A stretch of DNA of 64,000 nucleotides from the NCBI GenBank assembly GCA_002438565.1, contig DJPN01000022.1, positions 2,492 to 66,491 of the forward strand, given 5' to 3'. Source of the stretch: Alphaproteobacteria bacterium UBA6411 (GTDB lineage: Bacteria; Pseudomonadota; Alphaproteobacteria; CAAGCB01; CAG-977). Numbering within the stretch: position 1 is the stretch's first letter; each line of letters starts with the position of its first letter. This document shows positions 1 through 64,000 of this stretch, piece after piece. Under the pieces are notes generated by a model. It was not told the origin of the DNA. It saw only the letters and a program-made list of their open reading frames with translations, and did no database searches. The position numbers and the translations under genes are program-made.

Positions 1-1578
1 AACCTGCGTTTCGTTCGCCAGCTGTTCAGCGGCTTTCAGCTTGTTTTCCAAGTCGGGAATCAGCTTGTAGCGCAATTCGCCCGCGTGTTCGTAGCGTCCT
101 TCGCGCAAAGCCTTGTCGACGTCGATTTTCGCGGCGTCCAGCTGTTCACGCAGTTTCGCGGCGTTCGCCATCGCGTTTTTGCCCGACGCCCATTTGCCCG
201 ACATTTCGGACGACTGGTCTTCCAAAGCCTTGATTTCGCCCTCCAGCTTCAGCAAACGTTCTTTCGACGCTTCGTCGGTTTCCTTTTTCAACGCTTCGCG
301 TTCGATTTTCAGCATCACCAAACGGCGGTCGATTTCATCCAAAGCTTCGGGTTTGGAATCGATTTCCATCCGCAGACGCGACGCGGCTTCGTCCATCAAG
401 TCAATGGCTTTGTCGGGCAAAAAGCGGTCGGAAATATAGCGGTTCGACAAAGTCGCCGCCGCCACCAGCGCGCTGTCGGAAATTTTGACCCCGTGGTGGA
501 GTTCATATTTTTCCTTAATCCCGCGCAGAATGGAAACGGTTTCCTCGACCGTCGGTTCATCGACAAAGACGGCTTGGAAACGGCGCGCCAAAGCGGCATC
601 TTTTTCAACGTACTTGCGGTATTCGTCCAACGTCGTCGCGCCGACGCAATGCAGTTCGCCGCGCGCCAAAGCGGGTTTCATCAAGTTCGAAGCGTCCATA
701 GACCCCTCGCTTGCCCCCGCGCCGACAATCGTGTGCATTTCGTCGATAAACAAAATCACGGCACCTTCGGCGGCGCTGATTTCTTCCAGAACGGCTTTCA
801 AGCGTTCCTCGAATTCGCCGCGGTACTTCGCACCCGCAATCAAGGCACCCATATCCAAAGCCAGCAGTTTTTTATGACGCAGGCTTTCGGGAACGTCGCC
901 GTTCACGATACGCTGAGCCAGCCCTTCAATAACCGCGGTCTTGCCGACCCCCGGTTCGCCGATAAGGACGGGGTTGTTTTTCGTGCGCCGCGACAGCACT
1001 TGAATCGTGCGGCGGATTTCCTCGTCACGGCCGATAACGGGGTCGATTTTGCCCTCGGCGGCGCGCGCGGTGTAATCCAGCGTGTACTTTTTCAAAGCGT
1101 TGTATTTGTCTTCGGCATTGGCGGAATCGGCTTTGCGCCCTTGACGCAAAGCTTCAATCGCGGCGTTCAGATTTTGCGCCGAAACGCCTGCGTCCGACAA
1201 AATGCGGTGCACGCCCGTGTTCGGCACAATCGCCATTGCCAACAGCATGCGTTCAACCGTTACGAACTCGTCGCCCGCCTTTTTGGCAACGTCTTCCGCC
1301 TGCTGCATGATTTTTCCGAATTCCTGGTTCGGATAGCTTTCAACCCCCTGCCCCGATACTTTGGGCAGTTTGTCAAGCGCTTCCTCAACCAGTTTCAGCG
1401 CCCGTTTCGGGTCGCCGCCCGCGCGCGCGATAAGTCCCGCGCACAAGCCTTCCTGGTCGTCCAGCAAAACTTTCAACAAATGTTCGGGCGTCAAATATTG
1501 GTGGTCGCTGCTTTGAGCCAACCCGCTGGCGGATTGAATGAAGCCGCGGCATCTGTCTGTAAATTTTTCGATATTCAT
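1..1578 (-). CDS. clpB: ClpB disaggregase (Hsp100/AAA+), first ~526 codons; the 3' part lies beyond the left window edge
   Basis: The gene is open at the window edge and so is absent from the ORF track. The reverse strand from ATG (comp. 1578-1576) reads [26 protein letters not shown]... with no stop down to nt 1. Comp. ~941-1000 encodes [20 protein letters not shown] (NBD1 Walker A), then [10 protein letters not shown] (Walker B) and a coiled-coil M-domain-like stretch. The plus ORF 85..1581 is its antisense shadow. Confidence 0.93.
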
Positions 1579-1670
1579 TGAAGCATATCCCCTTTCGTTT
1601 GAAAAACATATAGGGCGTTTTTCCCCGCGCGCAAGGGGATTTATAGGAGGGTCAATGAAAAAAATTTCCG

Positions 1671-2267
1671 TCAAACGCTTTGCCGCTTGATGAAACGGTG
1701 CAAAGTCATTTTATCGACATCCATCATTCTGGCGATTTGAGCCTTGGGAACACCTTGATTCAGCAGTTGAAAGATTTTCCGCCTGTTCTTGGACAGCTTC
1801 AGCGTTTTGCTTTTTGCGCCCAAAGGCCTGCCCAGCTTCACCCCGTCGCTTTTTAATTTGTTCAGCGACATCTTGGTTCTGTCGGAAATCAGCTTTCTTT
1901 CGATTTCCGCAGAAATACCGAAAGCGAACGCCAGCACTTTGCTTTCCAGATTGTTGCCCAAGCGGTAATTTTCCTTGATGGCGAAAACCATGCAATTCCT
2001 GTCCAAACACCGTTGCAAAATGCCCATGATTTCCATCAAACTGCGCCCAAGGCGGGATATTTCGGTCACGATCAAAGTATCCCCTTCTTTCAATTTTTTC
2101 AACAGATTGCAAAGTTTGCGCTGTTCCAGCGGCTTTGTGCTGGAAACGGTTTCGGTTATCCAGATTTCGACACTCAAACCGTTTTGTTCCGCAAAACGGC
2201 TGATTTCGAATTTTTGATTTTCGACTGTTTGCTTGTCGGTTGAACATCTGCAATATCCATAAATCAT
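1671..2267 (-). CDS. Serine recombinase (resolvase/invertase family), catalytic residues present
   Basis: 198 aa, with ATG at comp. 2267. The N-terminus [13 protein letters not shown] carries the family Arg7/Ser9 (R-x-S-T-x-x-Q). TEISRLGRS matches the RLxR motif. The C-terminus has KLGRP plus a helix-turn-helix ([23 protein letters not shown]). Confidence 0.85.
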
Positions 2268-2517
2268 CGGGCAAATCTCCTTGTTTCAAGACAGGCTTCT
2301 TTATCAAATTTGGGGTTGCGAACGTATGCAAATAAAGGGACATTTAAATCAAGACATTTGTTGCTATAAATTGCACATCAACTATAAAGCACAAAAAGAT
2401 GAATATTGTTTTAAAACAAGGCGTTAATCTTTCTTCGCCTCATTTTCGTTTCGATATATCACAAATGTCCGTTTCTGATACTTATAGCCGATACTTTGAA
2501 TCCTAAGGGCTTGGAGA
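2268..2517. promoter_or_regulatory. AT-rich divergent control region between the recombinase and rgpF-like genes, with short repeats (possible recombinase binding sites)
   Basis: TCAAGACA occurs twice in direct orientation (2286-2293 and 2349-2356). GGACATTT (2338-2345) and GACATTTGT (2353-2361) are inverted relative to ACAAATGTCC (2461-2470). Several TATAAA-like boxes lie between them. The function is not demonstrated. Confidence 0.3.
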
Positions 2518-3393
2518 ATGGACGTTTGTAGGGGAAAAAAAGCGAAGGTCGCGGTTCATTTGCATTTGTATTACACGGATATGTGGGCGAAAATAGCCGA
2601 CAGTCTGTCAAATCTGGATGTATGCGATTGGGATTTGTTTGTAACGCTGACGCAATCGGATGCTCTGTTAAGCAAACAGATTTTGGAATATTTTCCGCGT
2701 GCAAAGATTTTTGTCGTTGAAAATCGCGGCTTTGACGTCGGTCCGTTTATCCATTTTCTGCATCAAATCGATTTGTCCGATTACGATTTTGTGTTGAAAC
2801 TGCATACCAAAAACGACAAGAACGGCAGTGACAGCCGAATTAACAAGTATTGGCTGTCCCGCGAAATGTGGACAAACCTGATGTATCAGTCTTTGATTTC
2901 GGACAGGCGGACGGTTTTGCGCAACTTGCATCGGTTTGACAAAGACGCGGATTGCGGGATGATCGCGTCCCGTTATTTGATTACATCGGAATTCGGGGCG
3001 TCAAAAAACGTTTGCCGCGGCGTTTTGTCGGCGATGAAAAATTTGACGGGACGATATCCGCCGAAAATCACTTTTGCGGCGGGAACGATGTTCGCGGTTA
3101 GGGCGAAATTGCTGGAACCGATTAAAAACGCCTATGCCTTGCAGGATTTTGCCGTGTCGGATTCTACTGTCAAAGACGGCACTTTGGCGCATGTGCTGGA
3201 ACGGGTGTTCGGGTGCATGGTCATCGCCCAAGGCTATAAAATCAAAGGTTCAATCCACAATTGGAAATTTGAAGCTGCTCAACCATTGAAACGGTTGAAG
3301 TCTTTTGTTTGGAACGCAAAAACAACGGCGCGCGGATACCGGCTGGTTAAAGTCTGCCGCATCCCCGTTTATCACAGGAGGATTATAAAATGA
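2518..3393 (+). CDS. RgpF-like rhamnan/polysaccharide synthesis glycosyltransferase
   Basis: 291 aa. The motifs VAVHLHLYYTDMW, FVVENRGFDVGPF, LKLHTKN and AGTMFAVR read like Rhamnan_synth_F family motifs. A GGAGA SD-like sequence precedes the ATG, and the stop overlaps the next start (ATGA at 3390-3393). Confidence 0.7.
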   Translation: MDVCRGKKAKVAVHLHLYYTDMWAKIADSLSNLDVCDWDLFVTLTQSDALLSKQILEYFPRAKIFVVENRGFDVGPFIHFLHQIDLSDYDFVLKLHTKNDKNGSDSRINKYWLSREMWTNLMYQSLISDRRTVLRNLHRFDKDADCGMIASRYLITSEFGASKNVCRGVLSAMKNLTGRYPPKITFAAGTMFAVRAKLLEPIKNAYALQDFAVSDSTVKDGTLAHVLERVFGCMVIAQGYKIKGSIHNWKFEAAQPLKRLKSFVWNAKTTARGYRLVKVCRIPVYHRRIIK

Positions 3394-6300
3394 ATCGCGG
3401 ATTTTTAAAAACTTTACGTTTTTTTCATCTGATTAACAAAAAAGCATACAAAAAACGGATGAAAAAGTACGCGCCGGAATACCGCGCGATTGCCAAATCG
3501 CCGCTGTTTGACGCCAAGTGGTATTTGGAACACAATCCCGATGTCGCCGCCGCCAAAGCCGACCCCGTGGAGCATTACTTGACAATCGGCTGGAAAGAGG
3601 ACCGCCCGACATCCCCATACTTTGACGGTCAAGCCTATCTGCGGATGTATTCCGACGTCGCCGGAGAAAATGAAAATCCGTTGTTGCATTACGAATTGTT
3701 CGGGAAAAATGAAGGCAGAAAATTAAAGGAAACGTGCAATGTAGCCTTGCAAAAAAAAATGCCGCGAAAAGATGTGTTTTTCAGTGTTATTGTCGCCAGT
3801 TACAACTATCGGGATTATATCCAAGAAACATTGGATTCATTGGTAAATCAAACGTATACAAATTTTGAAGTGATCGTCGTGGACGACGGTTCGACGGACG
3901 ATTCCGTTGAAGTGATACAGCAATACGTTGATAAATACCCTTTTATTCATTTGTATCGCCACCCGAACGGGGAAAACAAAGGATTGCCGGCAACCGTCAA
4001 ACTGGGCGTTGAAAAATCAAAGGGAGAATATATCGCCTTTTGCGAAAGCGATGATTATTGGACGGCAAATCATTTAGCGGAAGTCAACAAACTTATTACT
4101 TCATCTAAAAATGTTAAAATTGTAGTCAACGATGTTAGTCTTTTTGGGGATGGCAAACGAGCTGAATATGTGGAAAGAAACTTGATGCCATTAAGAAGGC
4201 ATGAACTTATTAAATCTCCTTTGTGTATGACTCGTTATGATTTTAGAATTCGCAATTGGATTGTTACATTTAGTGCAGTTTGCGTAAAGAAAAAACAATT
4301 AAATAATGTTGACATTTTGAATAATCCTAGACCTGCTAATGAAGATTGGTGGTTATGGCGTCAGGTATGTTATGGAAATAAGATTTATTACATTGATAAA
4401 CAATTGACAGCATGGCGCATGCATAATTCCTATATGACAAAAGACTCAGCAAAAACAGATGTATGTGATAAGCAACGCCTGTTTTTAGAAGAATGTGATA
4501 AACTGCTTGATAGAAAAGGGAATTTTATGACATCTTTTTCTGTAATAATGCCTACATATAATCGAAAAAAAATGATAACAAATGCAATTGATTCATTACT
4601 TTGTCAGTCATATAAAATTTTCGAATTGATAATTGTAGATGATGGTTCTACAGATGGTACGGATGATTTTCTAAAGAAAAAATACGAAAAAGAGATTTCT
4701 TCAGGAATAATACGTTATTTTTATCAAAAAAATTCAGGCTGCTGTAAAGCAAGGAACTTTGGATTGAAGATGGCTAAAAACGATTGGATAGCTTATCTTG
4801 ATTCGGACAATGAATTGGCCAATGATTTTTTGAAAACAATGGCTTCAGCTATTGAATGTAATCCTAATGCAAAAACTTTTTATGGGAAGTTTCATGCAAT
4901 AAATAGTGATAAAGACAGAATTGTTGGGCAAGAATTCGATTTCAATTGCCTCATATCCGAAAATTTTATCGATCTTGGAGTATTTGTTCATCATCGCTCT
5001 GTTGGAGAACAGTTAGGAGGATTTGATGAAAATATGACGCGATTGGTTGATTATGACTTAATTACAAGGTATGTGAGAGAGTATAAGCCAATCTTTATTG
5101 ATAAAATTATTATGAAATATAATGACGGTAATGAGAGTGATCGTATATCCAAATCAGGAAATTTGATGGATAATTGGAATTATTACAAAATCAAAAATAC
5201 TAATTTTATTAAGGTGTCGACAATTATAACCTCGTTTAATCATGAAAAATACATAGAACAAGCCATTGAAAGCGCGATAACACAGCAAGGAAATTTTATT
5301 CACGAAATCATAATTTCAGATGACGGCTCATCAGATGAAACACCAAAAATTATTGAGAAATATGCGATAAAATACCCGCATTTAATTCGGAATATATCCG
5401 AAAAAAGAAACGTCGGCATCTCAAAAAATATGAAAAAATGTATAAAGGAAGCAACGGGAAAGTATATTTTCATTTGTGAGGGGGACGATTATTGGTGTGA
5501 TGTATTTAAAATAAAGAAACAAATTGAATTTTCTGAAAAACATGGATATAGTTTTGTATTCAATGATATTAAAATATTTAATGAAGAAAAAAATACAATA
5601 ACATGCGCAATTCAGCATAAAACACTAAATAATGAATTGTGCGGGTGGGATGCTTTGAAAGCACCTGAATTAAGTTTGCCTGTGACATTTTCTTGTTGTA
5701 TGTTCGATTCAAAAATCTTAAAAAATATTCCTGAAATTTTATATGAAGGAAGATTGAGTGAAATAGGACTTTTCTTTTATTTTGAAAAATTCAGTAAAAT
5801 TGGTTATATTCCGCAAGCAATGACTGTTTATAGACAACACAAAGGAAGTGTATGGTCAGGAGCTTCGGAAGAAGATAAAAAACGGCAGAAAATACGAGTT
5901 CGAGAAGTTGCTTTGGCCGTTTGCAGAAAAGAGTATAAAAAAACTTTAGAAAAAATCATTGCTCAATTAAAAGGGACAACACCCAATTCTGCTAATCCCT
6001 TTTTCTCCATTACCAAACAGGGAAACAAGAAAATTTACCGTGTTTTAGGGTTGAAAATTACGCGAAAAAACCGCTTTGCCGCTTTGTCCGCCGAAATTGC
6101 TCAAAACCGTGTTGAAAACGGCGAATTGTTTGCGAAATTGCACCAAGCATTAAGCAAACAGATCGTTGATGCACTGTCACGTCAGGACATCGTGAAAAAG
6201 GAACTGGGCAATCTGAACAACGAAATCAAAAGCTTGGTTGAAAAACAGAATAAATTGCAAGAAGCGCTGTCGAAATCAACGGATTTAACTGTTGCCGCAA

Positions 6301-7466
6301 TCAATGAAACGGGACGCAACAGTGTAGGGAGCATTGCGGCGCAAATAAGCCGAATGTCTGCCATGCTGTCGAGCGAACTGATGTACAGCGCGCGGCAGTC
6401 CGAAGAAGCGACGGCGGCACTGGAAAACCAAATGGCGTCTTATTGCCAGACTTTGCAAAACAGTTTGTTTTCCAATGCAAAGGCGATTGAACGCGCGTCT
6501 GAAAAATTGTTATCCGATTTCCAATTGTTGACGGCGGAAACGAAAACGGCGGGTGAAAAGGCAAACCTTGCCATCAAGGAATGCGGTTTGAACGCTAAAG
6601 ACGGACTGTTGCATCTGACAGAAAAATTAACCCGTCAGACTGCTGAAATCAGCGCGAGTGTCAGCAACGCTTTGAAAGAGCAGACCTCTGGTTTGAAATC
6701 GGAACTGACGGAGTTGTCAAAAGGCTTTTCAGAGAAACAGAATGAAAACGCGCAAGATTTAAAGCAAAAAATACAAAAGGCGCAGACGGAAGCACGACAA
6801 AATTATCAAGAATTGAACTTTGCAGATTTGTTTCACGACACCACTTTGCAAACAGCTTGGCTGAAAGACAAATCTTTCACCTGTTTCCGCGGGGCGGCGA
6901 ACTATAGTTTTCTTTATACGCTGTTCAGAGTTTTGGACAACGCCAATCCTCAAACAATTTTGGAAATGGGAATGGGGCAAACGTCCAAACTGACAACTCA
7001 ATATGCGGCGTTCAAACATCCCGAGGCAAGACTGGATATTGTCGAAAACGACAAAAACTGGATTGACCTTTATTCAGCACAATTGGCAAAGGGGGACAAT
7101 ATCCGCATCCATCATCAAGAACTGGAATTCTTTACGGTAAACGGGATTGCTTGCCGCAAATATGCCGATATGACGCCGATTGTCCAAGACACGAAATATC
7201 AGCTGATTGTCGTTGACGGACCTTTCGGTGCCGACCAGCCGCAACCGAGGACGAACATTATCGGGCTGATTGACAACAATAACCTTGCCGACGATTTCGT
7301 CATCATATTCGACGATGCCGAACGGGCTGGCGAACAGGATACTATTCGCAAAACGAAGCAAAAACTGTCCGAAAAGGGAATTAAATTCGTGGAAGACAAG
7401 CGCACGGGCATTAAAACTCAAATTTTGCTGTTGAGCGAAAGCCGTTCTTTTATCAACTTTTTGTAA
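3390..7466 (+). CDS. Giant multidomain glycosyltransferase: N-terminal repeat motif, three GT2 domains, a long coiled coil, and a C-terminal SAM-methyltransferase-like Rossmann domain
   Basis: 1358 aa, with AGGAGG 7 nt upstream of the ATG. There are three GT-A openers with following DDGS/D-x-D motifs: FSVIVASYNY (~3780), FSVIMPTYNR (~4535) and VSTIITSFNH (~5214). A heptad-like Q/E/K/L-rich segment spans ~6040-6800. The C-terminus has ILEMGMGQTS ... VVDGPFG ... IIFDDAER. The central part (~4080-6000) is visibly much more AT-rich than both ends. Confidence 0.8.
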   Translation: MNRGFLKTLRFFHLINKKAYKKRMKKYAPEYRAIAKSPLFDAKWYLEHNPDVAAAKADPVEHYLTIGWKEDRPTSPYFDGQAYLRMYSDVAGENENPLLHYELFGKNEGRKLKETCNVALQKKMPRKDVFFSVIVASYNYRDYIQETLDSLVNQTYTNFEVIVVDDGSTDDSVEVIQQYVDKYPFIHLYRHPNGENKGLPATVKLGVEKSKGEYIAFCESDDYWTANHLAEVNKLITSSKNVKIVVNDVSLFGDGKRAEYVERNLMPLRRHELIKSPLCMTRYDFRIRNWIVTFSAVCVKKKQLNNVDILNNPRPANEDWWLWRQVCYGNKIYYIDKQLTAWRMHNSYMTKDSAKTDVCDKQRLFLEECDKLLDRKGNFMTSFSVIMPTYNRKKMITNAIDSLLCQSYKIFELIIVDDGSTDGTDDFLKKKYEKEISSGIIRYFYQKNSGCCKARNFGLKMAKNDWIAYLDSDNELANDFLKTMASAIECNPNAKTFYGKFHAINSDKDRIVGQEFDFNCLISENFIDLGVFVHHRSVGEQLGGFDENMTRLVDYDLITRYVREYKPIFIDKIIMKYNDGNESDRISKSGNLMDNWNYYKIKNTNFIKVSTIITSFNHEKYIEQAIESAITQQGNFIHEIIISDDGSSDETPKIIEKYAIKYPHLIRNISEKRNVGISKNMKKCIKEATGKYIFICEGDDYWCDVFKIKKQIEFSEKHGYSFVFNDIKIFNEEKNTITCAIQHKTLNNELCGWDALKAPELSLPVTFSCCMFDSKILKNIPEILYEGRLSEIGLFFYFEKFSKIGYIPQAMTVYRQHKGSVWSGASEEDKKRQKIRVREVALAVCRKEYKKTLEKIIAQLKGTTPNSANPFFSITKQGNKKIYRVLGLKITRKNRFAALSAEIAQNRVENGELFAKLHQALSKQIVDALSRQDIVKKELGNLNNEIKSLVEKQNKLQEALSKSTDLTVAAINETGRNSVGSIAAQISRMSAMLSSELMYSARQSEEATAALENQMASYCQTLQNSLFSNAKAIERASEKLLSDFQLLTAETKTAGEKANLAIKECGLNAKDGLLHLTEKLTRQTAEISASVSNALKEQTSGLKSELTELSKGFSEKQNENAQDLKQKIQKAQTEARQNYQELNFADLFHDTTLQTAWLKDKSFTCFRGAANYSFLYTLFRVLDNANPQTILEMGMGQTSKLTTQYAAFKHPEARLDIVENDKNWIDLYSAQLAKGDNIRIHHQELEFFTVNGIACRKYADMTPIVQDTKYQLIVVDGPFGADQPQPRTNIIGLIDNNNLADDFVIIFDDAERAGEQDTIRKTKQKLSEKGIKFVEDKRTGIKTQILLLSESRSFINFL

Positions 7467-7480
7467 AAAAGGGGGAGCGT

Positions 7481-8056
7481 ATGATCGTCGCTTTTATACA
7501 AGATCAGACGAGCGATGAAGTCGCCAAGCGTCAGCGAACGGCGATTTTGGATTATGCCGAATTGCGCGGTATTCAAATTGATGCTTGGGTTGCCGCAAGC
7601 GATTTTTTGCCCGAAAGTTTAAACACGGGCGATGTTTTGCTGTTGGAAAAAACGTTCCGATTGGCAAAAGACGTCGCTTCCATTGCCAAAACATTGGCCG
7701 CGCTGTTGAAAAGGGGTGTTGCGGTTTATTCCTGCGCCGACGGCGTTTTGTTTGACGGAAACCTTGAATCCGCGGCGGAAATGGCGGATATGCTTGAAAA
7801 GATTGTGATTTTGACGGAGGATTTGCGATCCCGATTGACCAAGGAAAGTTTGGATATGCGCCGTTGCGCGGGGCAAAAGCTGGGGCGTCCTTACGGTGCG
7901 CTGAACAAGCAAATCAAATTGTCGGGACATGAAATCGAAATCGCCGAATTGCTGCAAAGCGGCTGTTCGCGCCGTCAAATCGCCGAAAAACTGCACGTTG
8001 CGCCAAACACTGTGACAAGCTTTATAAAAAGGACACCCGAACTGGCGGATATATAG
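7481..8056 (+). CDS. Serine-recombinase-like protein lacking the catalytic Ser/Arg (pseudo-resolvase with an intact HTH)
   Basis: 191 aa, with GGGGGAG SD, lying 14 nt after the giant GT stop. It is collinear with the 1671..2267 protein. However, MIVAFIQDQTSDE aligns Gln to Arg7 and Gln to Ser9, and RLGR becomes RLAK. The C-terminal KLGRPYG ... RRQIAEKLHVAPNTVTSFIKR is conserved with the paralog. Confidence 0.65.
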   Translation: MIVAFIQDQTSDEVAKRQRTAILDYAELRGIQIDAWVAASDFLPESLNTGDVLLLEKTFRLAKDVASIAKTLAALLKRGVAVYSCADGVLFDGNLESAAEMADMLEKIVILTEDLRSRLTKESLDMRRCAGQKLGRPYGALNKQIKLSGHEIEIAELLQSGCSRRQIAEKLHVAPNTVTSFIKRTPELADI

Positions 8057-8086
8057 AATATGCAGTCGAAATAAACCTTAACAATT

Positions 8087-8374
8087 TTATTCGGACTCCG
8101 CGTCTTTTTGCAGGAATTTGACCGCTTTTTTAAACGTCTTGTCCTTGGCTTTGTAAACGATTTGCCGCCCCGCGCGTTCGGAAACGCACAGCCCCGCCTG
8201 CGTCAAAGCGTTCAAGTGAAACGACAGCGTGTTGCGCGGCATTTCACCCAAAGCGTCAATAATTTGCGTCGGGGTCAATCCCTGTTCGCCCGCTTTTGTC
8301 ATCAGCTTAAAGATTTTCAAGCGGCTTTTCTGCCCCAAAGCATTGAAAATACAGGCGGCTTCTTCGGCTTTCAT
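8087..8374 (-). CDS. ArsR/SmtB-family winged-helix transcriptional regulator
   Basis: 95 aa. FNALGQKSRLKIFKLM ... LTPTQIIDALGEMPRNTLSFHLNALTQAGL is the typical ArsR HTH layout. Confidence 0.8.
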   Translation of the reverse strand: MKAEEAACIFNALGQKSRLKIFKLMTKAGEQGLTPTQIIDALGEMPRNTLSFHLNALTQAGLCVSERAGRQIVYKAKDKTFKKAVKFLQKDAESE

Positions 8375-8380
8375 CGGATT

Positions 8381-8971
8381 TTACGCGTTCGGCTGGGCGG
8401 CGGCGGTTTTGGCGGAACGGGGCGGACGGCCGCGGCGGCGCACGACGGGAGCGGCGGCAGGTTCCGCGGGCTTTTCAGCCGCCTTTTCACGGCGTTTCAT
8501 TTCGTTTGCCGCCATGGCGGATACGGGAACGGACAAATCCAATTCCGAAACGGGCGTTTCAACGGGCTGTTCGGCGGGGGCTTCCTCTGCGGTTTCTTCA
8601 ATCGCGGGTTCGGCGGAAACAATATCGATTTCCTGCGCTTCTTCGATTTGTTCGGGTTGTTCAAACGGCTGTTGCTGATACTGCTGAGCGCGCTGCTGTT
8701 CGGCGGCAATCGCCATCAAGTTCAAGCGGTTGTAATGGTCGGCGTGCTGCAGGCAGTTTTCCGCCAAAACGCGGTCGGACGACATCGCGTCCTTTGCCGC
8801 CGCCAAGTATTTTTCCATCAGCTGAAACGCCGTGCCGCGCAAACGCCCGACGGGACCCAAGCTGTCGTAAACCGTGTTGCGGTTGGGCGCGTTGTTGAAA
8901 CGGCGGTTGTTGTTATTGTTATTGAAATTATGACCGCGTCCGCGTGAACGCCCTCTTGGATTCATACCCAT
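8381..8971 (-). CDS. DUF4167 domain protein (conserved alphaproteobacterial protein)
   Basis: The N-terminus is Arg/Asn-rich, followed by LRGTAFQLMEKYLAAAKDA ... AENCLQHADHY, then an acidic/Pro-rich tail. The track start at 8980 is GTG. I prefer the ATG at 8971 (MGMNPRG), but the start is uncertain. Confidence 0.7.
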   Translation of the reverse strand: MGMNPRGRSRGRGHNFNNNNNNRRFNNAPNRNTVYDSLGPVGRLRGTAFQLMEKYLAAAKDAMSSDRVLAENCLQHADHYNRLNLMAIAAEQQRAQQYQQQPFEQPEQIEEAQEIDIVSAEPAIEETAEEAPAEQPVETPVSELDLSVPVSAMAANEMKRREKAAEKPAEPAAAPVVRRRGRPPRSAKTAAAQPNA

Positions 8972-9060
8972 TGACAACACTCTTTATCCGATGAAAAAAA
9001 ATCAAAAGCGGCAACTTCGCCCGCTGTTTTGCGTTAATTTAGCGGGTTGTTTGTCCGTTT

Positions 9061-9924
9061 TCAAGCGGTTTTTGCTGTTTTCAGCGCAATACAGCGCACA
9101 ATTCCGCCCAAATCCGTTCCGAACCCGTCGAAAACCAAGCCGTTTTGTTCCGCCAAAGCTTTAACCGCCTCATGCTGTCCCTTGCCGAATTCAAATACGG
9201 CAAGCCCGTCGGCGGCAAGCAACTTGCCCAAAACGGGAAACAAAGCGCGGTAGGCGTCCAATCCGTCCGCCCCTGCGAACAACGCCTGTTTCGGGTCGTA
9301 AAGCGCGACTTCGGGGTCAAGCTGTTCGTTGTCGCCGACATAGGGCGGATTGGAAATCACAATGTCGAACTTTCCAAAACCGTCGCTCCACCCGTCTTTG
9401 TTCCAATCGGCTTGAACGGTTTTGAACCGCGCGGCAAGCCCGTTTATCGCCGCGTTTTCCCGCGCGATTTGCAAAGCTTTTTCGCTTGAATCCGCCCCTG
9501 TCGCCGACGCGTTCAAATACTCGGACAGCAGGGACAGCGCCAAACATCCCGAACCCGTCCCCAAATCAAGGATTTTCAACGCGGCGGTTTTGTCCGTTTT
9601 GCGTTTCAAAATTTCCTCTATCAGCGTTTCGGAATCGGGGCGTGGGTCAAGCACGTCTTGCGTCACTTTAAAATCCAGCCGCCAGAACCCGCGCGTGCCG
9701 ATGATTTTCGACACGGGTTCGCGGTTCAGCCGCCGCCGTTTGAACGTTTCGATTTTTTCCGCCGCATCGTCTTCGATTTCGCAATCGGGGTGCATGCGCA
9801 CGAAAACGGGCTGTTTGTTCAGCGCAAAAGCCACCAGCAGACGGGCGTCCGCGCGGGCATCGTCAATCCCCGCTTGTTCAAAGGCGGCGGTCAAACTATC
9901 GAGAGTGATTTTTACTGTTGGCAC
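9061..9924 (-). CDS. prmC: Release-factor glutamine N5-methyltransferase PrmC/HemK
   Basis: 287 aa. It has ILDLGTGSGC (SAM motif I) and VISNPPYV (NPPY), and lies downstream of prfA. It uses a GTG start. Confidence 0.9.
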   Translation of the reverse strand: MPTVKITLDSLTAAFEQAGIDDARADARLLVAFALNKQPVFVRMHPDCEIEDDAAEKIETFKRRRLNREPVSKIIGTRGFWRLDFKVTQDVLDPRPDSETLIEEILKRKTDKTAALKILDLGTGSGCLALSLLSEYLNASATGADSSEKALQIARENAAINGLAARFKTVQADWNKDGWSDGFGKFDIVISNPPYVGDNEQLDPEVALYDPKQALFAGADGLDAYRALFPVLGKLLAADGLAVFEFGKGQHEAVKALAEQNGLVFDGFGTDLGGIVRCIALKTAKTA

Positions 9925-10067
9925 AAATATATACCCATATTCTCGGATTGATTTTAGGGGGCAAATGAAGGAAGACCCGACGCGCAGAAGCGCAAGCGTA
10001 CATTACGGTACGTGCGCATTCGAGCATCGGAAGCGACCGTACAGTTGCCGCATAAAATCAATCCCCG

Positions 10068-11138
10068 TTATTCCAACTCTGATAACCTCGACAGCTGGTC
10101 TTCCGTTAAAAGGGCATCAATAATTTCGCCCAACGCCGTCCCGTTCATCACTTCGTCAATCTTGTACAAAGTCAGATTGATGCGGTGGTCGGTGACGCGC
10201 CCCTGCGGAAAGTTGTAAGTGCGGATACGTTCGGAACGGTCGCCCGAACCGACTTGGTTTTTGCGGTCGACGGAACGTTCCTTGTCCAACGCTTCACGCT
10301 GCATGTCATACAGGCGGGAACGCAGGATTCTCATCGCGCGGTCTTTGTTTTTGAACTGCGACCGTTCGTCTTGGCACGCGACGACAAAGCCCGTCGGAAT
10401 GTGCGTGATGCGCACGGCGGATTCCGTTTTGTTGACGTGTTGTCCGCCCGCACCCGACGCGCGGTAAACGTCGATTTTCAAGTCTTTTTCATCGATTTTC
10501 AAATCGACTTCCTCGGCTTCGGGCAAAACGGCGACCGTCGCGGCGGACGTGTGAACGCGCCCTGCGGATTCCGTTTCGGGAACGCGCTGCACGCGGTGAA
10601 CGCCCGATTCAAACTTCAGTTTTTCAAACACGGATTTGCCCGTAATGCTGGCGGACGCTTCCTTGTACCCGCCCAATCCCGTATCGTTGACGGCCAGGGT
10701 TTCAAATTTCCACCCCTGTTCGGCAGCGTAATGTTCGTACATGCGGAACAGTTCGGCGGCAAACAAAGCGGCTTCCTCGCCGCCAGTGCCCGCGCGGACT
10801 TCCAAAATCGCGTTCTTTTCGTCAACCGCGTTTTTGGGCAGCAGCAGGATTTTCAGCTGTTTTTCCAGTTCGGGCAGGCGGTCTTTGGCGGCTTGCAGTT
10901 CCTCGTGCGCCAGCGCGCGCATTTCGGCGTCAAGGTCGGGGTCGTCCAGCAAAGCCTGCGTGTCCGCAACGTCCTGCTGCGCCTTTTTGTACGCCTTAAT
11001 CGCCTCGACAACGTCTTTCAAGCTTGCCAATTCTTTGGACAGCTTGACGAACGTTTCCCCGTCGGGGTTCGAGCCGAGTAAAGCCTCCAGTTCCTCGTTC
11101 CTCGCCAGAACGACGTTCAGTTTTTCCTCGAAGCTCAT
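10068..11138 (-). CDS. prfA: Peptide chain release factor 1
   Basis: 356 aa, with [21 protein letters not shown] (GGQ motif) and a PET tripeptide ([13 protein letters not shown], where RF1 usually has PxT). The ATGA overlaps the hisS stop. Confidence 0.97.
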
Positions 11139-12397
11139 GCCTGCACCGTTTTATAGCGTTCCATCGCGGCGGCAATATCGCTCAACAGCACTTCGGTCTG
11201 GTCGCCCGTGTCCAAATCGCGCACGGTGGCAACGCCTTTCGCCAATTCGTCAGACCCCAGAATCACGGCGGCGCAAGCGTTGATTTTATTCGCTTTTTTC
11301 ATGCGCTTGCCCATATTGCCCGAATACGCCATGTCGACGATATAGCCCGCTTGGCGCAAATCGTGCGCGATTTTCATAATCGGCAGCAGCGTGTCTTCGC
11401 CGACGGGAACGACGGCAATCGGACGGGGCTGAGGACGCACCAAGCCCGCTTCGGCGACCAGCAAAGCCAGACGGTCGATGCCCGCGCCGAACCCGATGCC
11501 CGCCGTTTGCGACCCGCCCAGTTGTTGAACCAGTCCGTCATAACGTCCGCCCGCCAAAACCGTGCCTTGCGCGCCCAAAGAATCGGTCACGAATTCAAAA
11601 ACCGTGTGGCGGTAATAGTCCAGCCCGCGCACCAGCCGCGGATTGACGACGAACGGAATGCCCAAAGCGTTCAGTCCGTCCTGTACGGCGTCAAAGAATT
11701 TCTTGGATTCTTCGTTTAAAAAATCCGTCATCTTCGGCGCGTTTTCGACGATTTTCTTGTCGCCCTCATCCTTGGAATCCAAAATGCGAAGCGGATTTTT
11801 TTCCAAACGCACGCGGCTGTCTTCGCTCAATTTGTCCTTGAAGTCCGAAAAATAGGCGACCAAAGCATCGCGGTACGCCGCGCGGCTTTCCACATCGCCC
11901 AGCGTGTTCAGTTCCAAACGGATATACTTTTGCAGTCCAAGCGCGCTCAAAAAGTCCCATGCCAAACACAGCACTTCGACGTCGGTTTGGGGCGTCGCCG
12001 CGCCCAAGATTTCCACACCGACTTGATGCAGCTGACGGTAGCGTCCCTTTTGCGGACGTTCATAGCGGAACATCGGTCCCGCGTACATCAGCTTGACGGG
12101 CTGATTCTGCTCCATGCCCTCGGAAATGAAAGCGCGCACAACGCCCGCCGTTCCTTCGGGACGCAGGGTGAAGCTTTCGCCGCCCCTGTCCGTGAACGTG
12201 TACATTTCCTTGGACACGATGTCGGACGTTTCGCCGACGCCGCGGCAAAAGACCTCGGTCGATTCGAAAATCGGGGTTTGGATTTCGCCGAATCCGTAGC
12301 GTTTGGCGAATTCGCGCGCCGTGTTTTCGACCTGTTTGAACGCCGCCAAATCTGCGCCGTATATGTCGCGTGTTCCGCGCGCCGGTTGAATCGTCAT
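11135..12397 (-). CDS. hisS: Histidine--tRNA ligase
   Basis: 420 aa. [23 protein letters not shown] and GGRYDGL are class II HisRS motifs. Confidence 0.95.
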
Positions 12398-13476
12398 TGT
12401 TTGTTTCCTACCATTTCTTCCGCCAAAGCGGCGATTGTTTCGACAGCGTTTTCCGCGTTAATCGGTTCCTTTTGCTCGCCTTTGACAAACAGCAAAGCCT
12501 TGCCGTTGCCGCCGCCGCAAACGCCGATATCGGCGCCGTGCGCTTCCCCCGGACCGTTGACGACACAGCCCATCACCGCGATTTTCAGCGGGTCGGAGAT
12601 GTGTTCCAAACGGACTTCCAACGCTTTGACGACGCTTTCAACGTCAATGCCGCGTCTGGCGCACGTCGGACAAGACACGATGCGGACGCCGTGATAGCGC
12701 AATCCCAAAGTGCGCAGAATTTCAAAGCCGACTTTGATTTCTTCAGTCACGTCGGCGGTCAGCGAAACGCGCAAAGTGTCGCCGATGCCCTGCATCAGCA
12801 AAGATCCGATGCCCAGCGCGGATTTGACCGTTCCCGCGCGCAGTCCGCCCGCTTCGGTCACGCCCAGATGCAGCGGATAGTCGCATTGTTCCGCCAGCTG
12901 GCGGTACGCTTCCATCATCATCAGCGTATCCGACGATTTGACCGAAATTTTAAAGTTGAAAAAGTCGTTGTCCTCTAAAATCTTGGCATGCTGCAGCGCG
13001 CTTTCGACCATGGCTTCGGGACAGGGTTCGCCGTATTTGTCCAGCAAAGCCTTGTCCAAAGACCCGCCGTTGACGCCGATGCGCATGGAGCAGTTATGGT
13101 CTTTCGCCGCTTTAATCACTTCGCGCACGCGGTCGGCGGAACCGATGTTCCCCGGATTGATGCGCAGGCACGCCGCGCCCGCTTCGGCGGATTCAATCGC
13201 GCGCTTATAGTGAAAATGGATGTCCGCGACAATCGGCACTTTGACCTGTTTGACGATTTCGCGCAAAGCGGCGGTCGATTCCTCGTCGGGGCAGGAAACG
13301 CGCACGATGTCCGCGCCGACGGCTTCCAAAGCGCGGATTTGCGCCACCGTCGCCGCAGCGTCCTTGGTCGGCGTGTTCGTCATGGATTGAACGGAAATCG
13401 GTGCGCCGTCGCCGACAGGCACTTTACCGACATAAACGCGGCGGGATTTCCGACGCTTGATTTCAAAATTTTTCAT
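12394..13476 (-). CDS. ispG: 4-hydroxy-3-methylbut-2-en-1-yl diphosphate synthase (flavodoxin)
   Basis: 360 aa. [22 protein letters not shown] and GCVVNGPGE are typical of GcpE/IspG. It overlaps the hisS start by 4 nt. Confidence 0.95.
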
Positions 13477-14420
13477 TATTCATCCAACTCCGCTGCTTCT
13501 TTTTGAATAAAATTGTCGGGATTCAAGGGAATATTCGTTCTCAAAGCCCCTTTCGGTCCGACGGGCGGCATCAATTCTCCATCCAAAAAAACATCCAAAC
13601 CGCCCGCGTTGCCCGTCTTTAAAAACAGATTTTCGGGATTGCGGGAAACTTGGTAACGGTCGCCCTTGTTCAGCACGCGGGAAATCAAAACGGTTTCTCC
13701 GCGTCTGACCTCGATCCACGCCGCTTCGTTCGCAACCAGAACCAGCCGTGGATTGACGTTGCGCTGTCCGTAAATGTGAATATTCTCGACCTGTTCTTCG
13801 GAAATGCCTCGCTCTGCGGGAACAGTGCGTCCGGCGTCCATATCTTCGGAAGCGGCAGCGGCGTTTTCGTCGCCCGCAGGAATTTCCGGCTTTTTGGCCG
13901 GAACGGGGGGAACAGGCGTTTCGGCGGATGTTTCCGCAGCGTTTTCAGCCGCTTGAACAGGCAGAGGATACGATTCGTCCAGAACCGTTACCGCCTCCGC
14001 TTCCGGCGCGGCAACGACCACAACGGGATCATTTGTGTGAAATCCTTTCCAGATGCAGAAAATCACTATCAGCGCCACCGCCGACACAATCAAGGTCACA
14101 GGCTTCGGCGCCAAAGTTTCATTCTCGGATTCTTCCAATCGTTCCGAATCCTCTTCACTCTCCGCCGCTCTGCCGGACATTTCCTGTTTGTACTGCGCAA
14201 CGGTTTTGTTCGCGTCCAGCCCCAAATAAGCGGCGTAGCTGCGCACAAATCCCTGCGCGTAAGCGTCCCCCGGCAATTCTTTGGTGTTGCCGTTTTCCAG
14301 CGCGTCCAAAAATCTGGCGCGAATGCACAAATATGCCGCAATATCCTGTAAATCCAATTTTTTAGCTAAACGGGTGCGGCGCAACAATTCTCCGACGGTT
14401 TCGTTTTCCTGATTTTCCAT
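13476..14420 (-). CDS. rodZ: RodZ-like cytoskeleton protein (XRE HTH + TM + DUF4115)
   Basis: It has an N-terminal HTH ([34 protein letters not shown]), one TM segment ([17 protein letters not shown]), and a C-terminal DUF4115-like beta domain. Its position next to ispG is the classic synteny. Confidence 0.75.
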
Positions 14421-14439
14421 CGCTGTAAAATCCCCTCTT

Positions 14440-15444
14440 TTAAGCCTTTTGCCAACGGGTCAAGGCGGCTTCCGCGCCGTCGACCAGCTCTTGAACGATT
14501 TCGGCGGCGGGCTTGATGTCTTTGACCAGTCCGACGCTCTGCCCCGCCATAACGGATCCGTTTTCGACGTCGCCGTCAATCACGGCGCGGCGCAAAGCCC
14601 CGCCCCAGAAATGTTCGATTTGCATTTGCGCGTCTTTCAGTTCGACTTCGCCCCTTTGATATTTTTCAATCATTTCCAGCTGGAACGCCATAAAACGTTT
14701 CGTGCCTTCGTTCGCCAAAGCGCGAACGGGAATGACGGGAAAACGCGCGTCCAGCTGAACGGTCGGAACGGCGTCGCGGGCGTTTGCCTTGATAAACGCC
14801 TGTTTGAAGTTCGGATGCGCGATACATTCGGCCGCGCAGACAAAACGCGTGCCCAGCTGACAGCCCGCCGCGCCCATCGCCAGAAAAGCCGCCATCATTT
14901 CACCCGATCCGATGCCGCCCGCGACAAACACGGGAACGTCCTTGACCGCGGGCAGGATTTCCTGCACCAGAACGTTTGTGGCAACGGGGCCGATGTGGCC
15001 GCCGGCTTCCGTGCCTTCCAAAATCAGCGCGTCAACGCCCGAACGCAACAGCTTTTTCGCCAGAACCAAAGCGGGCGCGAAGCACATCACTTTGATGCCC
15101 GCGTCTTTCAGTTCCTTAACCCAAGCGACATTGGGGATTCCGCCGCCCAAAATGACGTGCGACACCTTTTGACGCACGCAAACAGCGACCAGCTCCTCGA
15201 TTTGCGGGTGCATGGTCATAATGTTGACGCCGAAGTTTTTATCGGTCAGCTTGCGGATTTCGTCGATTTCGTTCGACAGCATTTCGGGGGGCATCGCGCC
15301 GCCCGCCAACACGCCGAAAGCCCCCGCGTTCGACACCGCGGCGACCAAGTGATGTTCGGAAACCCACGACATCGCCCCGCACATAATCGCGTATTGCGTG
15401 CCTAAGAAATCCTTGCCTTTCTGCCAAAACGAATCGATTAACAT
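14440..15444 (-). CDS. NAD(P)H-dependent flavin oxidoreductase of the nitronate monooxygenase / FabK family
   Basis: 334 aa. MCGAMSWVS, ILEGTEAGGHIG and VAGGIGSG are hallmarks of TIM-barrel NMO/FabK. Confidence 0.75.
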   Translation of the reverse strand: MLIDSFWQKGKDFLGTQYAIMCGAMSWVSEHHLVAAVSNAGAFGVLAGGAMPPEMLSNEIDEIRKLTDKNFGVNIMTMHPQIEELVAVCVRQKVSHVILGGGIPNVAWVKELKDAGIKVMCFAPALVLAKKLLRSGVDALILEGTEAGGHIGPVATNVLVQEILPAVKDVPVFVAGGIGSGEMMAAFLAMGAAGCQLGTRFVCAAECIAHPNFKQAFIKANARDAVPTVQLDARFPVIPVRALANEGTKRFMAFQLEMIEKYQRGEVELKDAQMQIEHFWGGALRRAVIDGDVENGSVMAGQSVGLVKDIKPAAEIVQELVDGAEAALTRWQKA

Positions 15445-16676
15445 GCCGCACCTTCCTTTTTATCCAGATTGAAAGCGGCATGCAAAGCGCGCACCGCCAA
15501 TTCCGCATAATCCGCGGGAATCAGAACGCTGATTTTGATTTCGGACGTCGAAATCGCTTGAACGTTGATGCCTTTTTCGGACAAAGCGGAAAACATCTTG
15601 CGCGCGATGCCCGTGTGGGTGCGCATGCCGACCCCGACCAAAGACACTTTGACGCAATCGGTGTCGGAAACGATTTTTTCATAACCGATGCGGCCGCGGT
15701 TCTTTTCCAAAACCGCCATGGCTTTTTTCAGTTCGGATTCGGGCAAAGTGAACGTAATGTCCGTATGCGCCCCGTCCGCCGCGTCGGATTGAACAATCAT
15801 GTCGACGCAGATATTGGCATCCGCCATTGCGTCGAAAATCGCCGCAGAAACGCCCGGTTCGTCGCGCAGCCCCGCCAAAGTGATTTTGGCTTCGTCCCTG
15901 CTGTAAGTAATGCCGCTGATAATTTCTTTTTCCACGATGTCTTCCTCATCACAAATGGTTGTTCCGACGGGATTTTCCTCGAAGCTGGAAACCACGCGCA
16001 GATTGACTTGATATTTCATGGCCAGTTCGACCGAACGGGTTTGCAGGACTTTTGCGCCCAAAGACGCCATTTCCAGCATTTCTTCGTACGTTACCTTGTC
16101 CAGCTTGCGGGCGTTTTTCACAAAGCGCGGATCGGTCGTGTAAACACCGTCCACATCCGTGTAAATGTCGCAGCGGTCCGCTTTCAGCACCGCCGCCAAA
16201 GCCACCGCCGACGTATCCGAACCGCCGCGCCCCAAAGTCGTTATCCGCCCCGCCGCGTTGACCCCTTGAAAGCCCGCGACAACGGGAACGATTCCCTTGT
16301 CCAGACACGCTTTCAGCAGTTCCGTGTCGATTTGTTCGATTCGCGCTTTAGACGCCGCGGCATCGGTTAAAACGGGAACCTGCCACCCCGTGAAAGACCG
16401 CGCGGGGACGCCTGCCGCCTGCAAAGCCATGGCCAGCAGCCCGATAGTCACCTGTTCGCCCGTCGACACAACGACATCGTATTCTTCGGGGCTGTAATCG
16501 GGGGAAACATCTTGACAAAACTTGACCAGCTGATTGGTTACGCCCGCCATCGCCGACACGACGACGACGACTTGGTTGCCTTGATCAACCTCGGCTTTGA
16601 CCTTTTTGGCGACGTTTTGGATACGTTCCACGTCCGCAACCGAAGTGCCGCCGAATTTCTGTACGATACACGCCAT
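15438..16676 (-). CDS. lysC: Aspartate kinase
   Basis: MACIVQKFGGTSV ..., VVSAMAGVTN, GRGGSDTSA and two C-terminal ACT repeats. I prefer the ATG at 16676 (GGA SD-like upstream) over the track start at 16694. Confidence 0.93.
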   Translation of the reverse strand: MACIVQKFGGTSVADVERIQNVAKKVKAEVDQGNQVVVVVSAMAGVTNQLVKFCQDVSPDYSPEEYDVVVSTGEQVTIGLLAMALQAAGVPARSFTGWQVPVLTDAAASKARIEQIDTELLKACLDKGIVPVVAGFQGVNAAGRITTLGRGGSDTSAVALAAVLKADRCDIYTDVDGVYTTDPRFVKNARKLDKVTYEEMLEMASLGAKVLQTRSVELAMKYQVNLRVVSSFEENPVGTTICDEEDIVEKEIISGITYSRDEAKITLAGLRDEPGVSAAIFDAMADANICVDMIVQSDAADGAHTDITFTLPESELKKAMAVLEKNRGRIGYEKIVSDTDCVKVSLVGVGMRTHTGIARKMFSALSEKGINVQAISTSEIKISVLIPADYAELAVRALHAAFNLDKKEGAAC

Positions 16677-16796
16677 TTTAAAGTCCTGACACACCTTAAA
16701 AACAATAAATCGAATCTATATAGCGCACTTGGCTTGACAACGCAAGAATTTGCTTTAACAATCAATGCGGCGAAACAGCGTAAAAGGAGCATTGAC

Positions 16797-17159
16797 ATGA
16801 CTGTGAAATACGAACGGGGCGCGCACGACGCGCGTCCGTGGGGAACATGGGAAGTACTGGATACGGGGGACAAACACACGGTTAAAAGAATCGTCGTCAT
16901 CCCGAACGGCAAGCTGTCTTTGCAAAGCCATGACCACCGCGACGAACATTGGATTATCGTCGACGGCACGGCGCAAGTCACCGTCGGGGACAAAGTGTTC
17001 TCCGCGACGGCGAACACGCCGATTTTCATTCCGGCAAAGACAAAACACAGAATCCAAAACATCGGCGAAACCCCGATGATTTTCATCGAAGTCCAAACGG
17101 GCGACGAACTGGACGAAAACGACATCGTCCGCTACGAAGACGTTTACGGACGCGTTTAA
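16797..17159 (+). CDS. Cupin-domain protein resembling the C-terminal domain of type II mannose-6-phosphate isomerase
   Basis: This is an internal ATG of track ORF 16512..17159, preceded by AAAAGGAG. The product is 120 aa: RPWGTWEVL ... KRIVVIPNGKLSLQSHDHRDEHWIIV ... HRIQNIG. The 5' part of the track ORF is antisense to lysC. Confidence 0.75.
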   Translation: MTVKYERGAHDARPWGTWEVLDTGDKHTVKRIVVIPNGKLSLQSHDHRDEHWIIVDGTAQVTVGDKVFSATANTPIFIPAKTKHRIQNIGETPMIFIEVQTGDELDENDIVRYEDVYGRV

Positions 17160-17770
17160 TCCCGAACGGCTTTTGCAAAAGTCAGCAGGCGCACCTCTTT
17201 CGCCCCCGCCGCGCGCAGTACGGCGGCGCACGCGTTAAAGGTTGCGCCCGTTGTCGTTACGTCGTCAACAACGACCGCGATTTTGCCTTTGACATCGCCT
17301 TGACCGTATTCAAACGCATGCCTGACGTTTTCAAAGCGTTTGGAACGGCTGGACTGTTTGGCGGTCATTTTGACGCGCTTCAAAACGAACGGATTGTGCT
17401 TGACTCCCGTTTCTTTTGCCACCGCGTCCGCCAGCAAAGCGGCTTGATTGTATTTGCGCGCAAAAAGCCTGCGCCTGTGCAAAGGCACGGAAACCAGCAT
17501 ATCAGCGCCGTTCAAAACGTCCCTGCCCGCGCGCGCCATCATTTTTCCCATCATCGGCGCCAGCTCCGCCGCGTCGCCGTACTTCAAAGCCAGCAACAGT
17601 TGTTTGCCGACATCGCCATACACGACGGCGGCGGCCGCTTGAGGTGTCGAGCCCGCGTAAAACTTCAGTTTGGCATAGCAGTCGGCGCACAAAGCCCCCG
17701 CCTGTCCGATTCTTTTACCGCAAACGGGACAGACGGGCGGAAACAGCAAATTCAGCAGTGTTTCAAACAT
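17156..17770 (-). CDS. ComF-family phosphoribosyltransferase-like protein
   Basis: It has an N-terminal zinc-finger-like CPVCG ... CADC and a PRTase motif VVVDDVTTTGAT. I prefer the ATG at 17770 over the TTG at 17791. Confidence 0.8.
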   Translation of the reverse strand: MFETLLNLLFPPVCPVCGKRIGQAGALCADCYAKLKFYAGSTPQAAAAVVYGDVGKQLLLALKYGDAAELAPMMGKMMARAGRDVLNGADMLVSVPLHRRRLFARKYNQAALLADAVAKETGVKHNPFVLKRVKMTAKQSSRSKRFENVRHAFEYGQGDVKGKIAVVVDDVTTTGATFNACAAVLRAAGAKEVRLLTFAKAVRD

Positions 17771-17839
17771 AAAAAACTGGTCAATCTTCAAAATTATGGT
17801 ATATAGTCGGATTATACGTCCAAAGGAGCGGAGATTGTA

Positions 17840-18373
17840 ATGAAAAAATATTTTGTCTTGTTCGTGCTGGCATTGGCGGCTTGTTCAACCGTTACGGACG
17901 GTTACGACGGCGCAACGGAATTGGATGTCGAATTCCTCCAGCCGACAAAATGGAACGGCAATGTCATTCCCGCTCAGCAAATCTGCCGCCGCGAAGGCGG
18001 CCGCGGTTCGACTCCGCCTTTGTACATCGGTTCGATTCCGCCCGAAACAAATTTGATTATTATGGAAATCAACAATATCGACATTCCCGAATTGGAAAAA
18101 GCGGGACAGGGAAGCATCGGCTTTTATCACGACGGTTCCGATTCCGCCGTTCTGATGCCCGTTCCGGGGGAAACATTCCGCCTGCCGTCTTTCGCGTTTG
18201 AAGAAAAGGCCAGCAAAATCTACCCCGCGCAGCCGTGGCCTTACATGCCGCCGTGCCATTTGAAAAACTATCATTACACGGCGACCGTTTTGGCGGTCAA
18301 GCGCACGGGATCGTTCGACAAGCAGGTTACCCGCGTTCTGGGCGTCGGAACAATCGACTTGGGTCGGTATTAA
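17840..18373 (+). CDS. Lipoprotein, possibly PEBP/YbhB-like
   Basis: There is a lipobox in LALAAC|S. IPAQQICRREGGRGSTPPLYIGSIPPETNLIIMEINNIDIP and YMPPCHLKNYHYTATVLAV resemble the PEBP family layout. This is a by-eye match only. Confidence 0.5.
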   Translation: MKKYFVLFVLALAACSTVTDGYDGATELDVEFLQPTKWNGNVIPAQQICRREGGRGSTPPLYIGSIPPETNLIIMEINNIDIPELEKAGQGSIGFYHDGSDSAVLMPVPGETFRLPSFAFEEKASKIYPAQPWPYMPPCHLKNYHYTATVLAVKRTGSFDKQVTRVLGVGTIDLGRY

Positions 18374-19371
18374 AAGCTGAACCGCGCGTCCGAAGCCGTA
18401 TCCGCGTCTTTGTCGCTCATTTTGTCAAAGTCGTCGTCTTCCAGCGAAACGTCTTCCAGAACGACCGAGGCGTCCAAAAAAGTTTCCGTTATTTCCGCGG
18501 ACAAAACCGCGCCTTGGTTCATGCCGCCCCAAATCAAAGCGTCTTCATCGTCGGGCGTTCCGTATTTCTGCGTCAGCAGCTGCAAAAAATCCCGCCGTCT
18601 GGCGTTTTTCAAATAGACGCCCTCCTCCGTTACGCCCAAAGAATGATCTCCTTTGCCGACATAACGGATTCTGAAAGCGCGGTTGCCTGTGTAAAAACTG
18701 GTGAAATCGACATACAGCCGTTCTTTTTTGGCCTTGTTTTCAAAAAACAGCTGCTGAATGTACTGTGCCTTGTCATGCTTGGCCAGTTCGTCAATGCAGT
18801 ATTTCATGTCCGAATATTTTTTTCCGGCGGCGCTTCCGTTTAAACAATCCCGTTTGTATCGCCATTCATCCAGCTGAGGGATGCTTCTGCTGACGCGCTT
18901 GAGCGTAAAGCCGCGCGCCGTTGCGGCTTCCACGGCCTGTTCCGGCAGCTGTTTCAACGAAACGCCGGCAACATCGAATTTGTCGACGCGGGAATCGGTC
19001 TTTTTCTTTTTGATTTTTTTCAGACGCATTTCATACAAAGACTGCCCGCTGTCCTTTTTGGGCGCAACATTCTTCCCCAAAGAAGGCAGCTGCTCTTCCT
19101 GCGCGTTCCCCAATGCGGGCAGCGCGGGAAGCGCGGGCTTTGGAGCAGGCTTCGACACGGACTTTTCCGCCGTTTGGACGGCGGGTTTTGCGGAAACCGA
19201 AGGTTTCGGAGCAGTTTTCGGCGCAGGCGCCGGCGCGCTTTTTGCTTTCGGGGCAGCAGCTTCCGGTAAAGAGCTTTGCAAATCGTCGTCATCAAACAAA
19301 TCGTCCATCGTTTGCGCCGAAACGGCCGTGGAAAACAACAGCATTGAAAAAAGGATAAAAACTTGCTTCAT
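18370..19371 (-). CDS. Secreted hypothetical protein with an Ala/Pro/Lys-rich linker
   Basis: There is a signal peptide MKQVFILFSMLLFSTAVSA|Q (ATG at 19371), then a low-complexity region APKAKSAPAPAPKTAPKP..., then a globular C-terminal domain. I recognised no family. Confidence 0.55.
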   Translation of the reverse strand: MKQVFILFSMLLFSTAVSAQTMDDLFDDDDLQSSLPEAAAPKAKSAPAPAPKTAPKPSVSAKPAVQTAEKSVSKPAPKPALPALPALGNAQEEQLPSLGKNVAPKKDSGQSLYEMRLKKIKKKKTDSRVDKFDVAGVSLKQLPEQAVEAATARGFTLKRVSRSIPQLDEWRYKRDCLNGSAAGKKYSDMKYCIDELAKHDKAQYIQQLFFENKAKKERLYVDFTSFYTGNRAFRIRYVGKGDHSLGVTEEGVYLKNARRRDFLQLLTQKYGTPDDEDALIWGGMNQGAVLSAEITETFLDASVVLEDVSLEDDDFDKMSDKDADTASDARFSF

Positions 19372-19455
19372 CGCGCCCGCTGATAAGAAAGGATTAACAC
19401 TCGACATTTATAGTATAAACAGAGTGTTACTTTTTTTTAAACAGGAAAGCGAATT

Positions 19456-20010
19456 ATGACAAAAATTAAATCCTTGGGCGTTTTTTGCGGGTCGGCCGAC
19501 GGCAAGAATCCCGCTTATGTCAAGGCCGCCGAAAAATTGGGAAAAACGCTTGCCGAAAACAATATTGAATTGATTTACGGCGCGGGACACGTCGGCATGA
19601 TGGGCGCGGTCGCCCGCGGCGCGCTGGAAAACGGCGGGCGCGTCATCGGCATTATCAACACTTTGCTGCAGGATCGCGAAAAACAGATTTTTAAATTGAC
19701 GGAACTGAAAATCCTGCCGTCGCTGCACATCCGCAAAGACGCCATGTTCGCCGCGTCGGACGCTTTTTGCGTTTTGCCCGGCGGCATCGGCACTTTGGAC
19801 GAAGTGTTTGAAATCGTAACATTAAAGCAAATCGGCGAACATAACAAACCGATTATCATGTATAACGAAAACGGATTTTGGGAACCTTACCGCGCGATTA
19901 TCGAACGCCTGATCGACGAAGGCTACGTCAAGCCCGAACACGCGAAATTGGTTACCTACGTCGACAAAGTCGAAGACATTCTGCCCGCCATTGATGCGGA
20001 AATCGGCTAA
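19456..20010 (+). CDS. LOG-family (TIGR00730) nucleotide phosphoribohydrolase
   Basis: 184 aa. VFCGSADG, YGAGHVGMMG and PGGIGTLDEVFE are the LOG signature. Confidence 0.85.
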   Translation: MTKIKSLGVFCGSADGKNPAYVKAAEKLGKTLAENNIELIYGAGHVGMMGAVARGALENGGRVIGIINTLLQDREKQIFKLTELKILPSLHIRKDAMFAASDAFCVLPGGIGTLDEVFEIVTLKQIGEHNKPIIMYNENGFWEPYRAIIERLIDEGYVKPEHAKLVTYVDKVEDILPAIDAEIG

Positions 20011-20016
20011 GTCCCG

Positions 20017-20850
20017 TCAGTTCGGCAAAACCAGAGCCAAAGCGGAATATTGCGGTGCCAACATATGGTTGGCACCGTACGTTATGCCGACTTTGTCCGC
20101 GGCCGCTTCACGCGCCAAAGCCGATACGGTCTTTCCCTCTTCCGCATCCAGAGGATAAACGTTTCCCGTACAGCAGCCGTCCCTGTTGATTTTTTCAGCC
20201 GTATATTCCGCCATTGCGCGCACCATTTCACGCACGAATCCGTCCAAACAGCCGTATTCGGCATCCTGTCCCAGCAACAGCCATTTTTTGGCGACGTCGC
20301 CCGCGTTTTTTCCCATGGTAACGGCCGCAACGGCTACGGTCGAAAATGTTTCCGGCGAAAACTTGTCCGCCAAAGAAACGCCGTCCGCCCGCCGTTTGAA
20401 ATTAATTGTCGCGGCAACCGTTTTTCCGTCGGCTTTGTAAAAATCGACCGAATCCCCGTCCGCTTTCGCCTGCATATAAACGTATGCGGCGCGCGGCCGC
20501 AGAATGTTTTCACGTTCGCAAACGGCGCGGACATCATTTAAAACAGGGATTAAGTCCGTATTGACCCGTTCACACCATTCATCGCGGCTTTCCTCGTCCT
20601 TCAGCGTGCATCCCCACCGTTTTTCAAACAGCGACAATTCATCCAAGTAAGGAATCAAAACCGCAATTTTATCCTGTTCGACGACAACCGGCGCGTACAG
20701 CGGCACTTGAATCAGCGGAAGGACGGCTTGACTGTCCGAGCCGAACAAAACATGCGGCAGTTCATCCGCATAATCGAAACCGGGGGAAAGCTGTTCCTCC
20801 TGCTTTCCGAACAACGTGTCGACAATTTGCTTTTCGGTGTTTTCCGTCAT
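20017..20850 (-). CDS. Stand-alone protein resembling the MetH reactivation (AdoMet-binding, Met_synt_B12) domain
   Basis: 277 aa. LRPRAAYVYMQAKADGDSVDFY, SLADKFSP...VAVAAVTMG, REMVRAMAEYTAEKI and GITYGANHMLAPQYSALALV run parallel to E. coli MetH 897-1227 blocks. This is a by-eye comparison. Confidence 0.5.
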   Translation of the reverse strand: MTENTEKQIVDTLFGKQEEQLSPGFDYADELPHVLFGSDSQAVLPLIQVPLYAPVVVEQDKIAVLIPYLDELSLFEKRWGCTLKDEESRDEWCERVNTDLIPVLNDVRAVCERENILRPRAAYVYMQAKADGDSVDFYKADGKTVAATINFKRRADGVSLADKFSPETFSTVAVAAVTMGKNAGDVAKKWLLLGQDAEYGCLDGFVREMVRAMAEYTAEKINRDGCCTGNVYPLDAEEGKTVSALAREAAADKVGITYGANHMLAPQYSALALVLPN

Positions 20851-20948
20851 TTAACGCCCCCGTTTCAAGGATTGAAAATATCTTTTTTTCGATGGTTTGG
20901 CAAAGAAAAACTTGTTTGATTCCGGAAAGCGCGATATTTTGAACGATT

Positions 20949-21725
20949 ATGAAACAGACCGCTCAAACACTTTTTGCTTTGCTTTTACTGCTGACGGGAT
21001 GCGCAACGGCGCCGACAGACCCCGCGGAATTGGCGGAATTCAAAGCACTTAACGATCCGCTCGAACCTTTGAACAGAAAAATTCTGGCGTTCAACGACGC
21101 GGCCGACGAATATGTCCTGCACCCGATTGCGACGGGATACCGCACGATTACGACGCCAGACTTCCGCAAGGGCGTGCGCGCTTTTGTTGCCAATTTGAAA
21201 ACGCCTTTGAGCCTGGTCAACAACTTTCTTCAGTTCAATCTGGCCGGCGCGGGCAAAGATTTGTCGCGCTTTGTCATCAACTCCACACTGGGGGTGTTCG
21301 GCGTGTTTGACGTCGCAACCCGCATGGGACTGGACGCCAATCCGCAAGGCTTCGGCACGACAATGGCGGTTTGGGGGGTTCCCGACGGCCCTTATCTGGT
21401 TTTGCCGCTGCTGGGACCGTCCAACGTGCGCGATGCCGTCGGATTGGGAGCGAACTATCTGCTGGATCCCGCGACGTATATTGCTTGGAACAGCAGCAAA
21501 CCGTCCGTCAAGGACACCACCGTCGCTTTGGATATTGTCGAACCGCTGGCGGCTTACGAATACGCAATGGATTTGATGAATGATGCGCGGTCGACGTCGC
21601 TGGACTACTACGCTTACGTCCGCACTATGTACCGTCAATACCGCAAAAAAGCGGTTGATGACGCCAAAGGCGTTTCGGCCGAATCGGCGCCGTCTTATGA
21701 ATTTGATTTGGATGACGAGGAATAA
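20949..21725 (+). CDS. mlaA: MlaA/VacJ outer-membrane lipoprotein
   Basis: There is a lipobox in LLLTGC|A. DPLEPLNRKILAFND, INSTLGVFGVFDVA and GPYLVLPLLGPSNVRD are MlaA motifs. Confidence 0.85.
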   Translation: MKQTAQTLFALLLLLTGCATAPTDPAELAEFKALNDPLEPLNRKILAFNDAADEYVLHPIATGYRTITTPDFRKGVRAFVANLKTPLSLVNNFLQFNLAGAGKDLSRFVINSTLGVFGVFDVATRMGLDANPQGFGTTMAVWGVPDGPYLVLPLLGPSNVRDAVGLGANYLLDPATYIAWNSSKPSVKDTTVALDIVEPLAAYEYAMDLMNDARSTSLDYYAYVRTMYRQYRKKAVDDAKGVSAESAPSYEFDLDDEE

Positions 21726-22334
21726 ATGAAAAGAATCCTGCTTACCGCCCTTTTGATATTGACGGGAACGCGCTTGGCGTTCGCCCAGCCCGACGAAGCC
21801 ATAGCCTTTGCACAAAAAACGGCCGACGACATCATGACGCGGGTTGTCGAGCTCAAAGCCCCCCTGCCCGACAAAGAAAAAAATTTTCACACCGTGTTCA
21901 CCCAAGCCGCTGATTTGAAAAAAATCGCCCGTTTTGTTTTGGGACGGTTTGCCAAAACGGCTTCCGAGGCTGAAATGCACGCTTTTACGGAAGCGTTCAC
22001 CGACAGCGTCGTCGGAACATGGACACGGCGTTTCGACGCTTACGCCGGCGAAAAAATCGTCTTCAAAGACGCGCGGCAGGAAAACGGCAAGGACGCTTAC
22101 GTCAATTCGGAACTGCTGATGGCGGACGGTGAAAGCAAAGTCGAAATCGTGTGGCGCGTTTCCACAAAAAACAATAAAACGACTCTGGTCGATTTGGTTG
22201 TCGAAGGCGTCAGCATGATTTTAAGCTACCGCAACGAATACACCGCCATTTTACAGCAAAACGGCGGCAATATTTCGGATCTGACCGAAAAACTGAAAAA
22301 CAAAGCCGTCAAAGACCCGAATTTGACGAAATAA
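21726..22334 (+). CDS. mlaC: MlaC/Ttg2D-family phospholipid-binding periplasmic protein
   Basis: It has a signal peptide. IARFVLGRFAKTAS and DLVVEGVSMILSYRNEY are typical. The gene starts 1 nt after the mlaA stop. Confidence 0.78.
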   Translation: MKRILLTALLILTGTRLAFAQPDEAIAFAQKTADDIMTRVVELKAPLPDKEKNFHTVFTQAADLKKIARFVLGRFAKTASEAEMHAFTEAFTDSVVGTWTRRFDAYAGEKIVFKDARQENGKDAYVNSELLMADGESKVEIVWRVSTKNNKTTLVDLVVEGVSMILSYRNEYTAILQQNGGNISDLTEKLKNKAVKDPNLTK

Positions 22335-22336
22335 CA

Positions 22337-22364
22337 TTGACAAACACTGCCGTTTTGGTACACT
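22337..22364 (+). promoter_or_regulatory. Candidate sigma70 promoter of rpsD (TTGACA-16 nt-TACACT), giving a ~100-nt leader
   Basis: TTGACA lies at 22337-22342 and TACACT at 22359-22364. The leader contains the hairpin CCTTGGAATCCAAGG. Confidence 0.5.
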
Positions 22365-22466
22365 TCAAGCCTATTTCCGAAAATGTGAACGGCTTGCCGT
22401 TCCTCCGCCTTGGAATCCAAGGGGGACTATCGGGACAACAACAAAAAACAAATTGGAGTATTTAAT

Positions 22467-23081
22467 ATGTCAAAACGCTTGGCAGCGAAATTCAAAATCA
22501 ACCGCCGCTTGGGATTGGATCTGTGGGGTCGCGCGAAAAGCCCCGTTCACCGTCGTGAATACGGTCCGGGTCAGCACGGTCAGCACAAAGGCAAACCGAC
22601 GGACTACGGCACGCAGTTGCTGGCTAAACAAAAGCTGAAAGGCTACTACGGCAACGTTTCCGAAAAGCAGATGCGCAAATACTACGCCGAAGCTATCCGC
22701 CGCAGCGGCGACACGTCCGAAAACCTGATCGGTTTGTTGGAAACGCGCTTGGACGCCGTCGTTTATCGTATGAAATTCGTTCCGTCCGTTTTTGCTTCGC
22801 GTCAGTTCATCAACCACGGTCACATTCTGGTCAACGGCAAACGCGTCAACATTCCGTCCTACTTGGTCAAAGCCGGCGATGTCGTTTCCGTCAAAGAAAA
22901 ATCCCGTGAACTGGCTTGCGTCATCGAAGCCGCCGCTTCGACCGAACGCGAAGTCCCCGATTACATGGAAGTCGATTCCAAAGCGTGCAAAGGCACGTTC
23001 GTCCGCGTTCCCAAATTCGCAGACGTTCCGTACCCCGTACAGATGGAACCGAATCTGGTGGTCGAATTCTATTCTCGTTAA
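22467..23081 (+). CDS. rpsD: 30S ribosomal protein S4
   Basis: The internal ATG at 22467 follows [20 protein letters not shown] ... [11 protein letters not shown] ... and the S4 RNA-binding domain are unmistakable. Confidence 0.97.
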
Positions 23082-23103
23082 TTCTGAGGATAATTTGCTT
23101 GAA

Positions 23104-23131
23104 AGTCCCGCCGCCGTGCGGGACTTTTTTG
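23104..23131 (+). terminator. Rho-independent terminator of rpsD
   Basis: A GTCCCGC / GCGGGAC 7-bp stem (23105-23111 / 23118-23124) with a 6-nt loop is followed by T6. Confidence 0.8.
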
Positions 23132-23154
23132 TTGCGCTTGTTTTTCGCGAACAT

Positions 23155-23185
23155 CAAAAAAGCCCTCCGAAGAGGGCTTTTTTTG
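23155..23185. terminator. Bidirectional hairpin terminator (serves minus-strand RNase J)
   Basis: AGCCCTC-CGAA-GAGGGCT is flanked by A6 and T7 runs, and lies 13 nt beyond the rnj stop at 23198. Confidence 0.75.
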
Positions 23186-23197
23186 TAAATCGTTTAT

Positions 23198-24868
23198 TCA
23201 GCGGCCGTGCATTTTCCGCCGCGCCGCCAAGTTGGTCGGCATCATCGAAACGGTTTGCGCTTTTTCGGTTTTGGGTTTGCGCGGAGCATGCTTGTATTTG
23301 TAATACCCGATTTTCTTGCGTTCCTTTGTTTCAACATTCATTTCCAAACGGTCGTATTTGAAATACGGCTTTCTGAAATCGTTGTTGGCATCGTTCACGC
23401 CAATCCATTCTTCTGTTTTTCCGCCGCTTTCCCACGTTGCGTATTTTTTGAAAGCCCGCATTTCCGCCATGTTCGGAATAATGCACGCGCTCAACCCCAT
23501 TTCCTGCGCGATTTTCATCACGTTGCGGCGCTGTGCGGGATCGCCGTGAATGGGAACGACCGTCGTGCGGCGCGGGGACGCGGCGGAAACGATTTTGCAG
23601 ATTTTCGCAACGTCGCCCGAACTGGCGTGTCCCGATGCGTGAATCGTGTATTTGTTCGGTTTATAACGGCTGGGGAAGTAGGTGACGCATCCCTGCGCTT
23701 GGAATTTTTCCTCCAGCGCCTTGTGCGTTTCTTCGCTGCCCGGAATACAGGACTGCAAGTCGTACACATAAATCGGCAAATCTTTGCCCTTGCCAGACGT
23801 TTCGCGCATTTCCGCCAAAGAAATGTTTTTGTTGCGTCCCTCGGCGATTTTCAGCAAAGACGCATCTTCGCCCTGCGTTCCCGTACAAATGTAAAAACGG
23901 TTTTCGGGCGGCGTTCTTTGCGCGGTTTTCGAGTTTGCCGCAACGATTTTCATTTCCACGCCCGTTTGTTCGCGGATGATGTCTTCCAGCTTGTAACCGC
24001 ACGCGTTCATCGCGCGGCGCGCGTTGATAAGGGACGCCCCGTCCAAAATCATCGTGCGGGGTTCCGTTCCTTTTTCCAAAGCTTCCTCCGCCAAAGCGGT
24101 GGCAACCGTGTGCAAACGGTGGCAGGACGATGAAATCACGCCCGAAATAACGGGCCCGTTTTCGGATTCGCGCAAAATATCGCGCAATCCCTTTTTAACT
24201 TCGGATTCGCCGATGGTTTCGCCCTTGCCCGTCGAAGACGTCGAATCGATAAACAGATAGTCTATGCCTTTAGAAGCCAGCGCGGCGACTTTTTCGTCGT
24301 CAAAGCCCTGTCCCAAGGGAACTTTTGCCGTTTTGAAATCGCCCGTCGTCATCATGCGCGTTCCGTCGGGGCTTTCAATCACAAAGCCGACCGCATCGGG
24401 AATCGAATGAGACACGGAAAACGGTTCAACCTTGAATCCGTTGACTTCAAACGCTTCATCGGGTTTGAAAACATGGAAATCCGGAAATTCCTCTTTGCGG
24501 ATACCCGTGCTGAGCAAACTGTTTTTAATCAGTTTTTCAGCAAAAGCGGTGCAGTGGACGGTCAGATTTTCACCTTTGGCGCGTTTTTCTTCAAATTCGG
24601 CGCGCTTCAGATTCATCAAATGAGCCAGCCCGCCCATATGGTCGGCATGCCCGTGCGTAATCAGAATGTCATTCGATTCGGGCATGGTCGGAATGAAAGC
24701 ATCATAGCCCGTTTCTTCCTTTTTGCAAAACAGGGAACCGTAATCCACCTGCAAAGCGTTTTTCCGTTCGCCGTTTTCGTCGGTATAAGAAAATTCATAG
24801 CCGTTTCCGCCGATGTGGTCGGCGTTGTTGCCGCCCGCGGATTTCCAAGATGTGAAAGCCTCTGCCAT
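23198..24868 (-). CDS. rnj: Ribonuclease J (metallo-beta-lactamase / beta-CASP)
   Basis: 556 aa, with ITHGHADHMGG (HxHxDH), beta-CASP blocks, and IHASGHASSGD. Confidence 0.85.
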   Translation of the reverse strand: MAEAFTSWKSAGGNNADHIGGNGYEFSYTDENGERKNALQVDYGSLFCKKEETGYDAFIPTMPESNDILITHGHADHMGGLAHLMNLKRAEFEEKRAKGENLTVHCTAFAEKLIKNSLLSTGIRKEEFPDFHVFKPDEAFEVNGFKVEPFSVSHSIPDAVGFVIESPDGTRMMTTGDFKTAKVPLGQGFDDEKVAALASKGIDYLFIDSTSSTGKGETIGESEVKKGLRDILRESENGPVISGVISSSCHRLHTVATALAEEALEKGTEPRTMILDGASLINARRAMNACGYKLEDIIREQTGVEMKIVAANSKTAQRTPPENRFYICTGTQGEDASLLKIAEGRNKNISLAEMRETSGKGKDLPIYVYDLQSCIPGSEETHKALEEKFQAQGCVTYFPSRYKPNKYTIHASGHASSGDVAKICKIVSAASPRRTTVVPIHGDPAQRRNVMKIAQEMGLSACIIPNMAEMRAFKKYATWESGGKTEEWIGVNDANNDFRKPYFKYDRLEMNVETKERKKIGYYKYKHAPRKPKTEKAQTVSMMPTNLAARRKMHGR

Positions 24869-24881
24869 AACCGTTTATCCT

Positions 24882-25118
24882 TTAATCTATGTTTTCCGAA
24901 GGAATTTTTTCGGCGTCTTCGGGAAACTGGATACCAACCCAAGCATGAATGACGGCTTCCATATCGTCATCATCGGGAACGGACGAATCGTCAAAGCCGT
25001 CCAGCTTGGCGACCATATCGCGCAATTCGTCGTATTCCAAAACGGACAAATCGGTCTGCGGATAAAGTTTTTCCAAGGCGTTTGCCAGCTCGTCAACGTC
25101 AGACCAAGTCAATGCCAT
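24882..25118 (-). CDS. iscX: IscX-like Fe-S assembly accessory protein
   Basis: The ATG at 25118 gives MALTWSDVDELANALEKLYPQTDLSVLEYDELRDMVAKLDGFDD, collinear with E. coli IscX ([24 protein letters not shown]...DLEDFDDD). The track start at 25196 is a TTG extension. Confidence 0.65.
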   Translation of the reverse strand: MALTWSDVDELANALEKLYPQTDLSVLEYDELRDMVAKLDGFDDSSVPDDDDMEAVIHAWVGIQFPEDAEKIPSENID

Positions 25119-25212
25119 TATCGGGTATCCTTTTATTGAAGCGGGGAAACATCCCCTGTTGGAATTGATAGTATCCGACGGATTTGTCCAACGCAAGGAT
25201 TTTTTGAAAAAA

Positions 25213-25224
25213 TCTTGACAAAAA
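25213..25224 (+). repeat. Left copy of the 12-nt direct repeat TCTTGACAAAAA flanking the HNH-like gene
   Basis: It is identical to 26185-26196, and both copies lie in the AT-rich intergenic spacers. Confidence 0.6.
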
Positions 25225-25257
25225 CAAAACTTTCAACAATTTGCTTTTATTGAATAA

Positions 25258-25295
25258 ATAAAAAAAATCGGCAGATTTAAAACCTGCCGATTTTG
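25258..25295. terminator. Hairpin terminator downstream of the HNH-like gene
   Basis: An ATCGGCAG / CTGCCGAT 8-bp stem (25267-25274 / 25284-25291) is flanked by an A-run and a T-run. On the minus strand it is followed by T9. Confidence 0.7.
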
Positions 25296-25319
25296 TCGAA
25301 TTTTTATCTTTGAAGCGTT

Positions 25320-26141
25320 TTAACGGCCGCGGTTTGCCGCCGCTTTCATCGCCGCCGCCTGCGCCTGTTTTTGCTTTTCGGCCTGTTTGCGGCGTTCGTC
25401 GATTTCCGCATACATCGGGGCAACCGTTTTGGCGCGGTGCGCAACGCCCATGTGTTCCGCTTTGTACAGATTCGGATACTTTGCGGGGTTGACGCAGGAC
25501 GTATAATTCGGTTTCACGGGCTGATTTTCACGGGTGAAGCCGTATTTTTTCGGATCGTAAATCATTTCGTCCGTGTACGGGATTTTGATGGTGCGGGTTT
25601 CACCTTCGCGAATTCCCGCCAGCTGCGGATCCATAATGTCGTGATGCCACTGGTCATGCGGATACAGCGGGGTCAGAATGAAGTTTGAAAATTCGTTTTT
25701 GCCGCCGCCGTGCAAAGCCTGTTTGTGGTGCACGTTCAATCCCGGAGGACAACGCCCGTTGCGCATGCCTTCCAAATCGCGGTCGGTCAAGCTCAGTTTT
25801 TCGACCAGTTCGGCTTCGTGCTCTTTGACCAGCATTTTCAAAAATTTCGAGCGAACGCCCTCTTTTTCGCGGGTGCCGCTGAATTCCGCGCGGCGGTCTT
25901 CACGCACTTTTTTGGGCGGAACGGTGTATTCGACTTCTTTCAGTTTCAAGCCATGAATCGTGTCGAACGAAAATTCGCCTTTGCGCTGGTCGGCGTTATA
26001 TTTTCCCTGCGGGGAAAACGCGCTTTTCGCGGAACCTTTCTGCTGGTTGGCGCGGCGTTCGTCCTTGTTCGGGCGGGGGCGTTTTTCATGAACGTAATTG
26101 TATCCGGCGTTCTGTTTTTCAAAATCAATTTCAGCAACCAT
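25320..26141 (-). CDS. Basic hypothetical protein with an HNH/EndoVII-like (beta-beta-alpha-metal) motif
   Basis: 273 aa. The central segment CPPGLNVHHKQALHGGGKNEFSNFILTPLYPHDQWHHD resembles the xHH ... N ... H signature of HNH-fold nucleases. The termini are Lys/Arg-rich. The gene has its own terminator and an AT-rich upstream spacer. Confidence 0.45.
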   Translation of the reverse strand: MVAEIDFEKQNAGYNYVHEKRPRPNKDERRANQQKGSAKSAFSPQGKYNADQRKGEFSFDTIHGLKLKEVEYTVPPKKVREDRRAEFSGTREKEGVRSKFLKMLVKEHEAELVEKLSLTDRDLEGMRNGRCPPGLNVHHKQALHGGGKNEFSNFILTPLYPHDQWHHDIMDPQLAGIREGETRTIKIPYTDEMIYDPKKYGFTRENQPVKPNYTSCVNPAKYPNLYKAEHMGVAHRAKTVAPMYAEIDERRKQAEKQKQAQAAAMKAAANRGR

Positions 26142-26184
26142 GGCTTTAATCCTTTAGTCGAATTGAACGGATGCTTTTTCAAGC

Positions 26185-26196
26185 TCTTGACAAAAA
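26185..26196 (+). repeat. Right copy of the 12-nt direct repeat TCTTGACAAAAA
   Basis: It is identical to 25213-25224. Confidence 0.6.
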
Positions 26197-26275
26197 TATA
26201 CAAAATCCCGAAAAACTTGTCCAGTCAAAAAAGACTGTTTTTCAAAATATTTTTCATCCGCTTCGGACAAAAAAG

Positions 26276-27124
26276 TTAAAACCGTTCAACTTCAAAGATT
26301 CTGTCGGGCACGGCGATTTGGCTTTGCGCGGCAATCAAAGGAATATCGCGGGCGCCCGTATCGACGGCGGCTTTCATCAATCCCCAAACCGACGACACCG
26401 CTTTGGCCAGCGATTCGGGCAAACGGCGGGTTTTGACAAAATTCGCGACCAGCAGCGCCGCGGTCATATCCCCCGCCCCGCTGCACACGGCGGCGTCAAA
26501 AGCCAGTTTCGGCGTCACAACCCGCCAAACGGCATCGGCTTCAATTGCCAAAGCCGCCAAGCCGCCCGTTCCGACGGGCAGTCCCGTGACAACGACCGTT
26601 TTCAGCCGCCCCGTTCCGATTAAAGAACGGGCGGCCGTTATCGCGTCGGCTTCGTTTTCTATTTTTCGATTCGCCAGCCACCCCAATTCAAACCTGTTCG
26701 GCGTAATAAAGTCGGCGGCGGGAACGGCGCGGTTTTTCATAAATTCAGGAATGTCATCAGCCACATACAAAGTTCCGTTGTCGCCCATCACGGGGTCGCA
26801 ACAATAAAAAGCGTTCGGATTGGCTTTGCGCACCCGTTCAACGGCGCTTAAAACCGTTTCGCCCGTCGCTTTCGCGCCCAAATAGCCCGACAGCACGCCG
26901 TCACAATTTTCCAATCCCGAACAAACCGCCAAACCGTCAACCAGCTTTGCCAGATGTTCGGCTGGAAAAACATCGCCAGTCCACCCTTTTGCGGCGGTAT
27001 GGTTGGAAAACTGCAACGTATCGAGCTCCCACGCCTCAACGCCCGCCCTTTGCAGACAAAACACGGCGGCGGAATTGCCGACATGTCCTGCAACGACATG
27101 GGATTGAATGGTTAAAACGGGCAT
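26276..27124 (-). CDS. pdxY: Pyridoxal kinase
   Basis: The ATG at 27124 gives MPVLTIQSHVVAGHVGNSAAVFCLQRAG ... FSNHT ... CDPVMGD ... GAGDM, collinear with E. coli PdxY. The 42-codon N-terminal extension in the track is rejected. Confidence 0.82.
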   Translation of the reverse strand: MPVLTIQSHVVAGHVGNSAAVFCLQRAGVEAWELDTLQFSNHTAAKGWTGDVFPAEHLAKLVDGLAVCSGLENCDGVLSGYLGAKATGETVLSAVERVRKANPNAFYCCDPVMGDNGTLYVADDIPEFMKNRAVPAADFITPNRFELGWLANRKIENEADAITAARSLIGTGRLKTVVVTGLPVGTGGLAALAIEADAVWRVVTPKLAFDAAVCSGAGDMTAALLVANFVKTRRLPESLAKAVSSVWGLMKAAVDTGARDIPLIAAQSQIAVPDRIFEVERF

Positions 27125-27435
27125 TATTCCTCCTCCGTTTCTTCGGCCGGAATGTCTTGGCAGCGGTAATAAACGCGATGCGGCAAAAACACGCGGCAAG
27201 ACCAGTATTTGTGTCCGTCGTAAGCGGGTTCGCGGTTCGTCTTTGCACATTCTTCGCGCGCCATGCGGATGATTTCGTTTTCGTTCGTTGCAAAACCGTT
27301 ATAGCAAATCGCAACCCTGTCGGGACGCGATTCGCCGACGGTTTGAGGCGATCCCCCTTCGTGTCTGGCGTCTACGAACGGAGCGCACGCCGCCAGTACC
27401 GTAATCAATAAAAATAATGTCAAAAGCCGTTTCAT
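27124..27435 (-). CDS. Small lipoprotein, unknown function
   Basis: MKRLLTLFLLITVLAAC|A has a lipobox. There are four further Cys residues and an acidic tail. The stop shares 1 nt with the pdxY start (TAATG). Confidence 0.55.
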   Translation of the reverse strand: MKRLLTLFLLITVLAACAPFVDARHEGGSPQTVGESRPDRVAICYNGFATNENEIIRMAREECAKTNREPAYDGHKYWSCRVFLPHRVYYRCQDIPAEETEEE

Positions 27436-27594
27436 TTTCCGCCATTCCTTGAGAAAGGCCTGTATTTTCCCCGAAAAAGCCCGCGTATTCAACAAAGAAA
27501 TCATTTTTTTTCGTTTTGCAAAGCTATGGTTGATTTTATGCGCCTGTTTCGCTTATGCTTTAAGGAACGCTGATTTTAACGCAAAGGATTCTTC

Positions 27595-28521
27595 ATGATT
27601 GCACAAAAACGCCTGCTCACCCGTTGCGATTTCGACGGACTGGTGTGCGCCGCCCTGCTTAAAGAATTGGGTTTAATCGACGAAATCCGCTTTGTTCACC
27701 CCAAAGACATGCAGGACGGCAGAATATCCATTTCCAACGGGGACATCACGGCCAACCTGCCCTATGTCGAAGGCGTGTACATCGCGTTCGACCACCACAT
27801 CAGCGAAAACGCGCGCGTTATCAGCCCGCCCAACTATATCGTTTATCCGAATTCCCCGTCCGCCGCGCGCGTCGTATACGAATATTACGGGGCGGAAAAC
27901 CGCTTCAAAGACATCCCCGCCGAATTGATGAAAGCCGTCGACAACGCCGATTCGGCACGCTATACGGTCGACCAGATTAAAAATCCGACGGACTGGACTT
28001 TGCTGGCGTTCATCACCGACCCCCGCACGGGATTGGGACGGTTTAAAAACTTCCGCATCGGCACTTACGAATTTATGCTCAAACTGGTGGATTTGTGCCG
28101 CACGCATCCGATTAACGAAATCTTGAACGATCCCGATGTCAAAGAACGCGTCGATTTGTACTATGAACATCAAGACAAGTTTATCGACCAGCTGAAGCGC
28201 TGCACGACCGTTTACAAAAACGTCGCGCACATCAACTACCGCGATCAAGACGTCATTTACGCGGGCAACCGCTTTATGGTGTATGCCCTGTTTCCGCAAA
28301 TCAACATTTCCGTTCATGAAATTTGGGGCAAAAACCGGCGGAATGTCGTTTTTGCGGCGGGCAAGTCGATTTTCAACCGCACGTCGAAAATGAATATCGG
28401 GGAATTCATGCTCCAGTTCCACGGCGGCGGCCACATCGCGGCGGGAACGTGTCAAGTCCCCGTCAAAGACGCCGAACAGGTGCGCGAAGCCATTATCACC
28501 GCAATGCGGCAGGACGTCTGA
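27595..28521 (+). CDS. DHH/DHHA1-family phosphoesterase, copy 1
   Basis: 308 aa, with CDFDGLVCAALL (motif I/II), IAFDHHIS (DHH) and FHGGGHIAAGT (DHHA1 GGGH). Confidence 0.72.
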   Translation: MIAQKRLLTRCDFDGLVCAALLKELGLIDEIRFVHPKDMQDGRISISNGDITANLPYVEGVYIAFDHHISENARVISPPNYIVYPNSPSAARVVYEYYGAENRFKDIPAELMKAVDNADSARYTVDQIKNPTDWTLLAFITDPRTGLGRFKNFRIGTYEFMLKLVDLCRTHPINEILNDPDVKERVDLYYEHQDKFIDQLKRCTTVYKNVAHINYRDQDVIYAGNRFMVYALFPQINISVHEIWGKNRRNVVFAAGKSIFNRTSKMNIGEFMLQFHGGGHIAAGTCQVPVKDAEQVREAIITAMRQDV

Positions 28522-28523
28522 CA

Positions 28524-29474
28524 ATGACCGAAAACCGTTTCCGTCTGGTTACCCGCAGTGATTTCGACGGGCTGGTATCGGCGATTTTGCTCAAAGAACT
28601 GGATTTAATCGACGACATCAAATTCGTCCACCCCAAGGACGTGCAGGACGGACTGGTTGACATCCGTCAGGGCGACATCATCACAAATCTGCCTTATTCC
28701 AAAAACGCGTCGTATGTTTTCGACCACCATATCAGCGAATTGGCTCGCGTCGGCCACAAAAGCAACAGCTATTTGAATCCGAATGCACCGTCCGCCGCCC
28801 GTGTCGTATGGGACACTTTCGGCGGAAAAGACCGGTTCAAAAACATATCCGAAGAAATGATGACCGCAGTGGACAAGGCGGATTCCGCGGATTACACCGT
28901 TGACGACATTCTGCATCCGACGGGATGGACTTTGCTCAGCTTTATCATGGATTCGCGCACGGGGCTTGGACGTTTTCACAATTTCCGCATTTCAAACTAT
29001 CAGCTGATGATGAATCTGATTGATTTCTGCCGCTGCCACGACCCGGAAGAAGTCCTTGACATGCCGGATGTCAAAGAACGCGTCGATTTGTATTTTTCCC
29101 AACAGGAAAAATTCAAAGAACAGCTGAAACGCCAAACGACCGTTTATAAAAATCTGGCCTACATCGACATGCTGAACGAAGACGTCATTTACGCGGGCAA
29201 CCGTTTTATGGTGTACGCCCTGTTCCCCGAAGTCAACGTATCCATGCACGCGATGTGGCGCGTCAACGGACAGCGCATCGTGTACGCGGTCGGGAAATCC
29301 ATTTTCAACCGCACAAACATTATCAATATCGGCGAACTGCTGTTGGGATACGGCGGCGGCGGGCACGCGAACGTCGGCACCTGCCAAATCGATTTGGACA
29401 AGGCAGCGCAAGTCAAAGACGAGCTGATTGCCGTTTTGACCGATCCGCAATACACGGAACAGCCGCAAAACTAA
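28524..29474 (+). CDS. DHH/DHHA1-family phosphoesterase, copy 2 (tandem paralog)
   Basis: This is an internal ATG at 28524, 2 nt after the copy 1 stop, giving 316 aa. SDFDGLVSAILL, YVFDHHIS and YGGGGHANVGT are present. It is collinear with copy 1 and roughly half identical by eye. Confidence 0.72.
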   Translation: MTENRFRLVTRSDFDGLVSAILLKELDLIDDIKFVHPKDVQDGLVDIRQGDIITNLPYSKNASYVFDHHISELARVGHKSNSYLNPNAPSAARVVWDTFGGKDRFKNISEEMMTAVDKADSADYTVDDILHPTGWTLLSFIMDSRTGLGRFHNFRISNYQLMMNLIDFCRCHDPEEVLDMPDVKERVDLYFSQQEKFKEQLKRQTTVYKNLAYIDMLNEDVIYAGNRFMVYALFPEVNVSMHAMWRVNGQRIVYAVGKSIFNRTNIINIGELLLGYGGGGHANVGTCQIDLDKAAQVKDELIAVLTDPQYTEQPQN

Positions 29475-29477
29475 CAA

Positions 29478-30572
29478 TCATCTGCCGAGGGATTTAAAGC
29501 TGGCGTTCATCCGCCGGCGCAACGCTTCGTTTTTCGCGCCGCTGTGCATTTTTCTGACGCCGCCTTCGGCCAGAAACGCTTTAAGCTTCACGCCTTTCAA
29601 AGCCTGCAGGTCGGCGGGTTCGACCTGTTTGATATCCGCCAGTCTCGTATTTTCGACACCCGTATCCAGATTTTTGTTCGGAACGGCTTTCAAAAACGCC
29701 TGCCGGTCGCCCGTCGACAAATAGTTTTCGGCCGCGCGGATGTACTTCGTGCCGCAGGCAATCGCTTCTTCGGTCAAATCGTTCAAATTTTTATGAACAA
29801 TTTCGCCCGTTACGGGATGTTTGAATGATTTGAAAGATTCCATCAGCGCCGGAATTTGACGGTCGTTTTGGTAAAAACCGGAAACGGCCAACTTCAACTT
29901 TCCGTCCGTGTAATCATCCAGACGGCGCAAAATGCCGCCGACGGTCTGATTTTGTGTTACTTTGCCGACCGCCAGCTGAACCAGCATGCCGCGACGGTAA
30001 TCGGACGACACGTCGCGGTTGATGTGATACGCCTTTTCATAGTTTTTGCAGAAAAAATCCGCCAGCATGCGGCTGTCGCCAATGTTATGCACGATTTTGC
30101 GCAACGGACGGAAATTGTTGAACGTCAGTCCCTTTTCCTGCATAAAATGCACGTCCAGCCAAGTTTCCGCATAGCGATGACGAGCTTTGGCCATATCTTC
30201 GCCCTCTTTGGACGTGTTGTTTTCAGGCACTTGCGATCCCGAAACGCTGTACACAAAGGGATGAAAAACCGTATCCGCAGCCATATGCGTCAGATAGCCG
30301 AACGCGAAAGCCTGCTTTTTGGCTTTGATTTCCGCGTTTTTTTCGGCGCGCACATCATCCAGCATTGTCACAACAACGGCGCGGGTGTCGTCGCCGAATC
30401 CGCCGTGAATTTTGGTCGAAAGCTTTGCCGTCGGACTGTATAAAAAGCTGTCGTGCGAAATCGCCCCCATGTGCAAAGCCGTCGCATTATGCGCCGCCCG
30501 TTTTGCCCACGGTTCTTTGGAGCGTTTTAAAATCTCGTCGGCAATGATGACATGTGTCAAATCACGAGGCAT
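29478..30572 (-). CDS. Zinc-dependent phospholipase C-like family protein
   Basis: 364 aa. THVIIADEI, LHMGAISHDSF and GYLTHMAADTVFHPFVY give a His/Asp-rich pattern like Zn_dep_PLPC. It is convergent with the DHH pair, with the stops 3 nt apart. Confidence 0.5.
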   Translation of the reverse strand: MPRDLTHVIIADEILKRSKEPWAKRAAHNATALHMGAISHDSFLYSPTAKLSTKIHGGFGDDTRAVVVTMLDDVRAEKNAEIKAKKQAFAFGYLTHMAADTVFHPFVYSVSGSQVPENNTSKEGEDMAKARHRYAETWLDVHFMQEKGLTFNNFRPLRKIVHNIGDSRMLADFFCKNYEKAYHINRDVSSDYRRGMLVQLAVGKVTQNQTVGGILRRLDDYTDGKLKLAVSGFYQNDRQIPALMESFKSFKHPVTGEIVHKNLNDLTEEAIACGTKYIRAAENYLSTGDRQAFLKAVPNKNLDTGVENTRLADIKQVEPADLQALKGVKLKAFLAEGGVRKMHSGAKNEALRRRMNASFKSLGR

Positions 30573-30637
30573 AGACTTCCCCCCTTTTTTACCCTTTTGG
30601 AAATTATTTTCGTCAAATTTCCGCTAAAAGTCAACGT

Positions 30638-30670
30638 AAAAAAACAGGCGAAAGTTTTACCTTCCGCCTG
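30638..30670 (-). terminator. Rho-independent terminator of gapR
   Basis: A CAGGCG (30645-30650) / CGCCTG (30665-30670) stem; on the minus strand the hairpin is followed by T7. Confidence 0.6.
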
Positions 30671-30689
30671 CTTTGCTTATCGGAAAAAC

Positions 30690-30947
30690 TTAATCCATGC
30701 CCAACGCGCGCTTGTACGTTTCCAGCATGAATTCCTCCTCCTGCCGTTCCATTTCGTCCTGTTTGCGGATTTTTAAAATGGCTTTCAAGGCTTTGACGTC
30801 GAAATTGGCAGATTTTGCTTCTTCGAACACTTCCTTGATATCGTTGGCCAAGGCTTTCTTTTCCTCTTCCAACCGTTCAACGCGTTCGATATAGCTCAGC
30901 AATCGGGCGGCATCAACGCCGTTTACGTCTTTGACTTCATCGGTCAT
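30690..30947 (-). CDS. gapR: GapR (DUF2312/UPF0335) nucleoid-associated protein
   Basis: 85 aa. LLSYIERVERLEEEKKALANDIKEVFEEAKSANFDVKALKAILKIRK is the DUF2312 signature of Alphaproteobacteria. Confidence 0.82.
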   Translation of the reverse strand: MTDEVKDVNGVDAARLLSYIERVERLEEEKKALANDIKEVFEEAKSANFDVKALKAILKIRKQDEMERQEEEFMLETYKRALGMD

Positions 30948-30959
30948 GGTTCTTCATCC

Positions 30960-31526
30960 TTATTCTTCGGCGTCTTCGACATCCAGCGGAGCCGCTTCGT
31001 TTTTCAAAGATTTCGGAGCGACTTCGACCGCTTTTTTCAAATCGATTTCCGTGCAAAGTCCCAGCAGTACGGGATTGCGCGCCTTGATGTTCGGCATGTT
31101 CCAATGCGTTCTGTTGCGGATGGCGTCAATCGAATTGTTCGTCGTCCCCAACAGTTTGCGGATTTGCGCATCGGACAGTTCGGGATGATGTTTCAAAATC
31201 CACGCAATCGCGTCGGGTTTGTCCTGACGTTTCGCCATCGGAGTATAGCGCGCCCCTTTGGAACGGACGGACAAAGCGGGCAAATCGCTTTCGTTCAAAC
31301 GCAGCGACGCTTTCGGATCGGCTTCACAGCGTTTGATTTCCTCGGCGGTCAGCTGGCCGTTGGCAATCGGGCTTTGTCCCATCATGGACGATCCGACGTC
31401 ACCGTCGGCAATCGCTTGAATTTCCAAGGAATGCATCCCGCAAAAATCGGCAATCTGTTCAAACGTCAAAGCGGTATTGTCGACCAGCCAAACGGCGGTC
31501 GCTTTGGGCATAAGAGGTAAAGACAT
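30960..31526 (-). CDS. trcR: DUF1013 protein (cell-cycle transcriptional regulator TrcR family)
   Basis: The ATG at 31526 gives MSLPLMPKATAVWLVDNTALTFEQIADFCGMH ... IDAIRNRTHWN, which is typical DUF1013. Confidence 0.72.
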   Translation of the reverse strand: MSLPLMPKATAVWLVDNTALTFEQIADFCGMHSLEIQAIADGDVGSSMMGQSPIANGQLTAEEIKRCEADPKASLRLNESDLPALSVRSKGARYTPMAKRQDKPDAIAWILKHHPELSDAQIRKLLGTTNNSIDAIRNRTHWNMPNIKARNPVLLGLCTEIDLKKAVEVAPKSLKNEAAPLDVEDAEE

Positions 31527-31628
31527 CGAAAAATCCTTTTCTAGGTGTAAAAAACAATGTTTGGCGCAAGGATAGCCCAAAAGCCCCCCTCTCGTCAAAA
31601 TGTTAATGCAAAAAAATTCAAAAGCCGC

Positions 31629-32066
31629 TTATTTTTTATCGGCTTGGCGTTCGTCGGTCAGCATCAAATCCGCAGGCCCCTGTTCGGCGGGAATCGGATC
31701 GTCCATATGGCGGCAGTTGCCTTCCAAATACGCGCCCTGTTCAATTTCCAGCCGTTCATGCGTGATGTCTCCGTTGACTTTCGCCGTCGTCGCCAGAAAA
31801 ACGGAGCGAGCGCACAAAACGCCGTTCACGTTGCCGTGGATTTTTGCCACATCCGCCTGTATGGACCCCGTAATCCGCGCGTTGACGCCGACAATCAGCA
31901 AACGGCAACGGATGTCGCCCTCAACAACGCCGTCAATATGAATTTCGCCGTCGCTGACAATATCGCCCGTGATTTTCAAATCCGAACTGATAATCGTCGG
32001 CGATTTAGGCCGTCTGTCGTTGTTGACCACTTTTGTGCCGCTTTCGTGTTTAACCTTTGAAAACAT
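31629..32066 (-). CDS. Bactofilin
   Basis: 145 aa. The beta-helical repeats IISSDLKITGDIVSDGEIHIDGVVEGDI ... are typical of the DUF583/bactofilin core. Confidence 0.85.
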   Translation of the reverse strand: MFSKVKHESGTKVVNNDRRPKSPTIISSDLKITGDIVSDGEIHIDGVVEGDIRCRLLIVGVNARITGSIQADVAKIHGNVNGVLCARSVFLATTAKVNGDITHERLEIEQGAYLEGNCRHMDDPIPAEQGPADLMLTDERQADKK

Positions 32067-33405
32067 TTCTTTCCGCCTTCATAAAACTCATCGGATCCAC
32101 GGCATATCCTCTGACGCGGATCTCGTAATGCAAATGAGAACCCGAACTGCGCCCCGTACTGCCGACCGTTCCTATCTGGTCGCCGGCACGGACGGCGTCG
32201 CCTTTTGTGACAAGAATCTTGTCCATGTGGGCGTAGCGCGTTCTGAATCCCAACCCATGGTCTATTTCGACCATATTTCCATACCATCCCCACCGTCCGG
32301 CACGGATAACCTTGCCTGGGGCGGTTGTGTAAATCGGTTCGCCCGTCATACCGCCCAAATCGACAGCTTCGTGCCGCGCCGGCACGCCTTGAAACGGATC
32401 TTCGCGCGCGCCGAACGGCGATGTGACGCGAATACGGCTGATGGGCTTTCCGATTGGCAAAGCGTTCTGCAATGCCGTTAAATCATATAGTTTGTCCAGC
32501 CGCTGATTCAAGCCGATCAAAGCAATATTCAGCCGGTTTTCCTTTCGCGGCATCGGCGCGGGAATAAAAGGCCCCCCAACACCCGTTTTTTCTTTGTCGC
32601 GGCGAATCCGGCCCAACAGAGAATCCACACCCAGCCCCGCCGCCTGCAAAGATTTACCGATATCCGTCAATCCGGTTTCAATGGCGCCGATATTTTCATT
32701 CGCCACGGACGCCATTTTTCTGAACGCCAGAATTTGCGTGTCCTGCATAGAGGAAACCAGGCTTTCCAACCTGCGCACTTTGCCGCGCAGCATTTCGGAA
32801 TCCGCCATCGCCAGATCGCGCTGCAGACTTGCTTCGGACAGTTTCGCTTCTGCCGAAACGGGCAGCCGCGCGATTTCAATCAGCCGCGTTCTGACGGCAT
32901 CGGTCTGCGCCAACAACAAAGCGCGGCGTTCCCGCCCCTCATCAATTCCGTTAAGTTCCGCAACATCGTTCGCTTCATCGTCTGGCTGTTTTTTCCGAAC
33001 AACGGAAACGGCGGGAACGTTTGTTTCACGCAATCTGTCCAATTCGGCATAACTTGAATTCAATTCACCGGATATTTTTTCAAAGTAATCGTTCAGCGCA
33101 TTGACTTCGCCAATCAAAGTCTGATAAGCCCGCGTCGCGGCGCGCGCGCGTTCGTCTTGCTGCGACAGCAGCCGCGCCGTATTGAAATAACACCCCGACG
33201 CGAACACGCCCCACAGTCCCAAAACGACCAGCGTTCCGGCAACCGCCGCCTGCATGCCCGCGGAAATGCTGAAACATCTGACATCCGCATCCGTGCGAAT
33301 CAAAATTTCCCGCGGCTTGAACCAGCGGCGGAACAATGACGGTTTATGATTTGACGTTTCTTTGTCCACAGTCGCAAGAATCCTTTTTGTCTTTTTAAAA
33401 AGCAT
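32050..33405 (-). CDS. M23/LytM metallopeptidase with an N-terminal TM segment and coiled coil (LmdC-like bactofilin partner)
   Basis: The ATG at 33405 gives 451 aa. There is a TM segment (AAVAGTLVVLGLWGVFA) and a coiled coil. The C-terminus has HEAVDLGG ... GNMVEIDHG ... GSTGRSSGSHLHYEI (HxxxD / HxH). It overlaps the bactofilin start by 17 nt. Confidence 0.85.
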   Translation of the reverse strand: MLFKKTKRILATVDKETSNHKPSLFRRWFKPREILIRTDADVRCFSISAGMQAAVAGTLVVLGLWGVFASGCYFNTARLLSQQDERARAATRAYQTLIGEVNALNDYFEKISGELNSSYAELDRLRETNVPAVSVVRKKQPDDEANDVAELNGIDEGRERRALLLAQTDAVRTRLIEIARLPVSAEAKLSEASLQRDLAMADSEMLRGKVRRLESLVSSMQDTQILAFRKMASVANENIGAIETGLTDIGKSLQAAGLGVDSLLGRIRRDKEKTGVGGPFIPAPMPRKENRLNIALIGLNQRLDKLYDLTALQNALPIGKPISRIRVTSPFGAREDPFQGVPARHEAVDLGGMTGEPIYTTAPGKVIRAGRWGWYGNMVEIDHGLGFRTRYAHMDKILVTKGDAVRAGDQIGTVGSTGRSSGSHLHYEIRVRGYAVDPMSFMKAERNVFKG

Positions 33406-33454
33406 ACTATATGATACAAGCGTTTTAAAACTTTTTTTTATCGGAAGGCAAAAA

Positions 33455-33928
33455 ATGACCGCAAAAACAAAAGCCGCTTTTATTTTGGGAACATGGTTCG
33501 GATCGGGCAAAGCCCCCGTTGCATCGGGAACATTCGGATCGCTGGCGGCTCTGCCGTTCGGGTGGGCGCTGATGCATTACACGGGATTGACGGGATTGCT
33601 GGCCGCCGCCGTCATTGTCTACTTTATCGGTGTTTGGGCGGCAAAAACCGTTATGGACGAACTGAAAGTCGAAGACCCCGGACTGATTGTCATTGATGAA
33701 GTGGTCGGTCAATGGCTGGCTTTGGCGACCGCGCCGATGACGTTTGCGGGCTGTATGGCGGCGTTTTTCTTTTTCCGCCTGTTCGACATCACAAAGCCCT
33801 ACCCCGCCTGCTGGGCGGATTCAAAGCTGCACAGCGCGACGGGCGTGATGCTGGACGATGTATTTGCGGGCATTTACGCGGCAATCGCCGTTTTTCTGAC
33901 GTTCAAATACATCCCTTTGCCGTTCTGA
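33455..33928 (+). CDS. pgpA: Phosphatidylglycerophosphatase A
   Basis: The internal ATG at 33455 gives 157 aa, with GTWFGSGKAPVASGTFGSLAALP ... IVIDEVVGQW ... FRLFDITKP. Confidence 0.85.
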   Translation: MTAKTKAAFILGTWFGSGKAPVASGTFGSLAALPFGWALMHYTGLTGLLAAAVIVYFIGVWAAKTVMDELKVEDPGLIVIDEVVGQWLALATAPMTFAGCMAAFFFFRLFDITKPYPACWADSKLHSATGVMLDDVFAGIYAAIAVFLTFKYIPLPF

Positions 33929-34249
33929 TTACTCCGTTCCTTCCAGAATGATGTAATCGCCGTCCTGCCCCATGTTCAGCATGGCGCGGGCGGATTCTTC
34001 CAGCATGTCCGCGTCAATGCTTTGCGGGGACAGCATGCGGACTTTCTGCTCCATTTCCGCGCGGCGCAAAGCGATTTCATCGGCGACTTGTCTGGCAACG
34101 GCGATTTCCTGCTTCAGTTCAAACATGCGGCGCACCCCGCGTTCGCCGTTGACCGCGTGCCAGCCGAAATAAAACGTCAGCACCAGCCAAAACAAAGGCG
34201 ATAAAACATGCCGCGTCCTGCGGCGGATTTCACGAATCAAGCGCGGCAT
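33929..34249 (-). CDS. ftsB: Septum formation initiator FtsB/DivIC family
   Basis: 106 aa, with one TM segment (LFWLVLTFYFGWHAV) and a leucine-zipper-like coiled coil. The start shares 1 nt with the atpG stop (TAATG at 34247-34251). Confidence 0.7.
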   Translation of the reverse strand: MPRLIREIRRRTRHVLSPLFWLVLTFYFGWHAVNGERGVRRMFELKQEIAVARQVADEIALRRAEMEQKVRMLSPQSIDADMLEESARAMLNMGQDGDYIILEGTE

Positions 34250-35136
34250 TATTTTTTCTTTCGCATTGCTTCCGCACCGTTGACAACGTCCAGCAGTTCT
34301 GTGGTGATGTTTTCCTGCCGCATCTGCTGATACTGCAGATTCATCGCTTCCAAGTTTTCATCAATGTTCTTTTCCGCCGCCTGCATTGTCGTCAGCCGCA
34401 TGTGGTGTTCGGCTGAAAGCGCCTCCGTAATTGCGGTGGACAGCTCGATAAGCAGGCGTTCTTTGAGCAAAGCTGAATAAATCTTGGCGGGCGGCAGAGT
34501 GTACGTCGGCAAATTGCGTCCGGGCCAGCCGCGTTTTTTCAAGCGCTCCATCCACTCCGTCCTCAGCGGCATCAGCAGCGTTTCCGTCGCGGACACGCTG
34601 ACCCCGCGCTTTTCGCTGTAAAAGACGTAAACATGCGTCACATGATGCGTGTGCATGTACTTGTCCGCCGTTATCAGAACGGAAGCCGCCGTTTTGCTGA
34701 CCGCCTTGACCGAATTGGACACGGGGTATCCTTCGGTCACGTTCCGCTTGTCGCGCACCAGCTGACCGATAATCTGCCGTCCGACGGCGATAAAGTTCAC
34801 TTGGTCAAGCGCAAAGCCTTTCTTGCGCAAAAAATCCTGCGCGTACTGCACGACTTCGCGGTTCATTTTGCCGACCAGCCCCGTATCCGACCCGATGACA
34901 ATCGCCAGAGCGCGGCGCGTTTCGGGTTTCATATAAGGGTCGCGGGGAATCTGCAAATCGCCGTTTTTCATCAAAGCGACAACCCCCAAATTGATGGTGC
35001 GGCCGTATTCAATCAACGATTTCAGCGCCGTGTCGTACTGAATGATGCTGACGGCGGACAGCGATTTCATCGTTGAAACGATGGATCGCAAATCGTTGGT
35101 CGTTTTGATGCGTTTTTGCAGCCCCTCGATATCCAT
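34249..35136 (-). CDS. atpG: N-type F1Fo ATPase gamma subunit
   Basis: 295 aa. LRSIVSTMKSLSAVSI ... and the C-terminal ITTELLDVVNGAEA are gamma-type. It is the last gene of the atpDCQRBEFAG order. Confidence 0.85.
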   Translation of the reverse strand: MDIEGLQKRIKTTNDLRSIVSTMKSLSAVSIIQYDTALKSLIEYGRTINLGVVALMKNGDLQIPRDPYMKPETRRALAIVIGSDTGLVGKMNREVVQYAQDFLRKKGFALDQVNFIAVGRQIIGQLVRDKRNVTEGYPVSNSVKAVSKTAASVLITADKYMHTHHVTHVYVFYSEKRGVSVSATETLLMPLRTEWMERLKKRGWPGRNLPTYTLPPAKIYSALLKERLLIELSTAITEALSAEHHMRLTTMQAAEKNIDENLEAMNLQYQQMRQENITTELLDVVNGAEAMRKKK

Positions 35137-35137
35137 T

Positions 35138-36667
35138 CTACACCTGCTTTGCCGTCACAATGTGTTCGTTAATCAAAGCCGCGCGAATATCGTCCGCCAA
35201 CGTTTTTTTGCGTTCGGGTGACAGTTTTTCGCGGCGAAGAATCGCGTCCGACATGTCTTTGTGCTTGGTTTTCATCAGCGACGCGATAACGCGGTACGCC
35301 TTTTCGCGCGAATCGTCCGCCACGTTGTCCAGCAAGCCTTCGGTCGTCGCGAACAAAATCGCGATTTGTTCCACGACGGGAACGGGCGCGAACTGCTTTT
35401 GCTGCATCACGGCGCGGATTGCCCGCCCGCGCTTCAGCTGGCGTTCCGTTTCCGCATCCAAGTGCGAACGGAACTTTGCAAAGCTTTCCAATTCCTCAAA
35501 CTGCGAAAACGCCAGCTTCAAAGGACCGACCAACGCGCTGTAAGCGGGCAGCTGCGCGTCGCCGCCCACGCGGGACACCGAACGCCCCGTGTCGATAGCG
35601 GGCAGAATGCCCTTTTGAAACATCGGCGAAGACAAATAAATCTGCCCGTCCGTAATGGAAATGATGTTCGTCGGAATGTACGCGGACATATTTTGCGCTT
35701 CGGTTTCCACAATCGGCAAAGCCGTCAAGGAACCGCCGCCGAATTCGGGCTTCAAGCGCGTCGAACGTTCCAGCAGGCGCGAATGAATATAGAAAATATC
35801 GCCGGGGAAAGCTTCGCGTCCGGGGGGACGGCGCAGCAGCAGCGACAGTTCGCGGTACGCGCGGGCATGCGCGGTCAAATCATCGTAAACGACCAGAACG
35901 TCCTTGCCCTTTTCCATAAAGTATTCGCCGATAGCCGTCGCCGCGTAAGGGGCGATGTACTGCATCCCCGCCGTTTCGTCGCCCGACGCCGCCACGACAA
36001 TCGTGTTTTTCATCACGTCGTATTTTTTCAAGTTGTCGACAACGCGGGCAATCGCCGTACCGCGCTGTGCGATTGCGCAGTAAATGCAAATCACGCCCGT
36101 GTTTTTCTGGTTGATAATCGCGTCAATCGCCAAAGCGGTTTTCCCCGTCTGGCGGTCGCCCAAAATCAGTTCGCGCTGTCCGCGGCCGATGGGCGTAAAG
36201 GAATCAATCGCCTTAATCCCCGTTTGCAAAGGAACCGCCACGGGGGCGCGCGCCATAATCGGATAGGCTTCGCGTTCGATTTTGCGGCGGTTGACGGTTA
36301 CAATGCGTCCCGCATCGTCCAAAGGATTGCCCAGCGGATCGATGACGCGCCCCAACAGGCGTTCGCCGACGGGTACGTCGACAACGCGCCCCGTGCGATG
36401 CACGCGGTCGCCCGCCTTGATTGAATCGGGATTGTTCAAAAACACAACGCCGACGGAATTTTCGGCCAAAGTGAATGCCAGCCCCATGACGTCGTTCGGG
36501 AACATCAGCAGTTCCTCCATTTGAACGTTGTCCAAACGGGACACTTCCGCCGTTCCGCCCGAAACGGACGAAACGGTGCTGATTTCCTCGACACCGACCT
36601 TGGCGGACTGTTTGTCAATCGTGTCCTGAACAACGGAAAAGGCGTCTTTTACGGTATCTAAAATCAT
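35138..36667 (-). CDS. atpA: N-type F1Fo ATPase alpha subunit
   Basis: 509 aa, with GDRQTGKTALAID (Walker A) and VVYDDLTAHA. Confidence 0.93.
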   Translation of the reverse strand: MILDTVKDAFSVVQDTIDKQSAKVGVEEISTVSSVSGGTAEVSRLDNVQMEELLMFPNDVMGLAFTLAENSVGVVFLNNPDSIKAGDRVHRTGRVVDVPVGERLLGRVIDPLGNPLDDAGRIVTVNRRKIEREAYPIMARAPVAVPLQTGIKAIDSFTPIGRGQRELILGDRQTGKTALAIDAIINQKNTGVICIYCAIAQRGTAIARVVDNLKKYDVMKNTIVVAASGDETAGMQYIAPYAATAIGEYFMEKGKDVLVVYDDLTAHARAYRELSLLLRRPPGREAFPGDIFYIHSRLLERSTRLKPEFGGGSLTALPIVETEAQNMSAYIPTNIISITDGQIYLSSPMFQKGILPAIDTGRSVSRVGGDAQLPAYSALVGPLKLAFSQFEELESFAKFRSHLDAETERQLKRGRAIRAVMQQKQFAPVPVVEQIAILFATTEGLLDNVADDSREKAYRVIASLMKTKHKDMSDAILRREKLSPERKKTLADDIRAALINEHIVTAKQV

Positions 36668-36682
36668 GGGGTCCCCCGTTTT

Positions 36683-37471
36683 TTATGCGTTTTCCTCGCG
36701 TCCCAGACGCAAAGTCATATTTTCCAGCGCTTCATCGACTTTTGCCGTAAAGGTGTTCAAATAATCGTCCAAATTCCACGACACGACATTGCCGTTGACC
36801 GAAAATTCAACCCCGCACAGCAGGCGCGGATTGACATCGAATTCGACCTCGGTATCGTCATCCAAATCCAACACTTCCGTCAGCATTTGCGTCAAACCGT
36901 TTTTCGCTTCGGCGGTCAGTTCTTCGGAGGTCGACACGCGCAAAGGCGCTTTTTGCCCTTCCGCGCTCAAGACTTTTTTGTCTTTGGACGGCATATCGCG
37001 CAACTGTTCCTTGAATACGGAAACAAAGCGTTCCTCCAATTCTTCGTTTGCCATGCGTTTGAACGCTTTGCGCGCGAATTCCAGAAAGTTCGCAACGACG
37101 GTTTGACGGATTTCGTTGGTCATCACGGCTTTTTCACGATCGAATTCCTGTTGAAGAAGCAGCTTCTTTTCCAGAATTTCGGCGCGCGCATCCTGTTCCA
37201 GTTGTTTACGCAAAGCGGCGGCTTCATCGCGGGCTTCGTTCAAGATTTGCGCTTTTTCAGCGTCGATTTCCTGATAACGCTTGTTCAAATCCGTCAGCTT
37301 GCGTTCGGCTTCCGCCGACAGGTCTTCGGCGTTTTTGACTTCGTCCGCAATATGCTTTTCGCGTTTCGCAATGGCGGCCAGCAAAGGCTTGTACAGGAAT
37401 TTGTACAACGCCCACGCCAGCACCGTAAAGTTGACGATTTGCGCCAAAATGGTGGTGTAATCTATTGACAT
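36683..37471 (-). CDS. atpF: N-type F1Fo ATPase subunit b (long form; no separate delta gene in the cluster)
   Basis: 262 aa, with an N-terminal TM segment (ILAQIVNFTVLAWALYKFLY) and a long charged helix plus a C-terminal extension. No atpH lies between b and alpha. Confidence 0.8.
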   Translation of the reverse strand: MSIDYTTILAQIVNFTVLAWALYKFLYKPLLAAIAKREKHIADEVKNAEDLSAEAERKLTDLNKRYQEIDAEKAQILNEARDEAAALRKQLEQDARAEILEKKLLLQQEFDREKAVMTNEIRQTVVANFLEFARKAFKRMANEELEERFVSVFKEQLRDMPSKDKKVLSAEGQKAPLRVSTSEELTAEAKNGLTQMLTEVLDLDDDTEVEFDVNPRLLCGVEFSVNGNVVSWNLDDYLNTFTAKVDEALENMTLRLGREENA

Positions 37472-37501
37472 GTCCTTTATCCTTTCAAAAGGGGCAAAGG
37501 C

Positions 37502-37780
37502 TTATTTCGCAACGGTCGAAATCGCGTACTGCCAGAACGGGTTGGCGAACAGCAAAATCATCGCGACGACAAAGCAGTAAATGCCAGACGTTTCGACAAT
37601 CGCCAAAGAAATGAACATCGTGCGGGAAATCGAACCGGCTTCGTCGGGCTGCTGCGCCAAAGACGTCAAGCCGGACGCCACCGCGTAACCTTCCGCCAAA
37701 CCTGCCGCGGACGCGCCGACGCACAGACAGAACCCCGCCGTAAAAATCGAAATGGAACCCAAAATAGCGACTAAATCCAT
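37502..37780 (-). CDS. atpE: N-type F1Fo ATPase c subunit
   Basis: 92 aa hairpin. GLAEGYA in helix 1 and AIVETSGIYCFVVAMILLFANPF in helix 2 are near-collinear with the Ilyobacter tartaricus c subunit (VGQGYA / [23 protein letters not shown]). Confidence 0.9.
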   Translation of the reverse strand: MDLVAILGSISIFTAGFCLCVGASAAGLAEGYAVASGLTSLAQQPDEAGSISRTMFISLAIVETSGIYCFVVAMILLFANPFWQYAISTVAK

Positions 37781-37795
37781 AATACAGTCCTCCTG

Positions 37796-38524
37796 TTATT
37801 TTTCTAAAGTTTCAAGTGCTTGTTTTTTATCTTGAACGGCGGGCGGTTCGTCTTCATCGCCGTGAACGGACGAAACGTACATCAGCGCCAGCATTGCGAA
37901 AATGTAAGCTTGAATCATCCCCGTGAACAGCCCGAACACCTGCATCGGCAAAGGCAGAATGAACGGCACCAGCATCAGGCAAACCGAACCGATGATGACG
38001 CCCGACAACACATTGCCGAACAAACGGACGGCCATCGCGCCCGTCGACGTCAGTTCGCTTAAAACGTTGAACGGCAGCATCGCGGGCGACGGTTCGATGT
38101 ATTTTTTCAGATACTTTTTCAATCCCGCGTCCTTAATGCCGAAAAACGGAATCCCGAACAGCACCATGACCGCCAAAGCCCCCGTCGTGGACAGCGACGC
38201 CGTCGGCGATTTGAATTCGGGAACCAAAGTCAACAAATTGCACGTCAGAATGAACAAAAACAGCGTCCCGATGAACGGCAGATACGTCATCGCCCTGTTT
38301 GCTTTCGTCATTTCGCTGATTTGTCCGTAAATGGCTTTGACCATGACTTCCATCGCGGTTTGCCAGTGGGATACTTTGTCGCCCGTCTTTAAATTGCGTG
38401 TCGCCAGAAACGACACCAGCATCAGCACCGCCATCACAATCCACGTCGACGCAATCGTCCAGTTGACGGGAAAGTTGAAATACGGCATCACAAAAGCGAT
38501 TTGCCGATCGTAAACTTCTAACAT
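37796..38524 (-). CDS. atpB: N-type F1Fo ATPase a subunit
   Basis: 242 aa, polytopic. AVRLFGNVLSG contains the conserved stator Arg. Confidence 0.88.
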   Translation of the reverse strand: MLEVYDRQIAFVMPYFNFPVNWTIASTWIVMAVLMLVSFLATRNLKTGDKVSHWQTAMEVMVKAIYGQISEMTKANRAMTYLPFIGTLFLFILTCNLLTLVPEFKSPTASLSTTGALAVMVLFGIPFFGIKDAGLKKYLKKYIEPSPAMLPFNVLSELTSTGAMAVRLFGNVLSGVIIGSVCLMLVPFILPLPMQVFGLFTGMIQAYIFAMLALMYVSSVHGDEDEPPAVQDKKQALETLEK

Positions 38525-38817
38525 GCGGGTTTCTCCTTTGCCCTCAGTTGTTTTTTAACCGTGCGGACGATGACGAAACGGGCGATGAACAGCCCGACGA
38601 CGCCCGACAGCAAAACCTGTTCGTCGTAACGCGTCAAAACAAACAATCCGCCAATCAGTCCGACGGAACGCGCCAGCCAGCTGAAAAACAGAAAACGTTT
38701 TTTGTTTTCAACGGCTTTCAAGCGCATGACCGACCAAAACAGCCCGCCGAAATACAGCGCGCCCATCACCGCGCCCGCGACCAAACCGATTGAAATCGAA
38801 ACGGGATTCAAGTTCAT
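38518..38817 (-). CDS. atpR: N-ATPase subunit AtpR
   Basis: 99 aa membrane protein. GALYFGGLFWSVMRL contains the membrane-embedded Arg typical of AtpR. Its position between atpQ and atpB is diagnostic. Confidence 0.72.
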   Translation of the reverse strand: MNLNPVSISIGLVAGAVMGALYFGGLFWSVMRLKAVENKKRFLFFSWLARSVGLIGGLFVLTRYDEQVLLSGVVGLFIARFVIVRTVKKQLRAKEKPAC

Positions 38818-39233
38818 TGTTCCCCCTCGTCTTCTTCGGCTTCGCGAGCCTTGGCGTCGGCGTCATCCTCCGCCCGTTCGACCAAAGCGTTGCGGCGGTT
38901 TTGTTCCTTTTGCGCGCGGTCGATTCCCTCGCGCTTCAGCCATTGCCAAGCACTGACTAAGCCGACCAGAAATCCCAGCAGCAGAAAGTTCAGCGTCCAC
39001 GACACCGACGCGACTTTGTGATTCGCGTCCATCCACCGCCCCAGCATCACGCCCAGAAAAGTCGGAATCGGAATGTTCCAGCCCAGCGCGCCCAGAAAAG
39101 CCAGCCCCATGGCGGGTTTGAAAGCGTCTTTGTCCGTTTTGTTGACCAAGTGACGCGACGCGCGGCGCGCCAGCCGTTCCGCCAAAGCGTTTTCGGTTTT
39201 CATCTGTTCTTTTTTGGCAAGTTCCAAATTCAT
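38814..39233 (-). CDS. atpQ: N-ATPase subunit AtpQ (AtpI/AtpZ-like)
   Basis: 139 aa with two TM segments (GLAFLGALGWNIPIPTFLGVMLGRW; LNFLLLGFLVGLV), lying after atpC. Confidence 0.68.
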   Translation of the reverse strand: MNLELAKKEQMKTENALAERLARRASRHLVNKTDKDAFKPAMGLAFLGALGWNIPIPTFLGVMLGRWMDANHKVASVSWTLNFLLLGFLVGLVSAWQWLKREGIDRAQKEQNRRNALVERAEDDADAKAREAEEDEGEQ

Positions 39234-39237
39234 AAAG

Positions 39238-41093
<1,856 letters not shown>

Positions 41094-41123
41094 TTAAAAA
41101 GATGCCTGTTTTTCGCCGATTGT

Positions 41124-43220
41124 TCAACCTTTATTTTCGGGAATTGACGGCGGCAAAGACGGCGGAGATTCGGGTTCCGCTGCGGGTTCGGGAGCGGGCG
41201 GCGCCGAATGGGTCATCATGGACGCGGGCATTTTGGGCATGCCGACGCCGACTTTTCCCAATGTCGATTTAAAGCCCTTGATAACGGGAATTTTAATCCG
41301 CTTGACGGGCGCCGCGTCGGGATTGGGCACGCTGTTTTGCTGGCGCGCAGCCTGCATTTGAGCGCGCTTCCACGCGGGCAAATCCTCGTCTTCGTTGCCC
41401 GTTTCGTTCAGTTTGAACGTCGGCGGAGGAGGCGGACGATCATCCACGTTGTCATCCATTTTTGCTTCGACGGTAACGGCTTCCTCGATTTGTTTGTTCT
41501 GCTCTTCGGGCGACAAAACGACGATTTCGACGCCTTTTTTGTCCTTGGGGCGAACGATTTTGACCAAATCGTCTGGACCGACTTTGTCATACATCATCAA
41601 AACCGCCAGCGGGTTTTCGATATGGTGCTGAATCAAGCGTTTGATTTCACGCACGCCGTTTTTGGCGATAAAGACTTCGTCCGCAAACCATTTGCGCGCT
41701 TCCAAAGTCAGTTCCGCGCGAATGTTCACGGCCTTGGCGCGCTTGACGAATTTATTCAAGTGAATGTCCACGATTGCCAGCAGGTTTTCCTCCGCCAATC
41801 CGTGGAACGGAATGATGTCGTCAATACGGGCAAGGAATTCGGGACGCAGGTTTTTGCGCAAAAACTCCATACGCTGATAACGCGGCAGGTTCGCGCCCAA
41901 GTTCGACGTCATAATCACCACCGTGTTGCGGAAATCGACCGTCAAACCTTTGCCGTCCGTCAAACGCCCTTCGTCCAACAGCTGCAGCATCAAGTTCAAA
42001 ATTTCGCTGTGCGCTTTTTCCATTTCGTCGAACAAAACCACTTGATAAGGGCGCAAACGCACGGCTTCGGTCAAAACGCCGCCCTGCTCGAACCCCGGAG
42101 TCCCCGGAGGAGGACCCAGCAGACGCTGAACGGACACTTTTTCCATGTATTCGGACATATCCAAGCGCAGCAAAGCCGTTTCGTCGTCAAACATAAATTC
42201 GGACAGCGCTTTGGCCAATTCGGTTTTACCGACGCCCGTCGTACCGATGAACAGGAACGTTCCCAGCGGACGGTTCGGATCCTGCAATCCCGACTTCATA
42301 CGTCTGACCGCGCCCGAAATGACGGAAATCGCTTCGGGCTGGCCGATAACGCGCCGCCCCAGAAAGTTTTCAAGGTCAATAAGGCGTTTTTTGTCCTCGG
42401 CATCGACCTTGTCCATCGGAATCCCCGTCCATGCGGAAATGATGTTCGCGACGTGCTGTTTGTTCAAAACGGTATCGGTCGTTTTCTTTTCGTCCAAATC
42501 CATCATCAAGCCCGTTGCGGCTTCGTCCAGCAAGTCAATCGCCTTTTCGGGGAACAGACGGGACTTGACGTAACGCCCCGCCATTGAAACGGCGTTCTGC
42601 ACGATTTCGTCATCAATTTGGATTTTGTATTTTTCCGCCAGACGCTTGCCCACCCCGCGCAGAATGTCCGTCGTTTCCGCGGGCGTCGGTTCTTCGACGT
42701 ACATGGTTTGCAGACAGCTCATCAAATCGGGGTCTTGTTCGATATACTGCTTAAAAGCGTTCAGTTCGGCTTCGACAACGCATTTGATTCCGCCGTCAAG
42801 GACTTTCGGCTTCAAAAACTTGGGAATTTCGGGGTTGCCGTTCGGCGTGCGCGCCAGAAAGCCCAAGTCGTTGATGTACAAAATCATCTGATCGCCCGCA
42901 GCCTGGATTTGCTGGAACGCTTCTTTCAAGTGTTCCTCGTATTCCGCCTGTGTTTTGGAATCAATCATCATCGTCGCGATGTCGACGCCGACCAGCTTGC
43001 GCCCCTGCAGTTTCGGCGGCACGCGGTTTTCCGCCAGCGCTTTGGCGAAACCTTCGACAATCGACGTTTTGCCGATGCCCGTCGGCCCCAGCAGCATGGG
43101 GTTGTTTTTCGTGTCGCGCAGCAAAATGTGCATCACGCGGCGCTGTTCCTTTTCGCGTCCGATGACCAGCTTCAGCGTGCCGTTTTTGGCTTTTTCGGTA
43201 TAGTCGACAATATAGCTCAC
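41124..43220 (-). CDS. Atypical Clp/Hsp100 AAA+ ATPase: no N-domain, no M-domain, degenerate NBD1 Walker B, Pro-rich C-terminal tail
   Basis: I place the start at GTG 43220, with GGGGGAGG 7 nt upstream and a GTGA overlap with the dapF stop. The track start at 43247 is TTG. NBD1 has GPTGIGKTS but ILYINDLG instead of hhhhDE. AIDLLDEA is present. NBD2 is intact (GTTGVGKTELA, VVLFDEMEKAH, GPPPGTPGFEQGG). The last ~170 aa are low complexity (DRPPPPPTF ... PPAPEPAAEPESPPSLPPS). Confidence 0.8.
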   Translation of the reverse strand: MSYIVDYTEKAKNGTLKLVIGREKEQRRVMHILLRDTKNNPMLLGPTGIGKTSIVEGFAKALAENRVPPKLQGRKLVGVDIATMMIDSKTQAEYEEHLKEAFQQIQAAGDQMILYINDLGFLARTPNGNPEIPKFLKPKVLDGGIKCVVEAELNAFKQYIEQDPDLMSCLQTMYVEEPTPAETTDILRGVGKRLAEKYKIQIDDEIVQNAVSMAGRYVKSRLFPEKAIDLLDEAATGLMMDLDEKKTTDTVLNKQHVANIISAWTGIPMDKVDAEDKKRLIDLENFLGRRVIGQPEAISVISGAVRRMKSGLQDPNRPLGTFLFIGTTGVGKTELAKALSEFMFDDETALLRLDMSEYMEKVSVQRLLGPPPGTPGFEQGGVLTEAVRLRPYQVVLFDEMEKAHSEILNLMLQLLDEGRLTDGKGLTVDFRNTVVIMTSNLGANLPRYQRMEFLRKNLRPEFLARIDDIIPFHGLAEENLLAIVDIHLNKFVKRAKAVNIRAELTLEARKWFADEVFIAKNGVREIKRLIQHHIENPLAVLMMYDKVGPDDLVKIVRPKDKKGVEIVVLSPEEQNKQIEEAVTVEAKMDDNVDDRPPPPPTFKLNETGNEDEDLPAWKRAQMQAARQQNSVPNPDAAPVKRIKIPVIKGFKSTLGKVGVGMPKMPASMMTHSAPPAPEPAAEPESPPSLPPSIPENKG

Positions 43221-44023
43221 GCAAAAACCTCCCCCGTAAAAGCGCAATGCGTCGCGCCCGTCATCAGAATATCTCCGTTGTCGTCCAGTTCAATCACCAA
43301 AGACCCGCCGTCCATTTTGATTTCGGCTTTGCGCGCGCTCAGCCCCCGCCGCACCGCCGCCGTCAAAGTCGCGCACGCCCCCGTGCCGCAGGCTTCGGTA
43401 ACGCCCGCGCCGCGTTCCCATACCCGCATGCGGACAAGGTCGGGCTTGACGACCTGCGCGAATTCGACGTTCACGCGTTCGGGAAACATCGGATGCGTTT
43501 CGACAAAGCTTCCCCACTTTTCAACGTCAAAGTTTTCGACATCGTCGACAAAGAAAACGGCGTGCGGATTGCCCACCGACACGCAGCACGGTTCGGGCAG
43601 TTCTGCGGAAACGCCTTTAACCGCCAGAGTGTCTTGAGTTTCGGCAATCGGAATTTCGTCCCAATTCAAGCGCGGCTTGCCCATATTGACGGAAGTCAGC
43701 CCGTTTTCCGCGCGCCAAGCTTTCAACAGCTTGCCGTCGGGAGCTTCCATTGTCAGCGAATCGACGCCCTTTTCATCCATCAGCAGCTTTGCCGTGCAGC
43801 GCGACCCGTTGCCGCACGCGCCCGCCGACGACCCGTCCGCGTTGAAAAACAGGATTTTAACATCGGCTTTGTCCGACGGTTTCAGCACGATTAACTGGTC
43901 AAAGCCGACGCCCGTTTTGCGGTTGCCTATCGCTTTGATTTCGTCGGGCGTCAAATCGACGCCGCGCATAATCACGAAATCGTTGCCCAGCCCGTCCATT
44001 TTGATAAAGGGGATTTTTTTCAT
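43217..44023 (-). CDS. dapF: Diaminopimelate epimerase
   Basis: The ATG at 44023 (ATGA overlap with the dapL stop) gives MKKIPFIKMDGLGNDFVI ..., with NADGSSAGACGNGSRC and ERGAGVTEACGTGA (the two catalytic Cys). Confidence 0.93.
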   Translation of the reverse strand: MKKIPFIKMDGLGNDFVIMRGVDLTPDEIKAIGNRKTGVGFDQLIVLKPSDKADVKILFFNADGSSAGACGNGSRCTAKLLMDEKGVDSLTMEAPDGKLLKAWRAENGLTSVNMGKPRLNWDEIPIAETQDTLAVKGVSAELPEPCCVSVGNPHAVFFVDDVENFDVEKWGSFVETHPMFPERVNVEFAQVVKPDLVRMRVWERGAGVTEACGTGACATLTAAVRRGLSARKAEIKMDGGSLVIELDDNGDILMTGATHCAFTGEVFA

Positions 44024-45219
44024 AAGCTCAAATTTCCGATGCGTTCCAAAGCTTTCAAAGTGTTTTCGCGCGTTCCGAACGACGTCAGGCGGACATAGCC
44101 TTCGCCGCACGCGCCGAAACCGCTGCCCGGCGTGCAGACCAGCTGAGCGTCGTGCAGCAGTTTTTCAAAGAACATCACCGACGTCATTCCCATCGGGGTC
44201 GCCAGCCAGATATACGGCGCGTCCTTGCCGCCGTAGACGGTAAAGCCTTTTGCCTGCAAGCCCTCGCGAATCAAGCGCGCGTTTTCCATATAGTAGTCGG
44301 TCATCGCCTTGACTTCGCGTTTGCCCTCGTCGGAAAACACGGCTTCGGCGGCGCGCTGAATAACATACGCCACGCCGTTGAATTTCGTGCAGTGACGGCG
44401 GCTCCACAGCGGGTTCAGCTCGACTTCCGCCCCCGACGGCGCCATTGCTTTCAACGCGTGCGGCACGACCATATAAGCGCACCGAACGCCCGTAAAGCCC
44501 GCCGTTTTGGAAAACGACCGCAGTTCAATCGCGACTTCTTTCGCGCCGTCGATTTCGTAAATGCTGTGCGGAATGCTGTCTGTGCGGATGTATTCCTTGT
44601 ACGCGGAATCGAAGATGATGACCGCTTTGTTCTGTTGGGCGTAACGCACCCATTGGGTCAATTCCTCTTTGGTCATGACTGACCCCGTCGGGTTGTTGGG
44701 CGAACACAGATAAATCAAATCGCACGCCGTTTTGGGCAAAGCGGGCGAAAATCCCGATTCGCGCGTGCAGGGCAAAAACGTCAAAGAACGCCCCGCCATG
44801 ATGTTCGTGTCGCGGTAAACGGGATAAACGGGGTCGGGAATGGCGACTTTCGCCGTCGTGTCGAAAATTTCCTGAATGTTGCCGACATCGCATTTGGCGC
44901 CGTCGGATACGAAAACCTCGTCCGCCGCGATATCGATGCCGCGCGCTTTGTAGTCGTTGTCGACAATCGCTTGGCGCAAAAATTCGTAGCCCTGCTCCGG
45001 ACCGTAGCCGCGCATGGTTTCGACCGCGCCCATTTCGTCGGCGGCTTTGTGCATCGCCTTGATGCAGGCGGCGGGAATGGGCTGCGTTACGTCGCCGATG
45101 CCCAGACTGATAACCTCGGCCGCGGGGTTTTGTTCCTTGTACGCCTTGATTTTGCGGGCGATTTCTTGAAACAGATAGTTGGCGGACAAATCAAAATAAT
45201 GAGGGTTTGCTTTAATCAT
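44020..45219 (-). CDS. dapL: LL-diaminopimelate aminotransferase
   Basis: The ATG at 45219 follows AAGGTG. MIKANPHYFDLSANYLFQEIARKI ... VISLGIGDVTQPIP ... FVSDGAKCD ... SFSKTAGFTG is collinear with plant/chlamydial DapL. Confidence 0.85.
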   Translation of the reverse strand: MIKANPHYFDLSANYLFQEIARKIKAYKEQNPAAEVISLGIGDVTQPIPAACIKAMHKAADEMGAVETMRGYGPEQGYEFLRQAIVDNDYKARGIDIAADEVFVSDGAKCDVGNIQEIFDTTAKVAIPDPVYPVYRDTNIMAGRSLTFLPCTRESGFSPALPKTACDLIYLCSPNNPTGSVMTKEELTQWVRYAQQNKAVIIFDSAYKEYIRTDSIPHSIYEIDGAKEVAIELRSFSKTAGFTGVRCAYMVVPHALKAMAPSGAEVELNPLWSRRHCTKFNGVAYVIQRAAEAVFSDEGKREVKAMTDYYMENARLIREGLQAKGFTVYGGKDAPYIWLATPMGMTSVMFFEKLLHDAQLVCTPGSGFGACGEGYVRLTSFGTRENTLKALERIGNLSL

Positions 45220-45238
45220 TTTTTGCACCTTAAATCAA

Positions 45239-45526
45239 TCAAGCGTTTTTCAAAACAGGGGCGTCATAGACCTGCTGCGGTTCGCCGTCGGCGTCCAGCT
45301 CGCACACCAGAATTTGGGGGGATTGTTCGATTTTTTCGCGAATGGCATCGGGAATATGCTCCAGCGAAATCCGCGGCGTGTCGGCGGAACGGAACAAAAA
45401 AGCGTCCGAATTCTGCAATGTGAAAAACGGGTCTTTCGCCAAGCCCCCGATTCCGCTGAACATTAAAACGGGTTCGTCCCCGTCGTTGGTCGTAAAATCA
45501 TAATCCCGCAATTTAATGACAGTCAT
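45239..45526 (-). CDS. Hypothetical 95-aa acidic protein
   Basis: The ATG follows AAGGA. The composition is host-like. I recognised no family. Confidence 0.5.
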   Translation of the reverse strand: MTVIKLRDYDFTTNDGDEPVLMFSGIGGLAKDPFFTLQNSDAFLFRSADTPRISLEHIPDAIREKIEQSPQILVCELDADGEPQQVYDAPVLKNA

Positions 45527-45652
45527 TTTACCGTCCTTTATCCTTTAACTTTTCAAGCAGTTCAGTCTAATCGAATTTTTCCCCCTTTGCAAAGGATTAA
45601 GTAACAAAAACGGCACGGCGCGCAAGCAAGGCTTGTTCGGTGTTTTTTTTAT

Positions 45653-45681
45653 TTGAAAGATCACCGTCTGTTTTGTAAACT
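45653..45681 (+). promoter_or_regulatory. Near-consensus sigma70 promoter driving the structured RNA / methyltransferase operon
   Basis: TTGAAA lies at 45653-45658, followed by a 17-nt spacer and TAAACT at 45676-45681. The predicted start is ~45688-45690, right at the first hairpin. A perfect 12-bp palindrome CCTTTGCAAAGG (45584-45595) lies upstream. Confidence 0.5.
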
Positions 45682-45687
45682 GGCTTT

Positions 45688-45961
45688 GTCCGCGCAAAAT
45701 CGGTTTGTGCGGAAAGTGCCTTAGCGGGTGCGGAGCCGTGAGAAAGCTCTAATGTTGTTCGGCGTGGGTATGCGTCGTAATTCGTGTTGTTTAAGTACGA
45801 ACACGAAAAAGTATCCCCGAATCTGTTTATGGTTCGGGGGGCTTTCGGCGTATGTTCAAAAGTCCCGATTTGAATCGGATAACTTTAAAGGTCGAAAGGG
45901 TCTTGTAACAACATTATGACTTTCTCAACTCCCCGAACCGCTTTAGGGCGGTTTTTGGGGA
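45688..45961 (+). ncRNA. Unclassified ~270-nt highly structured RNA (leader or independent ncRNA) preceding the methyltransferase-nuclease pair
   Basis: There is a 9-bp hairpin at 45690-45712. A 7+10-bp closing helix pairs 45740-45759 with 45907-45926 and encloses hairpins at 45781-45807, 45815-45839, 45840-45864 and 45865-45878. A terminal hairpin lies at 45931-45960. The G-T pairs (45694/45708 and 45841/45863) are compatible only with plus-strand transcription. Confidence 0.5.
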
Positions 45962-45967
45962 TTTTTT
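45931..45967 (+). terminator. Intrinsic terminator / RBS-sequestering hairpin abutting the methyltransferase ATG
   Basis: CCCCGAACCGC (45931-45941) pairs with GCGGTTTTTGGGG (45948-45960). A T6 tract at 45962-45967 follows, and the ATG is at 45968. The only purine-rich SD candidate (GGGGA, 45957-45961) is the 3' arm of the stem. Confidence 0.65.
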
Positions 45968-46981
45968 ATGGCTAAAGCAACAGGAAACGCAAAACTGCAC
46001 CAAGCGCAACACAATGGAAACGATGAATATTACACGCAACTGTCCGATATAGAAAACGAACTGAAACACTATAGAAACTTTTTCAACGGAAAAACCGTTT
46101 TCTGCAACTGCGACGACCCGTATGAAAGCAATTTTTTCAAATACTTCGCTTTGAATTTCAATGCACTGGGTTTGAAAAAACTAATCGCGACCTGCTATTC
46201 GGCATCGCCCGTTATGGGGCGGGAACTGCCGTTGTTTGACAGAATGAACGGGAAAAAAGCGTACAAAATCGAAATTACCGAAGTAATTGACACGAATAAC
46301 GACGGCGCGGTCGATTTGTCCGATGTTGAATATTTGATAAAACACGGGAAAAACACTTTAAGCGTTTTGGAGGAAAACGGTGATTTTCGCTCAGCCGAAT
46401 GTGTTTATTTATTGAATCAAGCCGATATTGTCGTAACAAATCCTCCGTTCAGCCTGTTTCGGGAATATGTTGCACAACTGATTGAATTTAAAAAAGAATT
46501 TTTAATTGTCGGCAACAAAACGGCAATTACTTATGCCGAAATTTTCAAATTGATAAAAGAAAATAAAATTTGGTTGGGATATACCCCGAAAATTAAGCGT
46601 TTTCGAGTCCCTGATTATTACGAGGGAAAACTGATTTCAAAAGAAAGTGACGGGAAAAAATACGCAAACAATGTCGGAAATGTTTCGTGGTTCACAAACT
46701 TGGACGTTTCTATCAGAAATGAAAAAATTGTTTTGTATAAAAAATACATTCCGGAGGAATATCCGAAATACGACAATTACGACGCGATTAACGTGGATAA
46801 AGTCGCTGACATTCCAGTCGATTACGACGGCGTGATGGGCGTTCCGATTACTTTTTTGGACAAGTACAACCCGAACCAATTTGAAATCGTCAAATTCAGA
46901 AAAGGAAACAATGAACGGGATCTGTCAATCAACGGAAAATGCCCGTTTTTCCGCATTTTAATCAAAAGGAAAAAATCATGA
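45968..46981 (+). CDS. N6-adenine DNA methyltransferase, EcoRI-methylase-like family
   Basis: 337 aa. It has NDEYYTQ near the N-terminus, DIVVTNPPFSLFREY (NPPF at 46439-46450) and VMGVPITFL. The composition is AT-rich. Confidence 0.82.
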   Translation: MAKATGNAKLHQAQHNGNDEYYTQLSDIENELKHYRNFFNGKTVFCNCDDPYESNFFKYFALNFNALGLKKLIATCYSASPVMGRELPLFDRMNGKKAYKIEITEVIDTNNDGAVDLSDVEYLIKHGKNTLSVLEENGDFRSAECVYLLNQADIVVTNPPFSLFREYVAQLIEFKKEFLIVGNKTAITYAEIFKLIKENKIWLGYTPKIKRFRVPDYYEGKLISKESDGKKYANNVGNVSWFTNLDVSIRNEKIVLYKKYIPEEYPKYDNYDAINVDKVADIPVDYDGVMGVPITFLDKYNPNQFEIVKFRKGNNERDLSINGKCPFFRILIKRKKS

Positions 46982-48054
46982 AAATCGAACTGCATCAAAT
47001 CACCATCCGCGACGTTTTCAACGGTTATCGAAACAATGACGAAAACGGCGTCGTCGGATACGGCGGAAAGCTGAACATCCGCCCGCCGTATCAGCGCGAA
47101 TTCGTCTATGACGACAAAAAGCGAAACGCCGTTATCGAAACGGTTTTCAAGGGTTTTCCGCTGAACGTGATGTACTGGTCGAAAAACGCCGACGACACTT
47201 TTGAACTGCTGGACGGACAGCAAAGAACGCTGAGCCTGTGCGCTTACGCCAACGGGGACTATTCGTTTAACAGCAAATATTTTCACAACCTGACGGAAAC
47301 GGAAAAAAATCAGATTCTGGATTACCCGCTGATGATTTATGTTTGCACGGGCAACGACAAAGAACGGCTGGACTGGTTTAAAACAATCAACATCGCGGGT
47401 GAAAAACTGACCGACCAAGAATTGCGCAACGCCAATTACACGGGAACTTGGCTGACCGATGCCAAGCGACATTTCAGCAAAACGAATTGCGCCGCTTACA
47501 ACTTAGCAAGCAAATATATGAACGGTTCGCCGATTCGGCAGGATTATTTGGAAACGGTGCTGCGCTGGATAAGCGCGGACAATATCGAAGACTATATGGC
47601 GCAACATCAAAACGCCCCGAACGCAATCGAGTTGTGGCTTTATTTTCAAAGCGTCATCGCTTGGGTTCAAGCCGTTTTTCCGAAATACCGCAAGGAAATG
47701 AAAGGGCTCGACTGGGGGCGGCTGTACAATTCGTTTGGGAATCAAAACTTTGGCAACTTTGAAGCGCAAATTGCAAATTTGATGGAAGACGAAGACGTTT
47801 CCAACAAAAAAGGCATTTACGAATATCTGCTGTCGGGCGACGAACGGAAATTAAGCTTGCGCACGTTTTCGGACAAAATGAAACGCGAAGCTTACGAACA
47901 GCAAAAAGGAATCTGCCCCAAATGCGGGCAACATTTTGAATTTGAAGAAATGGAAGGCGACCATATCGTTCCGTGGAGCAAAGGCGGACATACAACGGCT
48001 GGCAATTGTCAAATGCTGTGCCGCCGCGACAACGGAATCAAATCCAACCGTTAA
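46978..48054 (+). CDS. DUF262 (ParB/Srx-fold, DGQQR) - HNH endonuclease fusion
   Basis: The ATG at 46978 overlaps the MTase stop (ATGA), giving 358 aa. It has IRPPYQREFVYD and LLDGQQRT (DGQQR at 47212-47226). The C-terminal CPKCGQHFEFEEMEGDHIVPWSKGGHTTAGNCQMLCRRDNGIKSN is a canonical HNH. Confidence 0.85.
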   Translation: MKIELHQITIRDVFNGYRNNDENGVVGYGGKLNIRPPYQREFVYDDKKRNAVIETVFKGFPLNVMYWSKNADDTFELLDGQQRTLSLCAYANGDYSFNSKYFHNLTETEKNQILDYPLMIYVCTGNDKERLDWFKTINIAGEKLTDQELRNANYTGTWLTDAKRHFSKTNCAAYNLASKYMNGSPIRQDYLETVLRWISADNIEDYMAQHQNAPNAIELWLYFQSVIAWVQAVFPKYRKEMKGLDWGRLYNSFGNQNFGNFEAQIANLMEDEDVSNKKGIYEYLLSGDERKLSLRTFSDKMKREAYEQQKGICPKCGQHFEFEEMEGDHIVPWSKGGHTTAGNCQMLCRRDNGIKSNR

Positions 48055-48085
48055 GACATTAAAGATGAGATATTGAATATAAAAA

Positions 48086-48110
48086 CGGCTCCGTAAAAAA
48101 AACGGAGCCG
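48086..48110. terminator. Hairpin between convergent genes (a better terminator on the minus strand)
   Basis: A CGGCTCCGT / ACGGAGCCG 9-bp stem with an A7 loop. On the minus strand it is followed by TTTTTA. Confidence 0.6.
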
Positions 48111-48132
48111 CTTGAATTTGCTAAACCGCTTA

Positions 48133-48585
48133 TTAGCGCGAACGCATGCGGTTCGCAATCGCCGCCTGAACGGCTTTGTTGGGTTCCGCTTTCTTTTCGG
48201 CGGAAACGTCGCGATGGGTCATGCCGCCGCTCGGATTGCCGAAAGCCGCATACAATTCGCCCGCTTCTTTCCAGAACGATTTTTTGGGTTCATCCTTTTT
48301 CGGTTCGGCTTTGGCGGGTTCGGCCGTTTTTGCCGTTTCCTGTGCGGGAACGTCGCGGTGCGTCATACCGCCGCCCGGATTACCAAAAGCCGCGTACAAT
48401 TCGCCGGCTTCTTTCCACAGGGATTTTTTGGGTTCGGCTTTTTCCTTTTTGGGTTCGGCCTTGGCTTCGGGAGCTTTTTCAGCTTTGTCCGCCGGCATAT
48501 CGCTGTGCGTCATGCCGCCGCTCGGATTGCCGAAACGGGCGTACAAATCGGCGACTTTGCCCCAGAACGATTTTTTTTCTTCCAT
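48133..48585 (-). CDS. Hypothetical protein built of three ~48-aa tandem repeats
   Basis: 150 aa, with 3 copies of KKSFW(K/G)(E/K)(A/V)(G/A)(E/D)LYA(A/R)FGNP(S/G)GGMTH(R/S)D(V/M) separated by AEPKK-rich linkers. I recognised no family. Confidence 0.65.
   Translation of the reverse strand: MEEKKSFWGKVADLYARFGNPSGGMTHSDMPADKAEKAPEAKAEPKKEKAEPKKSLWKEAGELYAAFGNPGGGMTHRDVPAQETAKTAEPAKAEPKKDEPKKSFWKEAGELYAAFGNPSGGMTHRDVSAEKKAEPNKAVQAAIANRMRSR
48200..48580 (-). repeat. Three in-frame tandem DNA repeats of ~148-150 bp (coding)
   Basis: Compare CATGCCGCCGCTCGGATTGCCGAAAGCCGC (48.21 kb), CATACCGCCGCCCGGATTACCAAAAGCCGC (48.36 kb) and CATGCCGCCGCTCGGATTGCCGAAACGGGC (48.51 kb). Confidence 0.8.
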
Positions 48586-48682
48586 AACGCTTCTCCTACC
48601 AGAAAATCTGTTGAATTTTCTTTATCCTTGCACGTTTTTTCCTTTTTGTCAATTTTTTCTTCTAAAAAAGACAAAAAAGTTT

Positions 48683-49045
48683 TTACGCTTTAACAGCGAC
48701 CTCGTAAGCGCGTTCAATCATATCCATAACGTCGTCTTCGGACGTTTCTGCGTTTTCCGATTTGGCATAAGCGGTCAAAGCTTTGTCCAACATGTCAATG
48801 CTTTTCAAAACATTGGTTTCAATGACCAGAATTTTGGAAACGCCCGCCAAGTCTTTCATCACGTCTTCGTCGATTTGCGTCAGCAGAATGTCGCCCTTCG
48901 GAGAACGTTGGAAATGCAGGGTTGTCGCGTCTTTTTTCGTCAAAACGGGTTTTTCCGGCTCGCCTTCAAACGCGGGCAAAAACACGGAAATCATCCCCGC
49001 TTCGTTTTTTACAAACTGAGGGGACGGCAATTCGTTAATATCCAT
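48683..49045 (-). CDS. Hypothetical 120-aa acidic protein
   Basis: The ATG at 49045 has GAAGGAG 8 nt upstream; the track start at 49051 is TTG. I recognised no family. Confidence 0.5.
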   Translation of the reverse strand: MDINELPSPQFVKNEAGMISVFLPAFEGEPEKPVLTKKDATTLHFQRSPKGDILLTQIDEDVMKDLAGVSKILVIETNVLKSIDMLDKALTAYAKSENAETSEDDVMDMIERAYEVAVKA

Positions 49046-49083
49046 TTTCAAACTCCTTCGGTTGAATTTTTAACCAAGTATAC

Positions 49084-49114
49084 AAAAAAGCCCTTGTCGA
49101 AACAAGGGCTTTTC
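49084..49114 (-). terminator. Rho-independent terminator of secF
   Basis: AGCCCTTGT-CGAA-ACAAGGGCT; on the minus strand it is followed by T6. Confidence 0.75.
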
Positions 49115-49127
49115 GTCATCCGAATGT

Positions 49128-50063
49128 TTAACCCGCGTGTTCAAACGGGTTGACGTTTTCGTTGTGGCTTTCCATCGTTTTGCGGATGTCCAGATACATC
49201 AGCACGGGCATCGCGACGTAAATCGACGAATACGTGCCGACGATAATGCCCCACAGCATAATCAAGGCAAAGCCCTGCAGCACCGAACCGCCCATGAACA
49301 GCATCACAACCAGCATGATAATGGTCGACATGCCCGTCAGCAAAGTGCGCGGCAACATTTCGTTGGTTGTTTTGTTAATCATTTCGTCAATCGGCATTTT
49401 GCGGTATTTGCGCAGATTTTCGCGCATGCGGTCATAGGAAACAATGGTGTCGTTGACGGAAAATCCCGCCAGCGTCATCAGTCCCGCGATAATCGTCATG
49501 TCGAAATCCAGCCGGAACACGGAAAACAGACCGACGGCAATGATGATGTCGTGAATCAGCGACAGCATTGTTCCCAGCGCGAATTCCCATTCAAAGCGCG
49601 TCCAAACATAGGCGGTAATCATCAGTCCCGCCAGAATGACCGCCCAAATGCAGTTGCGGATAAGCTCCGCGCCCACACGGGGGCCGACCATTTCAACGCG
49701 GCGGATGGTATATTCGTCGCCCAGTTTTTCACGAATGACGGACGAGATTTTCATCTGTTCCTTTTCATTGTCGCCGCGTCCCAAAGCGGTAATCAAAGCT
49801 TCCGTTCCCTGTTCGCCGACAGGCTGCAAATCGACGCCGAGATCGTCCAGTTTCGCGCGCAGATCTTTCATGTCGATTTTCTGTTCGGCTTGGACTTCCA
49901 TCAATACGCCGCCCTTAAAGTCGATGCCCAAATTCATGCCTTGGGTGCAAATCGACACAATCGACACAATCATCATCAACAGCGAAAACACAAATGCGAT
50001 TTTGCGCGCGCCGATAAAGTTAATGTGCGTCGGTTTAATGAAATAATGAATCAGTCTAGGCAT
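49128..50063 (-). CDS. secF: Protein translocase subunit SecF
   Basis: 311 aa, with NFIGARKIAF, GIDFKGG and six TM segments. Confidence 0.93.
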   Translation of the reverse strand: MPRLIHYFIKPTHINFIGARKIAFVFSLLMMIVSIVSICTQGMNLGIDFKGGVLMEVQAEQKIDMKDLRAKLDDLGVDLQPVGEQGTEALITALGRGDNEKEQMKISSVIREKLGDEYTIRRVEMVGPRVGAELIRNCIWAVILAGLMITAYVWTRFEWEFALGTMLSLIHDIIIAVGLFSVFRLDFDMTIIAGLMTLAGFSVNDTIVSYDRMRENLRKYRKMPIDEMINKTTNEMLPRTLLTGMSTIIMLVVMLFMGGSVLQGFALIMLWGIIVGTYSSIYVAMPVLMYLDIRKTMESHNENVNPFEHAG

Positions 50064-50075
50064 TTCACATTCTCC

Positions 50076-51635
50076 TTACACATTGATTCTTTGCGGCTTT
50101 GTGAGCTTCACCCACGCCAAAATCAGCACTTTTGTCACATAAACGGCCGTAAACACGGACGTCACCAAACCCAAACAGGTGGTAACACCGAACCCGCGGA
50201 CAGGGCCGTTGCCCAGCCAAATCAAAATCAACCCCGCAAACAAGCTGGTCAAGTTTGAATCGAAAATCGCGGACGAAGCGTTTTCAAATCCCGCTTCAAT
50301 CGTGTTCAAAACGGATTTGCCGTAGCCCTGTTCTTCACGCATGCGTTCGTAAATCAAAACGTTTGCGTCGACCGCCATGCCCAACGTCAGAGCAATACCC
50401 GCAATTCCGGGCAAAGTCAGCGTCGCGCCCAGCGCGCTCATCGCGCCGCACAGCAGCAGCAGGTTCAGCACCAAAGCGATATCGGCGAACAAGCCGAACA
50501 GCCCGTAAGTCGCGACCACGAACAACAGCACCAGCACCATGCCGACCACGCAGGATTTTTTGCCCGCGTCAATCGAATCGGTTCCCAGTCCGGGACCGAC
50601 GATGCGTTCTTCAACGACTTCCAGCGGCGCGGGCAAAGCGCCCGAACGCAGCATCAGCGCCAAATCGTTCGCGCTTTGAACCGTAAAGCTGCCCGTGATA
50701 ATGCCCGAACCGCCCGTAATCGCGGATTTGACTTCGGGCGCGGTAATCACTTTGCCGTCCAAAACAATCGCCAAACGGCGGCCGACATTGTCGCGCGTCG
50801 CCGTTCCGAAACGTTTTGCGCCGAACGAATTGAAACGGAAAGCGACAACGGCTTCCGCCCCTTGGAAATCGGCGCGGGCATCGGTCAGATGTTCGCCGCC
50901 GACAATGGATTTGCGTTCAATGACATAAAACGCGGCGGAAGCGTCCTCGTCCCCCGGAACGACTTTGGAATCGGGGGCGATTTTGCCGCGGCGGGCGTCT
51001 TCGACACTGGTCTTTTCATCAACGAAATGGAACGACATCTTCGCCGTTTTGCCCAGCAGTTTTTTGACTTCGTTCGGGTCTTCCACACCGGGCAGCTGAA
51101 CTTGGATACGGTCGGAGCCTTGACGCATAATCGACGGTTCGCGCGTTCCCAGCTGATCAATACGGCGGCGGACGATTTCAATCGACTGGTCAACCGCGGA
51201 CGCTTTCATTTTCAGCAAAGCCTGTTCGGTAAAGCGAACGGACAGCATGTCGCCGTTTTCCGCAACGTCCAGATTGCCCTTGTCGATTTTGCGAATCAGC
51301 TCTTTGGCTTTGGCGATTTGTTCGTCATTGACGATTTTGACCGTCAAAGCGTCGTCTTTGACAGACAGATTCGTATAGCGCACGTTCTTTTCGCGCAAAG
51401 CGATGCGGGCGGCGTCCATGACCGCGCTCAGCTGATCCTTGACCACTTGATCCAAGTCGACCTGCAGCAACAGCTGAGAACCGCCCTGCAAGTCCAAACC
51501 CAACGTCATCGGCTGCCACCATTCGGGCAGTTTGTCCTGCTGCGCCTTGGGAATAAAGTTGGGGACGGCGAAAAACACGCCGACCGCCGTGATTATTCCG
51601 ATTAAGGCGACTTTCCATTTCGGATAGTTAAACAT
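50076..51635 (-). CDS. secD: Protein translocase subunit SecD
   Basis: 519 aa, with LGLDLQGG, a large periplasmic domain, and the C-terminal TM bundle with LTLPGIAGI. Confidence 0.93.
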   Translation of the reverse strand: MFNYPKWKVALIGIITAVGVFFAVPNFIPKAQQDKLPEWWQPMTLGLDLQGGSQLLLQVDLDQVVKDQLSAVMDAARIALREKNVRYTNLSVKDDALTVKIVNDEQIAKAKELIRKIDKGNLDVAENGDMLSVRFTEQALLKMKASAVDQSIEIVRRRIDQLGTREPSIMRQGSDRIQVQLPGVEDPNEVKKLLGKTAKMSFHFVDEKTSVEDARRGKIAPDSKVVPGDEDASAAFYVIERKSIVGGEHLTDARADFQGAEAVVAFRFNSFGAKRFGTATRDNVGRRLAIVLDGKVITAPEVKSAITGGSGIITGSFTVQSANDLALMLRSGALPAPLEVVEERIVGPGLGTDSIDAGKKSCVVGMVLVLLFVVATYGLFGLFADIALVLNLLLLCGAMSALGATLTLPGIAGIALTLGMAVDANVLIYERMREEQGYGKSVLNTIEAGFENASSAIFDSNLTSLFAGLILIWLGNGPVRGFGVTTCLGLVTSVFTAVYVTKVLILAWVKLTKPQRINV

Positions 51636-51647
51636 AGATATTCCCTT

Positions 51648-52064
51648 TTATTTTTTCGTCAAAAGGTCTTTCAAGCCTTCACCGCCTTTTCTGGCGTTGT
51701 CGTTGGCCTGTTCGTCTTTCAAAAAGTCTTTGTCGACCGCTTCGGCGCGTTTGGCCAAAATACGGTCGCGCACCACGACGACACGCACGCCGTCCGCAAT
51801 TTCGACCAGCAAATCATTCGCGTTCGACCGAATGACTTTGCCGACGATTCCGCCGTTTGTGATGACGGTGTCCCCGCGTGCGACGGTCGACTGCATCGTC
51901 ATGTGTTCTTTCATCTTTTTCTGCTGAGGGCGAATCAAAAAGAAGTAGAACACGACGAAAATGACCAGAAATTGGAACAAAATCCGCAAAGGATTGGCGG
52001 CGGCCATTGCCGGATCGGCGGCGACGGCGGCGGCTTCCTGTGCAAAAGCGGGATTGATAAGCAT
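51648..52064 (-). CDS. yajC: Preprotein translocase subunit YajC
   Basis: FVVFYFFLIRPQQKKMKEH ... GDTVITNGGIVGKV is the YajC signature. It carries a longer C-terminal tail than usual. Confidence 0.85.
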   Translation of the reverse strand: MLINPAFAQEAAAVAADPAMAAANPLRILFQFLVIFVVFYFFLIRPQQKKMKEHMTMQSTVARGDTVITNGGIVGKVIRSNANDLLVEIADGVRVVVVRDRILAKRAEAVDKDFLKDEQANDNARKGGEGLKDLLTKK

Positions 52065-52189
52065 ACAAAAACTCCGTTTGTTAAAAAATATTTAAACGAA
52101 GTATAAAGCGATTTGTCGGGATTGCAATCATAAAAGCAAAAAAACAGCCCGAACCCCATAAGTCCGAGCCGCTTTTACCCCGACGGCGG

Positions 52190-53113
52190 TTACCGCCCGC
52201 CGTTTGCCAAGGCTTTTGCCACCGCGGGATTGACCTGTTGCCGTTTCGGCGGTTCAACATTGCCGTTTGCGTCGCGGACATAGAAGTAATCCGCCGACGT
52301 TTTGATTTTCGACCGGCCGAACAGCTTTAAAGCGTGGCGGATATGACCGCGCTCGATTTCAGCCGCGCTCTTCGCCGTTTTTTCCGAAACGGTGTTTGCG
52401 CGGGCGGAAGCGAAAAACGCTTCATCGACATAGCCGAATTCCTGCGACAGCTGTTTGGGCGTGATTTCTTTCTTGTACGCGCCCGAATACAGCTTGCCCA
52501 TTTCCATAAAACCGACCACGGAACGGTCATAATTTTCGACATACGACGCATGGTCGTACCACGCTTTGAACGCTTCGGATTTGGCTTTGTCCGCGTCCTT
52601 GTCCTTTTCAAAGGAAGCCTCATACGCTTTCATCATTCCGCCGTGGCGGCTGCAAAAAGCGGCGTAAGTATCGGGTTCGGCTTTGCGCATCTGATAAACG
52701 GCGGCGCATTCGTGCGCCATGGCGTCGGCTTCCAAAGCGCGGACTTCTGCGACATTGGAATACACGCTGTACGAATGGTCGCGTATCGGATTTTGTTCGG
52801 AATGGCGGCATTCGTGAACAATGGTGGACAGCAGTTTTTCATCGGGAGCTTTTTCGTCCAAAGCGACATACTTGACCGACGGCGTGTACACGCCCAAACA
52901 GTTGCCCATATCCCCGTCAATCCCGATGCAAATGCCGCGCTCAATAGCGGATTCGACGATTTTTTTGCCCAAAGGCGACGCTTTGCAAATGCGGGCAAGC
53001 AGTTTTTCGACACGTTCGGCGCGCGCGGCTTCGCGTTTTTCAACGGCGGCTTTGTCCTCGCGCGATTGGTCAATCGTCGTCATAAAAGCCCCTGAAACAC
53101 AAATCACCGTCAT
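52190..53113 (-). CDS. Putative HExxH zinc metallopeptidase-like protein
   Basis: The ATG at 53113 has GGAGGA 8 nt upstream. It contains STIVHECRHSEQ (HExxH). The family is not recognised with confidence. Confidence 0.45.
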   Translation of the reverse strand: MTVICVSGAFMTTIDQSREDKAAVEKREAARAERVEKLLARICKASPLGKKIVESAIERGICIGIDGDMGNCLGVYTPSVKYVALDEKAPDEKLLSTIVHECRHSEQNPIRDHSYSVYSNVAEVRALEADAMAHECAAVYQMRKAEPDTYAAFCSRHGGMMKAYEASFEKDKDADKAKSEAFKAWYDHASYVENYDRSVVGFMEMGKLYSGAYKKEITPKQLSQEFGYVDEAFFASARANTVSEKTAKSAAEIERGHIRHALKLFGRSKIKTSADYFYVRDANGNVEPPKRQQVNPAVAKALANGGR

Positions 53114-53254
53114 CGGCAAATCCTCCAATTTTGTTTAAATTCAAAGTTACCACACTTCTTTTGGACAAAAAAGCTTTTTTTGCAAAATTTTTAAACCTTG
53201 CCTTTTGATTAAAAACGCCTAAATTGATTCAAACGAACATCGGGGGACACGATC

Positions 53255-54517
53255 ATGACCAAAAAGCTGTATTTGACGGACGCGCAACTGAAATCCGAAA
53301 CGGAGCGGTGCTTGAACTGTCCCGAAAAACCGTGCAAAAAAGCCTGCCCCGCGAACTGTTCCCCCGCCGATTTCATCCAAGCGGCGAAACCGCGGACAAA
53401 TGAAAGCTATGTCAAAGCCGCCGAGGAAATTCTGAAAGCCAACCCGCTGGGGCAAATGTGCGGGCTGACCTGCCCCGACCGTTTTTGCATGGCGGCCTGT
53501 TCGCGAAAAAATCTGGATTCTTCCATCCGTATCCCCGCCGTCCAAGCCGCTCTGCTGGAAAAAGCGCGCAAGCTGGGCGGAGTTTCGGCGCCCGCCCCTG
53601 TTGCTCCGAACGGCAAAAACGTTGCAATCGTCGGCGCGGGACCAGCGGGCATGGCGGCCGCCGCCGTTCTGGCGCGCAAAGGATACAGCATCACTTTGTT
53701 TGAAGCGGCGAACAAGGTCGGAGGCGCGGCGAAACTGATTCCCGAAGCGCGCCTGCCGCAGGAAGTCACGGAAAAGGATTGGAATTATATCAAAACCTTC
53801 GGCGACATCACGCTGACGCTGAACCACCGCGTTGCAAACCCCGTCGATTTGCTCAAAGACGGTTATGACGGCGTCATTGTCGCGGTCGGCGAGCCTCATT
53901 CCGCAAAAATGGGCATCCCCGGCGAAGAATTGGCGGTTTCCTTTATGGATTATCTGAAAGCCCCCGAAAATTACGCTTCCGCGGGAAACGTCGCCGTTTT
54001 GGGCGGCGGCGCGGTTGCGACGGACTGCGCGATTACAGCAAAAACGAACGGCGCCGAAAATGTCGAAATGTTCGTTCGCCGGCGCGTGTGCGATATGCGG
54101 CTGACAGCTGAAGAACGGTCTTGGCTGATGGACAATCAAATCGACATCACATCCATGACCCGCGTTGAAAAGATTGAAAAAACGGGCGACACCTACACGC
54201 TTTACACCTGCAAAACGCGCTTTAACGGCACAAAGCTGGAGGACATTCCCGAAACCACCGTCAAACGCCCCGATTTCGCGCACGTCATTATGGCTGTGGG
54301 ATCGAAAGCCGACCCGAAAACCGAAGCCGCCAAAGTCGTCTATGCGGGCGACTGCAATCACGGCGGGTCAACGATTGTCGAAGCGGTCGCTTCGGGCAAA
54401 AACGCGGCGAACGAACTGCATGCGGCTTTGACGGGCGAAATCGAGGAAATCGCCTGCCCCGTCAGCAAAATCGTAACCTACAAAGCCAAATCCTGCACAA
54501 TCGTCGAAGGCGTTTAA
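53255..54517 (+). CDS. GltD/PreT-like NAD(P)H-dependent Fe-S flavoprotein oxidoreductase
   Basis: 420 aa. Cys clusters CLNCPEKPCKKACP and CGLTCPDRFCMAAC are present. VAIVGAGPAGMAAA and VAVLGGGAVA are dinucleotide folds. The long minus ORF 53219..54361 is its shadow. Confidence 0.75.
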   Translation: MTKKLYLTDAQLKSETERCLNCPEKPCKKACPANCSPADFIQAAKPRTNESYVKAAEEILKANPLGQMCGLTCPDRFCMAACSRKNLDSSIRIPAVQAALLEKARKLGGVSAPAPVAPNGKNVAIVGAGPAGMAAAAVLARKGYSITLFEAANKVGGAAKLIPEARLPQEVTEKDWNYIKTFGDITLTLNHRVANPVDLLKDGYDGVIVAVGEPHSAKMGIPGEELAVSFMDYLKAPENYASAGNVAVLGGGAVATDCAITAKTNGAENVEMFVRRRVCDMRLTAEERSWLMDNQIDITSMTRVEKIEKTGDTYTLYTCKTRFNGTKLEDIPETTVKRPDFAHVIMAVGSKADPKTEAAKVVYAGDCNHGGSTIVEAVASGKNAANELHAALTGEIEEIACPVSKIVTYKAKSCTIVEGV

Positions 54518-54520
54518 CGC

Positions 54521-54546
54521 AAAGGCGGAGAAAACTCCCCGCCTTT
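54521..54546. terminator. Hairpin between convergent genes
   Basis: AAAGGCGG (54521-54528) / CCGCCTTT (54539-54546) with a 10-nt loop. Confidence 0.55.
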
Positions 54547-54550
54547 AATA

Positions 54551-55591
54551 TCATTTCAAAGCATTTTTGAAAAACCGTTCCAGCTTGTCAAACGGTATCA
54601 AATCAACCCTGTCATACAAATCGACATGCCCCGCGTTCGGAACGATGACCAGCTCTTTTGGTTGCGCCGCTTTGGCGTAAGCGTCTTGACTGAATTCAAT
54701 CGAATGAGCGTTTTCCCCTGCGATAAACATCATCGGACGCGGAGAAATCGTTTCAATGTCGTTGAACGGATAAAAGTTCATAAACTTCGTGTTTGACGCC
54801 AAAGTCGGATGCGTCGTCGTCAAATCCGTCGCCCCTTTCGGAGTGAATTCGCCGCGTTTTGTACGGTAAAAGCCGTAAAATTCGCGTTCGACGGGGGACG
54901 ATTTGTCCGTCAATTTATGCACCGTCCCGCCTGTATACGCTGTCTTTGCGCCTTTGAATTCGGCTTCGCGCTGTTTTATTGACGCCGCAATGATTTCTTT
55001 GCGCTGTTCAAGGGATACGCCTTTGCGCAACCCGTTGCGGGACGCCGCCCCCATGTCGTACATGCTGACCGTGGCGACCGCTTTCAGCCGCGGGTCGATT
55101 TTGGCTTCGCTGACGGCGAAACTGCCCGACCCGCAAATGCCGATAACGCCGATTTTGTCAGCATCGACATCGTTTCTGGTTGACAAATAGTCCGCCGCCG
55201 CACTGAACGCGTCCGCATAGATTTCGGGCGACACGTTGTTGCGCGGCAATCCGCCGCTTTCGCCCCAAAACGGCAAATCAACCGCCAAAGTCACAAAACC
55301 TTTTTCCGCCATTTTTTGCGCATACAGCTGAGCGGACTGTTCCTTGACCGCGCCCATCGGATGCCCGACAATCAAAGCGGGCAGTTTCGCGGTTTGATTT
55401 TCGGGCGCATACAGCCTGCCCGCCACGGTCATGTTGTACATATTTTTGAATTCGACCTTTTCCGATTTCAAAACGTCGCTTTTGTAAAAGTTGTCCGCGC
55501 CATTCGGAATATCCGTGTTTTTGGCGGAAACAGGCGCGGAAAACAAAGCGGTCAGCAACAAAGGAAAAATCTTTTTCTTGCACAGTTTCAT
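54551..55591 (-). CDS. Secreted alpha/beta-fold hydrolase
   Basis: The ATG at 55591 follows AAGGAGG. There is a signal peptide MKLCKKKIFPLLLTALFSAPVSA. The layout is dienelactone-hydrolase-like, with IGVIGICGSGSF and GHVDLYD. Confidence 0.6.
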   Translation of the reverse strand: MKLCKKKIFPLLLTALFSAPVSAKNTDIPNGADNFYKSDVLKSEKVEFKNMYNMTVAGRLYAPENQTAKLPALIVGHPMGAVKEQSAQLYAQKMAEKGFVTLAVDLPFWGESGGLPRNNVSPEIYADAFSAAADYLSTRNDVDADKIGVIGICGSGSFAVSEAKIDPRLKAVATVSMYDMGAASRNGLRKGVSLEQRKEIIAASIKQREAEFKGAKTAYTGGTVHKLTDKSSPVEREFYGFYRTKRGEFTPKGATDLTTTHPTLASNTKFMNFYPFNDIETISPRPMMFIAGENAHSIEFSQDAYAKAAQPKELVIVPNAGHVDLYDRVDLIPFDKLERFFKNALK

Positions 55592-55707
55592 TTGAAACCT
55601 CCTTGTTTGTTTCATTCTGATTTTTATGGTAAGGGCGTTTTTTTGCAATAGCAAATACTTATATTGTATGTTATATTATGCTTTAAAAGCATAATAAAGG
55701 AAGCTCT

Positions 55708-56616
55708 ATGGAATTTCGGGTTTTACGGTATTTTCTGGCAATCGCGCGCGAAGGCAGCTACACCAAAGCGGCGCAAAGTTTGAATGTAACCCAGCCGACT
55801 TTGTCGCGGCAAATCAAAGATCTTGAAGCCGAATTGGGGCAGCCGCTGTTTGTCCGTTCGGCGCACGCCGTAACGCTGACGGCGGCGGGATATGTCCTGC
55901 GCAAGCGCGCCGAGGAAATTTTGGATATAGTCGGCAAAACCAAAGCCGACTTTTCAAGCGCCGACGACGTTTCGGGGGATGTGTACATCGGCGGCGGCGA
56001 AACGCAGGGCATGCGGTTGATTGCCGCCGTCATCGCCGATTTGCGCCGCGATTTTCCCGACATTCGTTTTCATCTGCACAGCGGCAACGCCGAAGACATA
56101 ACCGAAAGACTGGACAAAGGATTGTTGGATTTCGGCGTTCTGATTCAGCCGACGGATTTGTCAAAATACGCTTCGTTGTCTTTGCCCGTCAAAGACGTTT
56201 GGGGCGTGCTGATGAACAAAAATCACCCCTTGGCGCAAAAAGAACGCGTTTTTTCCGACGATTTAACCGGAATACCCTTGCTGTGTTCAAAACAGCTGAT
56301 TCAAAAACGTGAAACGGACAGCCTTTTCAAAAGCTTGTTCGGTGCGAATTTTGAAAAAATGAATATTATCGCCACTTACAACCTGTTATTCAACGCCGCT
56401 TTGCTGGCAGAGCGGAATGTCGGCTGTGTCCTCTGTCTGGACGGACTGGTTGATACAATGGCGGTTGAAAACATTGTATTCCGCCCCTTGTCCCCGACGG
56501 TTGAATCGGGATTGGACGTCGTCTGGAAAAAAGGTCAAATCTTTTCCCCCGCCGCCGCGCTGTTTTTGAACCGCTTGCGGGAAACAATCGCGCTTCAACA
56601 AACGACTTGCGTTTGA
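55708..56616 (+). CDS. LysR-family transcriptional regulator
   Basis: MEFRVLRYFLAIAREGSYTKAAQSLNVTQPTLSRQIKDLE. It is divergent from the hydrolase gene. Confidence 0.9.
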   Translation: MEFRVLRYFLAIAREGSYTKAAQSLNVTQPTLSRQIKDLEAELGQPLFVRSAHAVTLTAAGYVLRKRAEEILDIVGKTKADFSSADDVSGDVYIGGGETQGMRLIAAVIADLRRDFPDIRFHLHSGNAEDITERLDKGLLDFGVLIQPTDLSKYASLSLPVKDVWGVLMNKNHPLAQKERVFSDDLTGIPLLCSKQLIQKRETDSLFKSLFGANFEKMNIIATYNLLFNAALLAERNVGCVLCLDGLVDTMAVENIVFRPLSPTVESGLDVVWKKGQIFSPAAALFLNRLRETIALQQTTCV

Positions 56617-57254
56617 ATATCGGCGGCGTTCGCGTATTTTTTCAGCAGTTCCGCCAGATTGTCCAGCCAAGTTTGCAGTTCGTCCGCTCCGTCGAACGCG
56701 TAAATCACATACAGCAGATTTTTGCGTCCGCCCGCCGTTATCATCGTGCGGCGGCTGTCCGAAGTCGGATTGCCGAACACGCTTTCGTCGTCGTACAAAG
56801 CGGGCAAGTGCTCAATATTCAGAACGTCTTTGCCGATGCCTTTGTACTGTTCACCGTCGGGCGCGCGCTTCCAAACGATTTGCCCTTTGATTGCCGCGCG
56901 ATCGTAAGACCCCAGCGAATACCCCGACGCGACGGAAATCATATTGTTGATGTCAACGGCGTTGTTGATGCGGTACAGCCCGTTTCCTTTGGCGATGCGG
57001 CGCAGCATCGCTTCGGCGGAGTTGCGGTATTTCAGCGGGTCTTTGCCCAAAGCCTTGTACGCTTTGCGGGTCGCGGCGACATGCGGATTTTGCGCCACTT
57101 TTTCCAGCGTGTAATCGTCCTGCATCGCGTTGATTGTTTCATCAAAATCCGCCAGCAAATCCGCCGGGCTTTCGGCGACATCCGCCGAACACGTCAAAAT
57201 CCCCAAAGCCGCTTCGGGAACAGCGGCTGAAATTGTTGTATCAATCCGAATCAT
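56595..57254 (-). CDS. B3/B4 tRNA-binding-domain protein
   Basis: 219 aa. RKAYKALGKDP..YRNSAEAMLRRI ... INNAVDINN resembles the PheT B3_4 domain family of stand-alone proteins. Confidence 0.6.
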   Translation of the reverse strand: MIRIDTTISAAVPEAALGILTCSADVAESPADLLADFDETINAMQDDYTLEKVAQNPHVAATRKAYKALGKDPLKYRNSAEAMLRRIAKGNGLYRINNAVDINNMISVASGYSLGSYDRAAIKGQIVWKRAPDGEQYKGIGKDVLNIEHLPALYDDESVFGNPTSDSRRTMITAGGRKNLLYVIYAFDGADELQTWLDNLAELLKKYANAADIQTQVVC

Positions 57255-59131
57255 TATTCACGCTCTCTAATCAAGCAGGATTTCAAATCTTCCGCCAACC
57301 GCGCGCACAACACGCGCAACTGCCGCTCCATTCCTGCAACAAAAGTCCTGTAACGCGATTTTCCGTTGACTTCGGCTTCCCTGTAAATCGGGGCATAAGC
57401 CGCCAGTTCGGCGTGCTTCGCAGTTAATTCAGCCCAGTAGCTTTGGGCGGCGGGCAGCGTTTCAAAAGACGACATTTGCAATATTTTGACCGTTCCGTCA
57501 GCCAAAACAGGCTTGTGAACCGGCGTTTTGGCCGCGGGAATCAACGCGGCGGATGCCGTTTTGGCTTCATCAATCCGTTTTAAATCGGTCCATTCCAAAA
57601 TCTTCGCCCGTTCGTCCGCGCCCAAAGCCGTCAAACGCACCTGCTGTTCCGACGGCGCATAATCATAGGAAACTTCTTTAAATCCCTGCGGAGCGTTACG
57701 CGACAGATTGTTTTCCAACATGTCCGCCATGCCCGCAACCGATGTCGTCAAAGAAAACGACGGCAGCGGATCCACGCCCAGCGCCATAAACAAATCGCTT
57801 TCGGCCGCCTTGTAGTCAGCATAAGCCAAATCTCGTTCCAAATGCGTTGTCAGCACGTCAACGGCCTGCAAAACAGCGGCGCGGCGTTCCTCCACGGTGT
57901 TTGTTTTTTCGTCGAAAGTTTTTTGCCACAGCTTGTCCGTCACGTTTTCCAAAGAATCCGCCGCCCCGAACGCATCCGCCGCCAGACGCAGCTGCAGATA
58001 AGACACATTGACCTGCGAAATGACGGCAACAGTCATGGCTTCGCGGCGCAAACGTTCCAGCTTTTGCTTGTCTTTGGCCGTGCGAACGGCTTGCGGTCTG
58101 GAAAACAATCCCAGCAGATTCCAAGTCACGCCCATTCCCGCGTCAGCCCAATTTTTGCTTTTCAAGTACGAATTGGAATTGTAATTCAACCCCGCCGAAA
58201 ATTCAATTCCGGGGAAAATGCGCAAAATTTCCTTTTTGGCTTCGCGTTCGGCAATGCGCGCCTGATAATCGCCGATGCGCAATTCCGGACGGTTGACCAA
58301 AGCGAAATGTTCCAAATCAATCTGGCCGAATTCACGCACGACCCGCGGCGTGTCCATTGCTTTGGGAATGTCCAGCGAAAACGCCGTCGCCGGCGGCAAA
58401 TTCATCAGCGCCGCCAATTCGGCTTTGGACGTCAGCACTTCTTTTTTCAAAGAATTCAGTTTTTGCAAAGCCTGCAGCAGCTTCCGCTGTTCCGCCAAAC
58501 CTTCAACCGAATTTCCGGACAGCCCCGTTCTGACAATTTCCTGTTCCAAAGCGGACGTCATCGCATTGACGTCTTCGGCGACACGCTGAGCCGCCGCCGT
58601 GCGCCAAAACGCCGCGCGAACATCATGAACCAGTCTTTGCAAAGACTTGCGCCGCGCTTCTTCGGCGATAAAGCGGCGGTCGGACGCCTGTTTGGCATTC
58701 ACATAACTGATGCCGAAATCCAGCACGTTATACACGATTTGCAAATCGGCTTCCCGTGCGGATTTGTCGGAAACAATCAAGCTTTCGTTGCCGTCCGCGT
58801 CCTTTGCCGAAACTTTCAGTCTTTCCGATTTCGTCGTAAAACCGCCGGAAGCCGCCAGTTGCGGCAGCATATCCATGGTCGCCGAATCGGAAATCCCCGC
58901 AGCTATCGCCTGTTCCATCGCGTCAACCCGCTGACGGGCGTTGTATTTCACCGCGCGGGCGATTGCCTCGTAAAGCGTTACCGGTTTGGTCAATTCTTCC
59001 TGCCCGCCGAACAAAGCGGTTTTGTCCATGTCGGCACGCGCGGCGCGGTCGGCAATATTCGTCGGCTGAGTGCTGACGGCACACGCCGCCAGTCCGAATG
59101 AAACCAAAGCAAATCCCAACAAATTACGCAT
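57254..59131 (-). CDS. TolC-family outer-membrane lipoprotein with a C-terminal SPOR-like domain
   Basis: 625 aa. There is a lipobox in FGLAAC|A. Two OEP-type repeat halves are present (LYEAIARAVKYN ..., coiled alpha-barrel segments). The C-terminal ~75 aa (VKILQMSSFETLPAAQSYWAELTAKH ... YRTFVAGM ...) read like a SPOR fold. Confidence 0.65.
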   Translation of the reverse strand: MRNLLGFALVSFGLAACAVSTQPTNIADRAARADMDKTALFGGQEELTKPVTLYEAIARAVKYNARQRVDAMEQAIAAGISDSATMDMLPQLAASGGFTTKSERLKVSAKDADGNESLIVSDKSAREADLQIVYNVLDFGISYVNAKQASDRRFIAEEARRKSLQRLVHDVRAAFWRTAAAQRVAEDVNAMTSALEQEIVRTGLSGNSVEGLAEQRKLLQALQKLNSLKKEVLTSKAELAALMNLPPATAFSLDIPKAMDTPRVVREFGQIDLEHFALVNRPELRIGDYQARIAEREAKKEILRIFPGIEFSAGLNYNSNSYLKSKNWADAGMGVTWNLLGLFSRPQAVRTAKDKQKLERLRREAMTVAVISQVNVSYLQLRLAADAFGAADSLENVTDKLWQKTFDEKTNTVEERRAAVLQAVDVLTTHLERDLAYADYKAAESDLFMALGVDPLPSFSLTTSVAGMADMLENNLSRNAPQGFKEVSYDYAPSEQQVRLTALGADERAKILEWTDLKRIDEAKTASAALIPAAKTPVHKPVLADGTVKILQMSSFETLPAAQSYWAELTAKHAELAAYAPIYREAEVNGKSRYRTFVAGMERQLRVLCARLAEDLKSCLIRERE

Positions 59132-59316
59132 AAGAAAATCCTGTATCGGTCAAGCCTGCAACCGCACGGTTTGCGGCACATTTTTTATCAAGATACAATA
59201 TATAGCCGTTCTGGCAACAACTTTTTACCATTTTTTAACATTTTCCTTTTGTTTGGCAAACGAACGGCGCCAAAGTATTCAAACCTTGACGCCGCTTGAT
59301 AAACAGTTGGCAAATT

Positions 59317-61503
59317 TTATCGCGAAAAATGCTTGTTTTTCATTTGGGCAAGGACGCTTGCCGTTTGATTTTGGCGCTGTTTCTGGCGGTTTTCCTCGCG
59401 CACCGCCTGCAGCACCACGACGGAATGAGGCTGGGCGCGATAGTTGCCGTCCCTGATTTCACGCTGTTCGACGGGCAGTTTTTCAACGCCCAAATGCGCG
59501 GTGTCGAAAGCGACTTCCCACTTTTGACCGTTCGGCGCGGGCGGTGTTCTGAAATCGACTTCGCCGTTGTGCGCGTTCATAATGACCATGAAATCGTCGT
59601 CCGCGGGTTTGCCGTCCTTTTTCGTCTTTTCCCCCGCCAAAACATAGGACAGCGTTTTGGCAAACGGCTGCCAGTCGCCGCCCGTCATTTCCTGTCCGTC
59701 GGGACGGATGAAAGTAATGTCTTTAGTCCCCTTGTCGTCGACAGGCTGCCCGTCAAAATAATCGACATTGCCCAAAACGGGGTGTTCGCGGCGCAGTTTC
59801 GTCATAAAGCCGACCATTTCCGCCGATTTTACATCGCGGTCTGAAATCTTGTCCCAGTTCACCCAGCTGGTTTCGTTGTCTTGACAATACGGGTTGTTGT
59901 TGCCGTTCTGCGAACGGTTGAATTCGTCGCCCGCCAAACGCATCGGCACGCCCGAAGCCATTAACAATGTCGCTTCCAAGTTTCGCACCATTTTGTTGCG
60001 GAATTCGTCCAAGCCTTCGTCCCGATAGCCCTCGTGCCCCCAGTTGCGGCCGAAGTTCTGGTTTGCCCCATCGGTGTTGTGCCACGGGTTGGCTTCGTTG
60101 TGTTTCTGTTCGTACGACCACAAGTCTTTGGCGGTAAAGCCGTCGTGCGCCGTCACAAAGTTGACGGACGGCGACATTCTTTCGCCCTCGTTTTTCATAT
60201 CGTCGGACGCGGTCATGCGCTGCGCCATTTTGGCGGCGAAGCCCTCGTTCCCGCACCAGAAACGGCGGGTGTCGTCGCGGAAACGGTCGTTCCACTGCAT
60301 CCAGTTTTTCTGGAAATTGCCGACTTGGTATCCGCCCGCGCCGCAGTCCCATGGTTCGGCAATCAGCTTGCATTTCGACAGCACGGGGTCGTTTCTCAAC
60401 GCTTCGTAAAACGGATGGTTCTTGTCAAAGTCGCGATTGGCGGGGTCGCCCTCGCGTCCGCGTCCCATAACGGTCGCCAAATCAAAACGGAATCCGTCAA
60501 CGCCCATTTCCTCCGCCCAATAGCGCAGGGAATCGACCGCCAGACGGCGCGCCATCGGCTTGGTCATATCCAAAGCGTTGCCGCAGCCCGTTTCGTTGCG
60601 GTATTCGGATTTGTCGTTCGGGTTGTGGACAAAGTAATACGCGCTGTCAATGCCTTTCAAACTCAGCATTTGCGTATGCGCGTCGCCCTCGCCCACATGG
60701 TTGTAAACGACATCCATAATGACTTCCTTGCCCGCCGCGTGATAAGCGTTGACCATTTTTTTGAATTCGACGGGATCGCCGTAATCGGGGTGCGGCGCGA
60801 AATAAGCAATCGGCTCATACCCCCAGTAGTTCGACAGTCCGTTTTTGGCAACGGCTTCATCGGTCGCAAAAGCCTGCACGGGCAGCAGTTCGACGGACGA
60901 AATCCCCTGTTCGTCAATGTATTTCATCACTTCGGGGTTCGCCATTCCCGCGAATTTGCCCTTGTCGGCGGCGGGAACGTCGGGGTGCTTTATCGTAAAG
61001 CCCTTGGCGTGCGTTTCGTAAACGACGGTTTGATTCCACGGCACATTGGGTTTTTCGACCGTTCCGACCGCCTTTAACGCTTCGGGGTCTTGAATAATCG
61101 CCTTGGGCGCGATTCTGCCCGTGTCGGCCGTGTTTTTCGATTTTTTGTCATTCGGATACGATGCCAGATAGTCATCGTTCCATTCAAATTCCCTGTCCAA
61201 CTGACGGGCGTACGGGTCAATCAACAGCTTGTTCGGATTGAAGCGCATGCCGCGGTCGGGGTCATAAGGGCCGTCCACGCGATAGCCGTAGCGCATCCCC
61301 GGCTTTGCATCGGGCAGATAGCCCGACCAGATTCCGTCCTCGGAACGGCTGGGCAATTCGATTCGCGTTTCGTTTTCGTTTTCATCGAACAGGCAAAGCT
61401 CGACTTTTGTCGCGTTTTCGGAAAACAGCGCGAAATTCACGCCCTTTCCGTCATACGTCGCGCCCAGTTTTTCGGGATTGCCCTGTAAAATTTTCGCTGT
61501 CAT
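59317..61503 (-). CDS. glgX: Glycogen debranching enzyme GlgX
   Basis: 728 aa, with LGATYDGKGVNFALFS, DVVYNHVGEG, GFRFDLA, EPWD and FVTAHDGF (GH13 regions I-IV). Confidence 0.92.
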   Translation of the reverse strand: MTAKILQGNPEKLGATYDGKGVNFALFSENATKVELCLFDENENETRIELPSRSEDGIWSGYLPDAKPGMRYGYRVDGPYDPDRGMRFNPNKLLIDPYARQLDREFEWNDDYLASYPNDKKSKNTADTGRIAPKAIIQDPEALKAVGTVEKPNVPWNQTVVYETHAKGFTIKHPDVPAADKGKFAGMANPEVMKYIDEQGISSVELLPVQAFATDEAVAKNGLSNYWGYEPIAYFAPHPDYGDPVEFKKMVNAYHAAGKEVIMDVVYNHVGEGDAHTQMLSLKGIDSAYYFVHNPNDKSEYRNETGCGNALDMTKPMARRLAVDSLRYWAEEMGVDGFRFDLATVMGRGREGDPANRDFDKNHPFYEALRNDPVLSKCKLIAEPWDCGAGGYQVGNFQKNWMQWNDRFRDDTRRFWCGNEGFAAKMAQRMTASDDMKNEGERMSPSVNFVTAHDGFTAKDLWSYEQKHNEANPWHNTDGANQNFGRNWGHEGYRDEGLDEFRNKMVRNLEATLLMASGVPMRLAGDEFNRSQNGNNNPYCQDNETSWVNWDKISDRDVKSAEMVGFMTKLRREHPVLGNVDYFDGQPVDDKGTKDITFIRPDGQEMTGGDWQPFAKTLSYVLAGEKTKKDGKPADDDFMVIMNAHNGEVDFRTPPAPNGQKWEVAFDTAHLGVEKLPVEQREIRDGNYRAQPHSVVVLQAVREENRQKQRQNQTASVLAQMKNKHFSR

Positions 61504-61556
61504 AAAAAAACGCCCTTTCTCGCTTATTTAGACAAAGTTTAGCGAAAAAGGGCGTG
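61504..61556 (-). terminator. Long hairpin terminator after rfbB
   Basis: CGCCCTTTCTCGC / GCGAAAAAGGGCG (13 bp with 1 mismatch and an 18-nt loop). On the minus strand it is followed by T7 abutting the glgX ATG. Confidence 0.6.
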
Positions 61557-61589
61557 GTTGACAAGGATATTTTTTGTCAAAAAAATTTT

Positions 61590-62606
61590 TTATCGACGGT
61601 TTTTCAAATACCATTCAACGGTTTTGACAATGCCCGTATCAAAGTTTTCGTCGGCTTTCCAGCCCAGTTCCGTTTCCAGCTTTGTCGCGTCGATGGCGTA
61701 GCGGCGGTCGTGTCCCGCGCGGTCTTTGACGAACGTAATCAGTTCTTCGTACTTATGACCGTTCGCACGCGGCACTTCCCTGTCCAAAATGCGGCAAATC
61801 GTCGTTACAATCGTGATGTTGTCGCGTTCGTTGCGGCCGCCGATGTTATACGTTTCGCCCGAACGTCCTTTCGTCCAAACCAAATTGATGGCTTTGCAGT
61901 GGTCAAGGACGTACAGCCAGTCGCGGATATTCTTGCCGTCGCCGTAAATCGGCAGGGGCTTTTCCGCCAAAGCGCTTTGAATGATGTGCGGAATCAGCTT
62001 TTCGGGATGCTGTTTCGGGCCGTAGTTGTTTGAGCAGTTCGACGTCGTCACGTTCATGCCGTAGGTGTGGTGGTACGCGCGCACCAGCATATCGGACGAC
62101 GCTTTCGACGCGGAATAGGGCGAATTGGGCGCGTACGGCGTCGTTTCCGTAAAGAATCCCGTCGCCCCCAAAGTCCCGTACACTTCGTCGGTGGAAATGT
62201 GATGGAAACGGCAGTTTTCGTATCCCGCCTTGACAACGTTCGGCGCGTCCATCCAATGGCGGCGCGCGGCGTCCAACAGCGTAAACGTCCCCAACACGTT
62301 CGTTTTGACAAAAATTTCAGGACCTTTAATCGAATTGTCGACGTGGCTTTCTGCGGCAAAATGAATCACGCCTTTGAAGTCGTATTTGTCAAACAACGCG
62401 TTGACCAGTTCCTTGTCCGCGATATCGCCCTTGACAAAGATATAGTTCGGATTGCCCTGCACTTCCGCCAAATTGCGCTCGTCGGCGGCGTATGTCATCG
62501 CGTCCAGATTGACAACCGTCAATTCGGGGTGGGTTTCCAAAAAATAGGGAACGAAGTTCGAGCCGATAAAGCCCGCTCCGCCCGTGATTAAAATCGTGCC
62601 AGACAT
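61590..62606 (-). CDS. rfbB: dTDP-glucose 4,6-dehydratase
   Basis: MSGTILITGGAGFIGSNF ..., YSASKASSD. I prefer the ATG at 62606; the track start at 62627 is TTG. Confidence 0.93.
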   Translation of the reverse strand: MSGTILITGGAGFIGSNFVPYFLETHPELTVVNLDAMTYAADERNLAEVQGNPNYIFVKGDIADKELVNALFDKYDFKGVIHFAAESHVDNSIKGPEIFVKTNVLGTFTLLDAARRHWMDAPNVVKAGYENCRFHHISTDEVYGTLGATGFFTETTPYAPNSPYSASKASSDMLVRAYHHTYGMNVTTSNCSNNYGPKQHPEKLIPHIIQSALAEKPLPIYGDGKNIRDWLYVLDHCKAINLVWTKGRSGETYNIGGRNERDNITIVTTICRILDREVPRANGHKYEELITFVKDRAGHDRRYAIDATKLETELGWKADENFDTGIVKTVEWYLKNRR

Positions 62607-63406
62607 TTTTCCAAACTTTCCTGCCAATGCGGGACGTCAATTCCCATGGATTTGATTTTCGCTTTATTCAAAACGGAATAAAACGGACGTTTTGCTTTTG
62701 TCGGATACTGCGCCGATTCAATGGCGTTGACGCGGCATTTCAGTCCCGACAGCTTCATGATTTCGCGGGCGAAGTCATACCAGCTGCACACGCCCTCGTT
62801 TGAAAAGTGATAGGTTTCCTTTGTGCCGTCCTTGATTTGGGGCAGCAAATCGACGATTGCCCGCGCCAAATCGGCGGCGTACGTCGGCGTTCCGATTTGG
62901 TCGAACACGACGTTCAAGCTGTCGCGCTCCGCCCCCAAACGGCGCATTGTTTTGACAAAATTGTTGCCGTACGGACTGTACAGCCATGCCGTGCGGACAA
63001 TCGCGCACGTTTTGGCATGGGCTTTCAGCGCCTCTTCGCCGTCGCGTTTGGTGATGCCGTACACGCTGACGGGATTCGTCGCATCCGTTTCGGTATAAGG
63101 GCGATGCCCCAAGCCGTCAAAAACGTAATCGGTCGAAACGTGAACAACCTTCGCCCCCGACTTGCCCAAATTCGCGACGCCGTCCACATTGACCGCGCGG
63201 CATTTTTCGGGTTCGTCCTCGGCTTTGTCCACCGCGGTATAAGCGGCGCAGTTGACAATCGTGTCGACACCTTGTTCGTCGACAAAGCGTTTGACGGCCG
63301 CCGCGTCCGTAATGTCCAAATCGGGCATGTCAACGCCCAAAGCATCGGGCAGCAGAGCTTTCAGCTCGGTTCCCAGCTGACCGTTTACCCCTGTAATCAA
63401 AAGCAT
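62588..63406 (-). CDS. rfbD: dTDP-4-dehydrorhamnose reductase
   Basis: 272 aa, with MLLITGVNGQLG ..., AAYTAVDKAE and STDYVFDG. Confidence 0.92.
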   Translation of the reverse strand: MLLITGVNGQLGTELKALLPDALGVDMPDLDITDAAAVKRFVDEQGVDTIVNCAAYTAVDKAEDEPEKCRAVNVDGVANLGKSGAKVVHVSTDYVFDGLGHRPYTETDATNPVSVYGITKRDGEEALKAHAKTCAIVRTAWLYSPYGNNFVKTMRRLGAERDSLNVVFDQIGTPTYAADLARAIVDLLPQIKDGTKETYHFSNEGVCSWYDFAREIMKLSGLKCRVNAIESAQYPTKAKRPFYSVLNKAKIKSMGIDVPHWQESLEKCLARF

Positions 63407-63945
63407 GTTTCAAAATCCTTGAACAACGGATGAAGCTTGTCCTTTTCGGATAAAATGCGGTCTTCGGCGGGAATTTGCCAATCAATGCCCAAATCGGGGT
63501 CGTTGCAGTCGATGCCGCCTTCGGATTCCTTGCAGTACAGGTTGTCGCATTTATATGCGAACACAGCCGTTCTGCTCAGCACGGAAAAACCGTGGGCAAA
63601 GCCGCGCGGAATGAACAGCTGCAAGTTGTTTACGTCACTGAGTTCGACGGCGACGTGCCTGCCGTACGTTTCCGATCCTTTGCGCAAATCGACCGCAACA
63701 TCCAAAACGGAACCCTGCAGCACGCGCACCAGTTTCGCCTGCGCGTGCGCGCCCTTTTGGAAATGCAAGCCGCGAATAACGCCGTAAGACGATTTGGACT
63801 GGTTGTCCTGCACGAATTTCGCCGTGATGCCGTTGTCGTTGAACAGCTTTTCATTGTACGTTTCAAAGAAATAGCCGCGATCGTCCGTAAAAATACGCGG
63901 TTCAAAAATGACAACGTCTTTGATTTTTGTCGAAATAAAAGGCAT
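63397..63945 (-). CDS. rfbC: dTDP-4-dehydrorhamnose 3,5-epimerase
   Basis: 182 aa, with FTDDRGYFFE, RGLHFQ, KLVRVLQGSVLDVAVDLR and IPRGFAHGF. Confidence 0.93.
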   Translation of the reverse strand: MPFISTKIKDVVIFEPRIFTDDRGYFFETYNEKLFNDNGITAKFVQDNQSKSSYGVIRGLHFQKGAHAQAKLVRVLQGSVLDVAVDLRKGSETYGRHVAVELSDVNNLQLFIPRGFAHGFSVLSRTAVFAYKCDNLYCKESEGGIDCNDPDLGIDWQIPAEDRILSEKDKLHPLFKDFETCF

Positions 63946-63946
63946 T

Positions 63947-64000
63947 TTAGACCTCGGGTGTTTTGATTTCGCCGTTTGCCAGTTTCAGCAAGTACTGACC
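63947..64000 (-). CDS. rfbA: Glucose-1-phosphate thymidylyltransferase, last 17 codons only
   Basis: The reverse strand reads GQYLLKLANGEIKTPEV* with TAA at comp. 63949-63947. The C-terminal YGQYL-type ending and the synteny with rfbCDB support the call. The gene is open at the window edge. Confidence 0.6.
   Translation of the reverse strand, partial: GQYLLKLANGEIKTPEV

What the first reader, a model, noticed from the sequence alone, without database searches (positions are those of the whole stretch)
45527..48112. AT-rich 2.6-kb islet: promoter + ~270-nt structured RNA + EcoRI-family m6A methyltransferase + DUF262(ParB-like)-HNH nuclease
What the sequence shows: this is the only plus-strand block inside a long run of minus-strand core genes (ftsB at 33.9 kb through the HExxH gene at 53.1 kb). 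It is visibly AT-richer than its flanks and is closed by a hairpin at 48086-48110. In order, it contains four elements. First, a near-consensus promoter (TTGAAA-17-TAAACT, 45653-45681). Second, a densely structured non-coding stretch (45688-45967). Third, an NPPF adenine methyltransferase (45968-46981). Fourth, overlapping that by ATGA, a protein with an N-terminal DGQQR DUF262 domain and a canonical C-terminal HNH. Established knowledge: DUF262/ParB-fold domains are the NTPase or sensor modules of GmrSD/BrxU-type restriction enzymes, and the related DndB-like (DGQHR) proteins belong to DNA phosphorothioation systems. MTase-plus-nuclease coupling is the restriction-modification logic. Inference: this is a compact R-M-like or anti-phage module whose expression or activity depends on a dedicated RNA. 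I know of no described system with this three-part architecture, but I could not search.
Basis: partly seen in the sequence, partly recalled or inferred. Interest (0 to 1): 0.75.

Follow-up and report, generated by a model that had tools for sequence, protein, structure and literature searches.

The report
Restriction-modification pair behind a shared leader RNA
The islet is a common, already catalogued methyltransferase-plus-nuclease defence pair, but it is transcribed through a real, about 285-nt structured leader RNA, absent from Rfam, that this group of gut bacteria also places in front of other restriction systems and cell-surface genes.

Summary
The two proteins are an EcoRI-family m6A methyltransferase and a DUF262(ParB-like)-HNH nuclease. 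Both match PADLOC's Type II profiles over their full length. The same gene pair occurs in hundreds of genomes across bacterial phyla, archaea and plasmids, so the pair itself is not new.

The upstream RNA (45682-45967) is real. It folds far better than shuffled sequence (z = -5.9). It has no Rfam match. Across 59 copies, 95% of predicted pairs hold and 34 of 56 pairs show compensatory changes.

The RNA is not dedicated to this system. It is missing from all 72 homologous loci outside one clade of uncultured gut and rumen Alphaproteobacteria. Within that clade it is multi-copy. Each copy has its own promoter and ends in a terminator 0-35 nt before the next gene. Those genes include EcoRI-family methyltransferases, a Type ISP enzyme, another DNA methylase, an acyltransferase, autotransporters, a type IVb pilin and lipoproteins.

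My best reading is a clade-specific transcription-attenuation leader. In the restriction-gene copies the leader also sequesters the ribosome-binding site.

One further observation: the nuclease is more conserved than the methyltransferase, whose variable segments swap independently of it. No empty site was found in relatives.

The parts
45653..45681 (+). Sigma-70-type promoter TTGAAA-17-TAAACT that drives the leader and, by read-through, both genes
   Evidence: 9 of 12 matches. The same hexamers occur in L003 and L008. 33 of 53 other RNA copies have a promoter-like site with at least 8 of 12 matches just upstream, mostly TTGnnn-17/18-TATyCT.
45682..45967 (+). Structured leader RNA of about 285 nt: P1 and P2 hairpins, a long-range helix closing a multi-stem junction, and a terminal terminator. 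It belongs to a multi-copy family specific to one clade and absent from Rfam 15.
   Evidence: z = -5.92. Covariance-model hit of 256.8 bits, E 7e-73, full length. Covariation: 18 of 56 pairs in 12 sequences. In 59 copies, 95% of cells are paired, against 35-55% in slid controls, with 34 pairs changed on both sides. No Rfam match at E up to 10 other than terminator-like noise.
45813..45841 (+). P5 hairpin AUCCCCGA...UCGGGGGG. Its 3' arm can alternatively pair with CUCCCCGA at 45930-45937.
   Evidence: Helix 6 (95% paired). The alternative pairing is possible in at least 54 of 59 copies for seven of its eight positions. It is nearly invariant, so it is compatible with the model but not proven by covariation.
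45930..45967 (+). Terminator hairpin (45930-45961) plus U-tract (45962-45967). The likely Shine-Dalgarno GGGGA (45957-45961) lies in the 3' arm, and the ATG follows directly at 45968.
   Evidence: Fold of -19.5 kcal/mol, z = -3.5. Compensatory CUCCCC/GGGGA versus CUCUCC/GGAGA between the RNA subgroups. In copies upstream of secreted-protein genes the equivalent hairpin is a plain intrinsic terminator.
45968..46981 (+). EcoRI-family N6-adenine DNA methyltransferase, 337 aa, NPPF motif, with two hypervariable (putative target-recognition) segments at about aa 200-250 and 305-337
   Evidence: Pfam PF13651 8e-135. PADLOC MTase_II 7e-125. Mosaic pattern.
46978..48054 (+). DUF262/ParB-like (DGQQR) + HNH nuclease, 358 aa, translationally coupled to the MTase by an ATGA overlap
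   Evidence: Pfam GmrSD_N 4e-20 and HNH 2.9e-13. PADLOC REase_II PDLC03418 at 3.2e-139 over residues 1-358. More than 8000 homologues. The AlphaFold model (pLDDT 76) gives only weak structural matches (none at E <= 0.001), to ParB/Noc, BrxU and HNH structures.
48083..48113 (.). Bidirectional terminator hairpin shared with the convergent minus-strand repeat-protein gene
   Evidence: 9-12 pairs, 7 of them G-C, on both strands.

Best explanation
The two genes are a member of a very widespread two-gene restriction-modification family. An EcoRI-family m6A methyltransferase protects host DNA, and a translationally coupled ParB-like/HNH nuclease cuts unprotected DNA.

In one clade of uncultured gut and rumen Alphaproteobacteria this pair is transcribed only through a clade-specific leader. 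The unit consists of a sigma-70 promoter, a structured RNA of about 285 nt with a multi-stem junction, and an intrinsic terminator that ends at the start codon.

The leader is a general cis-regulatory cassette in these genomes. It precedes several kinds of restriction or methylase genes and many cell-surface genes.

I infer that it works as a conditional attenuator. In the default state the terminator forms, and in the restriction-gene copies it also buries the Shine-Dalgarno GGGGA. An unknown signal acting on the junction domain could instead let UCGGGGAG pair with CUCCCCGA. That would disrupt the terminator and free the ribosome-binding site.

What is shown: the anatomy, the conservation, the covariation and the gene associations. 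What is inferred: the switching mechanism and the existence of a signal.
For: RM identity.
- Both proteins match Pfam and PADLOC profiles over their full length.
- An EcoRI-family MTase lies upstream of the nuclease on the same strand in every one of the 80 genome loci that has enough upstream sequence, across Bacteroidota, Patescibacteria, Firmicutes, Campylobacterota and archaea.
- The pair is also on plasmids of cultured bacteria.

The RNA is real.
- z = -5.9.
- 16 copies were found around RM loci and 59 in metagenomes.
- Covariation is strong, and slid and shuffled controls fail.

The RNA acts in cis.
- In about 60 of 66 copies with enough downstream DNA, a co-oriented ORF starts 0-35 nt after the RNA.
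- The scan finds no promoter-like site between the leader promoter and the MTase ATG.
- The SD lies in the terminator arm and shows a compensatory change between RNA subgroups.

The RNA is not specific to RM.
- Downstream genes include a Type ISP enzyme, N6_N4_Mtase, Acyl_transf_3, an autotransporter, a PilS/bundlin pilin, and PEGA and TRL lipoproteins.
- It is absent upstream of the pair in 72 other loci.
Against: - There are no expression data, so read-through, the transcription start and termination are inferred from sequence alone.
- The proposed alternative pairing is almost invariant, so covariation cannot confirm it.
- No ligand or trans-acting factor is identified.
- At about 285 nt the RNA is large for a simple attenuator.
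- The nuclease's Type II label rests on a PADLOC profile name and gene context, not on a tested enzyme. RefSeq calls it only 'DUF262 domain-containing protein'.
- The nuclease retains the NTP-binding DGQQR motif, which is atypical for classical Type II enzymes.
Confidence: 0.7

Rival explanations
1. The RNA is an independent, multi-copy, trans-acting small RNA gene with its own promoter and terminator. Its position upstream of the RM pair is incidental.
For: It has its own promoter and terminator. There are several copies per genome or sample: L008 and L013 are both from UBA2903, and L058 and L011 are both from HGM16793. A few copies lack a convincing downstream ORF, for example L090, L132 and L115.
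Against: About 60 of 66 copies have a co-oriented ORF starting 0-35 nt downstream, with no room for another promoter. In the RM and acyltransferase copies the SD is built into the terminator arm and changes together with its pairing partner.
Confidence: 0.15
2. One reading: the RNA is a dedicated component of this RM or defence system, for example a guide, an antitoxin-like RNA or a specific regulator, forming a three-part system.
For: The RNA, MTase and nuclease travel together in at least three different genomic contexts and in two diverged paralogue groups within the clade. P1 has fully different sequences between them but still pairs.
Against: The covariance-model search finds no copy in 72 loci of the same pair from other phyla. 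The same RNA precedes pilin, autotransporter, acyltransferase and lipoprotein genes. It has no tandem repeats of the ToxI kind. There is no HEARO, omega-RNA or other Rfam match.
Confidence: 0.05
3. The nuclease has no sequence specificity of its own. It depends on the methyltransferase for target recognition, as in Type III systems: an NTP-using ParB-like/HNH 'Res' with an EcoRI-family 'Mod'. It is not a classical Type II enzyme. This concerns the proteins and is compatible with the leader model.
For: Across 70 complete pairs the mean pairwise identity is 67% for the nuclease, 59% for the MTase core and 29% for the MTase variable segments. Nuclease pairs that are 85-95% identical sit next to MTases whose variable segments are a median 31% identical. 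Window versus L006 or L008: the nuclease is 80-100% identical in every 20-residue block, while the MTase variable segments fall to 0-25%. An ATGA overlap of 4 nt couples the genes in 10 of 12 clade loci. The DGQQR NTP-binding motif is invariant.
Against: The variable segments have not been shown to be target-recognition domains. All MTases might share a core target. There is no interaction or biochemical evidence. PADLOC files the nuclease as Type II.
Confidence: 0.3
4. The DUF262-HNH protein is a modification-dependent (Type IV, GmrSD/BrxU-like) enzyme, and the MTase is functionally unrelated to it.
For: The N-terminal domain matches the GmrSD_N Pfam family. There are weak fold matches to BrxU.
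Against: There is no DUF1524 domain. The C-terminus is a canonical PF01844 HNH. The protein is coupled to an m6A MTase across phyla, usually with overlapping genes. A nuclease that depended on m6A would attack its own host.
Confidence: 0.05

Closest known systems
Type II restriction-modification systems as catalogued in PADLOC (MTase_II PDLC03297 + REase_II PDLC03418)
   Same: Both proteins match these profiles over their full length (E 7e-125 and 3e-139). The MTase and nuclease are separate genes on the same strand and are translationally coupled.
   Different: The nuclease carries a ParB-like NTP-binding domain. It is more conserved than its MTase, the opposite of what is usual for Type II enzymes (my own knowledge). 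In this clade expression runs through a structured leader. The RM control modes I know of are C-proteins, antisense RNAs and MTase autorepression (my own knowledge).
GmrSD/BrxU Type IV restriction enzymes (DUF262 + DUF1524)
   Same: An N-terminal DUF262/ParB-like domain with the DGQQR motif, and a His-Me finger nuclease at the C-terminus.
   Different: The C-terminal domain is a canonical HNH (PF01844), not DUF1524. The protein is about 360 aa rather than about 580 aa. It is always paired with a methyltransferase, so it is presumably blocked by modification rather than dependent on it.
Riboswitches and transcription-attenuation leaders (promoter, structured sensor domain, intrinsic terminator)
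   Same: A promoter-proximal structured RNA with a multi-stem junction and highly conserved unpaired stretches. A terminator lies immediately before the regulated ORF, there is a possible mutually exclusive pairing, and multiple copies precede different genes.
   Different: There is no match to any Rfam family and no known ligand. The set of downstream genes (restriction/methylase genes plus surface proteins) does not point to a metabolite.
Processive-antitermination leaders for surface or foreign genes (HK022 put RNA, Bacillus EAR RNA, RfaH/ops and LoaP leaders). This comparison is from my own knowledge.
   Same: A leader element shared by AT-rich, horizontally acquired or surface-structure genes, positioned before terminators.
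   Different: There is no sequence or structure similarity. The EAR family is in Rfam and was not matched. No NusG paralogue was examined. Here the terminator is part of the conserved element.
Type III toxin-antitoxin loci (ToxIN): promoter, RNA, terminator, toxin gene
   Same: The same linear order: promoter, non-coding RNA, terminator, then a potentially toxic gene.
   Different: The RNA is not a tandem repeat array. The downstream genes are varied and mostly not toxins. An MTase, not the nuclease, follows the RNA.

Membership tests
Type II restriction-modification system | Separate MTase and REase genes whose products match curated Type II profiles | tested here: met
   PADLOC MTase_II 7.3e-125 (residues 2-336) and REase_II 3.2e-139 (residues 1-358). 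Pfam EcoRI_methylase 8e-135.
Type II restriction-modification system | The REase on its own recognises the same defined sequence as the MTase and cuts at a fixed position without NTP | not testable with these tools
   This needs biochemistry and a methylome. There is indirect doubt: nuclease identity is decoupled from the MTase variable segments, and the DGQQR NTP motif is conserved.
EcoRI-family (PF13651) N6-adenine DNA methyltransferase | Full-length profile match with the NPPF catalytic motif | tested here: met
   Residues 10-316 match profile positions 2-306 of 345 at 450 bits. VVTNPPFSLF is visible in the translation.
GmrSD/BrxU Type IV enzymes | N-terminal DUF262 domain | tested here: met
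   PF03235 4e-20, residues 33-154.
GmrSD/BrxU Type IV enzymes | C-terminal DUF1524 nuclease domain | tested here: not met
   No DUF1524 hit at E up to 0.01. The C-terminus is PF01844/PF14279 HNH.
GmrSD/BrxU Type IV enzymes | Stand-alone, modification-dependent, with no cognate methyltransferase | tested here: not met
   An EcoRI-family MTase lies upstream in every locus with enough upstream sequence. A 4-nt overlap couples the genes in 10 of 12 clade loci.
Dnd/Ssp phosphorothioation systems (DndB-like DGQHR) | Association with dnd or ssp modification genes | tested here: not met
   The neighbours are dapL, dapF, clpB, secDF and small ORFs. The motif is DGQQR, and the protein matches GmrSD_N, not a DndB family.
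Any Rfam 15 RNA family (including HEARO/omega-RNA, SAM riboswitches, c-di-GMP riboswitches, EAR) | Covariance-model score at or near the gathering threshold | tested here: not met
   The best hits are AgvB at 21 bits (gathering threshold 56) and SAM-III at 15 bits (gathering threshold 45). Both lie on the terminator hairpin.
Riboswitch or attenuator leader | A conserved structured domain directly upstream of the regulated ORFs, ending in a terminator | tested here: met
Riboswitch or attenuator leader | Mutually exclusive terminator and antiterminator pairings, and an identified ligand or factor | tested here: inconclusive
   The alternative UCGGGGAG:CUCYCCGA pairing is possible in nearly all copies but is invariant, so covariation says nothing about it. 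No ligand or factor is known.
Type III toxin-antitoxin (ToxIN-like) | An antitoxin RNA made of tandem direct repeats upstream of a toxin endoribonuclease | tested here: not met
   No direct-repeat family lies in 45682-45967. The downstream gene is an MTase.

The most novel reading that the evidence does not exclude
The leader is a new class of signal-responsive RNA switch: a riboswitch, or an antitermination element dependent on a protein or RNA factor. It would put several restriction-modification systems and a set of surface antigens (pilin, autotransporters, O-acyltransferase, lipoproteins) under one common control in gut Alphaproteobacteria. That would be an RNA-based counterpart of phase-variable 'contingency' regulons.
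Probability: 0.35. Interest if true: 0.75.

Novelty: new variant of a known kind. Interest (0 to 1): 0.55.

Why it matters
The restriction-modification pair itself adds nothing new beyond another member of a very large family.

The leader RNA is the valuable part. It is a large, strongly covarying structured RNA family that is not in Rfam. It sits in front of both defence genes and surface-structure genes in an uncultured gut lineage. If it is a switch, it would be a new way of controlling when restriction systems are established and expressed. It would also be a handle on how these bacteria coordinate defence with surface variation.

The second observation is that the nuclease is conserved while the methyltransferase variable segments are swapped. 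If this reflects methyltransferase-guided cleavage, a family of more than 8000 proteins currently filed as Type II or as DUF262 would need to be reclassified.

Tried and rejected
- Rfam scans at a permissive threshold, on 2.9 kb and then on 351 nt alone, gave only terminator-like noise.
- NCBIfam has no model for either protein beyond a weak match to the Cas9d HNH domain.
- PDB sequence searches found only HNH-domain fragments for the nuclease and nothing for the MTase.
- Foldseek of the AlphaFold model found no full-length structural relative, only weak ParB/Noc, BrxU and HNH matches, none at E <= 0.001.
- Literature searches for DUF262 + HNH + Type II, for PF13651, and for leader RNAs of RM systems found no description of this pair or this RNA.
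- The viral contig scan for the RNA motif returned 0 hits.
- The search for an empty site failed. Every contig with the identical 95-aa neighbour carries the pair or at least its MTase.
- I first read L140 (three RNA copies in 1.2 kb) as a tandem array. The copies are near-identical and are joined through short shared words in a 1.2-kb contig, so I treat it as a probable assembly artefact.
- I considered and rejected the RNA as a repeated REP- or MITE-like element within the window. There is only one copy in 64 kb.
- I considered and rejected the 63-aa ORF at 45728-45919 as a controller protein. It lies inside helices that covary at the RNA level.
Full report
**What is there**

The block 45527-48112 contains, on the plus strand:
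- a promoter-like site TTGAAA-17-TAAACT at 45653-45681;
- a non-coding stretch;
- an ORF at 45968-46981;
- an ORF at 46978-48054 that overlaps the first by ATGA;
- a hairpin at 48083-48113 that reads as a terminator on both strands.

The GC content is 0.433, against 0.557 on the left and 0.520 on the right. This places the block 19th lowest of 308 windows of equal size. It is therefore AT-rich, but positions 2.5-8 kb are more so. The long flanking ORFs are on the minus strand.

**The proteins**

The first ORF is an EcoRI-family N6-adenine methyltransferase (Pfam PF13651, 8e-135). The second has an N-terminal GmrSD_N/DUF262 domain (4e-20) and a C-terminal canonical HNH (2.9e-13), with no DUF1524.

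PADLOC matches both over their full length as MTase_II (7e-125) and REase_II PDLC03418 (3e-139, residues 1-358). These names reflect what the library's authors annotated, not a tested function. NCBIfam has no model for either protein, and RefSeq calls the nuclease only 'DUF262 domain-containing protein'.

The nuclease family is very large. More than 8000 proteins match below 1e-10, and many from candidate-phyla bacteria and archaea are 66-70% identical. A scan of one genome per species found 572 relatives. An EcoRI-family MTase lies upstream on the same strand in every one of the 80 retained loci that has enough upstream sequence. The pair also occurs on plasmids of cultured Mammaliicoccus, Macrococcoides, Aeromonas and Sulfitobacter.

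An AlphaFold model (pLDDT 76) gives only weak structural matches, none at E <= 0.001, to ParB/Noc, BrxU and HNH structures. No full-length solved relative exists. The gene pair is thus an ordinary, catalogued RM family, not a new architecture.

**The RNA is real**

The region 45688-45967 folds at -110.3 kcal/mol, with z = -5.92, and matches nothing in Rfam 15 even at E up to 10.

Contigs encoding the closest nuclease homologues showed the same upstream sequence in three contexts:
- the window's own synteny (L003);
- a different context after mnmG (L001);
- short contigs (L002, L005).

The hairpins had visibly changed while keeping their pairing.

A 12-sequence alignment gave 56 predicted pairs, 18 of them with compensatory changes, including a long-range helix that closes a multi-stem junction. 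I built a covariance model from this alignment (R1).

A metagenome scan with two invariant motifs returned 58 loci holding 59 model hits. On that alignment:
- 95% of cells are paired, against 35-55% when partners are slid by 1-3 columns;
- 34 of 56 pairs change on both sides;
- none of 500 shuffles reaches the observed values.

**The RNA is not dedicated to the RM pair**

The model finds no copy in 72 RM loci from other phyla, and only one copy in the 64-kb window. All RNA-bearing genome loci are MAGs labelled Alphaproteobacteria or Rhodospirillales from gut or rumen (L006-L013, L058).

Within that clade the RNA is multi-copy. Two RM paralogues, each with its own RNA, occur in both UBA2903 (L008, L013) and HGM16793 (L058, L011). 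In L001 and L007 a second RNA copy lies downstream of the RM pair and precedes a signal-peptide ORF.

I made a census of the gene that follows each copy and scanned representatives against Pfam. The downstream genes are:
- EcoRI-family MTases, 40-100% identical to the window's;
- a 1603-aa Type ISP RM enzyme;
- an N6_N4 DNA methylase;
- an Acyl_transf_3 membrane protein;
- autotransporters;
- a PilS/bundlin-type pilin;
- PEGA and TRL lipoproteins;
- many signal-peptide ORFs without a Pfam family.

In about 60 of 66 copies a co-oriented ORF starts 0-35 nt after the RNA.

**Anatomy and likely mechanism**

A promoter-like pair of hexamers (at least 8 of 12 matches, mostly TTGnnn-17/18-TATyCT) lies just 5' of the RNA in 33 of 53 copies. 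The 3' end is a hairpin followed by a U-tract.

In copies upstream of secreted-protein genes this is a plain intrinsic terminator, followed by about 25 nt that contain a separate SD. In the RM and acyltransferase copies the stem is extended so that GGGGA or GGAGA, 7 nt before the ATG, pairs with UCCCC or UCUCC. This is a compensatory change between the RNA subgroups.

In the window the hairpin is 45930-45961, the U-tract is 45962-45967 and the ATG is at 45968. The scan finds no promoter-like site on the plus strand between 45681 and the ATG. MTase and nuclease expression therefore requires read-through.

The 3' arm of hairpin P5 (UCGGGGAG) can alternatively pair with the CUCYCCGA that begins the terminator. 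This is possible in nearly all copies. It is the arrangement expected of an attenuator switch. Because these bases hardly vary, the alternative pairing is only compatible with the model, not demonstrated.

I commit to a conditional attenuation leader that also masks the SD in the RM copies. The signal is unknown.

**History of the site**

Every contig carrying the identical 95-aa neighbour protein has the RM pair, or at least its MTase, at this site. L003 and L008 have a dapL product 97.5% identical to the window's and share the left junction, but their MTases are only 70-73% identical and their nucleases 82-90%. L008 also has a different right flank. No empty site was found. The locus looks like an old, variable hot spot rather than a recent insertion.

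**A second observation about the proteins**

The MTase has two hypervariable segments, at about aa 200-250 and 305-337, that are swapped between otherwise close relatives. The adjacent nuclease stays 80-100% identical in every 20-residue block.

Over 70 complete pairs the mean pairwise identity is 67% for the nuclease, 59% for the MTase core and 29% for the MTase variable segments. Nucleases that are 85-95% identical sit beside MTases whose variable segments have a median identity of 31%.

From established knowledge, this pattern is typical of Type I and Type III systems, where the restriction subunit borrows its specificity from the modification subunit. It is not typical of Type II pairs. 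Together with the invariant DGQQR NTP-binding motif, this makes methyltransferase-guided cleavage a serious possibility. I rate it at about 0.3, and it cannot be tested here.

**Verdict**

Its interpretation is partly right: this is an RM module transcribed behind a real structured RNA. It is wrong on two points: the RNA is not dedicated to the module, and the gene pair is not undescribed.

The RM pair is a known kind. The novelty lies in a leader RNA family that is absent from Rfam and from the literature I could search, and in the set of defence and surface genes it precedes.

Noticed in passing
window 45968-48054; L001-L085: The DUF262-HNH nuclease is more conserved than its methyltransferase (mean pairwise identity 67% versus 59% for the MTase core and 29% for the variable segments). 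The two MTase variable segments are swapped between loci whose nucleases are about 90% identical. This suggests the nuclease does not carry matched sequence specificity.
   Followed up: partly
window 48133-48585 (-): A 150-aa protein made of three tandem repeats of about 48 aa (144-147 nt period, 61-82% identical at the DNA level). It has no convincing Pfam family and is convergent with the nuclease gene. The identical arrangement occurs in conspecific contigs L144-L147.
   Followed up: no
window 2518-8056 (+): A second, more AT-rich plus-strand islet (GC 0.32-0.46). It encodes an RgpF-like protein, a 1358-aa protein with multiple glycosyltransferase-2 domains, and a small resolvase/HTH protein. 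It looks like a foreign surface-polysaccharide cassette. No copy of the leader RNA precedes it.
   Followed up: partly
L148-L151, L001, L007 (contig ends): Many metagenome contigs end inside or just after the MTase, the nuclease or the RNA. This fits paralogous copies in one genome breaking the assemblies. UBA2903, HGM16793 and the CALDOX01 MAG each hold two RM paralogues.
   Followed up: partly
L140 1-1235: A 1.2-kb contig with three near-identical RNA copies and MTase fragments joined through short shared words. It is probably a chimeric assembly and not a true tandem array.
   Followed up: partly
L008 5077-9041 versus window 48133-51635: The two genomes are closely related (dapL product 97.5% identical), but synteny breaks exactly at the right border of the RM pair. 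L008 continues with nucleosidase-like, dCMP-deaminase-like and gltX-like ORFs and a Cys-rich secreted protein. The window continues with the repeat protein and secF/secD.
   Followed up: no
window 365-614 and 42499-42748: Two diverged (71-76% DNA identity) copies of a Clp/AAA+ ATPase segment lie 42 kb apart, indicating a second ClpB-like paralogue at the start of the window.
   Followed up: no
window 27610-29348: Direct repeats of 110 and 300 nt, 70-76% identical, each pair spaced 932 nt apart. This suggests two tandem paralogous genes.
   Followed up: no
window 45962-45967; L003, L001, L011: The T-run between the sequestered SD and the MTase ATG varies in length among relatives: T6 in the window, T7 in L003, T8 in L001 and T5 in group B. 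This changes both the SD-to-ATG spacing and the terminator U-tract.
   Followed up: no

Follow-up and report, generated by a model that had tools for sequence, protein, structure and literature searches.

An apparently undescribed pseudoknotted RNA, multi-copy in uncultured gut Alphaproteobacteria, as a probable leader of restriction-modification, pilus-like and surface-protein genes

The region from position 45688 to 45961 of the window, by which we mean the whole 64,000-nt stretch of DNA analysed here, is one copy of an apparently undescribed pseudoknotted RNA of ~250 nt that is present in multiple copies in uncultured gut Alphaproteobacteria. Comparison of the copies points to a clade-specific, multi-copy structured 5' leader of ~230–280 nt, which on this evidence is read from the plus strand and placed 5' of open reading frames (ORFs). 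We think it rather probable that the leader acts in cis, with a sensor-like domain, a terminator and a motif complementary to the Shine-Dalgarno sequence (an anti-SD motif) that together gate surface, pilus-like and restriction-modification (R-M) genes. The most likely role of such a leader is that of a switch on the expression of the genes downstream, and the trigger of the switching would be a small molecule, a protein or some other cue.

An nhmmer profile of the element gave 121 matches that represent 102 distinct copies, which puts the family at 102 members or more, and a pattern of its invariant bases picked out 101 stretches among species-representative genomes, nearly all from metagenome-assembled genomes (MAGs) of gut Alphaproteobacteria. 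Several single assemblies hold at least 4–7 copies. The window holds a single copy, with no second one found by blastn or nhmmer within its 64 kb, and a scan of viral contigs with the pattern gave 0 matches. The intergenic gap that contains the window copy (45527–45967, 441 nt, between a minus-strand ORF of 95 aa and a plus-strand ORF of 337 aa) was compared by blastn with the best 80 loci carrying homologues of the adjacent methyltransferase (MTase), and the element was found only 5' of MTases from Alphaproteobacteria MAGs. Conservation upstream of homologous operons, which a first-pass annotation of the window had proposed to look for, was not seen in the loci of other phyla among these best 80, which lack the RNA. 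One locus (L001) has, by blastn, a second copy of the element 5' of an unrelated secreted-protein gene. With Rfam 15 there was no match at the gathering threshold anywhere in the window, the best score for the region 45400–46100 was that of AgvB (21.3 bits against a threshold of 56) and nothing overlapped the RNA in seven diverse members of the family, so that the Rfam comparison suggested in the same annotation returned no family at any of these three levels; a full-text literature search found no description of this RNA.

In ~85% of the copies an ORF starts 10–130 nt downstream on the same strand, and the orientation of the leader relative to that ORF is fixed across the family. We classed 102 copies by what follows them, with Pfam confirming the MTases and the autotransporter only and the other classes assigned by N-terminal sequence motifs. 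EcoRI-family MTases follow 13 of the 102 and other R-M MTases (N6_N4, type ISP and Eco57I/MmeI-like) a further eight; proteins with a prepilin-type N-terminus follow 15, autotransporters (PF03797) 11, and lipoproteins or signal-peptide proteins at least 23. Nine copies have no normal ORF directly 3' and run into a long conserved non-coding stretch, and one copy adjoins a tmRNA gene. At a Pfam threshold of 1e-3 the prepilin-like, lipoprotein and Cys-rich proteins behind the leader gave no match. In ten loci the leader and a pilin-like gene lie 3' of one common long ORF, which reads by eye as topA; this points to vertical inheritance and makes the leader part of stable places in the chromosome as well. 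The first of the roles offered in the first-pass annotation, a riboswitch-like or attenuator leader for the MTase-nuclease operon of the window, was well chosen as to kind and is the best supported of those offered, but the RNA is not specific to that operon, as it also stands 5' of genes for prepilin-like proteins, autotransporters, lipoproteins and several unrelated MTases.

The plus strand of 45688–45961 folds with −109.6 kcal/mol (z = −6.80), an energy that none of 200 dinucleotide shuffles equalled; since the minus strand of the same region is similar (z = −6.88), folding energy alone cannot choose the strand. Evidence for the structure comes from an alignment (A2) made with MAFFT of the window copy and 81 non-redundant homologues, 82 sequences altogether. 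RNAalifold predicts 40 pairs on this alignment, 22 of them with compensatory changes, and in a hand-curated structure 94.5% of the cells are paired, against 38–57% when the 3' partner is slid by 1–3 columns. The covariation score of this structure is 0.383, compared with at most 0.124 for the slid versions, none of 500 shuffles reaches the observed value, and double changes occur at 24 pairs, so that the covariation and conservation that had been named as a check on a functional RNA are strongly present. Helices of variable sequence were tested in each sequence separately by duplex energy, because MAFFT cannot align them.

All of the complementarities that the first-pass annotation had listed are present in the window, and the fold that the alignment supports is a compact domain made up of P1, an H-type pseudoknot, P3, P4, P4b, P5 and a P6–P7 arm. 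On its 5' side stands a hairpin of 9 bp (45690–45712) that includes one G-U pair. Alignment and folding bear it out: close relatives retain it with altered bases, and in distant ones it is replaced or absent. P1 (45716–45731, GUGCCU / GGGUGC) is 96.5% paired, with double changes at 4 of its 6 pairs. Stem 1 of the pseudoknot follows at 45732–45750, where GGAGC (45732–45736) pairs with GCUCU (45746–45750); 4 bp of it form in 82 of 82 sequences, in the versions GAGC/GCUC, GAGU/ACUC, GAAC/GUUC, GAAG/CUUC and GGAC/GUCU. The loop of this stem (45737–45745) holds GAGAAA (45740–45745), which is the 5' strand of a 7-bp arm, and the two helices therefore make an H-type pseudoknot in which the 7-bp arm is stem 2. 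The 3' strand of stem 2, CUUUCUC (45920–45926), is 96.3% paired with double changes at 5 of 6 pairs, and the duplex test gives −6.64 kcal/mol for cognate and −2.27 kcal/mol for non-cognate strands over 24 distinct sequences. The 7-bp arm of the earlier annotation (45740–45746 / 45920–45926) is thereby upheld, its pair types including CG42/AU21/GC13 and AU47/GC30. What had been described next to it as a 3x3 internal loop has to be redrawn, as its CUC pairs with the upstream GGAGC and is one strand of the pseudoknot.

The longer arm of the same inverted repeat, 10 bp between 45750–45759 and 45907–45916, stands as P3. Its 5' strand is hypervariable, with 57 distinct sequences, yet always complementary to the 3' strand, and the cognate duplex has −9.85 kcal/mol against −2.37 kcal/mol for non-cognate ones. 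U45750 is common to P3 and to the G45732–U45750 pair that closes stem 1 of the pseudoknot, and at this position the two helices are mutually exclusive. Conserved RUCA ... UGAY sequences flank the 3' strand of P3 and may provide an extra or alternative pairing. Inside P3, the hairpin P4 (45760–45777, CGGCGU / GCGUCG) is 97.1% paired with double changes at 4 pairs, and the variable hairpin P4b (45781–45807, UUCGUGUU / AACACGAA), one of those already noticed in the window, is conserved in structure over 79 distinct sequences (−11.9 against −3.6 kcal/mol when shuffled). P5 (45814–45841), noticed before as a hairpin at 45815–45839, is almost invariant in the alignment; its strands are AUAUCCCCGA and UCGGGGAG, and the latter, the 3' strand, is a mimic of the SD. 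The P6–P7 arm (45844–45896) has an invariant asymmetric internal loop, GUAUGUUCAGAAG / CUUUAAAGG, with P6 paired to 97.0% and P7 to 99.5%. A 6-bp hairpin that had been proposed at 45840–45864 finds no such backing: its pairing is 80.7%, and the controls reach 80.2% (shuffled) and 80.6% (slid by +1). The covarying P6 and P7, with which it competes, form there instead. The small hairpin at 45865–45878 does exist, although the alignment has it only as an optional tip of P7.

Over the helix cells of the whole family 13.8% are G-U and 0.6% C-A, and the helices are 97.3% paired when read on the plus strand compared with 84.1% on the minus strand. Because G-U is frequent and C-A rare, the plus strand is the one that is read as RNA; the wobble argument by which the first-pass annotation had chosen this strand therefore holds family-wide, although one of its two examples, G45841–T45863, lies in the unsupported helix at 45840–45864. 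Covariation so rich in G-U also indicates that selection acts on the fold as an RNA structure. A leader peptide, for which the 63-aa ORF at 45728–45919 was a candidate, was rejected on the ground that helix and loop lengths vary across the family by non-multiples of three.

Upstream of the fold, on the plus strand, lies a promoter-like site, TTGAAA-17-TAAACT (45653–45681), whose −10 element ends 34 nt before P1. This is the typical spacing in the family, the median from the end of the −10 to P1 being 34 nt (IQR 31–34.5) for the 27 copies that score 9/12 or better. Promoter-like sites at that level of match, with a consensus of ~TTGnnn-17-TAWMCT, are found in 33% of the copies and in 16% of shuffles. 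At the other end the alignment shows that every copy is closed by the motif AACUCYCCGA, which in the window is the invariant anti-SD motif AACUCCCCGA (45927–45936) and is the point at which homology to the cargo of other copies stops. The 5' and 3' ends of the transcript are themselves predicted from these sequence signals.

By folding and family scan, the motif of the window copy leads into a long terminator and sequestering hairpin, CUCCCCGAACCGC ... GCGGUUUUUGGGGA and then U6, at 45930–45967. The SD of the window, GGGGA at 45957–45961, lies inside the 3' strand of the hairpin (45930–45961), and U6 abuts the ATG at 45968. Across the family the putative terminators are of two types: 70 of 90 copies have a hairpin and T-run directly after the motif, and the other 20, mostly of the MTase type, have a longer hairpin that encloses both motif and SD and is followed by the T-run. 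Both are seen in the window copy, which has the long hairpin with U6 as well as an inner hairpin with a T-run and is counted among the 70. From the motif to the start codon the median distance is 47 nt. The Y of the motif stands opposite the R of the downstream GGRGA as C:G in 16 copies, C:A in 2, U:A in 18 and U:G in 3, a covariation with a Fisher p of 3e-6, uncorrected for phylogeny, which GC-rich and AT-rich subclades could exaggerate. Complementarity of at least 6 nt between SD and motif is found in 26% of the genes behind the leader compared with 12% of ordinary genes with an SD, a modest excess. The motif has another possible partner within the RNA: between CUCYCCGA and UCGGGGAG, the 3' strand of P5, complementarity is 98.2% over the 82 sequences, with bases so invariant that this pairing is beyond the reach of covariation.

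Two features common to riboswitches in general are found in the family, namely a structured, aptamer-like domain with covariation and a place in the 5' UTR on the same strand, the latter judged from the promoter-like site and the position of the ORF. In the mechanism that we favour, each copy would be transcribed on the plus strand from its own sigma-70-type promoter, and in the default state AACUCYCCGA would be paired to the SD of the gene that follows. Where the copy is of the MTase type, as it is in the window, this pairing would at the same time be the base of the terminator, so that transcription would stop and translation would be blocked. In the ON state the SD-mimicking 3' strand of P5 would take the motif by strand exchange, which would open the base of the terminator and release the SD, and expression of the restriction endonuclease (REase) would then follow through the ATGA overlap of its start with the MTase stop. 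When thermodynamic modelling of the window copy is forced to make the exchange between P5 and motif, the energy is −104.4 kcal/mol against −115.3 kcal/mol, a cost of ~11 kcal/mol, and the SD stays paired. In the 70 copies with a terminator after the motif, the terminator overlaps the motif by only ~2 bp, and strand-exchange antitermination leaves these copies unexplained. A co-varying antiterminator, which would be a segment complementary to the variable stems of the terminators, was looked for by eye and not found.

It is conceivable, and we hold it as a tentative extension, that the family is a new orphan riboswitch class, in which a pseudoknotted aptamer of ~230 nt senses a signal, co-regulates a regulon and doubles as a portable expression header. 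The signal would in that case be a signalling nucleotide or a cue tied to DNA uptake or the state of the envelope, the regulon would include pseudopilins, autotransporter adhesins, lipoproteins and R-M methyltransferases, and as a header the leader would have foreign cassettes exchanged behind it.

In the window the genes 3' of the leader are those of an EcoRI-family N6-adenine (m6A) DNA methyltransferase of 337 aa (45968–46981, plus strand; PF13651, 450 bits; MTase_II) and of a GmrSD_N(DUF262)-HNH restriction endonuclease (46978–48054, plus strand; PADLOC REase_II, 462 bits), whose start overlaps the MTase stop as ATGA; these domain assignments identify the two as the methyltransferase and nuclease of a type II R-M pair. 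The sequence of a close relative, L192, which has ~92% nucleotide identity, runs without a break across 43000–45614 and 48081–50500 of the window in the alignment, with an overlap that is the 9-bp direct repeat AAAAACGGC, of which the window has a left copy at 45606–45614 and a right copy at 48081–48089. The 2,466 bp between the flanks (45615–48080, plus strand), containing promoter, leader RNA, MTase and REase, are therefore a single present/absent block. Its R-M genes have a GC content of 39–47%, compared with 52–56% in the flanks. The block sits within the stem of a terminator hairpin and has neither terminal inverted repeats nor a transposase. All 10 same-species assemblies are collinear, and the RNA is 100% identical across them.

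That RNA and R-M genes travel as one block in the window is one of several observations that fit a main role at the level of DNA. The leader would then be a portable module of homology or recombination, a "cassette header" through which accessory genes are swapped or inserted, and its invariant 3' motif would be a crossover or attachment site comparable to integron attI/Pc or to attB in tRNA genes. It is clear that recombination takes place at the leader or inside it. Three different cargos (in the window, L124 and L176) are attached at AACTCYCCG|A to one and the same RNA allele, identical in P3 and pseudoknot, and two copies (L105 and L152) are chimeras with 5' and 3' halves from different paralogues. 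Nine copies continue through a conserved segment of ~330 nt into a small ORF that reads by eye as AlpA-like, and in one island (L158) it is succeeded by ORFs that appear by eye to be defence-like and by one whose N-terminus resembles, also by eye, a serine recombinase. Downstream of an ORF read by eye as mnmG, moreover, the leader carries different cargo in different species. Conserved paralogous leaders would be expected to recombine anyway, though, and such a role could coexist with regulation; the G-U-rich compensatory covariation of at least seven helices argues for selection on an RNA fold and not on DNA sites, no recombinase recurs beside the copies among the ORF families of related loci, and neither cassette arrays nor attC-like 3' ends were seen, so that we regard a module of this kind as improbable.

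Two other readings at the level of DNA are less likely still. The first-pass annotation had considered a MITE with the 20-bp inverted repeat as its termini, and had taken many dispersed copies as its mark. Such copies were indeed found in each of several genomes, and the repeat does enclose a unit of ~187 bp, but we consider a MITE or any other non-autonomous transposon of this extent very improbable: with 57 distinct versions the repeat arms are the least conserved part and the interior is conserved, duplexes between copies reach −2.4 kcal/mol against −9.9 kcal/mol for cognate arms, and the many G-U pairs speak for RNA. Conservation, too, continues beyond the repeat, into P1 and stem 1 of the pseudoknot on one side and into the 3' motif and the terminator on the other; the copies have a single, fixed orientation towards the ORF that follows them, and the 64-kb window contains no further copy. 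No target-site duplication is found at the ends of the repeat, the only direct repeats being those that border the 2.47-kb block, and it is this whole block, not the 187-bp segment, that is the unit of insertion or deletion. An invertible DNA switch with the inverted repeat as its recombination site would suit R-M MTases, pilins and surface proteins, which are typical genes of phase-variable loci, and a repeat is present, as is a serine-recombinase-like ORF in one island; we find it scarcely credible, given that the 10 same-species assemblies are collinear with identical RNA, that the promoter lies outside the repeat, that G-U pairs indicate RNA and that the repeat differs in almost every copy and thus offers no single site to an invertase.

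Two further readings keep the RNA and give it another function. A stand-alone sRNA gene with its own promoter and terminator, whose product of ~270 nt acts in trans or binds a protein, would account for the way in which the promoter-like site and the intrinsic terminator bracket the conserved domain and for the nine copies that precede a long conserved non-coding stretch instead of an ORF; terminated riboswitch leaders are also known to act in trans in other systems. We judge this unlikely, as ~85% of the copies lie 10–130 nt 5' of a same-strand ORF, with no space for a further promoter, and as the 3' motif pairs and covaries with the SD of that ORF. A guide or scaffold RNA of the DUF262-HNH nuclease, similar to omega-RNA or HEARO, was another of the roles first proposed, and a retron-like msr/msd layout had been remarked on as well. 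The RNA of the window does adjoin an HNH nuclease, whose HNH domain weakly resembles that of Cas9, and the closing inverted repeat recalls a1/a2; both ideas have next to no probability when most copies precede genes unrelated to such a nuclease and have none nearby, when neither HEARO nor any other Rfam model matches, and when no reverse transcriptase is found among the ORFs beside the element in the window or among those recurrent in related loci. Among the best 80 loci, chosen by homology of the MTase, the RNA is moreover found in those of Alphaproteobacteria only.

The cis-acting leader that we prefer resembles several known systems and is a member of none of the c-di-GMP riboswitches, the T-box leaders and the leaders of processive antitermination. 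Among these systems are the c-di-GMP riboswitches (GEMM-I/II), structured cis leaders in many copies 5' of pilin, adhesin and surface genes with a terminator and/or SD-sequestering platform; in the regulons of C. difficile, Vibrio and Geobacter they precede genes for pilins, adhesins and surface proteins. The leader described here differs in having no match to an Rfam riboswitch, a domain about twice as large and R-M methyltransferases as a major class of target. T-box leaders are alike in length (~200–250 nt), in their stems and pseudoknot, in paralogous copies with variable helices and in the 3' intrinsic terminator, whereas the present family has no T-box sequence, specifier architecture or Rfam match, is found in Alphaproteobacteria and stands before genes other than those of aminoacyl-tRNA or amino-acid functions. 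EAR RNA, LoaP-dependent hairpins and the RfaH/ops JUMPstart are likewise conserved cis elements of accessory, surface or acquired operons placed before terminators, but they are far shorter, or else serve NusG paralogues as DNA/RNA signals, and have no SD-sequestering motif, and no NusG-paralogue factor is linked to the family described here. Integron Pc-attI and the attachment sites in tRNA and tmRNA genes share the design of a promoter-bearing unit with varied cargo after an invariant 3' end; in contrast, the unit found here has no adjacent integrase, attC or cassette array, is dispersed and can itself belong to the inserted block.

We know of no described parallel in which several types of R-M system share one structured leader with surface-protein genes. 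If confirmed, the family would be a large and well-supported class of structured RNA from a lineage without a cultured model, and its invariant internal loop, its pseudoknot and the proposed anti-SD switch make it a target for the discovery of a ligand or protein partner. One shared leader would then join the control of surface and pilus genes with that of restriction-modification genes, and acquired defence cassettes can come with a regulatory header specific to the host clade or be swapped in behind one.

The 2,466-bp block that holds the promoter, the leader RNA, the MTase gene and the REase gene in the window is missing from a ~92%-identical relative, whose empty site lies at 5870-5970 of locus L192. 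The block is bordered by a 9-bp direct repeat, AAAAACGGC, at 45606-45614 and 48081-48089, its insertion site falls within a terminator hairpin, and on examination it contained neither terminal inverted repeats nor a transposase. Among 10 same-species assemblies the single difference in the 441-nt gap is a one-base change in the length of a T-run just 5' of the -35 (T8/T9, 45643-45651), which could be slippage or sequencing error. In one assembly of that species (L085 3609-4767) the REase gene call is split into ORFs of 55 aa and 346 aa, and the nuclease there may be frameshifted next to an intact MTase.

Elsewhere in the window, a 150-aa ORF at 48133-48585 (-) carries three ~45-aa repeats, each terminating in an FGNP(S/G)GGMTH(S/R)D motif, with Lys/Glu/Pro-rich linkers between them, and a Pfam search returned no family at threshold. 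The minus-strand stretch 37796-41063 holds what we take to be ATP-synthase beta-like, epsilon-like, two small membrane-protein and a-subunit-like ORFs, in a gene order characteristic of N-type ATPase operons.

Within the RNA, the 3' strand of P3, the 10-bp arm 45750-59/45907-16, is bordered by a conserved RUCA ... UGAY pair (45907-45919 in the window) that is found family-wide, at columns 264-288 of the alignment of the window copy with 81 non-redundant homologues. A few compensatory variants occur (AUCU/AGAU and GUCG/UGGC), and the two motifs might fold into an additional hairpin, or an alternative one, in competition with P3. In three copies from related genomes, L105 (2443-2716, -), L152 (2578-2859, -) and L179 (700-978, +), the 5' strands of P3 and of the pseudoknot mismatch their own 3' strands, and judged from their sequences L105 and L152 look like recombinants of paralogous leaders. 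The L105 copy lies 3' of a gene read by eye as mnmG, a locus at which other species carry an MTase.

Transfer-messenger RNA (tmRNA) genes are classic sites of island insertion. At L160 an alphaproteobacterial tmRNA gene (250 bits; 4713-5045, -) directly adjoins a leader copy (5100-5360, +), which precedes a type IIG/ISP-like MTase. In nine copies, at L124 (6776-7200), L136, L134, L158, L161, L178, L152, L191 and L150, the RNA ends directly after the invariant 3' motif ACUCCCCG and is followed by a conserved ~330-nt segment that contains GGTAACA-N5-GGTAACA repeats. A small ORF 3' of this segment appears AlpA-like, and the ORFs beyond it are reminiscent of HsdM, Abi, a small MTase and SIR2, all by-eye readings; the last ORF of the L158 stretch (206 aa) has what, again by eye, resembles a serine-recombinase N-terminus. 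The 3' end of the leader RNA may be an attachment site. At L124, L158, L150 and L161 an AUG 2-3 nt 3' of ACUCCCCGC opens a short ORF with no obvious SD, reading M-x-LKRF-x-FLS-x-SFN-x-LN..., which looks conserved at the amino-acid level.
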